The notes below the pieces were generated by a model. It saw nothing but the letters and a program-made list of their open reading frames with translations, made no database searches and had not been told where the DNA came from. From Eledone cirrhosa (Eukaryota): a stretch of DNA of 64,000 nt. Below are positions 1 through 64,000 of this stretch, one piece after another. The translations under genes and the position numbers were made by a program. The stretch lies in NCBI GenBank assembly GCA_964016885.1, contig OZ024740.1, positions 79,236,001 to 79,300,000 of the forward strand, read 5' to 3'. How positions within the stretch are numbered: position 1 is the first letter of the stretch; the number at the start of each line of letters is the position of its first letter.

Positions 1-199
1 TGACAGCTGTTAAGCTTGCTGGTGATATTGACGATCGACCGGTTAGCGACACATTTTGTCTTCATTCATCTCAGATTTCTGTGTGTGAGATGCTGGAACC
101 AGTGGTGCGTCCTAGCTTTAATAACACATAATGACAAGGTATCGTGTCTACCTCTACCGTCATCACCACCACATCAAATATTTACCACAGGTAAATAAT

Positions 200-402
200 G
201 ATTTCTAGTATAGGCACAAGGCAAGTAATTTGTGGGGAGGGGAAAGTCGATTAAATCGACTGGTGCTTTATTTTATCGACCCCGTAAAGATGAAAGGCAG
301 AGTTAACCTCGGCGGGATTTGAACTCAGACCGTAAAGGACTGTAACTCTATGCTGCAAAGCATGGTGTCCGACTTTCTACCGATACTGCCAATCCACCGC
401 CC
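200..402 (-). mobile_element. tRNA-headed SINE with a Nin/Deu-like central domain, full length
   Basis: Minus strand has an A-box-like TGGCAGTATCGG, a B-box GAGTTCAAATCC, the core GCCTTTCATC..CGGGGTCGATAAAATAAAG and an (ATT) tail. A 17-bp TSD TACCACAGGTAAATAAT lies at 183-199 and 403-419. Confidence 0.9.
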
Positions 403-450
403 TACCACAGGTAAATAATATTAACAATCTACGTTATTCATTATTTAAAT

Positions 451-1660
451 ATTACATTGTATAATGTCAACATATAGGCGGTGAATTGGCAGAGTCGTGA
501 GAACTATTACATTGTATAATGTCAACATATAGGCGGTGAATTGGCAGAGTCGTGAGAACTATTACATTGTATAATGTCAACATATAGGCGGTGAATTGGC
601 AGAGTCGTGAGAACTATTACATTGTATAATGTCAACATATAGGCGGTGAATTGGCAGAGTCGTGAGAACTATTACATTGTATAATGTCAACATATAGGCG
701 GTGAATTGGCAGAGTCGTGAGAACTATTACATTGTATAATGTCAACATATAGGCGGTGAATTGGCAGAGTCGTGAGAACTATTACATTGTATAATGTCAA
801 CATATAGGCGGTGAATTGGCAGAGTCGTGAGAACTATTACATTGTATAATGTCAACATATAGGCGGTGAATTGGCAGAGTCGTGAGAACTATTACATTGT
901 ATAATGTCAACATATAGGCGGTGAATTGGCAGAGTCGTGAGAACTATTACATTGTATAATGTCAACATATAGGCGGTGAATTGGCAGAGTCGTTAGAACT
1001 ATTACATTGTATAATGTCAACATATAGGCGGTGAATTGGCAGAGTCGTTAGAACTATTACATTGTATAATGTCAACATATAGGCGGTGAATTGGCAGAGT
1101 CGTTAGAACTATTACATTGTATAATGTCAACATATAGGCGGTGAATTGGCAGAGTCGTTAGAACTATTACATTGTATAATGTCAACATATAGGCGGTGAA
1201 TTGGCAGAGTCGTTAGAACTATTACATTGTATAATGTCAACATATAGGCGGTGAATTGGCAGAGTCGTGAGAACTATTACATTGTATAATGTCAACATAT
1301 AGGCGGTGAATTGGCAGAGTCGTTAGAACTATTACATTGTATAATGTCAACATATAGGCGGTGAATTGGCAGAGTCGTGAGAACTATTACATTGTATAAT
1401 GTCAACATATAGGCGGTGAATTGGCAGAGTCGTTAGAACTATTACATTGTATAATGTCAACATATAGGCGGTGAATTGGCAGAGTCGTTAGAACTATTAC
1501 ATTGTATAATGTCAACATATAGGCGGTGAATTGGCAGAGTCGTTAGAACTATTACATTGTATAATGTCAACATATAGGCGGTGAATTGGCAGAGTCGTGA
1601 GAACTATTACATTGTATAATGTCAACATATAGGCGGTGAATTGGCAGAGTCGTTAGAACG
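451..1660 (+). repeat. 55-bp tandem repeat, 22 copies, made of flank plus SINE 5' head
   Basis: Unit ATTACATTGTATAATGTCAACATATAGGCGGTGAATTGGCAGAGTCGT(G/T)AGAACT; the last unit runs straight into a SINE body. Confidence 0.97.
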
Positions 1661-1920
1661 TGATAGAATGCTTTGTAGTATTAGTTTCTGTTCAAAGTCC
1701 GCTTTGCCTTTTATCCATTCAAGGTCGATAAAAAAAGTACCAGTCTAGTACTGCGGTAGACTCTTTCTGTATATCCTTTTCTCTCCTCTGGAAGAAATCT
1801 GCTGTATTCAGACCTGGAGAGGAGATGGGTTTCACCAGGTTTTTAAAATGCCCTAAAAATGCTATATGTCAATACGGCACACTTATGACTCCCTCAGGAG
1901 TTACAGGTCCATACATACAA
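1632..1920 (+). mobile_element. SINE with alternative long 3' tail
   Basis: Same head and core as the other SINEs; the ~170-nt tail is shared with 6650-6995 and ends in CATACATACA. Confidence 0.75.
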
Positions 1921-2227
1921 TGTTAATATATATTAAAGAGTTTTATGTAATTATAAGATGTATACAAAATGCTCTGTGTTTTTCATTGTGTTCGACACAG
2001 TGTGTATGTGTCAAATACTGTTTACATATAAACCCTACAATCGGCTAAAATGGACACCCTTCACTCTTAGTATTACTTTCAGGCTATGCCTGTTCACTTT
2101 TGAATGAATATTTTTGACTGAAGCAATCTTACAAATATTCGCTGTCTGATGTAGTAAGTCAGGTCTCATTATAATGTATTGGACGTAAAAGACCAGCTGG
2201 AAGGAAATAGCATGAGTGTATGAGGAG

Positions 2228-2228
<1 letters not shown>

Positions 2229-2292
<64 letters not shown>

Positions 2293-2296
2293 TGAG

Positions 2297-2351
<55 letters not shown>

Positions 2352-2366
2352 GTGTATATATACATG

Positions 2367-2431
<65 letters not shown>

Positions 2432-2735
2432 TGTATGAATGTATATATGTGTATGTGTATATGTAAGTATATATATATATATATATGTATGTATATATGT
2501 GTGTGTATATATACATGTATATTATATATATATATATATATATACATATGTATGTATGTATGTATGTATGAATGTATATATGTGTATGTGTATATGTAAG
2601 TATATATATATATATATATGTATGTATATATGTGTGTGTGTATATATACATGTATATATATATATATATGTGTATATATATATATATGTGTGTGTATGTA
2701 TATGTGTGTGCCTGTGTGTGTGTGTTTGTTTGTGA
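2229..2735. repeat. Compound microsatellite (GA)n/(TA)n/(TATG)n with an internal ~135-bp duplication
   Basis: Seen directly; it generates the spurious YI/ER ORFs. Confidence 0.95.
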
Positions 2736-3067
2736 GAGAGGGCAAAAGGCCTGCTTATTATGCAGTCAGCATTGGATGTTGAATTTACCATGGAGCTAGT
2801 AACTGAATTGATTACCAAGGGAAATATATATGAATAAATGGAACATATATTTCACTGAGTATGATCTGACTTCTCTAGAGCATTCATATTTTAAGCAGAA
2901 CTGTTTCTATAGTCTCTGTTGTTAAAAAAATTGTTTTCTCGCTGTCTACTTTAGTAAATTGTGAGCCAATAACACTAAATAATCTAGCGAAAAGCTAAAG
3001 AGGAAAACTATATATGGTCGTCTGACCTGATAGAAATAGTAGTCAGAGTCCCTCACATCTTAAAAAA

Positions 3068-3225
3068 AATGAACTCGCTAGACAGCATAGTCGTAATTAG
3101 CAATGCTCCTATTTGATGTTATGATCGATGTTAACTTTGCCTTTCATCCTTACGGGGTCGATAAAATAAAGTACCAGTAATACACTCGGATAATTGCTGG
3201 CCTTGTGCCTAAAGTAGAAACAGTT
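3068..3225 (+). mobile_element. 5'-truncated SINE
   Basis: GTTAACTTTGCCTTTCATCCTTACGGGGTCGATAAAATAAAGTACCAG ... GGCCTTGTGCCTAAAGTAGAAAC. Confidence 0.85.
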
Positions 3226-3754
3226 ATGATATACTGTAGTATACCCATAGATTTAAACCTACATTTAATTAATTAAATACACTGGCCAGTTGTAGACAAC
3301 TGTCGTTTATTTATACAGCTTCACCTTGGACAAAAGAGCGGTATCAATAAAACTAGTTTCAATTTTCATTGAGATGTTTTTCAGCCACTAACTATCAGTT
3401 TCTAACTGTCCATAGTAGCATTGTTTTATAGCCAAGACTTGTTTATAACATTAGGAGGTACATATCCATCTTAAGCTGTGATGAGGAATCATTTAATCGT
3501 GCTGCTCATTATTACAATGATACATTAAAAGATAGTTGCTCCAGGGATAGAAAACATAATATACAGAACAGAATTCTTATTCAAAGGCACAAAAAATAAA
3601 ACACGAAACAAAATATTACATGGCGTAATCCTCCATGTAGTTTAAATGTTAATTTTAATGCTGGTAATATTTTCCTAAAAATTATAAATAAACATCTTCC
3701 CATATACTATACTATTGATATCATATAATCTTTAATAAAAAATAATAGCGTCAT

Positions 3755-4020
3755 GGGGTTGCTGTTACAACCTGTGTCATTGGCCATTGTACGCGGAAAT
3801 ACCTTTGCCATTTTGTCCGCAGGGCGCAGCCAAAACACCGCACTGACCTAGGTGGAGAGTCTGTCACCCTCTCTTCTTCCCCCTTTCTTTCTTCCTTTTG
3901 TCTAATAGTCCTTGCTCTTCCCCTCCTTTTCCTCTTATTTATGGCATTTATAGTTCTTTCCAAAACTGCTCTCTTTTTCTGTATGTTTATATAACTCTAC
4001 TACGAAATAAAATACTAAGT
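3755..4020 (+). mobile_element. CRE-clade non-LTR retrotransposon 3' fragment
   Basis: Encodes LLLQPVSLAIVRGNT, matching the WLLQRVSLAIVRGN end of the copies at 39-40 kb; followed by a pyrimidine-rich 3' UTR. Confidence 0.65.
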
Positions 4021-4734
4021 TGAATAACTGTTGCACCAAAAACTTCGTTGCTTCCATAGCCAACAAACATCAAACGTTCTCTTCCTATGAAATCTCTATG
4101 TAGTTGTTATACGTCTAATATCTTCCCTATCAACAGTATGTATTTTTCTAAAGCATTAGTTTATCGAATTCGGGTTTCTCTAGCAAATAACAGTGAAGCA
4201 CAAGCTGTATAAAGCCAACTCAATATAGGCTTAAAAGAGATGCTCAGAACGTATGTGTGCATTCACACACTCAGAATGACGCTTCACCACCTCACTAACT
4301 ATATATGATGTCTAAACGATAATAATATTAACGACTATTAAATTCATCCCTTCTTTATAGAACGCCCCCCCCCCCCTCCCCTCACATTAATGACACCCGA
4401 AGGTGTGGTCTTTGTCTTTCGGAGAATTGTCCTCTTTATTGCATCTGTTAATTCCGAGGATATTAAAGCTGTAAAAATCGTTAAATGCAAAATTATGATT
4501 GCGAAGGTTATAGATATAAGTAATTATATCACTAAACGATTTATTGACAAGGACATATTTGAGAAACGTTAAAAGAAACCGATAATGTACGGGTATTGAA
4601 CAAAAATTATGGAAAACAGGGAAGGTTTGAAGGAAAACGTTAGAAATTAATATAAATATATTAAATAAAAAATGAATAAAACTGTAAGGAGAAAGTGAAA
4701 AAGAAATAATGAGAAATTTGTTGAATATGATTAA

Positions 4735-4963
4735 AGAATCGCTGGACAGATTTTACGGGCGAAACCAACAGGTAGGATACCTATGGGTAAACCCCGAGCA
4801 AGATGGTTGAATAACATCCAGGAGCTTGGCTGGTCTCACTTAGGGATCTAACTGGATCAGTTGGCGATAGTTGCTTCTGACAGGACCCGCTGGAGGAAGT
4901 GTTTGAGGACTCTTATCCCACAACCCTCTCAGGAATAAGTGGGCGAAAAAGAAGAAGAAGAAA
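4735..4963 (+). mobile_element. RTE-clade LINE 3' fragment with (GAA)n tail
   Basis: Homologous to 49380-49600 (KPTG.RP.G.P.ARW..NI motif); ends in GAAGAAGAAGAA. Confidence 0.75.
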
Positions 4964-5194
4964 CATTCAAAATGATGAGATTATATATTTAAACAATTTA
5001 CTAAAATAATTTAGCTTCCTCATTATTAAGTTGTTTTGGGAACATAAATGTTCTTACATAAAATGATAACGGAAGTTTTTTAGATAAATATTAACAATTT
5101 AAAGCAAAATGTTCAGTATTATAGAATCAAGAGTCGTTTCAGACGGTTTGGTATGAAAAGAATTAAACACTTTGTTGTCTCCTGATTTTATAAT

Positions 5195-5650
5195 ATTGAT
5201 TTCTAATTTAGGTACAAGGGCAGCAACATTTCTGTGGAAGAGAAAATATGATTAAATCAATCCAAGTACTTGACCAGAACATTATTTTATCGACCTCGGA
5301 AAGATGAAGAACAAAGTTGACTTAAGTGTGATTTAAACTCAGAATAAATACCACAATGGCATTTTGTCCGATGCCCTACCAATTCTACCACTCTACCACC
5401 CCTTTCTGATTAAATAATATTGGTTTCTGATTTAGGCACACGGCTAACAATTTGGGTGAGGTGAAGTCGCTTAAATCGACCCCATTACGTTACTGGTACT
5501 TTATTTTATCCACCCCGTAAAGAAGAAGAAGAAGAAGAAGAAGAAGAAGAAGAAGAAGAAGAAGAAGAAGAAGGGCAAAGCTAATCTCGGCAAGATTTGA
5601 ACTCAGAACGTAAAGGGACGTAACGCTATGCTGTCAATTCACCACCCTTC
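5195..5650 (-). mobile_element. Two adjacent SINEs, the second with an internal (GAA)n expansion
   Basis: Two head/core/tail units; CTGATTAAATAATATTG is repeated on both sides of the second copy (TSD). Confidence 0.85.
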
Positions 5651-6649
5651 CTGATTAAATAATATTGAGAACAAAAATTATTGTACATGTAGAATTAGGA
5701 AAGGGAGACAATTCCTTATCCACCTTTTCTCCTTCTTGGTGTTCTATCCTCCTGTAATAAATACTTAAAATGTCCTCTCATCATTAGATATTGTTTACTC
5801 TCGGCAAGGTTTAATACCAAGGATCACTATTTGGGTCTATTTTATGTCGTCCTAAATTTTTGTCAGACGTTTTGAAGTTATCACTGTAATATTATATCTC
5901 CTCAATAGGAGATACTCTTCTTTCTATTTCGACTTTTTTTAATTTCTGGTAAACCTATGGCAATTTTTATACGTATGGGTATTTTCGTTTTAATTCCGTA
6001 TGTTGTATCTTGCTATGGATGTAAACAACCATTTCTACATTCCTATCAATTGATATTCTCTGCAATCGGTGAAACGTACGTTAAGTTAATAAAATTACTT
6101 CATATAATGAAACAGGAGCCTTCAAAGGGGTCAATATATGCTCTGACAAAACAGTCGTATATCTGGTGATATTTTATGGAAGATATTATATGGAAACAGG
6201 AATAGAGGGTAAGATAAGGTATTGTGACTGATCACTAATCAAAATTGTATTTTTTTAGTCTATGGTTCTACTACGGTGCCAGTGTGATAATGTAGTTTTG
6301 TCTCCATATAGTTTGGCTAGTGTCTGTGTGTTTGTGTGTTTGTACGTTTGTTCTAGTTGGTGGGTTTAAGTAGTTTTCATTGTTTTTTATTACTGTTGGT
6401 ACAGAAGAAAGTAAATTATATGTTTATGTTATTGGCTGTGGATACTGTGTTGGCATTGCGTAATGGGATAGTTCTCTGTGTTTGGTAGATTATCTATGTC
6501 ATAAACGGGATCTTCTCTGTGGTTTATTGCATTTGTATTGTGGACGTATGGTGAGTGAATTTGGTTGTGTGTTACTTCGTTTGCTAGTGTACTAGGGTAT
6601 AAATATTAGTCTCTAGTTATATGGTATCATTATATATGTGTTGGTCTAG

Positions 6650-6995
6650 GATGGCGAATTGGCAGAGTCGTTGAAACCTCGGATAGAATTCTTTGTGGGA
6701 TTCGTTTCGGTTCTCTGCTCTCTGAGTTCAAATCCCACCGAGGTTAACTTTGCCTTTCATCCATTTAAGGTTGATAAATAAATACCAGTCTAGTACTGGG
6801 CTCGAATCTTCTTCTATGTCTCTTTCTTACTTCCATTCTCTCACTCTCTCTATCCTTCTTTGGAAGAAATCTACTATATCCAAGCCTGGAGAGATGATGG
6901 GCTCCACCATGTTTTAAAATGCCCTAGAAACCCCGTCTGTCAATAACTCGCTCCTATAACTCCCTCGGGTGTTACGGGACTGTACATGCATGTAT
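6650..6995 (+). mobile_element. SINE with alternative long 3' tail
   Basis: A-box-like TGGCAGAGTCGTT, B box GAGTTCAAATCC, core, and a tail shared with 1750-1920. Confidence 0.85.
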
Positions 6996-7646
6996 GCGTT
7001 GGTCTACAGAAATGGTTTTGGCCCTTTGGTTGGTGTATTAGTGTATTCTTACGTGAGGGTTTATACGTTCTTTCTTGTGTGTCGGAGTTATTGTAGTGGG
7101 GCGGTTTTCACTTAGGTGCTGTCCGTGATGTTGAGTATGTATTCAGTGCACCTTGTGTTATTGTATCTGTTACAACCGGTTTGAGACATATGTGTTGTGT
7201 GTATACATAGAGTCGTGTACACGATTGTGGTAGAGGTATGTTTTGTATATCCTGTGTCTACGCGCTGTAACGTGTACGGTACTTTTTAAAGTGTGGAAAT
7301 TCGCTAGCATAATATTTCTTGACTCTTCGGAATAAAGGTTGCACGGATGATCTCTCTAAGTATATGATTTAGCCACTGCAGATTGAAAGATATATTTTTT
7401 CTCGAAAGTGTCCGGAGTATTTCCGGGCTGAGTTACGAAAGGTGTGTCAATGATGGTAGAATCTACTTATTAATTATTGGCTATAGTAAATTTCTAATTT
7501 TGCAATCGAAACAGATTAAGCATGACCATCGGGCATTCTATCCAATAATATCACTCTAGTTTATTTAAGCAGGAGCAACATCTCATGTATGTATGTATGT
7601 ATGTATGTATGTATGTATGTATGTATGTATGTATGTATGTATGTAT

Positions 7647-8270
7647 GTCAGGTCACCAGTTGGTGCTACTGGTAACATGTATCTCAGTACAACCTGTCTC
7701 ATGGTCGGGTCGTTGGCGACTAAACTGGCAACCCCACCAAGGTTTTTTGGTGAGGAGGGTGACTTTGGACATCCTGCAGGACTAAAAACAAAACCTGTCA
7801 AAGAGCAAAGGAGCTCTTAAGAGTCAATGGCCATCCCAAATCACCGGGAGAGATGACCCCTTAGCCTTTGTCAAGGCAGAATTCTAGGAGAAGGAAAACT
7901 CTGATATAACACCTGCAACCCTGATGGTATCCAATGATGTTCACTTGTTCTTCTTTTTGGTAAATATCATCTTGGTTAAGAGAGTGGGACTGGCTTTGTG
8001 CAGTGCCTTTGCTCACTATAAAAGCTTCACGGCACAGGCATTGCTTTATATCTGGAGATCTCACTGCACTTGTCGTCTCATGGTACCATGGGCCCAGCAC
8101 TATGTGTCAATAATTGTCACAAGTGTAGTGTTTGTACCAGAGTTTTCAAGTCGCTGGCTGGACTAAAAAGTCACACTCGTTCAGCGCATCGGTAGGAGTT
8201 CTCCTACATGGATATAAAGTGGTGGCCGTACTCGAAAACGAGTTGGCAGCCACCATGTATGTATGTATGT
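7647..8270 (+). mobile_element. Non-autonomous RTE-derived element (5' UTR joined to 3' end) within (TATG)n
   Basis: RTE-like 5' region (GGAGAAGGAAAACTCTG); C-terminal C2H2 finger KCSVCTRVFKSLAGLKSHTRSAH at 8121-8189; (TATG)n on both sides. Confidence 0.6.
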
Positions 8271-8271
8271 C

Positions 8272-8728
8272 TTAATGAAGACTAGGAGTCTCTCGCTCCA
8301 CAAAAAAAAATGCATTCGATGTTCAGAGAGTGGGATTGGCCCGGTACAAAACCTTTCCTCACTTAAAAAAGCTTCAAGCACAGGCGTCGCTTGATATATG
8401 ACATTTTTTGCGATACATGGCATTGCTGGGTAGAGACAAGTTGTCCCTAGCAGGACTAAAAAACCACGTCCGTGATGCTCAAGTGATAGCGTTACTCGAA
8501 ATCGAATTGCAGCTATCATCATGTATGTATGTATGTGTATGTCGGGTCACTCTTGAGTGCTACTGGTAACATGTAACCTAGTACAACCTGTTGTATTGTC
8601 GGTTCGTCGGAGACGAAACCGGCTACCCCACCAAGTTTACTTGGTGAGGAGGGTGATTTTGGACACCCTGCAGGACAAAAAATAAAACCTGACAAAGGCG
8701 GAAGAACTTATAAGAGTCAACGGCCCTC
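8272..8728 (+). mobile_element. Two further pieces of the same RTE-derived family (3' piece 8272-8540, 5' piece 8540-8728)
   Basis: Visible similarity to 8030-8270 and to 7647-7830; separated by TATG repeats. Confidence 0.6.
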
Positions 8729-8777
8729 CAATAATGTGTAAATATGTATATACATGTATGCATGTGTATGTATGTAC

Positions 8778-8812
<35 letters not shown>

Positions 8813-9179
8813 TGTATGCATGTATATATATATATATATATTCATATATATATGTACATACATACACTGAGCACCCCCCCCCACTTGTTTGAAGAGCTTT
8901 GTAACACGAACTGGCGCGAAATTTATTATAATTATTGACCAACCAATCAAATTACTTCTCTAAAAACCTGGCGTTTCGAGCCACTTTTTTTCATATAAAA
9001 CAAGTAACATTCAAAGACCAACCAAATGTGAGAAAAACCCTCCATCTCAACTCTACTTTTGAAAAGCAGAAGAACTGCGAAACCGGTAAAGGAACCAAAT
9101 AAATATATATATTTTTTTAAAAATAAGACTCCAGTTGCATTTTCGATTTCATCTTTTTTTCTTTATATATATATATATA

Positions 9180-9639
9180 TATGAATAAAACTAGACCAAG
9201 AAACAAGAATGTCCATCATCAGTAGTCTACTGATTATCGTTGGTATTTCTTCGCATTAAAGACTAGATACCTAAGATCAGTGCGAGCGATAACTAAATTA
9301 CTACTCCTCCTCTCTCACTTCCTCCCGTCTGACCTGCTTGAATTTCTTTCCTCTCTCAATCTTCTCGTGGCTCGGACGCGTCTGTTTCTTCTCGTCATTT
9401 GATTTGTCGGACTTAAGCCCACAATATTCATTGACTTGTCTCTCTTTTCCTCTCTTTACGTTGCATTACTACCATGTTGTTTGTTTCCTTTCCTCTGTTT
9501 TCCTCTGTCCCGATAACTTAATTTAGTTATCGCTCCCACAGATTTTAGGTATCTAGTCTTTAATGCAAAGAAATACCAATAATAATCAGCAGACTACTGA
9601 TGAAGGACATTCTTGTTTCTTGGTCTATTTTTATTCATA
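9180..9639. mobile_element. MITE-like element with ~120-bp terminal inverted repeats, in (TA)n
   Basis: 9180-9300 is the imperfect reverse complement of 9519-9639; a related arm occurs at ~61530-61580. Confidence 0.85.
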
Positions 9640-9968
9640 TATATATATATATATAGGTTGAAAAAAATGAAAACGAAATTTCATTTCTCACTCTTAGTAT
9701 GGCACTTACTTAAACGTAAGTATGTATGTATACGTACATACACATATGTATACAGACGTACAGTAGCACGCATATATATATACATATATATAAATATATA
9801 TATATATACATATATACACATATGCATACAGGTACGCATCAGTTTAGCCGACGTTTATTATAACGCCGGCCGCTTTGTTCGTTTGTTTGTCAACAAAGCG
9901 AACAGCCTGAATTTATGCCATACGGTGTTAAGGCAACCACGTCACCTTTTGTTCAACACTGACACAGG

Positions 9969-10013
9969 AACGATGTACTAGTTTCAAGCTTGTTAGCTAT
10001 CATCAGCACCGTT
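9969..10013 (-). ncRNA. Minimal type-I hammerhead ribozyme (unit 1)
   Basis: AACGGTG-CTGATGA-T AGCT aaca AGCT T-GAA-ACTAGT-A|CATCGTT: complete catalytic core, 7-bp stem I, palindromic stem III, GUA cleavage triplet. Confidence 0.85.
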
Positions 10014-10250
10014 TACCCATCTGCCAGATAGTTGAACCTTCGAAAGTATATACTTTCCTTATGAAAATTAACGGCTGAGCAGCCTAATTTGCATATTGAG
10101 TGAGTTAAATCGGTCAGGCATACCGAAAACGATAAGTTGAAAAAAATGAAAACGAAATTTCATTTCTCACTCTTAGTATGGCACTTACTTAAACGTAAGT
10201 ATGTATGTATACGTACATACACATATGTATACAGACGTACAGTAGCACGC

Positions 10251-10284
<34 letters not shown>

Positions 10285-10462
10285 TCATATATACACATAT
10301 GCATACAGGTACACATACATATATGCACGCATCAGTTTAGCCGACGTTTATTATAACGCCGGCCGCTTTGTTCGTTTGTTTGTCAACAAAGCGAACAGCC
10401 TGAATTTATGCCATACGGTGTTAAGGCAACCACGTCACCTTTTTGTTCAACACTGACACAGG

Positions 10463-10507
10463 AACGATGTACTAGTTTCAAGCTTGTTAGCTATCATCAG
10501 CACCGTT
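10463..10507 (-). ncRNA. Minimal type-I hammerhead ribozyme (unit 2)
   Basis: Identical to 9969-10013, 494 nt away. Confidence 0.85.
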
Positions 10508-10744
10508 TACCCATCTGCCAGATAGTTGAACGTTCGAAAGTATATACTTTCCTTATGAAAATTAACGGCTGAGCAGCCTAATTTGCATATTGAGTGAGTT
10601 AAATCGGTCAGGCATACCGAAAACGATAAGTTGAAAAAAATGAAAACGAAATTTCATTTCTCACTCTTAGTATGGCACTTACTTAAACGTAAGTATGTAT
10701 GTATACGTACATACACATATGTATACAGACGTACAGTAGCACGC

Positions 10745-10791
<47 letters not shown>

Positions 10792-10962
10792 TACACATAT
10801 GCATACAGGTACACATACATATATGCACGCATCAGTTTAGCCGACGTTTATTATAACGCCGGCCGCTTTGTTCGTTTGTTTGTCAACAAAGCGAACAGCC
10901 TGAATTTATGCCATACGGTGTTAAGGCAACCACGTCACCTTTTTGTTCAACACTGACACAGG

Positions 10963-11007
10963 AACGATGTACTAGTTTCAAGCTTGTTAGCTATCATCAG
11001 CACCGTT
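10963..11007 (-). ncRNA. Minimal type-I hammerhead ribozyme (unit 3)
   Basis: Identical to 9969-10013, 500 nt from unit 2. Confidence 0.85.
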
Positions 11008-11143
11008 TACCCATCTGCCAGATAGTTGAACGTTCGAAAGTATATACTTTCCTTATGAAAATTAGCGGCTGAGCAGCCTAATTTGCATATTGAGTGAGTT
11101 AAATGCGTGCATATATGTATGTGTACCTGTATGCATATGTGTA

Positions 11144-11204
<61 letters not shown>

Positions 11205-11386
11205 GCGTGCTACTGTACGTCTGTATACATATGTGTATGTACGTATACATACATACTTACGTTTAAGTAAGTGCCATACTAAGAGTGAGAAATGAAATTT
11301 CGTTTTCATTATTTTCAACTTATCGTTTTCGGTATGCCTAACCGATTTAACTCACTCAATATGCAAATTATATATATTTCTATTCT

Positions 11387-11496
<110 letters not shown>

Positions 11497-11969
11497 ATAT
11501 ATAATATATATATGTAGCGAAATCTGTCCACACCTTGAACCCTGGGTGACACAGAAAGGTCAAATTCCCTTTCGGCGTAAACAAGTTCATGCGTGGGCGA
11601 TCCCTCGAGGCGGGAAACAAAGCAACATGTATAAATAGCCTGCACCAGACCAAGCAAAGATCGGAACAGTACACGAAAGAATAGCTATGCAAGACATTCA
11701 CCTCTAACTACAGGCCCCTGAGGTTTACAGACTTCGACAAACCTTTACTCTCTCTCTCCTAGTCTACGAACTTCTCACCTTCTCTGGCCACAGACTACAC
11801 CAGCATCATGAAGCAACGTCATAAACATTTTCAACCGTTATAACTTAGTAACTTATTCTTTGTTCATTTATGAAGTGAAGTAAATCTTATATATCAAAAG
11901 TAAACCAGCTATTCGTGTTATTTCTTCTAATGATAACTACTAACCAGCTTTGCTTCATTAATATGTATG

Positions 11970-12043
<74 letters not shown>

Positions 12044-12303
12044 AATAGATAGATAGATAGATAGATATATTTCTTTATTTGCCATAAGGGCGCACAAGAA
12101 AAGGGGACAAAACAAAGACACATGCCGGGGATTTTACATAGAGTCGTGTAAAAATATTGAAAAAAACAAATTTAACAATCGAAATCCCCAATAGTAGTGA
12201 GGCGCCACAAATGGGTTGTTTAATACCCCATAGATAGAACATCCTCAACTTCAGGAGCGTGTTGTGCAAGTCCTCCTTTCTTCCTTTTGCTCTCTTCTTC
12301 AAC

Positions 12304-15300
12304 CTACAGGTTTATAAACAGAGAAGGCCCAATCACTCGGGCCAGTTTTGCTACATTCACCCACCTTTCAGTAAATTTACTGGAGTGCAGTGCCTCTCTC
12401 TCCACTCTGATTTCCTTCTAAAGTGGTACCCAAAGAAGGGAATGAGTTGTTGCCCGGAGAGAAAGGCATCTGTCCTCAGTCCTCTCAATCTCGTCCACCA
12501 TATAACCTCTTTCACCATAGCCACTATACAGAGGAAAACCGCCTGTTTCATTTTTGAAAGAAGTTGGTGGTTTGATCTTACTATGGACTTGGCAGTCAAC
12601 TGGATTTGTCCCATACGCGACACCAGTTGTTCTGCGTAGTTCCACAGGTCGGGTACGCCAGGGCAGTGTACAATTGCGTGCAAGACGGTTTCAATGTCCT
12701 GCTCGCATCTTGAACACGTCCTCTTGGAAGGATCCCTGCCGGGGCATCCGTGCCTGTAGATCTTGTCTCTAACTGGTAGAGCTCCTCAGTAGCACTGCCA
12801 GGACAGGGACCTCTGGAAGTTGTCCTTAGGTCCCGGGCGGAAAGTCCTACCAAACAGACTGGTGAGTTTGTCGTCTTTGACTCCGAGAGTTTCTTTGCGC
12901 ACGTCGTCGCCCTTGTGACGTACTAACCCTCTATAGAATGTCGAAGTAGAGTCTCCACTGATTGCCGTGCCCGCTTGACAGAGGACTGTGAAGGCTTGAG
13001 CGCATTCAATGTGCCAGGCGCCCATCTTCTTCGGTCTCCGCTTGACCCAGAACTGCAGCTCCGTCAGCGAGACAAGTTGCGGGAAGGCCTGTCTCACAAG
13101 CGGTGCCCACACCGGTTGGTCGGTGAGGAATACCTGGAGATGCCGTAGCCTCAGCGCATGTTTGCGCATCATCATCCACGGCATTTCCGGCCCTCCGTTG
13201 GAAGGGTGCTGACAGCAAACGGATCTCCCCACCAGTGGAGCCTGCTTCTTCCAAAGGAACTGGAAGAGCATGCGTTCCATCTTGGTGAGGTGTTCACGGG
13301 GACAAGGCACGACGGTCAAGCGGTAGTAGATGACGGACGCTATGAAAGTGTTCGCCACCTCTGCTCGACCTTTCAAGGATAGCTTGCACTCTGCCCACTT
13401 CTGGGTGAGCGCAAATAACTTGGCCGTGACCTCGTTCCAGTTTTTCTCCACCTGGTGGTCCGGACCGAACCAGACCCCGAGCAATTTGACCGGTCCGTCC
13501 GTCCAGCGTCCGACGACGCTGTCGGACGGCATCGGTTTGCCTCTCCACGTTCCGAGTTGCAAACCGACAAACTTGTCCGGGTTCAGTTTTGCTCCTGTGA
13601 GCCTTTCGTATTCCTGCAGTAAGTTTCCGATCTCCCCGATTTCTGAGGTTTCCGACACATTTACTGTCACGTCGTCGGCATAAGCCGACGCTGCTTTCCG
13701 CAGTCCCGGTTCCAACGGGATGCCTTGCAGCAGCTCCAACTTCCGCAGTAGTGGCTTCAGAGTCAGCACTTACAGAATGGAGGAGAGAGGACATCCCTGT
13801 CGGATGGAACGCGTGATTGCGAACGGCTCCGCTAGGTAGCCGTTCACCTTGACCGTCGAGCAGATGTTGGTGTGCATTGCAGTGATCCAGCCTCTAAAGA
13901 CGGGTCCGAAACTGGCCGCCTTGAGAACCGCTTCCAATTATCGATGGTCGACCCTATCGAACGCCTTGGACTGATCTAAATTGATCAGAGGCACACCGAA
14001 ACCGGGTTTACACCCCACCCTCTCTATGACGTATCGCATGAGGTGGAGGTTGTCGTGTATGGACCTGGTCGGGATTGCACACGTTTACGCTTTCCCTTCC
14101 AGGTTCTCGACGACAAGCGCCAACCTCGTTGCCAACACCTTGGCCAAAATCTTTAATTATGTGTTGAGCAGAGTTATGGGCCTAAAGTTGCTTAGTTCCT
14201 CCCCCTTGTTCTCGTCTTTCCTGATCAGCGTTACTACGCCCCTGCCTGCAGACTGGGAATTCTCCCGTTCTGCTGCCAGTTGCAGTAGACAGCTTCGAGG
14301 ACGCCAGAGAACAAGTCCGGCATTCCTATGTAAAACTCATAGGGTAGACCATCTAGACCGGGTGATTTGCGTTTCCCGCAGCGGCCCAGAGCGTCCTGTA
14401 TCTAGTGTCAGTGATCGGTTTTTCGCAGAACTCGGCGTCCATGCTCGAGAGACACGGCAGGCCGTCGAGGTATGAACCGAAGTCCATTTCCCCGTTCGAC
14501 GCACCGCCTCCCTGCTGGAACAGTTGCACAAAGTGCCGCTGAAAGGCCGCACACATCCGCTTGGGGTCAAGTAGCACGCATCCGTTTTGGTCTTTCAAAC
14601 ACCGAGTCGTGGACTTGTTGCCACTTTTCGCCTCTGCCACTTGGGCCCAGCTAACAGCTTTTGCTCCCTCGTTTCCTAGAGCACGTGATTTACTTCTGAC
14701 CACGCAGCCGTCATGTTTCGCGTCGAAGAACTGGTCCAGTGCCGTTCTCGTTGCTAGCACTTTAGCTGCGTTTCCACTCCTAAGCGCCTCCTCTACCTTG
14801 CCTTATAGTTCTGTTTCTGTTTTGTTTTTCTCTAAGGCTAATTTTCTGCTAAAGTCTATCGACTCTACTCTAATTGCTCTCTTGAGAGAGTACCATCATC
14901 TGTTGTTGACGATGAGTCCTGTCAACTGTTGCTTAATTAATCTACTTATCCGTTCACTGTAGGCTTTACGAGTCGGTAGCAACACGTTCAGCTTCCAGTA
15001 TCCGGGTCCTTGTCTATGTATTCTATCACGGTTGACTATGCAGATGACTAGTTTGTGGTCTGAATAGGCAACCATGTTCATTTGTGGACAGCTTAACATC
15101 CTGTCTCTCTCTCTAATAAAACACCTGTCTAAATACGATCTAGATGTCCCGCTGCGGTTTCTCCACGTCCACTGTGGTGCAGTCGGGAATACTAGTCGAT
15201 ACCTATCGGCCAGTTGGACATGATCCTACATAGACTTATCGTGCGTCTAGGATACCATTCCAGTCCCCCACTAAAAGCAAGGAGCAAGACGTTCCCAGAA

Positions 15301-15685
15301 AAGACTCTAGACGCTTAAAGAAGTCTGGCCGCGATTGCCCAGTCGGGGCATAAACGGCCACCAGTCTGAAGGCTCTACCTCCAACACTGTTCACGTCTAG
15401 GACTACCAGTCTACTCTCCGGGTCCAAGTGTACTTGCTGTACTTCGAGGTCCAGGTTTTTCCGAAACATGACAGCCACTCCCCGTCCACCTCCTGGCTGA
15501 CAGAGAGATGCGTAGATCTCAAAGTCATTGAAGATGGGGGTTAGTTGCTGCCTGTTGTGGATCCTGGACTCGGTGATGGCTATCACATCCATACCGTGTG
15601 ACCTAAGGTCGTTTAAAAGTTGGCCCTGTTACCAGGGCCTCCCTAGGCCACGTACATTCACGCTTCCAACTCGTAAATTAGCCAT
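12304..15685 (-). pseudogene. Tx1 ORF2 (APE endonuclease, RT, zinc finger), disrupted
   Basis: MANLRVGSVNVRGL, VGDWNGILD, SDHKLV, GYWKLN, YADD; many stops and frameshifts. Confidence 0.92.
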
Positions 15686-15727
15686 GTTGGTGGAGAAGAG
15701 TTGGCGAAAAAGGACGAAAAGATGCAC

Positions 15728-17480
15728 TTACCTTTTCGTTTCCTGGAGATCGGGTTGTTCAATCTCCATTTGGGTGCTGGTGGGGGTGTTGGGTGGGGTG
15801 TTGAAACATTTTAATAGGACGCGGTTTATGGGTTTATGACAGGGGTTGCCCACGTCTTGCGAAAATTCAGTTTTCAGTTCACTATATGTTTCCATGGAAA
15901 CCCTTATCAGTTTGAGGTGTGGAGACGATTCTGCTTTAAGGAAAGTTTTTCCCTCCGTCTCCACCTTGGGGTTTTGGGAGGTGACCTCCATCAAATTCTT
16001 GTTGTTGGTGTTGATGTATGCGTATTGTTGTTTGTGTTTTTGTTGTGTTGTTTTAGTTTGTTGTTCGTCCGGGAGTTTTCTTTTTATGGTGGGTGCTTGT
16101 GTTTGGGGTGGTGTTGGTGTTTGTTTTGCTGGTAGGGAGGGGCGTGATTGTGGTGTTGTTTGTGTTGTTGTTTGTATTGGTGGTTGTGTGTTGGTGTTGG
16201 TGATTGGTGTTTTTTGTGCTTTGCGGTGCCACTTTTTTTGTTTTGTTTTTTTTATTTTCGAGGCTGTCCTTCATCTTCACTTGGGGATGAAGAAGTAGCC
16301 TCGTCTGACGATGATTCGTCATCAGGAGCTTGCGGTAGGGGGATGTTGTGTGGTGATGGTGTGTTTGTGTGTGTGTTTGTGGTAGTGTTGGATGGAGTAG
16401 GATGGGGTGGGACTGTGTCCTTCGGGGGAGTTGTATGTGTTTTTCCTGCTGTTGATGGTTGAGTGGCTGTTTGTTTTGGTGTGTTTGCTTGTTTTGTGTT
16501 GTGGTTGTTGTTGTGGTGGTGGTGGTGGTTGTTTTGGTGTTGGTGTTGGTAACAATATTTTGGGGGGATTGTTTTTTTAAAGTGTGTCTGTAAAGGGAAG
16601 GAGGCCTTTAGATGCGATGTATTGTTACATCGGAAGCAGTGTGGTCTTCTCCTTCGGTCGAAATGTTGATGTGGCTGTTGTTGTCGACCAGCACTCTTTC
16701 GGGTATTTTGAAGATTCTCTCCGGCCTCATTTGAACCAAATCTCTAAATCTGTACCAGACCACGTGTATCTGGTTGATTTCTTGATGGAGAAGATGTTAT
16801 CCTCTCCTTGTTCCAAGAATCCTGCCAGGTATGTAGGGAAAAAGGTGTATTTTTTTGACAGTATCGATATCACAGAATATTTTTGTGCGAGGGCCTCGCT
16901 TTTGAGGAGCACCGAAATACTCCCATATTGTTTGGCCCTCTGCATAAAGTCTATATTTGGCAATATCTCCTTCAAGGTTGCTTCAATTTCCTCTTGACTG
17001 AGGAATGCTGGTCTTTTTGTTTCATTTGAAACAGTTCTGAAGGTTACTGTCCTTCTAAGTGTTTCAATTCTGATTTCCGGGGATGAGTTTATTTTAAATC
17101 CATCTTGTTCTAAAATGATGAATTTCCTCCCCTCAGACAACATTTGTCTTGCATAGTGATATCTATATCCTTGAAGTCTTGTTTGTTTATGACTGTTTCT
17201 GCAAAAGTTATTTTTTTGTGTTGTTGTTGTGGTTGTGGTTGTCAGTTTTTCCATTTGTAGTTGTGTCAATTGTTTTATTTTCTGTTGTTGTTGGTGTCTG
17301 TTGTACACTGTGTGGTTCAATTTTGTTTTTATTACATACTTCACTTTCGTGAAACAAAACCTTGTTGTCATTATTCGTAGCTACATTGATGCAGGCAGAG
17401 CTTGTAGCAACGTTAAAGTCTATTTCTTTCTTTCTTTTTTCTTTCTCAACGTTCGCTAGCGTTCCTTGTACGCTAGCCAT
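15728..17480 (-). pseudogene. Tx1 ORF1 (RRM-like region and degenerate zinc knuckle), disrupted
   Basis: Homologous to ORF1 of copy E (AQKYSV..FFPTY, NP.VETEG, ends Q.TKR*); knuckle remnant CFRCNNTSHLKA. Confidence 0.8.
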
Positions 17481-17554
17481 TGTTGATGGCAAAATATTAA
17501 AAATGAGATTGCCACCCAGCTGATAATTCAGTCTGGAGGTTAATCTACAAAATT

Positions 17555-17997
17555 GTGTGCGTACAAAAATAAGACATTACAAGACGTGACGGCGGGGATT
17601 TTACATATAACTTTAACATTAATAAATAATAATAAACTATATATAATAAAATAACAATTGAAATCCCCAATAGGGGGGAACGTTACTGCAAGGTTGTTTT
17701 ACACCCCGTGGATAGAACAACCCTCAACACCAGGAACACGTTTTGTAGGTGTTCCTGTCTTCCCTCTGTTTATCTTCTTCAACCTACAGGTTTATATACA
17801 GAGAAGTCCCATTCACTCGGGCCATTTTTGCCACATTCACCCACCTTTCAGCGAATCTACTGGGGTGTAGCACCTCTCTCTCCACTCTCACCTTCCTTCT
17901 GAAGTGGTACTTAAAGAAGGGGACAAGTTGTTCTCCGGAGAGAAAGGTGTTTTCCTTCAGTCATTTTAACCTCGTCCACCATATTACCTCTTTCGCC
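17555..17997 (-). mobile_element. 5'-truncated Tx1 3' fragment (B), head-to-tail with copy A
   Basis: Homologous to 12090-12515 (ORF2 end EVIWWTRL and 3' UTR). Confidence 0.85.
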
Positions 17998-18038
17998 TAG
18001 ATATATATATATATATATATATATGGAAGGAAGAGAGA

Positions 18039-18147
<109 letters not shown>

Positions 18148-18271
18148 TGTGTGAAATAACATTTATTCAAACCTATTCGGTTTTCGCTGCCGATCCAAAT
18201 ACGACTAATCATAAGATATTTGAAGGATGAATATATATTATACCGAAAACAATTAAAAGATACCAGATATG

Positions 18272-18466
<195 letters not shown>

Positions 18467-19304
18467 TAATAGGTTGAAAAATATAAATATTTTAGATATT
18501 TCCTTATTTACCGATAACATACATGTATGCTTCTGTGAAATATTTCCACGAAACATTCTTCTGCAATCTCCTGTGGTGAACCTATAAATACATAAAATTG
18601 TTAAAACTACCGAATGTTTGATTAAACATATTTACTGAAAGCTGCAATGTTATTGACGATGGGGAAAATATGTAAAGAATTAGTATTGATATGGCATAAT
18701 ACTTGATGTAGTTAAAGATTAAATATATAAATAAGTGGCTTTGTTTAGTGGTTGATAGTATTATTTCTTTGTAATGAAGTTGTTGTACTAGTTTGTCGAG
18801 TCTTAAAAAGTATATTTATTATTTGTCATTCTATATATATGTAGATAATACTAGCTATATGAAAAGGATTTTTTGTTTATCGTTTAAATAAAATAAATAA
18901 ATACATATACACACACACATATACACACAAACACACACACATATACACACAAACACACACACACACCACGTACACACACACACACACACACACAAACACA
19001 CCATGTACGCACACACGCACACATACATACACATAACTCATGCACAAACCAAGTAGACAGCACACAACACAAAAACAACAAGATGGTGTAGGACAGAACA
19101 AAGGAGAGACACAAAATAACAAATTAGTCGCTGAGGAGGTCACAAAATGTGTGACGAAAGAACTTTGACTATGTATAAACAATCATCCTGTTATTGAACC
19201 AACAGACTGGACATTTGTAAGAAATTGAAGTGAAAACCAACAGGTGCGTGTGCATTTGACAGCATATAACAATATGTGTGTGTGTGTGTATATATATATA
19301 TATC

Positions 19305-19647
19305 ATTCATCATCATCATTTCATTTTACGTCCGCTTTTCCCTGCTTGCAAGGGTGGGACGGCAACTGATTCTGGCTTGATTTCTACAGCTGGATGCCCT
19401 TCCTAACGCCAACCTCATTTACAGTGAGTGCTGGGTGCTTTTTTGCCGTGACAGCTCCACGGCCACTTTGCAGTGGAATGATATGGACCCCAGTCCCCAT
19501 CATCTCACTTCTACAGCTGAGTAAACTGGAGCAATGTGAAATAAAGTGTCTTGCTCAAGGAAACAACACGTCACCCGGTCTGAGAATTGAACTCACAACC
19601 TTTCGATTGCAAGCCCAATGCTCTAACCACTAAGCCATGTGCCTCCA
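19305..19647 (-). mobile_element. Second SINE family (tRNA head, CORE/V-like middle, RTE-like tail, (GAT)n end)
   Basis: Minus strand: TGGCTTAGTGG A box, GAGTTCAATTC B box, CCTTGAGCAAGACACTT, GTTGGCGTTAGGAAGGGCATCCAGC. Confidence 0.85.
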
Positions 19648-20152
19648 TTTGTATATAACAAAGAGGGTGTGGTAAGATACCAGGTGGACCATATCGCACC
19701 AGAGTACTCGATAGTTGGGGTAGTCGAGTGGGTAATAGAAAAAGAGTCAGTACTCCGACGGTTGAGCTCCGGCCGTTTCGACAGCTAGACCCAAACTAAG
19801 CTACCAGTATGACGTATATATATATATAATATATATACACGTAGAGGTCGTTTAACTCAATGTCTTAGAGCGCTCAGCCGGAATTCGAGAAGTATGAAAT
19901 TCAATTCATCATTGCGGTTATTGGCCACTTTTTCCGTCTATAGGTGTATTTTACTAAGTTACTATACATAGTTATTTTCTGCATTTGAGATTCCTACATT
20001 TTCTAAGAATATCTGTGTGTGTGTGAGTGAGAGAGATAGAGTGTGTGTGTGTGTGTGTGTGTGAGTGAGAGAGATAGAGTGTGTGTGTGTGTGTCTGTCT
20101 GTGTTCATGTATCTATTTATATGTATGTATGTATACAATTATATATACATAT

Positions 20153-20222
<70 letters not shown>

Positions 20223-20575
20223 GTGAGTGTGTGTGTGTGTGTATGTGTAATTTATACATACATATATAGAAAGCGAGGGAGAAACACAGACAGGGAGGGA
20301 CAGACAGACAAAATCAGATTACATAGCTATCAGCAATAATTGACCTATCACATGTCTGAATGTTATTATGTAATGTTGATGGTAACTTGAAAAACACGTT
20401 CCACTGGGCTGGGGGGGGGGGGGGGGGGCAACTGATCGGCGTTTCAAGTCAACAGTGAGTCGTATTGATGTTGGCAAAGCTAGAAATAAAGATAAATAAC
20501 TGAGAGCTTTAAAAAAAAAGAAATAAGAACAGGAAATGTGTAAGAGATAAAAGCAATGATATATATATATATATA

Positions 20576-20624
<49 letters not shown>

Positions 20625-20716
20625 CAAAAGAGATATTCAATTTGTTGGTAATTCAACAAATATAAATGTTTATAACTGATTCGAAGCACTCGACAAGTTT
20701 TCTGGAGTATAATATT

Positions 20717-20946
20717 CAATGATATTAAATAAATGGAAACTATATTTATCAAACCATATTTATTCTATTATATATATTTCAAGGGTACCAAAACTTTGGT
20801 ACGCTCTCATCAGATAAAATACAAAGTTTGTTTTATAAATATTGACATAACCAGGAAAAACTTGAACCGTTAAGGTACCCTTGAAATATATATAATAGAA
20901 TAAATATGGTTTTATAAATATAGTTTCCATTTATTTAATATCATTG
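20717..20946. repeat. Inverted repeat with ~73-bp arms overlapping a hammerhead
   Basis: 20717-20789 versus 20874-20946. Confidence 0.9.
20761..20821 (-). ncRNA. Minimal type-I hammerhead ribozyme
   Basis: TATTTTAT-CTGATGA-GAGCGTACCAAAGTTTTGGTACCCTT-GAA-ATATATAT-A|ATAGAATA: 8-bp stem I, long stem II, palindromic stem III. Confidence 0.75.
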
Positions 20947-20955
20947 TATATATAT

Positions 20956-20998
<43 letters not shown>

Positions 20999-21124
20999 AT
21001 ATACTGTATATTTATATTTGCGTGTGTATATATATATATATATATATATATTGACACCTCCTTCCTACTCATTGCCGTTTTTAATGTTTCCTTAATGTGA
21101 GCCCTGTGTGGCCAATAAATATAA

Positions 21125-21239
21125 CCGCGGTTAACTTTGGCTTTTATCCTTACGGGGTCGATAAAATAAAGTACCAGTAATTCACTAGGTAATTGCTGGC
21201 CTTGTGCCAAAAGTAGAAACAATTATTATTATTATTATT
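21125..21239 (+). mobile_element. 5'-truncated SINE whose (ATT)n tail abuts the R4/Dong element
   Basis: Core and tail motifs present. Confidence 0.8.
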
Positions 21240-24200
21240 GTTCTTTGAGTCTCAGTCATTGATGTTAGTTAACTGGAAAGTTTGTTGAAATGAATATCAA
21301 GCCACTACCTGCAGCCTCAGATATTCAGGACGTATCGGAGGATTCTTGCTGTTCCCAGCAAGCATGCTTTTGAAGCGTTCCAAAAAGCGTGGCGGGGCCA
21401 ATTTTCTTTAACCATCCCTGGAAACTATTTGAGATAGTACCTAGTGCGCCTATGACAATCGGGATCACTTTGACTTCATGGCAGTTCCAAATCCTTTTTA
21501 CCTCCCACTTTAAGTCCTGGTATCGGTTAATTTTCTCCCTCTCCTTCTCTTGCACTCTCGTGTCGAATGGGCAGGCCACATCCACAATCAGGCACGATCT
21601 TTTTTCTTTGTCCAAAACCACCAGGTCAGGTCTATTGTGTTCCAGTTTCTTGTCCGTCTGTATCCTAAAATCTCACAGCACCTTCACCTGATCGTTTTCT
21701 ATCACCGACTCTGGCTTATGCTCATACCACTTCTCAGAATGTGGTAAATTGTTTACTTTGCATAGGTGCCAGTGGATCACCCTGCCCATCACATCATGTT
21801 TCCAGCCCTTATAGTGAGTCTGGGCTAGGTGTTTACACTCGGATACAATGTGAGCCACAGTCTCCTCTCTCTCTCCACAGATCCTGCACAGTGGGCTAGC
21901 CTCCTCCTTGTAAATGTGGTGTTTCAACCACTTCCTTTTGAGGGCCTGCTCCTGCGTAGCCATTAACATTCCTTCTGTAGCCTTTTTAAGGTCTCCTCTT
22001 TTCAACCAGTTCCATGTCTGTGGATCTCTAAATTCAGTTTTCTCAAAGAAGGTACTATGAAGGGATTTTTCCTGAAGGCTGCTATTTCTCCTTGATGTTA
22101 TTTCCTCCTTGGACATCCCCTGGCCTATTGTCCCTTCCTTCAGTACAGTTCTGAGCATTGGCTCCTTACTATCAGTCACGTATTTGTGTAGGTTGTTTTT
22201 CTCCATCTGAACACAGTCCTCTATGCTGATAAGACCTCTTCCACCTTCAGATCTCCTTAAGTAGAGTCTATCGACATCACTCCTCTTGTGGAACATATTG
22301 TAGATAGTCAATAGCTTCCTAGTCTTCCTATCCATTTCTTTTTGTTCAGCAACATTCCATCTCAGAATTCCCGCACTGTACCTAATAATAGACACAGCTC
22401 GGGAATTTACTGCACTTATGGCATTCCTACTGTTCAGATGTGACTTTAATACGCTCCTCACTCTCCGAAGGTATTCAGTTCTTATCAATTCCTTCATTTT
22501 TTTGTTCTTGATGTCATCAGCCTCCAGAACGCCCAAATACTTGTATCCTTCCTCAGAGTCAATTTCCTTTATAATCTCACCTGTTGGTATCTGGATTCCG
22601 TTACTTCTGCTCAACTTACCCCTCCTCATCACAATGACTCCACACTTACTAATACCAAATTGCATACATATATCATTGCTGAAAATACGGACGTGTCAAC
22701 AAGCACATCCAACTCCTTCTCACTCTTCCCGAAGAGCTTAAGATCGTCCATGAAGAGGAGGTGATTGATGGTAAGCCCTCCCTTTCCCAACCTGTATCCT
22801 GCTCTCACTTTTCGCAGTACACTGGTCAGGGGCATCAGGGCAAGGACAAACAACAGAGGGGACAGACTATCTCCCTGGAAGATACCTCTCTTGATCTTCA
22901 CGCTTCCCAAGGATTCTCCAGTTGATGTTAACTCTGTTTCCCAGGACTTCATACTTTTGCCCAACAACTGTCTGATGTTATCTGCCACCTTGAAGATCTC
23001 CAGGCTTTTGGTGATCCAAGAATGAGGCACCATGTCAAATGCCTTTTTGCAGTCTATCCATCCCATGGCAAGACCTGTGTGTCTCCTCTTGCAATTCCTC
23101 ATTACCATCTTATCAATAAGTAACTGGTCCTTTGTACCACGTGACTTCTTTCGGCATCCTTTCTGTTCGTCCGGTAACAAGTTGTTTGTGTGGAGGTGAT
23201 GGTAGATTTCCTCAGACATAATGCTTGTCAACAGTTTCCACATTACGGACAGACATGTGATAGGTCTATAGTTGGTAACATCATTACCCTTGATTCGGTC
23301 TTTCATTATCAGAACTGTGGTACCATTTGTCAACCACTCTGGTACCTCACCTGACATCAAGCAGTCATTGAACATGGTTGTCAGTTTCGGGTGGAGGGAT
23401 GTTATGTTTTTAATCCAATACCCCTGCACACCATCTGGGCCAGGTGATTTCCAGTTGGTTAGTTTTTTGGCCAGCCCCTTAAGAGTTTCAACTGTGATAC
23501 ACAAATCAGTTTGTTGGTGTGCCTGTTCACTGATCTCCTTCTGTACTATCTCAATCCACACTGCCTGGTCATTATGTTTAACATCCTGCTCCCATATTCC
23601 TCTCCAGAATGTTTTAGTTTGTTCCGCCTCAGGGATCAAGTCGTTGCCTCTTTCTTTCCCTTCAAGCTGTCCAAACAGCATCTTCTGGTTGTTGTCGAAC
23701 ATGCGGTTCTGTCTATACTGACTGACTCTGTTCTCGTATCGCCTGATTTTTGCACTCTTTGCTACAATGCGTTGCTTCAGTTCCTCTATGATAATATTTA
23801 GCTTTTTCCTCCTAGTTTTGTACTTTATTTCCAGTCTATTTTTAGTGTCTATGTTTTTTAGTGTCCCATTCAGTAGGAACTCAAGCTTTCCAATGTCATT
23901 TCTCATTTCCCTGATTTGACCACTCAGTCGTTTCTTCCACCAAGGCTCTGCTCTTTCTTGTCTGTTGTTTCCTCTCGCTTTTATACCAAGTAGTTTCCTC
24001 ACCGTATTTGCTGTTGCCTTGAGGATATTGTTGCACTGGTGAAGGCTCCTCGCCTCAAGGTATGGGATGACTTTGTTTACCTTAGCTGTTGTTTCTTTTA
24101 ACTTTTTCCTGTCTACAAATCTTAGGTTCATAGGTCTCCCACTATCATTGTTCAATTCATCTACCACTAAGTTTAGGATAGCTACCAAATCTTGTCCTAG

Positions 24201-24740
24201 CCCGTCAGCATTCATCTCCTCAGTGGCCGTATCTCTGTTCCAGGTATTATTTATCTCAGCATTCAGATCATTGTCTGCTTCGGGTGGTTCCTCCGTTCTC
24301 TCGACCTCTTCACTTTCATTTCCCACTGGCTCGTTTGCCTGGCATACTCCACCCTCCATCTCCAAGCTAATCTCTCTGCTCAGTTCCTCCAGTTCCAGCT
24401 CTCTTATCCACCCATTAGTTCTTATTACCCGAGCCTGCCCGGCCAGTTTTTGTTCATCTAATTTAAATGGACCAATCTCGTTCCAGATGTTATGCATCCT
24501 TTTCCTATAGCCTTTCTCCTTGGGGTTACTCTTCAAGTAACATTGCATAACAGTTTTATTCAATTCTTTCGTCCAGTTGGTTCTGGTCCCTTTCCTTCTT
24601 CTTCTTCCTTCGACACCAGCAGTATTGGTTGACAGCCAGGTCCCTGCTGCTGAGCCAGGGAGCACCTGTTGGGTGAGAGTCTGTCACATGACATTCTAGT
24701 CTCCATTTCACCGTTATTCGAACTGTTTAGGTTCGACATT
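21240..24740 (-). mobile_element. R4/Dong-clade non-LTR retrotransposon (RT plus restriction-like endonuclease)
   Basis: Single long ORF with few lesions; the 3' end runs into (TAA)n, the known Dong target type. The 5' boundary is approximate. Confidence 0.85.
21325..24706 (-). pseudogene. R4/Dong polyprotein: RT, CCHC finger, PD-(D/E)xK endonuclease
   Basis: WKSPGPDG, NYRPITCL, QGDSLSPLLF, FMDDLKL, CRICGEREETVAHIVSEC, KHD, RPDLVVLD..LIVDVACP. Frameshift near 22690, stop at 21673, probable frameshifts near both ends. Confidence 0.9.
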
Positions 24741-25029
24741 TAAACACTCTTATCGAGGATGGCGAATGTATGGTTACATAATCACCGGTGAATTACTTGT
24801 CTCCGGTGATTTCGTCACGCCACGTGACTTTTGTGTGGCATTATCACGCTGTAGACGAACCCAAATAAACAAACAAACAGGCAGAAAAAACCCCAAAAAT
24901 GAATAAGCATAAGTTTCATTGTAATGTAGTGTTTGAATGTCTGACTTATTTTTTCCCTTCCCTTCTCTGTCCGTCCGTTTGTTTTTCTCTTCATTTTTAT
25001 TTCCTTTACGTTTTTCGTTGTTGCTGTGC

Positions 25030-26340
25030 TGCTTTTATTTTTATTTTTTATTTTTTTATTTTGACCGGGTCATCAATTCAGTCTATTTATATATTTTGAT
25101 GCCTTCCTCTTTTAGTGAGAATTCTACAATGTAGCAGGGTCTAGCGGGAGAGAAAAGCGGTGGTAGGGACAATGAGGCAGCGGCGGCGATGGCGGTGCTG
25201 TGCCAGCAGCAACTAGCAGGAGGTAGTGGGAGAGAATAGCGGCGGTAGCGATAATGAGGCAGCGGTGGTGGCGATGTGGTCGTTTTACTGTAGCGATGGT
25301 GTTGAAGATGGAGTAGAAATTTGAGTCGACTTGACCAGAGTTTTCATCGTGGCAGTGGTGGTGACACTGGTGGTGAAATTATCTTTAGCGAAATTATCAT
25401 TAATCGCGTATATGTGTTGACATATTTTTCTTAATATTGGAATTAAATATTTTGTTAAAACTAAAACTTGATTTTTATTTTTTATTTTTTTTTATTTTGA
25501 CTGGGTCATCAATTCAGTCTATTTATATATTTTGATGTTTTCCTCTTTTAGTGAGAATTCTACAATGTAGCAGGGGGTAGCGGGAGAGAATAGCGGCGGT
25601 AGTGATATTGAGGCAGCGGTGGTGGTGGCGGTGCTGTGCCAGCAGCAACTAGCAGGAGGTAGTGGGAGAGAGTAGCGGCGGTAGCGATAATGAGGCAGTG
25701 GTGGTGGTGATGTGGTCGTATTACTGTAGTGATGGTGTCGAAGTTGGAGTAGAAATTTGAGTCGACTTGATCAGAGTTTTCATCGTGGTAGTGGTGGTGG
25801 TATTGGTGGTGAAATTATCTTTAGTGAAATTATCATTAGTCGCGTATATGTGTTGACATATTTTCCTTAATATTGGAATTAAACATTTTGTTAAAACTAA
25901 AACTTGATTTTTATTTTTTAATTTTTTTTATTTTGACCGGGTCATCAATTCAGTCTATTTATATATTTTGATGTTTTCCTCTTTTAGTGGGAATTCTACA
26001 ATGTAGCAGGGGATAGCGGGAGAGAATAGCGGCGGTAGTGATATTGAGGCAGCGGCGGCGGTGGTGGTAGCGGTGCTGTGCTAGCAGCAACTAGCAGGAG
26101 GTAGTGGGAGAGAATAGCGGCGGTAGCGATAATGACGCAGCGGTGGTGGTGATGTGGTCGTATTACTGTAGTGATGGTGTTGAAGTTGGAGTAGAAATTT
26201 GAGTCGACTTGACCAGAGTTTTCATCGTGGTAGTGGTGGTGGTATTGGTGGGGAAATTATCTTTAGTGAAATTATCGTTAGTCGCGTATATGTGTTGACA
26301 TATTCCCTTAATATTGGAATTAAACATTTTGTTAAAACTA
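25030..26340. repeat. 436-bp tandem repeat, 3 diverged copies
   Basis: GGGTCATCAATTCAG at 25067, 25503 and 25939; each unit has an internal duplicated GGGAGAGAATAGCGGCGGTAG block. Confidence 0.93.
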
Positions 26341-26983
26341 GTAATAGTAATAGTAATTATTATTATTATGCTGAGATTGGTGGTGGTGGTGGTGGTGAAA
26401 TTGCCGTTATCTGGCTGTTGTGTTTAGTGTACACAGAGGGGTGATGGGGTAGGTGGTGTATCTAGTTTCTGATGTTGGTGAAATTGCTGTTATTTGGCTG
26501 TTCTATATAGTGTAGACAGAGGGGGTTTTCTTCCATTTATAACCATTTTCTTTTTTGAATATAAAATATATAATACAAAATTGAATATTTGAGCGATATA
26601 ACAATATATTATGGATCCGAATTTTTTGGGACTCAAGCCAGATGTTTTATGCAACATTTGTACTAAGAATTGTTATTTCACAATTGATTTAAATATGTTA
26701 AAAAATCAAAACTTACGGGAGCGATTTCTCGACCTTCTATCCACCATGTGTTATTATTATTATTATTATTGAATGCTAGGTTGACGGAGGCTCTGCTCTG
26801 TAAGGTATTGTAAATTTTGACCGCTATAACAATTGTAAATTGTTTAAAACTTTAACCAACTTGTAGACAAAAACACCCCCCTCCTCATGAGAGGGGTCTT
26901 TCTGTCCGTTATTTGGCCCTTCGGGGTTAAATAACTGCTTATTGGGGTTTTGTGCCCAATATTTATTTTAAACAAAAAACAAC

Positions 26984-29070
26984 ATGGCTACGAAAAAGAA
27001 TTTTCATAGGTCACTCCCACTCATTCCGTCTTCTTCTTCCTCAATCGTCACTACAGCAGAGAGAAGATTGTCTCTCTCCCTCCCTTCTCTTTCGCAAGCG
27101 ACGACAGAAAAGAAAAATCTCGTGCAAAGCGTGCAAGATTTCTCCACGACGACGACGACAACGACGAAACAGGTGTGCGGGAAATACGAAAACCCATTTC
27201 ATTCGTCTGACGTCAGGAATAATAGCAGTAGCAGCCGTAATAACAACAGCAACAGTGACAAGGAAAACAACAGTAGCAGCCGCAACAGCATCAGCAGCAG
27301 CATAAACAACAACAGCATTAGCAGCAACAACAACAACAGCAGCAGCAACAACAACAACCACAGCAACAGCGGCGCTGTAGTCGTAGTACCTGCAGAAACA
27401 ACAAAAGTAACAGCAGCTCTGACGACAACAACAGCAGCAAAGAAAAACCAATCTCGTTTACAGGTATCGCAAAGAACCTGGAAACCATCCTCATAACAAA
27501 TGAGGAATTAGAGGAAGCGAAGAAGATGGTGACAAAAACTGGACACCGAGCAATCTGCAAGGCAGCCGAAAACTTTTTCGAAACCAAACAGCACTGTACG
27601 GTCACGTACCGTACAGTAAGTACAAAATCCCGTAGGGTTGAAAGAGCCACAGAGGCTCAAATACAAAAATCCTTGGGGTCTGTGTGGCAGCGGAAAACGC
27701 ACATCACCCGAGGCAAGAAATATGCCACCGTAGACGTACTTTTTGCCACACCCCAGGAGGCAAAGGCTCAATCCTTAGTGACCCTAAGGAGCGAGGAAAT
27801 GGTGTTGGTGCCCTCCTACTGCGGGCAAAAAATTGTGAGGGTCAAACTGACCCACGTCCCCCCCCCCCGGGATGGCCCCTTCTTGGCTGGCCGCGTCTGT
27901 CCTCGTCGGAATCGAGGACAAAACAACTGTACTGCAAGTACAGAAAAAAGTAAGAGAAGATTGGGTCGGTACCTCCATTGAGATGTTAATCCAAACCAAC
28001 CAGGAGTGCATCGAAGCTACCCCGGATGTGATAGACTTCGATAACGGCACTCAATTGCCCATAAGTATTGAGGGCAAACGCCCGAAATGCTTTCGCTGTG
28101 GATCGAAGACTCACCTCAGGGCCTTCTGCAACGAGAAGACCCTGAGAAAGGAGAAAACCCCCTCCTTCCAAAACCGGCTCCACGGCTACCAGCAACAGGA
28201 CAAGCGGCAACCAGGAACGATAGGTCCGTGGCATCCATACCCACGCCACGGAAATCAAAAGCAGCAGCAGCAGTGGAAGTATTAACAACAACAACAGCAA
28301 TACCAAATGCAGCTGCAACAGAGACTCCAGTGCAAACATCACCAACAACAAGTGAAAGAGTGGAGCTGGTACCCCTCCCCGACCTCACAGAATCAGACAT
28401 GGAGTGTGAGGTGGGAGAGGGATGGAAAAAGGTCGTAAGAAGGCACAAACGCAGAAGCAGCGCATCGTCGCCTTCGAAAAGGGAGGAAAGAAATAAAAAA
28501 AGGGTAATGGCTACTGCAAAGAGACTCACAGCAGCAACACCACCAACACCATCACCACCCACACTAGCACCACCATCACCACCGGCGACAACCCCACCGC
28601 CAACAACAACAACACCTTCAACACCACCACCACAAGTACCAACATCGCAAACACAACAACAAAACACACACACCCAGCAACAACGACAAGAAAATAGCAG
28701 AACCACACCCCACCCCCAGAAAAACAAATACACAGCAATAAATACACACAACAAGAAACTAATGACTTACATAATTGAACACACAGACATTTCACAACAC
28801 GAATACATAATACCAGCACCAATCAAAACGCCAACTAACATAAGACTGCTAAAAATAGCACAGAAACAATACACAAACATTAAAACGAAATTCCCCAACG
28901 CAGTTGGTGATTTCAGAGACCTAGGAGGGACTCTCAATCGAAGAGTATATTCGGACATACTCATAGAAGTGCAGACGAACAGCTGAAGGGACGATTCAAC
29001 GGTCCCTTCACCAGACGATCAAGTGAAAAGGGATGGAAAAACCGTCCCTCCTCTACGGAAAGTACGGTAA
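26984..29070 (+). pseudogene. Tx1 ORF1 (RRM-like region, CCHC knuckle), frameshifted
   Basis: KRPKCFRCGSKTHLRAFC. After a premature TGA at 28984 the frame continues to ...DGKTVPPLRKVR*, matching copy D. Confidence 0.85.
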
Positions 29071-29105
29071 GTGGTCTTTCCCATCTTTTCCACTCTATTT
29101 TAAAC

Positions 29106-32100
29106 ATGACCTCACTCAGAATAGGCAGCATAAATGCGCGTGGCTTGGGGTCGTCATGAAAGCAGGGTCACCTGCTCAACGACCTCAGGTCACTAAACAT
29201 AGATGTAGTGGCCATCAGCGAGACCAGAATCTCCGAAGCACGGGCCTTCGCACCGACGGCGGCTACGATGTGTACGAATCTCCCAGCCGTCCTGGATCGG
29301 GGGGTGGCGTTGCTGTGCTTTTTCGGAGATGTTTGGATCTCGCCATACTGGCCATCTACCTGGACCCAGAGGGTAAGTTGGTGGTGCTGGACGTGACCAG
29401 CGGAGACGAGCAAGCTTTCAGGCTAGTGGCCGCCTATGCCCCGACAGGAGCAGGGCGGCCTGATTTCTTCCGGGGTCTGGAGACCTTTCTTGGAACGTCC
29501 CGCTCTTTAGTGTTAGTGGGCGACTGGAACGGGATCTTAGATGCACGCTGGGACTGTGTGGGATTAGCGGATAGGGGTGGAGGGTGCAAGAGCCTCACCA
29601 ACCTGCTCAGGCGTTTTGAACTGTCTGATAGGTACCGATTGGATTTCCCGAATGTGCCAATGTGGACTTGGACAAATCGCATAGGGTCATCCAGATCATA
29701 TCTAGATAGAGTATTTTGTAGGGAAATAGATAGGTCTAGCATAGGCTGTCCACAATTCAAGATAGTCAGCTACACGGACCACAAATTCTGGATCTGTGTG
29801 CTTGACTTAGATAGGCTTCATAGACGAGGACCCGGCTACTGGAAGCTAAACGCGTCCTTACCAGCGCGCAAGGCCTACAGAGACCGGATTAGCGAACTAG
29901 TTAAGCGGGGGTTGACGGGGGCCATCGTCAACAACAAGTGGTGGTTTGCTCTGAAAAGAGCGAATAGAATAGAATCCATTAGGTTTAGTAAGGCTTTAGC
30001 AATAGAGAAAAATAGAGCAGAGGGAAAACTAGTTAGAAAATTAGACGAGGCGCTTAGCAAAGGCATTGCGACCGACGTGCTTGCGGGGAAATTGGCCCTT
30101 GACCAATTCTTCAATGCAAAGCACGAAGGCTGCGTTGTCAGAGCTAGGGTGCGTGCTCTCAGATACCAGGGGACGAAAGTCGTTCAATGGGCCCGAGTGG
30201 CGGAGGCGCGTCGTGGTAACAGAGCCACGATCCGGTCTTTGGTGGACCACGACGGGCGCATGCTACTCGATCCCGGGCAAATGTGTGAAGCTTTTCAGCG
30301 ACACTTCGCTCAGCTGTTCGGGGGCAGCGGTGGGCCGGGTCGAGGGATGGACTTTAGTGTCTACCTCGACGGACTGCCGCGGCTCTCGGTCACTGAGGCG
30401 GAGTGTTGCGAAAAGCCGATAACAGCCGCTGAAATAAGGGAGGCAATGACTGGCTGCACAAAGGGTATATCGTCTGGTTTGGATGGTCTGCCCTATGAAC
30501 TTTACGTACAGATGCCAGACTTGTTCGGAGGCCTCTTGGCGGACGTCTACTGCAACTGGCAACAGAACGGGAGAATTCCCAGTTCTGTGAGCCGAGGAGC
30601 GGTGGCACTGCTGAGAAAGGATCCGAACAAGGGGGATAACATAGATAATTTCAGACCCATAACTCTGCTAAACACAGAGTTCAAGATTTTGGCCAAGGTG
30701 CTAGCAAAGAGGTTGGCGCTTGTCGTTGGTGGTCTGGTGCGAGAGGCGCAGACATGCGCCATTCCCGACAGATCCATCCACGACAACCTCCACCTCATGC
30801 GATACATCTTAGAGAGGGTAGCTAGGGAAACTGGCACGGGTGGGTCCTTGATCAATTTAGATCAGTCGAAAGCTTTCGATAGGGTCGACCATCTTTACCT
30901 AGCGGCAGTCCTGAGGGCGGCTGGCTTTGGGCCCGTCTTCAGAAGCTGGATCGTTGCCATGCACAGCGACATCTGCTCTGTGGTGAGAGTGAACGGTCAC
31001 CTTTCGGAACCGTTCAACATCATGCGCTGGGTCCGCCAAGGATGTCCCCTCTCGTCCCTCTTGTACGTATTGACTCTCGAGCCATTACTGCACAAACTGG
31101 AGACGTTGAGGGGCGTCCCGCGCGAACTAGGATGCGGAAGATACGTGTCAGCATATGTGGACGATGTCACCGTAGTGGTGTCGAACGCCAAACACATCGA
31201 GGCGATCGGCACTACACTAAGAGAATACGAAGCGGTGACAGGAGCAATGATCAACCAGGAAAAGTCAGTGGGCCTGCAGCTCGGCACCTGGAGAGGCAGG
31301 TCCATGCCGTCCAACAGCGTCGTCGGACGCTGGGCGGACGGACCGGTTAAATTGCTAGGGGTCTGGTTCGGTCCGGACTTCCAGACGGACAAAAACTGGG
31401 ACGAGGTGACGAGCAGGGTGGCTTCTCTCACCCAGAAATGGGCGGAGAGGAAGCTATCCCTGAAAGGTCGAGCGGAGGTGGCTAACGCGTACATCGCGTC
31501 TGTCATCTGCTACCGCCTGACCGTCGTACCTTGTCCTAAGCCCCGCCTGACTGCGCTGGAGCGTTTGCTCTTTCGCTTTTTGAGGAAGGGACGCGCTCCG
31601 ATGGTCAGGCGGTCCATCTGCTGTCAACACCCGCTACGTGGAGGGCTGGGAATGCCGTGGCTGATGATGCGCAGACACGCGCTCAGGCTACGACATCTCC
31701 ACCTCTTCCTCGACGGTGATCAGGTGTGGTCGCCGTTTGCTAGACACGTATTTCTCCAGCTCGTTTCCTTGACGGAGCTGCAGTCCTGTGTCAAGAGAAG
31801 ACCGTGAGGGACCGCCTGGAGACTGGAATGTCTTCAGGCGCTCACAGCTCTCGACCAATCGGGCAATGTGATCGGTGGAAACTCCACCTTGGCGTTCTAT
31901 AGAGGATTAGTGGAGAGGAAGAGCGACGACGTACTTGGGGAAACTCTAGACGTCGACGAAAATCAACTAGCCAATCTCTTCGGAAGAACTTTCGGGCCGG
32001 CACCTATGGACAACTTCCAGAAATCTCTGGCCTGGCAGTGCTACCGAGGAGCCTTGCCAGTTCGAGATAAACTCTACAGGCATGGAGGTGCCGTCCACCG

Positions 32101-32521
32101 GGCATGTCCGAGTTGCGCTCAGGGCGACGAAACCGTCCTGCACGCACTCGTCCAGTGTCCGAAAATTGCTGACTTGTGGGTTTATGTCGAACACCTGCTG
32201 TCGCGTGTAGGACGGATCCGGCTATCATCTGAGTCCATCGTGAAGATTTCCCCGCCCTCTTCCTTTAGCCGGGAAGGGCAGGCAGTTTTTATCTGTCTGG
32301 TGGCCATGGCGAAATAGATAGTATGGTGGACACGTTTGAAAGGGCTGAAGACGAGCACTTACCTCTTCGGTGATGCCCTGATTAACTTTTGCAAATTTCA
32401 TTTGAAAAGGAAAATCAGGGTAGAGAGGGAAGTGCTCTCTTCCCAGCATTTTGTTGAAAGATGGGTGAGAGAAGCAAGAATGGCCCTAGTGAATGGCCCT
32501 ACTCTGTGTACGTATCTGTAA
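29106..32521 (+). pseudogene. Tx1 ORF2 (APE, RT, zinc finger)
   Basis: True start MTSLRIGSINARG; GDWNGILD, FRPITLLN, KAFDRV, QGCPLS, YVDD, CPSC..ETVLHALVQC. Early stop and frameshift, stops at 31805 and 32315. Confidence 0.95.
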
Positions 32522-33019
32522 ATTACAGGTGGAAAACTGGGAGAGGGCACTTGCCTTGGTGGTCAGGGTCACTGTGGCCTTTTACTGGGCTTTCTCCACA
32601 AATGTCCCTCCGAAGCCCCTCCCCCCCCCCACCTATTGGGGAATTTTTCATTGTTATTTTTTTGTTACATCCTCTGTTTTTGTTCTTTACACGCAGAAAT
32701 GCCCATTTGTACCGTCCTGTATTGTCCTGCACTGTCCTTAATGTCTACTTTATGTAAACCTTTGTGGTTAATAAAGAAATCATCATTATTATTATTATTA
32801 TTATTATTGGCGACCTACGTAGTAAATCGTATCATCGTGAGCTCCGCAAAGGTTTGTTATTTCCGTTTGTTAAAAATTGCCATTTATGGAAAATTTTTAT
32901 TGTTAACTATATATAAGCGCACATACATTGTTTTGCGAAAAGGACACCCAAAAAGATTGGGGCCTTGTGCCCAAAATTTAAACTTTTATGATTATCAAAA
33001 AATTTCTTTGAAAAATAAA

Positions 33020-35014
33020 ATGGCTAATTCACCTCTGCACCAAGCAACTGAAAGCCTTCCTCACAAATTAACACCTCACACCGACACCACCATTGTAAAT
33101 GATACTACGTTTGCCAACACAAACAATTTAAGCACTAGCAATATTTTAAATTTGTCTCAGGCAGACATTCATTTCCCGCCATTACCAATGAGTGCAGGTG
33201 TTAAAGACGCCACCGCCACCACCACCACCACCGCGACAACCCCCACCCCCACCACCACCGCGACAACAGAAACAAAAGGAAAAAATAAATCAACTCGTGA
33301 TGTCGAAATATTTTCACCCAAAATGGACTCTTCCAAACCGAACTCCACTGACGTCACCACCACCACAACTGACACTAAAATAAATAATAACAAAAATAAC
33401 GATAGCAACAACAACAACAATGACATTAAAAAGACCACCCTGAGTTTTGCCAGAGTAGCAAAACAGTGCGAAGCATTTACGGTAACTCAGGAGGAATTAG
33501 AAAATGCCAAAAAAATGGTAAAGAAAGATGGGTACAGGGTCAGTCTCACCCCCCTCCCACCTAATAAAATGGAGCATCGGCGCCTATGCACCGTGTCGTA
33601 TCGAACAATAAATGTAAAATCGCGCCGAGTGGATCGGGTATCCGAGTCCCAAATCCAAAAAGCTTTGGGACATGTGTGGGCAAGAAAAACCCACATCAGA
33701 CGTGGGCGGAAGTATGGAACCGTGGACGTGTTCTTTGAAACACCAGAGGAGGCTAGAGAACACTCCATGGCCCCATTAAGAAGTGACGACTTCACACTCG
33801 TCCCAAGCTATTGTGGCCAGAGACTCGTAAAGATCAGGGTGACCCACGTTCCACCAGCCATCGAAATTCCCTGGCTAATAGCGGCCGTCATCGCCGGCAT
33901 CGAAGCCAACACAAAGATAATAGCAATAGCAAAAGAAAAGCAGGAGAACTGGTCCGGATCTGGGATGGAGCTCCTGATCCAAGCGGACCAAAAAAGCATT
34001 GAGGAGATCCCAGAGGTAATAGACCTCACTAACGGCAACCACCTCACCGTAATTGTCGAGGGCAGAAGGCCTAGGTGTGTCGTTTGTGGTGAAGGAACCC
34101 ACCTAAGGGCTTTCTGCACTCAGGCTAAAAGGTTGAGGCCACCTCTCCTACCCACCCCAGTGACTCAACCATCAACACCACCAGTAGCAGAGATGGCAGC
34201 AACAACTGTAGCAGCAACAGCATTAGCAACTATAACAGCAACAATCCCAGCAACAGTAGCAAAACCAACACCACCACCACCAGCAAACCAACACCACCAC
34301 CACCCAACGCTTCAGAACTAGCACCAGCGCCTACACCATCCACCACGCCACAACCAAAACTAACGCCTGTGGAGGATTTTCCACTCCCCGGCCTATCACA
34401 ACTGGAGACAGATTGTGACGACGAGGAGTGGGAAACGGTATCAGGAAAAAAAAAAAGAAACCAAAAAAGAAAAAATGCTCTTCCTTCCCCTCTCCAAAAA
34501 CAAAATACAGAGGGAAACAAATAAATTTACAAACAAAAAAGTTAGGACAGATATGCCACCATCCACACCAGCATCACCAACCCCATCAACCCAAACACCA
34601 ACACCATCACCATCATTAACCCCAACACCACCATCACCTACACCACAAAAGTCACCAAAATGCGAAACAGAAACAAACCCACAACAAACGCAAACAAAAC
34701 AAAACAACCAAAACGATACACACTACACAGCATTAAATTTGAACAACAAGCAATTATTACACTACATCCAACACAACACCAGCATCACAGAAAAAGACTA
34801 CACAACAACCCAAAAATTCACACCACCTCCACACATACAAATCACTCGCATCACACAGAAAACGTACATGACACTAAAACAAAAATTCCCCAAAGACATC
34901 GGAGACTTCCGACAAGCACTCTCCAGGAGGATTTATAAGGACATCCTTCCTGAGGAGGCCACAAGCAGTGAAAAGGATGGAAAAACCGTCCTTCCTCTAC
35001 GAGAAGTAAGGTAA
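33020..35014 (+). pseudogene. Tx1 ORF1 (RRM-like region, CCHC knuckle), frameshifted
   Basis: RRPRCVVCGEGTHLRAFC; ends DGKTVLPLREVR*. Confidence 0.87.
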
Positions 35015-35048
35015 GTGGTCTTTCCCATCTTTTCCACTCCTTTTCAAC

Positions 35049-38000
35049 ATGACCTCACTCAGAATAGGCAGCATAAATGCGCGTGGCTTGGGGTCGTCAT
35101 GGAAGCAGAGCCACCTGCTCAACGACCTCAGGTCCCTAAACATAGATGTAGTGGCCATCAGCGAGACCAGAATCTCCGAAGCACGGGCCTTCGCACCGAT
35201 CTTCGGCGGCTACGATGTGTACGCATCTCCCAGCCGTCCGGGATCGGGGGTGGAGTTGCTGTGCTTTTTAGGAGAGGTTTGGATCTTGCCATACTGGCCA
35301 TCTTCCTGGACCCAGAAGGTAAGTTGGTGGTGCTGGACGTGACCAGCGAAGACAGGCAAGCTTTCAAGTTAATGGCCGTCTATGCCCCGACAGGAGCAGG
35401 GCAGCCTGATTTCTTCCGGCGGCTGGAGACCTTTCTTGGAACGTCTCGCTCTTTAGTGTTAGTGGGCGACTGGAACGGGATCTTAGATGCACGCTGGGAT
35501 TGTGTGGGATTAGTGGATAGGGAAGAAGGGTGCAAGAGTCTCACCAACCTTCTCAGGCGTTTTGAACTGTCTGACAGGTACCGATTGGATTTCCCGAATG
35601 TGCCAATGTGGACTTGGACAAATCGCATAGGGTCATCCAGATCATATCTAGATAGAGTATTTTGTAGGGAAATAGATAGGTCTAGCATAGGCTGTCCACA
35701 ATTCAAGATAGTCAGCTACACGGCCCACAAATTCTGGATCTGTGTGCTTGACTTAGATAGGCTTCATAGACGAGGACCCGGCTACTGGAAGCTAAACGCG
35801 TCCTTACCAGCGCGCAAGGCCTACAGAGACCGGATTAGCGAACTAGTTAAGCGGGGGTTGACGGGGGCCATCGTCAACAACAAGTGGTGGTTTGCTCTGA
35901 AAAGAGCAATTAGAATAGAGCCCATTAGGTATAGTAAGGCTTTAGCAATAGAGAAAAATGGAGCAGGGGGAGAATTAGTTAGAAAATTAGACGAGGCGCT
36001 TTGCAAAGGCATCGCGACCGACGTACTTGCGGCGAAATTGGCCCTTGACCAATTCTTCAATGCAAAGCACGAAGGCTGCGTTGTCAGAGCTAGGGTGCGT
36101 GCTCTCAGACACCAGGGGACGAAAGCCGTTCAATGGGCCCGAGTGGCGGAGGCGCGTCGTGGCAACAAAGCCACGATCCGGTCTTTGGTGGACCACGACG
36201 GGCGCATGCTACTCGATCCCGGGCAAATGTGTGAAGCTTTTCAGCGACACTTCGCTCAGCTGTTCGGGGGCAGCGGTGGGCCGGGTCGAGGGATGGACTT
36301 TAGTGTCTACCTCGACGGACTGCCGCGGCTCTCGGCCACTGAGACGGAGTGTTGCGAAAAGCCGATAACAGCCGCTGAAGTAAGGGAAGCAATGACTGGC
36401 TGCACAAGGGGTAATTCGCCTGGTTTGGATGGTCTGCCCTATGAACTTTACGTACAGATGCCAGACTTGTTCGGAGGCCTCTTGGCGGACGTCTACTGCA
36501 ACTGGCAACAGAACGGGAGAATTCCCAGTTCTGTGAGCCGAGGAGCGGTGGCACTGCTGAGAATGGATCCGAACAAGGGGGATAACATAGATAATTTCAG
36601 GCCCATAACTCTGCTAAACACAGAGTTCAAGATTTTGGCCAAGGTGCTAGCAAAGAGGTTGGCGCTTGTCGTTGGTGGTCTGGTGGGAGAGGCGTAGACA
36701 TGCGCCATTCCCGACAGATCCATCCACGACAACCTCCACCTCATGCCATACATCGTAGAGAAGGTAGCTAGAGAACCTGGCACGGGTGGGTCCTTGATCA
36801 ATTTAGATCAGTCGAAAGCTTTCGATAGGGTCGACCATCGTTACCTAGCGGCAGTCCTGAGGGCGGCTGGCTTTGGGCCCGTCTTCAGAGGCTGGATCGC
36901 TGCCATGCACAGCGACATCTGCTCTGTGGTGAGAGTGAACGGTCACCTGTCGGAACCGTTCAACATCATGCGCTCGGTCCGCCAAGGATGTCCCCTCTCG
37001 TCCGTCTTGTACGTATTGACTCTCGAGCCATTACTGCACAAACTGGAGACGTTGAGGGGCGTCCCGCGCAAACTAGGATGCGGAAGATACGTGTCAGCAT
37101 ATGTGGACGATGTCACCGTAGTGGTGTCGAACGCCAAACACATCGAGGAGATCGGCACTACACTAAGAGAATACGAAGCGGTGACAGGAGCAATGATCAA
37201 CCAGGAAAAGTCAGTGGGCCTGCAGCTCGGCACCTGGAGAGGCAGGTCCATGTCGTCCAACAGCGTCGTCGGACGCTGGACGGATGGACCGGTTAAATTT
37301 CTAGGGTCTGGTTCGGTATGGACCTCAAGACGGACAAAAACTGGGACGAGGTGACGAGCAGGGTGGCTTCTCTCACCCAGAAATGGGCGGAGAGGAAGCT
37401 ATCCCTGAAAGGTCGAGCGGAGGTGGCTAATGCGTACATCGCGTCTGTCATCTGCTACCGCCTGACCGTCGTACCTTGTCCTAAGCCCCGCCTGACTGCG
37501 CTGGAGCGTTTGCTCTTTCGCTTTTTTGTGGAAGGGACGCGCTCCGATGGTCAGGCGGTCCATCTGCTGTCAACACCCGCTACGTGGAGGGCTGGGAATG
37601 CCGTGGCTGATGATGCGCAGACACGCGCTCAGGCTACGACATCTCCACCTCTTCCTCGACAGTGATCAGGTGTGGTCGCCGTTTGCTAGACACGTATTTC
37701 CCCAGCTCGTTTCCTTGACGGAGCTGCAGTCCTGTGTCAAGCGAAGACCGAGAGGGAGCGCCGGGAGACTAGAATGTCTTCAGGCGCTCACAGCCCTCGA
37801 CCAATCGGGCAATGTGATCGGTGGAAACTCCACCTTGGCGTTCTATATAGGATTAGTGGAGAGGAAGAGCGACGACGTACTTGGGGAAACTCTAGACGTC
37901 GACGAAAATCAACTAGCCAATCTCTTCGGAAGAACTTTCGCGCCGGGACCTATGGACAACTTCCAGAAATCCCTGGCCTGGCAGTGCTACCGAGGAACTT

Positions 38001-38458
38001 TGCCAGTTCGAGATAAACTCTACATGCATGGAGGTGCCGTCAGCCGGGCATGTCCGAGATGCGCTCAGGGCGACAAAACCGTCCTGCACGCACTCGTCCA
38101 GTGTCCGAGCATTTCTGACTTGTGGGTTTATGTCGAACACCTGCTGTCGCGTGTAGGACGGATCCAGCTATCAGCTGACTCCATCGTGAGGATTTCTCCG
38201 CCCTCTTCCTTTAGCCGGGAAGTGCAGGCAATTTTTATCTGTCTGGTGGCCATGGCGAAAGAGATAGTATGGTGGACACGTTTGAAAGGGCTGAAGACGA
38301 GCACTTACCTCTTCGGTGATGCCCTGATTAACTTTTTCAAATTTGATTTGAAAAGGAAAATCAGGGTAGAGAGGGAAGTGCTCTCTTCCCAGCATTTTGT
38401 TGAAAGATGGGTAGGAGAGGCAAGAATGGCCGAGCCTACTCTGAGTATGTGTCTGTAA
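35049..38458 (+). pseudogene. Tx1 ORF2 (APE, RT, zinc finger)
   Basis: Near-identical to ORF2 of C; frameshifts near 35250, 37305 and 37525, stop at 36695. Confidence 0.95.
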
Positions 38459-38731
38459 ATTACAGGTGGAAAACTGGGAGAGGGCACTTGCCCTGGTGGT
38501 CAGGGTCACTGTGGCCTTTTAATGGGCTTTTTCCACGAATGTCCATCGGAAGTCTCCCCCCTATTGGGGAATCTTTCATTGTTATTTTTTTTTGTTACAT
38601 CCTCTGCTTTTGTTTTTTACACGCAGAAATGCCCATTTGTACCGTCCTGTATTGTCCTGTACTCTCCTTAATGTCTACTTTATGTAAACCCTTGTGGTTA
38701 ATAAAGAAAGCATTGTTTTTATTATTATAGA

Positions 38732-38933
38732 TGGCGGTTGATTGGCAGTATCGGTAGAGGATCGGACGCCATGCTTTGACGCATAGAGTTATGGCCCTTT
38801 CCATTCTGAGTTCAAATCCCGCCAATGTTAACTTTGCCTTTCATCCTTACGGAGTCGATAAAATAAAGTACCAGTAATTGCTGGCCTTGTGCCTAAAGTA
38901 GAAACAATTATTATTATTATTATTATTATTATT
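38732..38933 (+). mobile_element. SINE, full length
   Basis: A box, B box, core and (ATT)n tail. Confidence 0.9.
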
Positions 38934-39299
38934 GTATGTGTGTGTGTGTGCGCGTTGGTGTGTGTACGTGCGTGGGGGTGTGTACACACACACGTATATA
39001 TATTTCTTCAAATCCACTTTTACATGTACTTTTACATGGATTTTGTGTAGAATATTGTAAGTTCTTATATAGTACGTCTAAGGTGGTGTATTGGTAGAAA
39101 CGTTAGAGCGGTGAACACAATCCTTTCTCATATTTATTCCGTCTTCTTGTTTTTCAAGCTCAAATCCTCAAGGTGTCCGTTTTGACTTTTATCCTTTCTC
39201 GGTCGACTGGGGAAATTTTGTACAATGATTAACACAATAATTTTTATTCTTAAAATCGATTTATGTTAAATATTAGTAGATCTATTGTAAAACAATTCA

Positions 39300-39622
39300 A
39301 GTGCCTTTTGTGGATATGAACACGGAAAAGGAAGGGAAAAGCACGGGCTCTAGGGTCACAGAAGAATGGTGAGGGGTGTGTGATGGGCTCTAGGTCCCGG
39401 CGATATTGCGGCTGCGACCCAAGAACATCACCGCAAAAATATTCCCGCAGACAATGGCCAGCGACACCCGCTGCAACAGCCACCCTTCCTCGCGGGACTC
39501 CTTTCTCAGACGGGCTGCTGACGTACCGATTTTAATGAGGAGCTCGGCAGAACGGGCTCCAAGTACGCCTGAGGTCTCGACGGCGACCGGTGCGAAGACG
39601 AAGCGGCCGGACAACCCCCGGA
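39300..39622 (-). mobile_element. CRE-clade LINE 3' fragment
   Basis: FVFAPVAVETSGVLG...WLLQRVSLAIVCGN (C-terminus of the restriction-like endonuclease region). Confidence 0.75.
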
Positions 39623-40139
39623 ATATATTAAATAATAAACGAGAAGAAAGAAAAGAGAAAAAAAGGAGTTAAATAAAAATGTGGCGGTCTGGAGATAGGG
39701 ATGAGCAGACTCTACACTCCTGTTTAGGCACTATATTTCAGCTGCGTCACGTGAACATGATGGCGGCATCCACTTGCGACATCCACTATCTCAGCCATTC
39801 CAATCACGGGGATTCACTTCTTCACCAGCGGTATTGATAACAGTTGTTTTCCTCCTAACTAAATTGTAACATTCATTTTTTTTTTCTGCTGCTTTATTTT
39901 GTGGTTATATATTCGCTGCTTCATTCATGATGCAATATAAGTAAAATTGATCTATTTGATAAGAAAACATTACCATTGATACCAATAACGGCTGAATACG
40001 TTACAAAACTGTTTGTCTTAGATTGTTTATATTTATTTAAAAATCCCCCATCGTAATTTTAAGTAAGAACTTTGTTAAATAAAGAAACTTAAGATTAAAT
40101 AGCAGTACATAATGTAATCAATTAATTAATCGCTGAAAC

Positions 40140-40712
40140 ATAAACATATTATATCAACTATATTTTATAAACAGAAGTTATACAATGGTGGAGGGGAAGG
40201 ATAAAAACAAAATTAAGTAATGAAAAGAGGAGGAAGGGGTAAGAAGGGCAGATCTGGCTGTATAGGAAAGTAGAGGAAAGGAATATAAATGACATAAATG
40301 AAAGGAAAAGGAGGGAAAAAGCAAGGACTATTAGGCCACGGAAGAAAGGAAAGGGAAGAAGGAAGAGGGTGATGGGCTCTCTGCCTGAGGCAGGGCAGTT
40401 TTTCGGCTGCGCCCCACGGTCACAACTTCAAAGGCATTTCCGCGGACAATGGCCAGTGATACCCGCTGCAACAGCCACCCCACCCCGCGGGGCTCCCTCT
40501 TCAGACAGGCTGTTGACGATCCGATTTTACGGAGGATTTCGGCAGTACGGGGTCCGAAGACACCCGAGGTCTCAACATCAACCGGTGCGAAGAGGAAGGG
40601 GTCGGGCAAGCTCCGGTATTTGCTTGTCTTCCTTTCCTCTACATTGCGGGCCACAGTACCGGGGTTTGTGGCCGAAGCGACAAAGTTGGAGGCGGTGAAC
40701 GTGTCATTAAAC
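40140..40712 (-). mobile_element. CRE-clade LINE 3' fragment
   Basis: DTF...EERKTSKYRSL..FAPVDVETSGVFGP...WLLQRVSLAIVRGNA, then 3' UTR. Confidence 0.8.
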
Positions 40713-40726
40713 ATCAGATAATAATG

Positions 40727-41030
40727 ATTTCTTTATTAGCCACACAGGGCTCACATTAAGGAAACATTAAAGACGATACAGGATGATACAGTGTGGGGTT
40801 TTCTTTGTGTAAAATAAAATTTATAAAAGAGACAAAGAAAATAAACATTTAAAACAAACATGACAACTTCCCCAAAGTTGAGGAGACTTTAAGGGTCAGT
40901 CGTGGGTCAGTCGTGTAGAAATCCCACAGTCACCCTGTCGTTCTACTCTAATCTACAGGTGTATGCTTCAGGCTGGCCCATTCACACGGACCATGCTCGC
41001 CACTCTAATCCACCTTTCAACAAACACCAG
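40727..41030 (-). mobile_element. Tx1 3' tip
   Basis: ORF2 end (ERWIRVASMVRVNGPA) and terminal CCCTGTGTGGCTAATAAAGAAAT. Confidence 0.75.
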
Positions 41031-41591
41031 ATTAATAATGACAAAGTTAATTTTATTACTAAATCACACCAAATTCTTGATAATTCTCCTCCCATTTATG
41101 GCATTTATAGCCCTTTCACTTACTTTCTTATTGGCCCTTCTTTACCCCCCACATCTGCCCTTCTTACCCCTCCCACCTCAGTTCATTGCTTGGTTTTGTT
41201 TCTATCCACTATTTTTCTAGCTTCTTATTCTTTCATATCTCCATCAATATTTGTAATGTTATTTATACAACTGTGAATTGATTTATTGTCTGTAATTCTA
41301 TTTTATAACACGGAATAAAATTAATCTGTGTTTTTATATTTAGTAAAATAACTAGCTTTCTCATTATTAAGCTGGTATTTATAAAATTATAATGGAAAGT
41401 TTTTAAATAGTGTCATGGTTTTCTTCCTTCCGAACACTTTTTGGGGTCTCGGGATACGACACTCTCAAGAATGAGTGGGCGAAGAAGAAGAAGAAGAAGA
41501 AGAAGAAGAAGAAGAAGAAGAAGAAGAAGAAGAAGAAGAAAACGAAAAAGTTTTAAAATAAATTTAGACACTTTAAAAATTTGTGTGTGTG

Positions 41592-41648
<57 letters not shown>

Positions 41649-41878
41649 GAATAATCGAGTATCGGAAAATCAGCTCACGAATTTACGATAAACAAATCCG
41701 ACATGAGTGGCAGAGGGCTCAAGGCTCAATAATTCAGATAAACCAGAGCTATAACTATCGTTAAAATACCAACACACAAAGATTATGCCTAAAATCACCC
41801 ATGCAGCCGAAAAAGAACGACCAGGAAGATTCGGGTCACTCAGATAAAATATCAATAAATCAATAATTTATATGAATG

Positions 41879-41922
<44 letters not shown>

Positions 41923-42269
41923 ATTTTCCAAATATATATAGACACTTTAAACTATTGTCATTATTGAACTACCATTTGTTTCAGGCAGTTTAGTAAAGAA
42001 AAAGAAAATATAATTTGAAAATGATTTAAAAATCAGAGGCAGTGTCTTTTAAACAGTAACCTTATCCTTCCATGTCCCTCCATGTTCCATGTTCTGCAAG
42101 TGTCTGACATAAATGTTGGGAGCTTTATAAATGCATAACCTGAATTCTCTTCAAGATTCAGGGTTACATCTGTTTCTGTTATTTTCTAATGAAACTTGAT
42201 ACCGAACCAAACGGAAATAGCTGAATATATACAGCATATATTTTTTTATAGAGAGAGAAACTAGCTGCG

Positions 42270-42397
42270 TGGTGTTGGTGGTGGTGGTGAGGGCGGCGGT
42301 ATGATGGTGGGGGTGGTGTTGTTGTTGTTGTTGTTTGTGGTGGTGGTGGTGGTGGTGGTGGTGAGGACGGCGGTATGATGGTGGGGTGGTGTTGTTG

Positions 42398-42431
<34 letters not shown>

Positions 42432-42632
42432 TGGCAGCAGTTGTGGTGGTGGTGGTGGTGGTGGTGGCGACGGCGGCGGCGGCGGTTGTGTTGGAGGATG
42501 GTGGTGGCAGCTGTGGTGGTGGAAGCTGTGGTGGTGGCAGGGCGGTGGTGATGGTGGTGGTGTTTGTGGTGGTGGTGGTGGTAGTGGTGGTGACGGCGGC
42601 GGGGATTGCGACAGCGGTGATAGTGGTGGATG
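42270..42632. repeat. (GGT)/(GTT)/(GGC) low-complexity tract
   Basis: Seen directly. Confidence 0.9.
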
Positions 42633-43008
42633 ATATCGAATATTAAGTAAAGTTCTCAACATTTGGTTATGGAACCATACAGAGGCAATGTTCAATGGCA
42701 GTCATATTTAGGAGTATTTGATGAGTCAAAGAATGTATTTGAAGTTTGACAGTGTGTGAGAAAGTCTTGTGCACAGAACATTAACAAATTAACTCGAAAT
42801 AATTATCTAGTGAGGTAAGAATGAAGACAATTACATGGAGTCATAGATATGAATCTGATGGAGTTTAACTATAAAAAATCTTTTTTTCTAATGCCTATAA
42901 TATGTTGTTTTATTGTTGAGTTTATTTTAGCCGAAAATACTTGTGGCATTACCATAATCATATTATTTTAATAGACTTAAATATGTGTGTGAGTGTTTGC
43001 GTCTAAAT

Positions 43009-43105
<97 letters not shown>

Positions 43106-43125
43106 TACATATATATATATATATA

Positions 43126-43655
43126 TATGAAGTTTGTCCCAAGTGTAAAGGAACTGATTTTCCTATGTACGACATGGTAAGGTAAGGAAGCACATTGTTT
43201 ATGTATATAGACATATTGGTTATGACGTTGGCTGCACGTATACACTTGTTTCAACATGATCGATTGAGTCAGTCGTGAGTTACTGCTGTTTGTTTACAGG
43301 CGTGTTTATAACCTCTGTTATGTTTGCAATGCAGGAAAATATTGGATAACGGTACTCTAGCAAATTTTATATGCAACTCAACAAATCTGCCACCGAACCA
43401 TTTAAGTCTTTAACACAAGTTTGTGGAGATTCCACTCCATCGAGAAATAAGGTTTTTAAGTGGCACAAAACTTTCAAAGAGGACTGAGAAAATGTTGAAG
43501 ACCAACCTCGTTCTGGAAGACCAATCTCATCAACAAATGAACAAAATATGGAAGTGGTGCCAGCGATGATGGCAAAAGATCACCGATTAGGATGATTGCA
43601 GAAGAAACGGACTTGAATAAAATTGCAGTTCACAGAATTTTAATAGACCATTTGG
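43126..43655 (+). mobile_element. mariner (Tc1/mariner) 5' relic
   Basis: From ATG 43329: ..LNKSATEPFKSL..VFKWHKTFKED*ENVEDQPRSGRP, the mariner HTH region with the RSGRP linker; starts in a TA run. Confidence 0.85.
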
Positions 43656-43759
43656 CCAAGAATGTAGGAGTTGTTTCCCTGGCTTACCTCCCAATAACTG
43701 TACACCTTTAAATGGAGTTTCAGTCATGAAATTTATATGCATACAGTTTGTGCAGAAGC

Positions 43760-46198
43760 ACGATTAGTCGATGAAATGGACCCAAGTACTTGACTGGTAC
43801 TTTATTTTATCGACCTCGGAAGGATGGAAGGCAAAGTTGAATGCGGCGAGATTTGAACTCAGATCGTAAAGTATATTATCTAACGTTTTACCGATGATGG
43901 TGATAATAATAATGGTTTCCGATTTAGGCACAAGGCCAGCAATTTTGGGGGGAAGGGGAAAGTCGATTAAATTGTCCGCAGTGCGTTACTGGTACTTTAT
44001 TTTATTGACCCCGAAAGGATAAAAGGCTAAACTAACCGCAGCGGGATTTGATCTCAGAACGCAAAGGGCCGTTACTCAATGCCGCAAAGCATGTTGTCCG
44101 ACGCACTACCACCCTTTGGAGTATCTTTTATTTGAACACAGGCATCAGAAGGAAAAGACGATACAAAGACAGGTTGCAACATTAAAGTGGGGTTTTACAT
44201 ATACATGAGAAAAAGAGAATAACATGTGTATATAGTATAGAAGTTGGGTTACATAATTACATAGTATATATAAAGCTTTCAGTCCTCCTATTATAGAGAG
44301 CTGAATACCTAAGGTTAATAAAGGAACCCTACTGATCTACAATCGTTTTGACCACAAAGGTCGTGTTCCCCCTCCAACCTGTCGTTGTTCCACCTAAAGG
44401 CACCAGCCGGGAGTAGTCACATTCGCTCTTACCATTTTCGCTACTTTCACCTATCTTAATAATAATTATAATACGTGAAGTTGTATATCTGGTGACATAC
44501 GGTATGTTTATAAATAAACATTTTGAAAGCCTACCGCTATGAATTTGAAAACTGACAGCAGAGCGCCATCTAGTGTGTTCCAACAGAAGCTAAGCACGGG
44601 CAACCAGTGATAATGACGTCATCATTTCATTTCTAACTTTGGTCGTTATCAAACTGGTACTGTGTTTATTTATAAACATAGAGTATGTCGCCAGATATAT
44701 AACTTCACGTATTTCATATACAAAGCTATGTTAGAGTTAATGCCCTAATTATAATATCTTTAAATTTAGGCACAGGTCCAGCAATTTGTGGGGAGAGGGG
44801 AAAATCGATTAAACCAACCTCAGTATTTGATTGGTGCTTTAGTTTATCAATCCCAGAAGGATGATAGGCAAAGTTGACAGCAATGAGATTTGAACTTAAA
44901 TCGTAAAAATCCGGAACAAATGTCTGACGCTCTAACGATTCTGCTAATCCACCATCTTAATTATAATAACAACAACAACTATAATTGTTTCTACTTTGGG
45001 CACAAGGCCAGCAATTATCCCTCTGCGTTACTGTTACTTTATTTTATCAACCTCGTAAGGATGAAAGGCAAAGTTAACCTCGGCGGGATTTGAACCCAGA
45101 TCGTAAAGGGCCGTAACTCTATGCTGCAGAGCATGGCGTCCGACCATCCATCGATACTGCCAATCCACCGGGATTTCTTTTATTTGCCACACGGGTATCA
45201 ACTGGTAGGGATGATACAGAGACTGGTTACATTAAGGTATGGGTTTACATAGAAATGAGAGGGAAATAATTGTTTCTACTTTAGGCACAAGGCCAGCAAT
45301 TTGAAGGGGAGGGGAAAGTCGATTAAATCGACCCCAGTACGTTACTGGTGTTTTATTTTATCGACTCCGTAAGAATGAAAGGCAAAACTAACCCCGGCGG
45401 GATTTGAACTCAGAACGCAAAGAGCCATGACTCTATGCTGCAAAGTCTGGTGTCCGACGCTCTACCGATACTGCCAATCCACCGCCCTTAAGAGGGAAAT
45501 AATTGTCTCTACTTTTGGCATAAGGCCAGCAATTACCCAGTACATTACTGGTACTTTATTTTATCGACTCCGTAAGGATGAAAGGCAAAGTTAACCTCGG
45601 CGGGATTTGAACTCAGAATGGCAAGGGCCCTAACTCTATGCGTCAAAGCATGACGGCCGATCCTCTACCGATACTGTTAATCCAGCGGAAATAATTGTTT
45701 CTACTTTTGGCACAAGGCCAGCAATTACTCAGTACATTACTGGTACTTTATTTTATCGACCCAGTAAGTATGAAAGGCAAAGTTAACCACGACGGGATTT
45801 GAACTCAGACCGTAAAGGGACGTAACTATGCTGGAAAGCATGGCGTCCGACTCTCTACCGATACTGCCAATTCACCGCAATAATAATGGTTTGTTATATA
45901 GGCACAAGGCTAGTAATTTGGGAGAGGGGTAAGTCGATTAAATCGACACCAGTGCATTACCCCGTAAGTGCAATCGACCTCGTAAGGATGAAAAACGAAG
46001 CTAACCTCGGTGGGATTTGAACTCATAACGTAAAGGGCCGTAACTCTATGCTGCAAAGCATGGTGTCCGACCCTCTACTGATACTGCCAACCCACCACCC
46101 TTTAGTTATTATCCTTACGGGGTCGATAAAATAAAGTACCAGTAATGCACTGGGTAATTGCTGGCCTTGTGCCTAACGTAGAAACAATTATTATTATT
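43760..46198 (-). mobile_element. Cluster of ~9 SINEs (8 minus, last one plus) interleaved with Tx1 3' tips and a MITE
   Basis: Repeated head/core/tail units; TSD-like AGAGGGAAATAATTGT at ~45258 and ~45491. Confidence 0.9.
44472..44711. mobile_element. MITE with ~49-bp TIRs and TA ends
   Basis: TACGTGAAGTT...ATAAACA (44472-44520) versus TGTTTAT...AACTTCACGTA (44663-44711). Confidence 0.8.
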
Positions 46199-46708
46199 TC
46201 ATTTACTAGCCACAAGGGCGCCGAATGAGGGGATATTACAAGGACAAATTACATAAAGTGTGCGAGTTTACATAGAAATTGGATGAGGAAATAAATTAAA
46301 TTAATCATGTATACAGTACATAACGATAATTTATTTATTATTGCCACAAGGGTGACATTAATAGGAAAAGCTGTCAATAGAGAAACAAACATATTCGGTT
46401 GACCAAGGAAAATGTGATTCTATCCCCATCACTCTTCTCTGTCACTTTCTCTCAATTAATCATTACTTTGTTTATTTCCATAACAGAGAAGGTTACCTCA
46501 CTGTTGTTATGTCATTAGAATTCATTAAAAACTTTACTACACATACAGACTGATAAATTATTCCTGTTGACATCTTGATTTCAGGCATTCAACTAAATTC
46601 TCTCTAAGGAGTGAACGTTAATGGTAAAGATTTCTTTCAATAAGAAATTAATAGCTCAGTTATATGTGGTGGCATTTATAAATGCCACCACATATACTTG
46701 GACGGTCG

Positions 46709-46757
46709 GCTTCCTGATGATTTCTCCCGAATGAAACAGTTCTAGTCCTGTAGAAGC
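46709..46757 (+). ncRNA. Type-I hammerhead ribozyme
   Basis: GCTTC-CTGATGA-T TTC tccc GAA T-GAA-ACAG ttctagtc CTGT-A|GAAGC; stem I covaries with the copy at 62330-62380. Confidence 0.8.
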
Positions 46758-46766
46758 TTTTCTATA

Positions 46767-46808
<42 letters not shown>

Positions 46809-46919
46809 CAAAGGAATTGTGGTAAGAAACCAGATGGACCATAACGCACCAGAGTACTCAATACTTAAGGTAGTGAGAGAGAAATAGGAAAAAGTATGAC
46901 CCCCGAGGTCATACTTTTT

Positions 46920-46953
<34 letters not shown>

Positions 46954-47221
46954 CATATGTGGTTGACGGCTGAAAGAAAGGAGTACTCAATACCAACGTA
47001 GAGTTTTGAATATTCAATATTATTAAGGCTAAAGAGTGATTCTTGTCTGGAGTTTCACCTGTTTATCACAGGGTCATCAGACCCAATAATAAACAGGTAA
47101 AACTCCAGAGTAACAAGAATATAAAATGAAGATCTACGAATAAAACTGTCTCTCTTATTTATTATACTAAAACTCCGAACGATACCTTACGGAGAAAATC
47201 CTAAGGAATGGAAATCGGAGA

Positions 47222-48845
47222 GCGGTGTTTTTCAACGAGGGCCCTTGGACCCCCCTGGTAGTCATATGAACATTTTTTTTTGGGGGGGGGGGGGGCATAT
47301 GAAATGTTGAGTGGCCATATGATGTTATTGGAGCATTTGAAGCAATAAGGTGTATTCTTAATTTTGAGCGAAAGTTTGCTGATCTGTGTGAAATAAGTGA
47401 TTTCAAGACATGTGGTTTTTGCTGAGAAACTTGCTGACGTACGGGAGTATGCATGCTTTCTGTCTGCATATCCAGCCACAATGCGTGACCTTGACCGTAA
47501 CGTCGGGAAAATTTCCGGCCAATATGTAACGTCAACCTGTGGCTGCAGCGCATGAATAACGACAGGCCTGCTTAGACAGTTGCTATTGTGTCATTATTAA
47601 CGCATCGCATTTCACACATATAACGATCGTCCATAACAGTGGAGACATTTAACAACTGATTGCTGACAACTATCTTACCTATGGCATCGATTAAGAAGAA
47701 AGTACGCCATATAGCAACGATTATTTGAAATTCAGTTTCATTGAGGCACCTCATGATTCTCGATTGCCTATGTGTCTTCTCTGTCATCAGACACTGAGCA
47801 ACGACTCCATGCGCCATGGGCGACTCTTACAACACTTCAATGCGAAGCATGGAAATAAGTCATCAAAGCTGCTTTCATTCTTCCAAGATCTTCAAAAGAA
47901 AGTTTGCTGCCAGTCTACACTATCTCAATGTTTTTCTAAAGTAGCCGAAAAGCAGTATAAATAATTAATAGCGAGCTACGAACTTTCAAAATTGATTGCC
48001 AAGTGTGGAAAACCCAATACGATAGGTGAGCAGTTAATTAAACCAGCCATTTCTGTGTTTTTACAAACTGTTATGAATCACATAGACGACTCAGTGGTCC
48101 AGCTTATGCCGCTCAGCAATGACATAGTACGGTGACGAATTGATGAGATGTCCATTGATGTGGAACAGCAGCTTCACAAATATATTCGATGATTCAACCT
48201 TTTGTGGAAGCTGGACTGTACTTCTGGCATATGTCAGATTCCAAGACGATGATGCTTTTCGAGAGGAAATGCTTTTTTGTCGTGCCTTTGAAACTACAAC
48301 GACAGCTTCCGATATATACGACCTTGTGGTGTCATACTTATCAGAAAACAAGATTCCTATTACATCTGTTACATCATGTGCAGCAGACGGCGCACCCGGA
48401 TTCCTTAAGCGACTTAAAGATGATAACCCATCAATTTTGACAGTACACTGCGTCTTTCATCGGGAAAACATGGCTTCCAGATATCTTTCACCAGAATTAC
48501 AGGAAGTAGTGCATGCTGTTGTGTTGTACGTAAATTTAATCAAGGCGAATCCCAAGATTGATCGTCTTTTTCAGAAATACTGCAAGGACATCGACAAACA
48601 TGTCAATCTTATCCTACATATTGACATCAGATGGTTGTCAAAGGGAAATTGTTTTGCCTGCTTTTTCGAATTATTTGATGAAGTTATAAAGTTTTTACCC
48701 GAGAGTTCCCACACAACCATCCTTCAAAGAGCTGACGGGAAATTATTAGTCACTCATTTGGCTGACATTTTTCAAAAACTCAATTTATTGAACAAGGAAT
48801 TGCAGGGGGACAAGGTGACCATGATCGTGGCGAAAACCAAAATAC
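47222..48845 (+). mobile_element. hAT (Buster/Charlie-type) transposon relic, 3' truncated
   Basis: ATG 47681; BED-like finger PMCLLC..LSNDSMR..RLLQHFNAKH; DGAP, HCVFHRE, RWLSKG; TIR-like left end GTTTTTCAAC..GGACCCC. Confidence 0.88.
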
Positions 48846-48949
48846 CACATATATGTGTGTATCCCTTTCCTTCCTTTTACACATACATACATTCACACAA
48901 ACACACATACACATTGCGTGATGGACAGGTGGACAGAAGTCCCTCAAAT

Positions 48950-49600
48950 TTATATACATGTGAATGGAGTTCTACTGAAGCAGCTAGAGAAGTTCAAGTA
49001 TCTCGGAGCCGTGTTCATGAGTGATGGAATGCAGGAGGCTGAATTAAATGCAAGAATTGCAAAAGCTGATGCAGTAATGCGCCATCCTCAGCATTCAGCA
49101 ATCAGAAGAAAGGGGTAGGTGTAAAAGCCAAACTCGCTGTCTTCCTGGTATTCCTGCCACCTCTTACCGAGGATCCTGAATCTTGAGTAATGACCAAAAG
49201 AATACAATTGCAAATAAAAGTGACAGAAAGCGGATTCCCCCGAAGGGTCTTTGGAGTAACTTTACTCGATAAAGTGCATAGCTCAGAGACCAGAGAGTCA
49301 CTCCTGGCAGAGCCGCTACTTCTCCGAATTGAGAGATCACAACCCCGATATTATGAACACGTGGTTAGAATGTCTCAGTAAAGAATCGCTGGACACATTT
49401 TACAGGCAAAACCAACCGGTAAGAGACCCAGGGGTAGACCCTCAGCAAGATAGTTGGATAATATCCATGAGATTGGCTGGTCACGCTTTGGGATCCAGCT
49501 GGATCAGTTAGAGATGTTTGCTACTGACAGACTCGGTGGAAGGAGTGTTTGAGAAGGACTCTGCTGCCATGACCCTCTCAGAAATAAATTGGTGAAGAAG
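48950..49600 (+). mobile_element. RTE-clade LINE 3' fragment
   Basis: VNGVLLKQLEKFKYLG..ELNARIAKA...KPTGKRPRGRP; ends GAAGAAG. Confidence 0.85.
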
Positions 49601-50269
49601 ATATTGTCAATTTACTTTTCAATTTACATATATCTATATGCATATATCTTTGCGTATAATACCAATATGCACACTACATACGCTAGCAGAAAACTGCCCC
49701 TCGGGCGGTTTTTCTCTAGTGTAAGTAATAGTATGTGTTTGTTTATTCTCCTCCATGTGTATAGATAAGTATGTTTCGGGCTTTCAGACATCTTCTATAC
49801 AGATCTGTAAAACGTCTAAATTCATAATCTATTGAATTCAAAGAAGCATTATATTTCAACAAGAAAGCCATTTTAAGAGAAAATCCAATATTTGTGTGTA
49901 ATTATATTATGTATACCATGGTCGAAACTGTATATAGATAGAAGAATTTCTTTCGTCTTCAAAGTAGTCCATTCTCAGTTTATTTCTTATTCTTTCTTCT
50001 CTTTGATGTCTTGGTCAAGATTAAATCCATTTTCCGACTGCTTCAACCGAAGTTTACAGTTGGTTACGACTTCATTTCCATCATAGCCTCCATTGGTAAA
50101 AGAACGTTTCAAAATCTTACTTCAAAATGATATTCTCGTTCTCTTTAATATCGAGTAGAATTATGTCAAACATCAATAAATAGTAATATCAAAACCGTAA
50201 AAATATTATTAAAGTATTATATATGGTGCACATTGCTATATGGCATTATGCCAAGCTCCTCCGTAAAAT

Positions 50270-50706
50270 CGTCAGCAGCCTGTATGAGGAATGAGCCCTG
50301 CGAGTTGGGGTGGCTGTTGCAGCGGGTGTCGCGGAAATACCTTTGAAGTTTTGTCTGCGGAGTACAGCCCTAACACTGCCCCGCCACAGCCATAGTGTAT
50401 ATCACCCTCTCCCCTTCCTCTTCCTTTCTTCCGCGGCCTCATAGTCCTGGCTTATCCCTCCTTTTCCTCACATTTATGGCATTTGTAGTCCTTTCTCCTA
50501 CTTTCCTATACAGTCAGACTTACCCTTCTTTACCCACCCCCTCACCCCTCTTTTCGTTGGTTGGTTTCGTTTTTATCCTTTTTTTTTTTCTTTTTCTTTC
50601 ATATCTCCATCAATCTTTCCAATGCTACTATTTATACAAGTGTGAATTGATTTGTCTGTAATTCAATTTATTATTACATTTTAAAATATCTAATAAAAAA
50701 AAAAAA
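50270..50706 (+). mobile_element. CRE-clade LINE 3' fragment
   Basis: GWLLQRVS motif; 3' UTR shared with 40140-40330 and 41085-41320; poly(A)-like end. Confidence 0.7.
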
Positions 50707-51945
50707 TACAGACATTAACTAACGTATTATCTCATAGATTAAAAGTGATTGAAAATTGGGCATGAGGAAAACCTTTGAAAATATCACGGAGAGAACATAA
50801 AACCAATAAGGAAGTAGTAAAATGATAAAACTAAGAAGTAAAAGTTTTATCAAACACCATGAAAGAAAGAAAACTAAATAATTCTAGATATTCAATTAGA
50901 AAAATAAAATGGTTTACAGGGAGTATTAGTAGAAAGCAAAATGTGTAGGAGGGGAAAACCAAGAATTGTGTGGATGGATAATATCAAGCATTGGTTTATA
51001 GATTTAAAATGCAATGAATATTAAAGGGACGTCATAGAATAGACCCAAATAGTGATCCCTGGTATTAAACCTGCTGAAATAAAATAATATCTGGTGATAA
51101 TAAGAAGACATTTTAAGGATTTATTACAGGATGATAGAACACTAAGGAGGAGGAAAAAGAGGACAAGGAATTGTCCCCCTTTCTTAATTATACATACTCT
51201 CGGGTCTCGACTAATCGTCCCACCCCGCTTATCAAATTTTACTAATCTATCTTCGGCAGAATTTTATTTTAAGTGGTAGCATTCTTGCGACAATTAATTT
51301 TCTTTATACATTAAAAAACATTTTACATGACCAAAAACGAACATTACAAGAAATCCCATACGTTATAAAATAATTAGGATGGGTTGAGGTCTCAATATGT
51401 AAACTAAACCACTAATTCTGGTTTTAAAAAAAATCAGTGACTTGATGTTCCAGTCAAGTACTTGGATTGATTTAATCATATTTTCTCTTCCACAGAAATG
51501 TTGCTGGTCTGTTGCCTAAATTAGAAATCAATATTATAAAATCAGGAGACAACAAAGTGTTTAATTCTTTTCATACCAAACCGTCTGAAACGACTCTTGA
51601 TTCTATAATACTAAACATTTTGCTTCAAAGTGTTAATATTTATCTAAAAAAACTTCCGTTATCATTTTATGTAAGAAAATAATGGACAAGTTATTTTACT
51701 GAATCCAGCCAAATTATTGATTATTTTCAAAATGATTTGAAAATCATACGCAATCTCTCTTTTTTTTTTTTTTTTTTTCATTAAAAATATGGCAACGAAA
51801 CGGTTAATCTCAATAATTTATTCCTCACCAGCTTTATACAGGTTTGACCCTCTGAAGCTTCTTCAGTATAAGTCTATGTAACGTAACGTTTAAATTAGTA
51901 GAAAGTGTACATCTCCTTCATTTCTACATCAGAGAAGGTGTACAT

Positions 51946-52346
51946 CTTCTTCTTCTTCTTCTTCTTCTTCTTCTTCTTCTTCTTCTTCTTCTTCTTCTTC
52001 TTCTTCTTCTTCTTCTTCTTCTTCTTCATGGGGTCAATTTCCTTAAGTGGCTCCTTCCAGTTGGTCCTGTCAAAAGCAAAATTCTCTAATTGATTCAATT
52101 GATCCGACTGAATCCCCAAACGAGACTAGCCAAGCTCATGGATATTATCCAACTATATTGCTCGGGATCTACCCTTAGGTTTCTTGCCGGTGGAGTTTTT
52201 ATCCGTAACATCTATCAAGCGATTATTTCTTTAGATATTCTAACTACATGTCCTTAATATCGGAGCTGTAATGTCTGAATTTAGAGAAATAGCAGCTCTA
52301 TCTGGAACGACTCTGATATCCGAGCTACGCATTCTACTGAGGAGGT
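51946..52346 (-). mobile_element. RTE 3' fragment with long (GAA)n tail and 10-bp TSD
   Basis: Homologous to 49270-49570; AGGTGTACAT at 51936-51945 and 52347-52356. Confidence 0.8.
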
Positions 52347-52639
52347 AGGTGTACATATGAAGAGAAATGGCATTTCCAGAAAACGTTTTATAGTCTGTTC
52401 ATAGTCTTTCTGTTGTATATATCATGTACAAAGGTCTGTATAGCTGGTAAAAGGAATAAATCAGGCGAACAACAGTTTAAAATAAATAAAAAGCGAAAGA
52501 ATTTCTTTTTCTTTTGCCTTGAAGGCAGAACAGTCTTGATTTCTTTTTCAATTTCTTCTCTTCAGGATTAAATCCATTTTATAACTGTGGCAAACTCCAG
52601 TTTACAGCAGGTGCCGATTTTTGTGTGTGTATGTATGTA

Positions 52640-52727
<88 letters not shown>

Positions 52728-53364
52728 ATGATATTGTGTGTGTGTGTGTGTTTATATCTATATCTATCTGTATGTCGTACTGCCTCTCTGTTCTGTCCCT
52801 GTTCAATTTTTTTATTATATATATATATATATATATATATACCTACACACACATATCTATATATACATATTTGTATTTATATATGTGAGAGTATGCATGC
52901 GTATATGTATATATATACATATACGCATGCATACTCTCACATATATAAATACAAATATGGTCACTCTCACATATATAAATACAAATATGGTCCACATACA
53001 TGAACACACACATACACACACACACACACACGCACGCACAAACACATACAAACACATACATACATGCATACTGATACCCGGTAAGGGAGTTAGATGAAAA
53101 AATAACAACAAAAGATAAAGAAGGGATGAGGCTGGAACAAGATCTCTGTGAGAACTGGGATGGTAAATTCCTTTGGGAACGAACAAACAAATAGACTTCA
53201 GTTTCTGGTAATTTCTATAATGTAAACAATATGGCACAATATATCAAATTTGCTGCTTTCACTGTTAACATAACAACCGTCTATTGTGTATACATATATA
53301 CATATGTAGGTATGTGTGCCACTCTGTGTATGTGAGTCTCTATACACAATCACATCCGCACGGG

Positions 53365-53556
53365 CATTATGGTGGATTGGCAGTATCGGTAGAGGATCGG
53401 ACACCATGCTTTGACGCATAGAGTTACGGCCCTTGCCATTCTGAGTTCAAATCCCACCGAGGTTAACTTTGCCTTTCATCCTTACGTGGTCGATAAAATA
53501 AAGTACCAGTAATGCACTGGGATAATTGCTGGCCTTGTGCCAAAAGTAGAAACAAC
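53365..53556 (+). mobile_element. SINE, full length
   Basis: A box, B box, core and tail. Confidence 0.9.
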
Positions 53557-53581
53557 TATATATAATATATATATGTATATA

Positions 53582-53846
53582 TATATTAATAAGAGGAATT
53601 TCAGCTTTGTCTGATTTACTCGTTTTATTTACAATCCTTTAAAATATATAATGGTATTATAATGAAATAGTATGGTAGAATATTAAATTCTAAGTGTTAA
53701 TTGACACTTAGAATTTAACTTGTTCAATTAACACTTAGAATTTAATATTCTACCATACTATTTCATTATAATACCATTATATATTTTAAAGGATTGTAAA
53801 TAAAACGAGTAAATCAGACAAAGCTGAAATTCCTCTTATTAATATA
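53582..53846. repeat. Near-perfect palindrome, 123-bp arms, 19-nt spacer
   Basis: 53582-53704 versus 53724-53846; same family as 63000-63195. Confidence 0.95.
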
Positions 53847-53888
53847 ATCTTCTATACACAATCATACACACCCGTGTATATTTACCTA

Positions 53889-54007
<119 letters not shown>

Positions 54008-54129
54008 CTATATAACTGCTCTGTAGAACAACTGATGTCATTACATTGAGCTATTTATCTTACTGGTAATAAGGTAGTAATAAATTACTGACCTTCACTG
54101 TTTAGGGTTTAAAATATACATATACACAA

Positions 54130-54259
<130 letters not shown>

Positions 54260-54347
54260 TTAGGGTAATAGAGTAGGTAATAGGAAAAGAGTCAGGACCC
54301 CGACGGCTAACCTCAGGTCGTTTCGACAGCGAGATCCGAACTTTTTT

Positions 54348-54404
<57 letters not shown>

Positions 54405-54407
<3 letters not shown>

Positions 54408-54595
54408 GAGCGGTGGAACCATTTCTGGATGAGGGAGGGAGGCATATTTGGTCAATTTAGTTGTAGTGATTAGTTTAGCTCCTTGCACCCTAAGATAGTC
54501 AGAAAACTTCAATATGCGATAAACATAACAATGTACATAAATTGTAGCGTATATCCAAATAGATGTGTTTGGGTAATTTGGAAAGGAAAATATAA
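54405..54595. mobile_element. Internally deleted copy of the non-autonomous DNA element at 61777-62229
   Basis: Two blocks of similarity, by eye. Confidence 0.65.
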
Positions 54596-54599
54596 TATC

Positions 54600-54824
54600 A
54601 ACTACACGAACTCTCTTCCACTACTCCTCTCTATATCAATTACCAGAAAATCTCGCCCTCGCTATATCTACTACACGGACCTCTCTTCCAATCCCCCTCT
54701 CTATATCAATTATCACCAAACTCTCGCCCTCTCTATATCTAAAATACAACACACTCTCCCAACTCCTCTCTATATCAATTACCACCAAACTCTCCCGCTC
54801 TCTATATCTACCATATCACACACA

Positions 54825-54896
<72 letters not shown>

Positions 54897-55020
54897 ATTC
54901 AATCTGTGCATAACCAGTCAACTCTCCTCTTCTTTATATCTAATAAACAACATTCTCTCCCAATCCCCCTCACTCAATCCTTACCACCAAACTCTCCCCC
55001 TTTCTATATCAATTACCACT
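54600..55020. repeat. ~30-bp diverged minisatellite (CTCTCTATATCAATTACCACCAAACT-like), resuming at 60783-60902
   Basis: The same units lie on both sides of Tx1 copy E. Confidence 0.8.
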
Positions 55021-55220
55021 TGATATAGACGTGAATTACTTCGCTCCGGATTTTTACGGATTATTGTTAAAAAAACTGTGAGTTCATTGCTCAATTTAAT
55101 AGCATTGTTTAGTTTAACCCCTTGCCTGGGCCTTCAGACGTTGAGTCAACTAATTTTCGCCCCTTTCTGGGGCGAAATTTTCATTTTCATCTCAAAACTG
55201 TGTAGACTTGGTAGTCAGCA

Positions 55221-57037
55221 ATGGATGCCATTTCCACCTCGCACACTGTCGTGAGTGCCACGCCCACTGAGAAAAGTGGTGGAGGGAAGGTAGGAGTACA
55301 AAGCATTATCGAAAAACGTTGAAAATATTGAAACCACGAAACCAAACCCGGTAAATAATACCAGCACCAACAACAAGAACAATGACAATAACACCACATC
55401 CAACAACTGCAACAATAGCAACACCAAGGAAAACATGAACAATATTACCAACAGTGACAACAACAGCAGCAACAAAAAGACAACAACACCAAAACAACAT
55501 TCGCACAGACTGTAAAAAAAAAACGAACTATACACGCCAATAGACATAACAAATGCTAAACAACTATTACAAGACGCAAAACAATTCGTGACTTTTGGCG
55601 AAAACGGTGCTTTTAGCATCAATTCTCCACAGGAATTACGTAGAGAGGCTGTCCTGAAAACTGTGGTTTTTCAGGACAATATCGAACGAAACAAGAAAAC
55701 CAGCTCAATTATCACAAAATGAAATTGAGCTGGTTCTAAAAGATGCAATGAAGGACTTAACCTTCATACAAAAAGGTAAACTGTTTGGTTGCATTTCGGT
55801 GCTAATGAACAACCAGTCAACAGCTCAAAAGTACTCGGTATCACCCATTGTGTGTCCCCGCTTCACCTTTTTCCCCACATACAGGGGAAAAAGGACACAA
55901 AGAATAAAAATAATGAGTATCACACCAAATGTAAATATTTGGTGGATACTATGTGGAATCATTAACTTTGACGAAGACAAGATAATTTTAATGGGAAAGT
56001 CCCCCGGAGGTGTATTTGGTGGGACCACCGTAGAAGTTCTGGTGCAAATGAGCCCAGAACGAATAGCGAATATCCCACAACGTGTGCCTCTGGACGGGCT
56101 AACTTATATAAACATTTCAGTGGAGGGAAGGCGGCCGTCATGTTACCACTGCTTAAGCAGGGGTCACCTGAGGGCTGCCTGTCCTCAATTAACAAGTAAA
56201 AAAAAGGCTCTTCTGCCAACCCCGAACACGACAACACAACCACCACCACCACCACCACCACCACCACCACCACAACAACAACAACAACAACAACAACAAC
56301 CACAACAACACGGAAAAATAACAACACAAAACACTGTTCCACCCAACCCCTCCCCACCTAAAACAAATACAAATGCAACCACAACAAAACCCCAAAATAT
56401 ACCCCTCCCCAACAACACGGAAGAGGACTCCGTATCAACGTCACCCAGTGACGACGAGGGAGAACCCTTTCAACAGGTGAAAAGGAAAGAAAAAAGGCAC
56501 CACATTAACAAAAATGCCACAAACACACAACCACCAGCATAAACAGAACAAACATCACAAATAAAAAAACCTACCCCTCCCCAAAACATAACACATACTA
56601 CAAAACGCAAACACGCAAAAGAACAACAAACAAAAACAAACACAACACAACAAAAACTCTATACATACATTAACAAGAACAATAAAACGTTGATGAAAGC
56701 GATAGAAAATAACCCTTCGGTGGAAACCGAAGGGATCACTTTCACCTACGCAGCGAACAAACCTCACCTAATGATGATTAGGGTCCCAACGGAAACCTAT
56801 GTAACGTTGAAAAAGAACCATCCAATGCATGTGGGGACCAACTGCACCAAACCACATAACAGCGTCCTATTGAGATGTTTCCCCACCCCCACACCAGACA
56901 CCCACACCCCACCAAACACCCTAATCTCACCACACACTGATGTCCTCACCCCACCACAAACCACCACACCACCAAACAACCCTTCCAACACCCCCATGGA
57001 AATTGTGCAGCCTGGTCCCCAGCAGACGAAGAGGTAA
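55221..57037 (+). pseudogene. Tx1 ORF1 (RRM-like region, CCHC knuckle), disrupted
   Basis: RRPSCYHCLSRGHLRAAC; ends PGPQQTKR*. Confidence 0.83.
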
Positions 57038-57079
57038 GTAATTTCCTTTCCTCTTCCTTTTTAATTCTTCAGCACCAAC

Positions 57080-60000
57080 ATGGCCAATATAAGAGTTGGA
57101 TGTGTGAATGCACGCGGCTTAGGGGATGTCCTGGAAACAGGGCAAACTCTTAAATGACCTCAGGTCGCACAGAGTGGATGTAATGGTTATTTGCGAGTCC
57201 AGGATCAGCAGCGAGCGCCAACTGGCCCCCATCTTCGACGACTTTGAGATCTACGCATCTCTCTGTCAGCCGAGGGGTGGGGTTGGGGTTGTCGTTCTGC
57301 TGCGAAAGTACCTGGGTCTTGCCACACAGAAGGTACACATGGACCCGGAGGGTCGACTGGTGGTTTTAGAGGTCGGAAGTGGTGAAGGTGGAGCTTTCAG
57401 GCTGGTGGCAGCGTATGCCCCATCTGGGACCCCGCGACCGGACTTCTTCCGACGCCTGGAGAATTTCCTGGGAACGACTCGCTCCTTGCTTTTAGTGGGG
57501 GACTGGAATTGTATCCTGGATGCACGTTGGGACTATGTAGAGGCATGTCCCGATAGAGGGGGGTGTAACAGCCTCAAACGATTAATCGGCCGATTTGATC
57601 TGGCCGATAGATATCGACTAGATTTTCCGACTGTGCCACGGTGGACGTGGAGTAATCGCAGCGGAACATCTAGGTCGTACCTAGATAGGTTCCTAGTTAG
57701 AAATAAGGATAGGGACATATTAAGCTGTCCACGAATGTTCATGGTTGACTATTCGGATCACAAGTTGGTGACCGGAGTGGTCAACCTTGATAGAACTCAT
57801 AGACAGGGACCCGGTTACTGGAAGCTAAACTTGTCTTTACCGACAAACAAAGCTTACAGTAAGCGGATTAGCACACTAGTTAAGAAGCGTTTGACGGGGG
57901 CAATTGTCAACAGCAGGTGGTGGGGCTCTCTCAAGAGAGAAATTAGAATAGAATCGATAGGTTTTAGTCGGGAATTAGCATCAGATAGGAATAGAACTGA
58001 AAGGGAATTAACAAATAGAGTAGAAGAGGCGATTAGGAGTGGCAACGTGGCCGGCGTGCTGGCGTCAAGAACGGCGCTAGACCAGTTCTTTGATGCGAAG
58101 CACGAGGGCTGCGTTGTCAGGAATAAAATACGTGCTCTGGGTAACTAGGGAGCCAAAGCTGTTAGCTGGGCCCGAGTGACAGAGGCAAAAAGTGGAAACA
58201 AGTCCACGATTCGGTCTTTGAAAGACCAGGATGGACGCGTGACCCTTGAACCTGAGCGGATGAGCGCGGCTTTCAACGGCGCTTTGCACGACTGTTCGGG
58301 AGGGGCGGCGGGCCGGGAGGGGCGGCGGGCCGGGTGGGGCCATGGATTTCGGTCCATACCTCGACGGTCTGGCGCGGCTCTCGGACGGGGAGGCGAAGTC
58401 CTGCGAGAGGCCGATTTCAGCCGCTGAAATAGGGGAAGCGCTGAGCCAATGCGGCAAACGCAAATCTCCGGGTCTCGATGGTCTACCATACGAACTTTAT
58501 GTAGCGATGCCGGGCTTGTTCTCCGGTCTCCTCGAGGCGGTCTACTGCAACTGGCAACAGAACGGGAGAATTCCCAGTTCTGTGACCAAGGGCGTAGTCA
58601 CGCTGGTGAGGAAGGACGAGAACAAGGGGGATGACATAGATAACTTCAGGCCCATAACTCTGCTAAACACAGAGTTAAAGATTTTGGCCAAGGTGTTAGC
58701 GAAGAGGTTGGCGCTTGTCGTCGGGAACCTGGTGGGTGAAGCGCAGACATGCGCAATCCCGTCCAGATCCATACACGACAACCTCCACCTCATGCGATAC
58801 ATCGTAGAGAGGGTAGGGAACGAACCCGGCTTTGGTGGGGCCCTGATCAACTTGGATCAATCTAAGGCGTTCGATAGGGTTGACCATCGGTACCTGGATG
58901 CGGTGCTCGCGGCGGCAGGCTTCGGACCCGTTTTCAGGGGGGGGGGGGGCTGGATTGCTGCAATGCACAGCAGCAACACCTGCTCGAGGGTCAAGGTGAA
59001 CGGCTACCTCTCGGAGCCGTTCCAAATCACGCGATCCATTCGACAGGGATGCCCTCTCTCCTCCCTCCTGTATGTGTTGGCTCTCGAGCCACTACTGCGG
59101 AAGCTGGAGCTGTTGCAGGGCATCCCCTTGGAACCGGGATTGCGGAAAGCGGTGTCGGCCTACGCCGATGACGTGACAGTAATGGTGTCGTGCGCCTCGG
59201 AAATCGGGCAGATCGGCACCTTACTGGATGAATATGAAAGGTTCACAGGAGCCAAGCTGAACCGGGACAAGTCCGTCAGTTTGCAACTCGGGACGTGGAG
59301 GGGCAAAACGATGCCCTCCGACGGCATCGTCGGACGCTGGACGGAGGGACCGGTGAAGCTGCTCGGGGTCTGGTTCGGACCGGACCTCCAGGTGGAGAAA
59401 AACTGGGACGAGGTAACGGGCAAGGTGTTTGCACTTGCCCAGAAGTGGGCCGAGTGCAAACTATCCCTGAAAGGTTGAGCGGAGGTGGCGAACGCTTATA
59501 TAGCGTCCGTCATCTACTACCGCTTGACCGTCGTGCCTTGCCCAGAGAAAACACTCGCCAAAATGGAGCGCGTGCTCTTCCGATTTCTTTGGAAGAAGCG
59601 GGCTCCTTTGGTGAGAAGATCCATCAGCTGTCAACACCCTTCGAACGGAGGGCAGGGGATGCCGTGGCTGACGATGCGTAGACACGCATTAAAGCTATGG
59701 CACCTCCAGGTATTCCTCACCGGTCAGCCGGTGTGGGCCCTGTTTGTGAGGCGAGCCTTTCCGAGACTCGTCTCACTCACCGAGCTGCATCCTGGGTCAA
59801 GCAAAGACCGAGAAAAGTGGGCGACTGGCACATTGAATGTGCCCAGGCGCTCACGGCCCTCTGGCAAGCGGATCCGGCAATCAGTGGAGACTCAACCTCA
59901 ACATTCTATAGAGGGTTGGTGCGCAGTAAGTGCGACGACGCTCTCAGAGAGGCTCTGGGTATGGAGGGAGATGAGCTGGCCAATCTGTTCTGTAGGACGT

Positions 60001-60542
60001 TTGGCCCGGGACCGATGGACAACTTCCAAAAGTCCCTGGCTTGGCAATGTTACCGAGGAGCTCTACCCGTTCGGGACAAGCTCTACAGACACGGGCGCCC
60101 GGGTAGGGACCCTTCGAAGAAGATCTGTCCGAGATGCGTGCGTGACGAGGAAACCGTCGCACACGCATTCGTACACTGCCCGGGCGTTGCTGACCTGTGG
60201 GGCTATGTGGAACGACTACTGTCGCGGGTGGGACCAATCCGGTTGACCACCGAGAACATTGTCACGATCAAACCGCCGCCCCCTTTCAAAAACGAAGGAG
60301 AGGCGGTTTTCCTCTGTGTGATAGCCATGGCGAAAGAAGTTGTATGGTGGACAAGGTTGAAAGGGCTGAGGTCAGACACCTTTCTCTCCGGCCAACAACT
60401 GGTCTTTTTTTTCAAGTACCACTTTAGAAGAAGGATCAGAATGAAGAGAGAGGTGCTCTACTCCAGCAAGTTTTATGAAAGATGAGTGAAAGTAACGAGA
60501 ATGGCCCGAGTGAATGGGCCTTCTCTCTATATCAGCCTGTAG
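57080..60542 (+). pseudogene. Tx1 ORF2 (APE, RT, zinc finger), disrupted
   Basis: MANIRVGCVNARGL, GDWNCILD, SDHKLV, KSPGLDGLP, YADD, CPRC..ETVAHAFVHC. Confidence 0.95.
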
Positions 60543-61218
60543 GTGAGAGAGGAGAAGAATGAGAAGAGGAAGGAAGCACCCGCTCTTTGTGCTCCTGAAG
60601 AGGAGGGTTGCACATTTTTTCGGGGGTGTGTGCGACCCATGTCAATGCCCCTCCCTATTGAGGACATCGATTGTTAAATTTAATTTGTTATATGTTTTTT
60701 ACACGCCTTTTTAAATGTATGTAAACTCCCCCCTTTGTATTTGTCCCAATCTTTGATGCCCTGGTGGCAAATAAATAGAAATTTATATCTACTACACGGT
60801 ACTCTTCCAATCCCCCTCTCTATATCAATCAACATTAAACTCTCCCCCTCTTTATATTTACCACGACACTGTATCTCTCAATGCCTCTCTCTCTATCAAT
60901 TACTCTTAGGCCTTGAATACCCCCCCCCCCCACCTCGCTTAATGATTTTTCAGATTTTTCCACACACACCCTCCCCCATTTTCATTTTACCCGCCACCCT
61001 CCCCGCTTATTAAAGTTTGCTAAATTTTATTGTAAGTGATTAATATCGATACAGCACCTGGAGAATCTAATAATAATTTTAACTGTCATTAAAAAAACAT
61101 TACATATTACAAAAAAAAAACATTATAAGAAATCCCATATTTACGAACGCACACTGTACAGTTACCGATTTCCACCCCCGCTTACAAGAATGTCAACAAA
61201 TGTCCACCCACCTCCCGA

Positions 61219-61274
<56 letters not shown>

Positions 61275-61576
61275 CCTCCCGTTAGACCTGTACGGAATTC
61301 CTTCCTTGCTCACATTCCAACCAGGTTTGATGGTCTTTATTCTCTCTCGTTCACGATTTCACCGAATTTATATTCATGGAAATTTGGGACTTGACTCCTT
61401 CTTCCTCACTTTTCGTTGCTTCACCATCTTTGTTTGTTTACACTCTCGTGTCCCCTTTATTTACGTGTCCCAACGACTTTTTTTAGCCGTTGCTCGCACC
61501 AATAGGAGGTATATGGTCTTTAAAGCGATGAAATACCAATGATGGTTGGAAGATCACTGATGAAGGACTAACTTTA

Positions 61577-61627
<51 letters not shown>

Positions 61628-61776
61628 TATTTCCCGGTGTCGAAGACGCTTCGTCCTCGAGGATGCACCCTAATTTTGATAAACAAAATTTTGAAAAAAA
61701 AATAATAAACAATCTTCGGCCTCCAGGATGCATGGTAGATTTTTTAGACTTATTTTAGGAAAATAATATATATACA

Positions 61777-62229
61777 CAGGCGTGGTGGAAGCATTTCTGA
61801 ATTGGCGAGGTGGGAACAAATTTGGTCGATTTAATTGTAATGATTAGTTTAGCTCTTTGCGCTCTAAAATGGTCAGAAAATGCAATTTGAGTCCCGGCAG
61901 GTCATATTACATTTACAACTCTCAATAATTATAAAGTGATTATAGCAAAATGACCTATGAAATCTGTCTCTGTATACACATACTAGAATTTGGCAAATAG
62001 GTATATTTGGAGAAAATGTTATGACATGACAAAAAAATGTTCTATGAAAGTTAACATAATATATTACAGTGTTATCAACCAAGATATAAAAAGACTTCAA
62101 TGTGCGATAAACATAACATGTACATAAATTGTAGCGCTTATACAAATAAATGTGTGTTTTGGTAGTTTGGAGAGAAAAATATAGCTTTTGTGGAGGGGGC
62201 GGGGGTGGCCCCTTAGTTTCGCCGTCCCT
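61777..62229. mobile_element. Non-autonomous DNA transposon-like element in TA context
   Basis: Imperfect inverted ends CAGGCGTGGTGGAA / TTTCGCCGTCCCTA; partial second copy at 54405. Confidence 0.55.
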
Positions 62230-62329
62230 ATATATATATATAGGTAAGTTATTCCGGGTTGAATCGGAGGTAACCACAGTAAGTAAGGTACTCAATACAT
62301 AGCAGAGTATAAAAGTTTTAATATAGATG

Positions 62330-62380
62330 AGATTCTACAGGACTAGAACTGTTTCATTCTTTAGAAATCATCAGGAATCT
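62330..62380 (-). ncRNA. Type-I hammerhead ribozyme
   Basis: AGATTC-CTGATGA-T TTC taaa GAA T-GAA-ACAG ttctagtc CTGT-A|GAATCT. Confidence 0.8.
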
Positions 62381-62444
62381 GGCTTTCCAAAATAACTGTT
62401 GTGGTATTTATATCTTTTCAGGTGGTAGGAGAGGGTGGGGAGTG

Positions 62445-62802
62445 GGATGGGTGGAGGTCATTGGTTGAAAGAAAAGGGAATTCATTATAAGTTAATTCTT
62501 TAAGGCTATAATTTATATTTAGAGTAACAAAGGCAGAAATAATTCTATAAACAAGTTCAGATTGGGGAGCCACTCCTTATTTTTAAGTTTCTCTTAGGCT
62601 AACAATTTCAGGTGTCTATAAGATGGTTGGAGGTCGGTCATGGTTGATGGATTTAAAGGAAAGGGAAATTCTTTAAAAGTTAATCCTTTAAAGCTCTACT
62701 TAGAGTGACAAAGGCCAAGAGAATTCTATAAACCAGTTCAAAATATTGGGTACCTATCATATCATTATTGTCATGTTTCTCTTAAGCTAAATTCCAGGTG
62801 TC
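62445..62802. repeat. Diverged 2-copy ~180-bp tandem duplication next to the hammerhead
   Basis: GGAGGTC..AAAGGGAA..TAGAGT.ACAAAGGC..AATTCTATAAAC..GTTTCTCTTA occurs twice. Confidence 0.75.
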
Positions 62803-62810
62803 AACAGACA

Positions 62811-62864
<54 letters not shown>

Positions 62865-62881
62865 CACATACACATATATAC

Positions 62882-63002
<121 letters not shown>

Positions 63003-63154
63003 TACACGGGTGTGTATGATTGTGTATAGAAGATTATATTAATAAAAAGAATTCCAACTTTCTCTGATTTACTCGTTTTATTTACAATCCTTTAAAATTT
63101 ATAATGGTATTATAATGAAATAGTATGATAGAATATTAAATGTTAAGTGTTAAT

Positions 63155-63193
63155 TGAACAAGTACTTTCATGCTTTCGCAATCTTCGGGTTCA
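63155..63193 (-). ncRNA. Minimal hammerhead with one core mutation (CCGAAGA)
   Basis: TGAAC-CCGAAGA-T TGC gaaa GCA T-GAA-AGTACT-T|GTTCA; palindromic stem III. Confidence 0.6.
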
Positions 63194-64000
63194 TAATGTG
63201 TGGTGACAGTCAAGTTTGTAATTTTCAACTGTAATGAGATGGGTAAATTTTGTACCTTATATACAGTGAAAAGTGGCTACAGATTGCTAAATCTTGCAAA
63301 CTGTATTTCGACCAATCGGTGTGTAGTTTCACTGAATTACTAAAGCTGATTGGTTTAGGCGTCACGGTTGGTTGAGCATGTCTAACGACTACTAATTGAT
63401 CCTATCCAAAACATCAATTATTTTGCTATTTTTAGAAATGATGAAAATAGCATTTTCTAGTAATCATCACTATCAACATCACTTTTATTATTATTATTAT
63501 TATTATTGTTGTTGTTGTTAGTGGGCGTAGTCGACATGGTCGTAGTCATAGTCATATAAGGAGAAATATATTCCATTATTATTGTTCATTTAGCTTGGGT
63601 TTGAATTTATCAATAAAATTCTTTTCTTTGATTTTTCTCTTGATTTCACTTGGGCTGTTTTGAAAAACAAGATGGCGTAGGACAGAACAAAGGAGAGGCA
63701 CAAAAACAAAGAAAATAATCCACAGTCCCTGAAGAGGTCACAGAATATGTGACGAAAGAACTTTGACAATATATAAACAATCATCTGGTTGTGGAACCAA
63801 CCAACCAGCCAGAAATGTATAAATTCCTAAATTTACAAATTTATTATAATAAATTGAAGTGAAAGCAACTGGTGCGTGTGTTTCTTATTGGCAACATGAC
63901 CCTCCCAAAGTATAACAATATCCGTTTCAACACACGTTTTCAGATAAAGAATCTTGCTAAACAAATTCAGAAACGATATATATACATACACATACATATA

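What the first reader, a model, noticed from the sequence alone, without database searches (positions are those of the whole stretch)
57031..57082. Tx1 ORF1 stop codon is embedded in a perfect 5' splice site in all four LINEs; a mini-intron would fuse ORF1 to ORF2
Seen in sequence: ORF1 ends Arg-stop as AG|GTAAGT (A 15731 minus, D 35011, E 57034) or CG|GTAAGT (C 29067), followed by a ~30-nt pyrimidine tract and AAC-ATG. This holds although the A/E and C/D families are otherwise very divergent here. In E, removing 57034-57072 (39 nt, ending TTCTTCAG) gives ..TK-S-T-N-MANIRVG in frame. In C (29067-29119, 53 nt) and D (35011-35062, 52 nt) the first AG is CTCAG and gives ..V-R-IGSINARG in frame, even though their stop-to-ATG spacers (38 and 37 nt) are out of frame. 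In A the first AG is a disfavoured, out-of-frame GAG; the next, AAG at 15663 (69 nt), is in frame. Established: GTAAGT is the U1-complementary donor consensus, and ORF2 of bicistronic LINEs is usually explained by reinitiation. Inference: regulated splicing deletes the stop and makes an ORF1-ORF2 polyprotein while unspliced RNA is retrotransposed. Alternatives are a donor to a distal acceptor or a U1-binding element. I do not know of this being described for Tx1 elements. Caveats: the introns are very short, an in-frame AG has about a 1/3 chance per family, and in C/D the pyrimidine tract is not adjacent to the AG.
Basis: partly seen in the sequence, partly recalled or inferred. Interest (0 to 1): 0.9.

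Follow-up and report, generated by a model that had tools for sequence, protein, structure and literature searches.

The report
Splice donor plus zipper flanking ORF2
About twenty related jumping-gene (LINE) families in this animal genome keep a splice-donor signal where their first gene ends, beside a predicted RNA zipper that pairs the two ends of the second gene; together these likely decide whether the second gene is cut out to give a first-gene-only message, rather than fusing the two genes, but no RNA data were available to confirm any splicing.

Summary
The motif is real and selected. 92 of 100 ORF2 starts, picked without regard to the donor, carry a donor motif upstream (chance 1.3). 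It stays when the ORF1 stop changes codon or moves away. The mini-intron fusion is not supported: spacer AGs occur in 7 of 21 families, in frame in 2, and no copy lacks the interval. The junction pairs with the ORF2 stop region 3.5 kb away in a predicted 60-70 bp helix with compensatory changes, burying the ORF2 AUG and a stop-codon TAG that is also ORF2's best acceptor. Two chimeric subfamilies are joined exactly at a donor, each after a CAG: likely fossil splices. Best model (0.45): a splice-or-zip switch giving copia-like ORF1-only mRNA. Main rival (0.30): U1 binding without splicing. The zipper confounds the acceptor signal, no ORF1-only retrocopy was found, and no RNA run was listed. This scan noted the donor, intron idea and zipper before on other pieces of this genome; the listings I saw did not mention the chimeric junctions.

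The parts
57031..57039 (+). Element E: 5' splice-site motif (exon end 57031-57033, GT at 57034) containing the ORF1 stop TAA 57035-57037
57028..57100 (+). Element E: 5' arm of the predicted zipper (exon end, pyrimidine spacer, ORF2 ATG at 57080, first codons)
   Evidence: -54.3 kcal/mol versus best other ORF2 window -43.6
60518..60587 (+). Element E: 3' arm of the predicted zipper; includes ORF2 stop TAG 60540-60542 (candidate 3' splice site) and the purine-rich start of the 3' UTR
57034..60542 (+). Element E: candidate facultative intron of 3,509 nt = spacer plus all of ORF2; removing it would recreate the same Arg-stop end of ORF1
   Evidence: in silico only
55221..57037 (+). Element E ORF1 (interrupted in this copy), one CCHC knuckle at 56141
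57080..60542 (+). Element E ORF2: APE endonuclease, reverse transcriptase, zf-RVT (interrupted in this copy)
55078..55083 (+). Element E: second donor-like motif GTGAGT near the 5' end
60770..60775 (+). Element E poly(A) signal, about 230 nt after the ORF2 stop
29064..29108 (+). Element C donor (GT 29067), spacer and ORF2 ATG 29106; 5' zipper arm 29057-29151
32495..32565 (+). Element C 3' zipper arm with ORF2 stop TAA 32519-32521 (no AG at the stop; a CAG ends at 32528)
32660..32696 (+). Element C 3' UTR pyrimidine run plus CAG, alternative candidate acceptor
35008..35051 (+). Element D donor (GT 35011), spacer and ORF2 ATG 35049; 5' zipper arm 35001-35073
38429..38502 (+). Element D 3' zipper arm with ORF2 stop TAA 38456-38458 and a stretch complementary to the donor itself
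   Evidence: -67.8 versus best other window -42.6
38590..38626 (+). Element D 3' UTR pyrimidine run plus CAG, alternative candidate acceptor
15665..15734 (-). Element A donor (GT at 15731), spacer, ORF2 ATG at 15685; 5' zipper arm
12265..12328 (-). Element A 3' zipper arm with ORF2 stop TAG 12306-12304
   Evidence: -49.5 versus best other window -48.9 (weak margin in this aged copy)

Best explanation
These LINE families carry a conserved splice-donor motif at the end of ORF1 and a predicted long-range helix between the start and the end of ORF2, which together likely form a splice-or-zip switch that would make an ORF1-only mRNA from some transcripts and keep the rest full length. Shown by sequence: the motif, its independence from the stop codon, the complementarity of the two ORF2 ends with compensatory changes, and an acceptor-like site at or just after the ORF2 stop in every family examined. 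Inferred: U1 binds the donor during transcription. When the ORF2 stop is reached, either the spliceosome joins the donor to the stop-codon TAG (or, in C/D, to a 3' UTR CAG), removing ORF2 and leaving ORF1 ending at or near its normal end with a short 3' UTR; or the zipper closes first and buries the acceptor, the ORF2 AUG and in some families the donor, so the RNA stays unspliced, is exported and serves for ORF2 synthesis and as the template. The spliced RNA lacks the 5' arm and encodes no reverse transcriptase, so it would rarely be copied back. ORF2 is still started at its own start codon, probably by reinitiation, not by fusion.
For: Donor; TAA, TGA and TAG forms all keep GTRRGT; kept where ORF1 reads through it (phase-1 families, P, X). 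In E, F, F2, K, N, N2, N3, O and P the core GT or the TAA after it stays unpaired in the predicted duplex, so the zipper alone does not explain its invariance. Splice competence: two chimeric subfamilies are joined exactly at an E/G-type donor boundary to sequence that natively follows a CAG, with only AG shared. In X2 (3 copies, L186-L188) the 5' part is 95-97% identical to G copies that have a native donor (L280, L294, L318) and 79% to the 3' parent X1. Head-to-tail arrays that allow read-through are present (L164/L165, L173, window C-D). Acceptor: the ORF2 stop is TAG in 18 of 19 families and ranks first of 58 conserved YAG columns in ORF2 for upstream pyrimidines (14.9/20) and downstream purines (16.6/20). 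A stop follows within 3 codons in the donor's own frame in 13 of 17 families (phase permutation p=0.007, not corrected for the tree). The only family that lost the TAG (D/C) has a second pyrimidine-run CAG in its 3' UTR, shared with family R. Zipper: own-family duplex mean -62.3 versus cross-family -49.4 kcal/mol; beats every other ORF2 window tested in 18 of 20 families and all 100 shuffles in 17 of 20; 258 of 400 cells paired versus 122-153 when slid and at most 252 in 2,000 family shuffles. ORF2 holds 0-2 poly(A) hexamers, none shared by all families, so little needs U1 protection. Precedent: Drosophila copia splices out all of pol (PMC5580714, passages).
Against: No spliced RNA was seen. 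No ORF1-plus-3'UTR retrocopy was found in E/G (7 hits), C/D (17 hits), the F group (1 hit), H (0 hits) or A (2 hits). The acceptor signal is confounded by the zipper: the G of TAG and the next three bases pair with the bases before the ORF2 ATG, and the purine run pairs with the spacer, so the downstream stops may be by-products. TAG conservation alone is not significant (11 of 48 comparable columns are as conserved). On the tree the phase match rests on about one exon-2 indel plus stop retention in the phase-1 clades; A, G, G3, F2, K and X would gain 18-79 residues in most copies, and D has no AG at the stop. The chimeric junctions were found by searches anchored at the donor, are only two events, used acceptors in a downstream element rather than the ORF2 stop, and the native-donor parent of X1 was not sampled (best 87%). 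The helix covers the acceptor rather than bringing it next to the donor. The pairing register was taken from family E's own prediction.
Confidence: 0.45

Rival explanations
1. U1 binds the motif without routine splicing. It supports transcription or holds unfinished RNA in the nucleus until the 3' UTR arm is made; the zipper then masks the site, licenses export, damps ORF2 initiation and folds the poly(A) tail near the ORF1 stop to avoid nonsense-mediated decay.
For: No spliced retrocopies. A second donor-like motif lies near the 5' end in many families, also without spliced copies in E. In A, D, G, H, M and M2 the 3' UTR carries a complement of the donor that tracks its variant; in D it is stronger than the U1 duplex (-20.0 versus -11.7). 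A retained donor motif blocks export of unspliced RNA (PMC4380460, abstract), and folding the poly(A) tail near a stop suppresses decay (PMC2689704, abstract). U1 has a splicing-independent role in EVD (PMC5580714, passages).
Against: Few poly(A) hexamers in ORF2. In about 9 families the donor core is not covered by the helix. It does not explain the frame-matched stops after the ORF2 stop or the chimeric junctions, except as occasional leakage.
Confidence: 0.3
2. The zipper is the selected feature (translation control or recognition by ORF2 protein), and the donor-like sequence is kept by pairing, by binding of a protein other than U1, or as an inherited relic.
For: The helix is well supported. 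All families descend from one radiation. The donor pairs with the 3' UTR in six families.
Against: Paired spacer bases change freely with compensation while four donor positions are invariant in 21 of 21 families and match the U1 consensus pattern. Weaker intron halves (GTAGGT, GTAATT) go with exon-side CAG in H, I and R, though not in J. Chimeric junctions fall at the splice boundary.
Confidence: 0.13
3. One reading: a 39-69 nt mini-intron is removed in some transcripts, fusing ORF1 to ORF2.
For: In-frame joins exist in E, G and C/D. One A copy (L252) has a 130-nt deletion from the donor to a TAG inside the endonuclease, one base off an exact splice. Family P lacks the ORF2 ATG.
Against: Acceptor absent in 14 of 21 spacers and out of frame in 5 of the 7 present. 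No copy lacks the interval although such RNA would be copied in cis. The ATG and its context are conserved. P has no in-frame AG near its junction (sequence).
Confidence: 0.05
4. Chance: an Arg codon plus a stop codon happens to look like a donor.
For: One ancestral origin for all families.
Against: The motif persists when the stop changes codon or moves to another frame; 92 of 100 versus 1.3 expected; flanking columns vary.
Confidence: 0.02

Closest known systems
Drosophila copia and plant Ty1/Copia (EVD, BARE1) spliced gag-only subgenomic RNA (PMC5580714, passages seen; BARE1 paper PMC3735527 seen as a search listing only)
   Same: A conserved donor at the end of the structural ORF; a predicted intron covering the whole enzymatic ORF as in copia; a stop right after the junction; excess structural protein as the likely purpose.
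   Different: Those are single-ORF LTR elements with the spliced RNA shown. Here a two-ORF LINE already has an ORF1 stop, the candidate acceptor is the ORF2 stop itself, a long-range helix pairs both ORF2 ends, and splicing is not shown.
Human L1 splice sites and SpIREs (PMC5860796, passages seen)
   Same: A LINE with functional-looking splice sites; retrotransposed spliced RNA as a fossil record.
   Different: The L1 events in the passages seen are intra-5'UTR or 5'UTR-to-ORF1 and reduce activity. Here the donor is at the ORF1 end, is under purifying selection, and the candidate fossils are amplified inter-family chimeras.
Termination-reinitiation of ORF2 in L1 and SART1 (PMC5972666, passages seen)
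   Same: Separate ORF2 start shortly after the ORF1 stop; a structure near the restart site (SART1).
   Different: The structure here is a 3.5-kb long-range pairing with the ORF2 stop and 3' UTR; the passages seen mention no splice donor.
Microsatellite-targeting Tx1-clade LINEs such as Kibi and Koshi (PMC4494074, passages seen); L1-Tx1 families listed for Octopus vulgaris (PMC13282606, passages seen)
   Same: ORF1 with CCHC knuckle, ORF2 with APE endonuclease, RT and zf-RVT; insertion in simple repeats; AATAAA before the tail.
   Different: Targets here are ATCT-type and ATT-type repeats. PMC13282606 has no hit for 'splic'; in PMC4494074 the passages shown for that term concern snRNAs, not LINE splicing.

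Membership tests
Tx1-clade non-LTR retrotransposon | RT phylogeny places it with Tx1, Keno, Kibi, Koshi | not testable with these tools
Closest solved protein is human L1 ORF2p (E 1e-48) over R2 (2e-18).
Tx1-clade non-LTR retrotransposon | ORF2 with APE endonuclease, RT and C-terminal zinc domain; separate ORF1 | tested here: met
   Pfam PF03372, PF00078, PF13966; ORF1 CCHC knuckle in C, D and E.
Tx1-clade non-LTR retrotransposon | Target-sequence preference (common in the clade) | tested here: met
   Ends flanked by ATCT-type or ATT-type repeats in the copies printed; read by eye, not counted.
Copia-type spliced structural-protein subgenomic RNA | Conserved 5' splice site at the end of the structural ORF | tested here: met
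Copia-type spliced structural-protein subgenomic RNA | Acceptor that removes the enzymatic ORF | tested here: inconclusive
   ORF2 stop TAG ranks 1 of 58 conserved YAG columns but is confounded by the zipper and absent in D/C.
Copia-type spliced structural-protein subgenomic RNA | Stop codon shortly after the junction | tested here: inconclusive
   13 of 17 families; few independent changes on the tree.
Copia-type spliced structural-protein subgenomic RNA | Spliced RNA detected and translated | not testable with these tools
   No RNA holder listed.
Spliceosomal mini-intron fusing ORF1 to ORF2 | Conserved in-frame YAG 39-69 nt after the donor | tested here: not met
Spliceosomal mini-intron fusing ORF1 to ORF2 | Intron-less retrocopies (expected by cis preference) | tested here: not met
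SpIRE-like spliced retrocopies | Junction exactly at a donor and after a YAG | tested here: inconclusive
   Two inter-family junctions; a DNA-level or template-switch origin with 2-nt homology is not excluded; L252 is one base off.

The most novel reading that the evidence does not exclude
A LINE lineage has made its whole ORF2 a facultative intron controlled by a 3.5-kb RNA zipper that pairs the ORF2 start codon with the ORF2 stop codon: unzipped RNA is spliced to an ORF1-only mRNA, zipped RNA is the genomic template. Stray splicing from the same donor across tandem copies builds new active families with swapped ORF1.
Probability: 0.3. Interest if true: 0.85.

Novelty: new variant of a known kind. 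Interest (0 to 1): 0.62.

Why it matters
How bicistronic LINEs make far more ORF1 than ORF2 protein, and how their RNA survives with a 3.5-kb stretch after the ORF1 stop, are open questions usually answered by reinitiation alone. A selected donor plus a co-evolving start-to-stop zipper offers a concrete, testable RNA switch with exact coordinates in about twenty natural variants. If the chimeric junctions are splices, they also show a route for ORF1 swapping between LINE families. Five searches aimed at it listed no paper whose title or abstract start describes this for a LINE; that library lacks most subscription papers and Repbase reports, and I read no supplements.

Tried and rejected
RNA evidence: no RNA holder listed; the three runs listed behave as genomic DNA contigs of one sample. 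The joint table was cut (15 of 491 shown), so it says nothing about rare joints. ORF1 homolog search found none; ORF2 homologs at 39-43% identity carry no usable names and came without DNA. The 18 non-native hits first looked like copies spliced to a distal acceptor; they are chimeric subfamilies. L203 and L204 looked like GT..AG deletions; they are small local mutations. L208 is an unrelated flank or insertion. The pattern could not see exons starting with GT; one search covered that. No spliced copy from the E 5' UTR donor (1 hit, a 1-nt deletion). Protection against premature polyadenylation as the main purpose: weak, since ORF2 has few hexamers. A local hairpin between the pyrimidine run and the purine run at the ORF2 stop appears in single-sequence folds but not in the consensus fold, which keeps only a 6-bp hairpin upstream with no covariation. 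Denominators for the D, F, H and A searches were not counted. The host's minimum intron length was not measured. Pairing of ends used 62 elements in which both ends were found by pattern; 54 entered the alignment; 19 of 22 families entered (F2b, G3 and X left out as near-duplicates; D and Q also left out of the 13-of-17 count); searches used those 19 plus R.
Full report
Observation. The elements are two-ORF LINEs: ORF1 has a CCHC knuckle; ORF2 has endonuclease, RT and zf-RVT domains and is closest to human L1 ORF2p among solved structures. They lie in a 3.0-Gb genome; earlier scan notes call it octopus-like, which I did not test. Near-identical copies keep the motif in 30 of 30 E, 20 of 20 D and 18 of 20 A loci, but these were picked by similarity that includes the motif.

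An unbiased census. A pattern for the ORF2 N-terminus that ignores the donor gave 13,726 hits (control 5). I fetched all of the first 100. Ninety-two carry a donor motif (53 AG|GTAAGT, 24 AG|GTAGGT, 6 CG|GTAAGT, 5 AG|GTGAGT, 4 others), 7 have a single point change, and 1 has a deletion that is not GT..AG; shuffles give 1.3. The copies fall into about 22 families with 68-97% ORF2 DNA identity, one radiation. Across 21 representatives four donor positions are invariant and two nearly so, while neighbours vary. All three stop codons occur within the motif. In 10 of 22 families ORF1 reads through the donor in phase 1 or 0 and stops later. So the motif is selected for itself and is not a by-product of Arg-stop.

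The mini-intron fails. An AG lies between donor and ATG in 7 of 21 representatives (O read) and is in frame only in E and G. The C/D acceptor is the Arg codon of the conserved N-terminal motif, in frame automatically for a phase-2 donor; A has CGA there. A fusion RNA would carry its own RT, so intron-less copies should exist. Searches for exon ends followed by non-native sequence found none: E/G 23 and 7 hits against 500 native copies, C/D 17, F group 1, H 0, A 2. DNA contigs over the D junction show one joint, not GT..AG. Forty further E/G copies were all unspliced. One A copy, L252, lacks 130 nt from the donor to a TAG in the endonuclease, one base off an exact splice; I count it as ambiguous.

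The far end of ORF2 looks like an acceptor. The ORF2 stop is TAG in 18 of 19 families, after a pyrimidine run and before a purine run; it ranks first on both counts among 58 conserved YAG columns in ORF2. Joining donor to this TAG recreates Arg-stop in E (including the window copy), H, I, F and J, and gives a stop within two codons in the phase-1 families M, M2, N, N2, N3, O and G2, where the downstream stop is shifted by one base. Overall 13 of 17 families stop within three codons (permutation p=0.007; 3' UTR background 0.10). Against this: TAG conservation alone matches 11 of 48 comparable columns; the tree implies few independent changes; A, G, G3, F2, K and X would be extended; D/C has TAA. 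D/C does have a pyrimidine-run CAG in its 3' UTR, shared with R and absent in M.

The zipper. An earlier scan note (e1-8673698) claimed the two ends of ORF2 are complementary. I tested it. The junction (-10 to +85) pairs with the ORF2 stop region (-30 to +45) at -49 to -73 kcal/mol. The own-family mean is -62.3 against -49.4 across families; the duplex beats all other ORF2 windows tested in 18 of 20 families (not F, H) and all 100 shuffles in 17 of 20 (not F, H, K). In a fixed register taken from E, 258 of 400 cells pair, against 122-153 when slid and at most 252 in 2,000 family shuffles, with double changes in D (two positions), J/P and N/N2. The AUG context pairs with the stop context, the pyrimidine spacer with the purine run, and the first codons with the last. 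In A, D, G, H, M and M2 the 3' UTR also pairs with the donor; in about nine families the donor core stays open. All four window copies form it, A only marginally. It does not explain the invariant donor.

Possible fossils of splicing. Eighteen hits and three are chimeras. In X1 a G-group ORF1 end is joined at the donor boundary to F-family sequence that natively follows a CAG; downstream DNA is about 96% F-like. In X2 (L186-L188) a G-type ORF1, 95-97% identical to G copies with a native donor and 79% to X1, is joined at the donor boundary to X1 sequence that follows a C-rich run and CAG. Both junctions share only AG. Splicing across head-to-tail neighbours, which occur here, explains both. Caveats: the searches were anchored at the donor (one search showed no such join at offsets just downstream in E/G); there are two events; the native parent of X1's 5' part was not found among 40 sampled copies; template switching is not excluded.

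How it most likely works. A retained donor motif hinders export of unspliced RNA (PMC4380460, abstract), so keeping one needs a benefit. I think the likeliest benefit is an ORF1-only spliced mRNA, as in copia (PMC5580714, passages), with the zipper as the competing state that protects full-length RNA (0.45). The spliced RNA lacks RT and the 5' arm, which would explain why it leaves no copies, but that absence still counts against the model. The main rival is U1 binding without routine splicing, with the zipper acting as a completion signal, a brake on ORF2 initiation and a fold-back against decay (PMC2689704, abstract) (0.30). Zipper only 0.13, mini-intron fusion 0.05, chance 0.02. ORF2 keeps its own start, consistent with reinitiation as described for L1 and SART1 (PMC5972666, passages). 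Shown: motif, its selection, complementarity, chimeric junction positions. Inferred: U1 binding, helix formation in vivo, any splicing.

Relation to what is known. It works like the copia/EVD subgenomic strategy if the best model holds, but membership of that kind is unproven because the spliced RNA is not shown. Tx1 membership fits architecture and targets but was not tested by RT phylogeny. Ten literature searches were run; I saw listings for all, passages of PMC5860796, PMC5580714, PMC13282606, PMC4494074, PMC1636488 and PMC5972666, and abstracts of PMC2689704 and PMC4380460. None of what I saw describes an ORF1-end donor or an ORF2 start-to-stop zipper in a LINE. Subscription papers, Repbase notes and supplements were not seen. 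The U1 consensus used for scoring and the cis-preference argument are from my own knowledge. This scan has noted the donor, the ORF2-intron idea and the zipper before on other pieces of the same genome; those notes are not independent evidence.

Verdict. Observation confirmed; first interpretation partly supported; new variant of a known kind; interest 0.62, or 0.85 if the switch and splice-made chimeras are confirmed.

Noticed in passing
L131/L168, L135/L169, L236-L240, L259, L261, L266, L275 (family P): ORF2 has ATA instead of ATG in 11 of 11 distinct copies seen. ORF1 runs through the donor in phase 0 and stops at a TAG overlapping that ATA. No in-frame AG lies nearby, so a near-cognate restart or a -1 slip at the stop is likely. 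The family makes up about a tenth of the census.
   Followed up: partly
window 55078-55083; 5' ends of L071-L076, L084, L085, L164-L166, L169, L171, L173, L176, L182, L183: A second donor-like motif lies roughly 25-80 nt from the 5' end in many families, followed by a T-rich run; weak or absent in D and M. No spliced copy found for E.
   Followed up: partly
L092-L113 (18 of 23), L118/L167, L186-L188: Chimeric subfamilies X1 and X2 with junctions exactly at a donor boundary after a CAG; X1 has amplified although its ORF1 now reads through the spacer and overlaps the ORF2 start.
   Followed up: yes
L252:1500-1530: A-family copy with a 130-nt deletion from the donor to a TAG inside the endonuclease, one base off an exact splice.
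   Followed up: partly
window 32770-32810; L164/L165; L173: Head-to-tail arrays of these elements separated by simple repeats (window C directly followed by D), as expected from shared microsatellite targets.
   Followed up: partly
window 28088 versus 34076: C and D have similar junctions and ORF2 starts but different ORF1 knuckle regions and 5' UTRs, suggesting ORF1 exchange within the D group.
   Followed up: no
window 32528 and 38465: In the window's C and D copies a CAG followed by GT lies 7 nt after the ORF2 TAA stop; most other D copies examined have AAG there and family R a second TAG.
   Followed up: partly
window 32362 and 38308, minus strand: Antisense GGTAAGT after an Arg codon near the 3' end of ORF2 in C and D, followed by a Kozak-like ATG; one homologous site, probably chance.
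   Followed up: no
last 40 nt of ORF2 in 19 families (window about 60502-60521 in E): A 6-bp hairpin whose loop lies where a branch point would be expected; conserved but without covariation.
   Followed up: partly
window 21673-24683, minus strand: A different LINE with RT and a weak zf-RVT match but no endonuclease match in the pieces scanned; clade not determined.
   Followed up: no
L072:3200-3800: Depth of genomic contigs rises about fivefold at the ORF1/ORF2 boundary, consistent with ORF1 differing more between families than ORF2.
   Followed up: no
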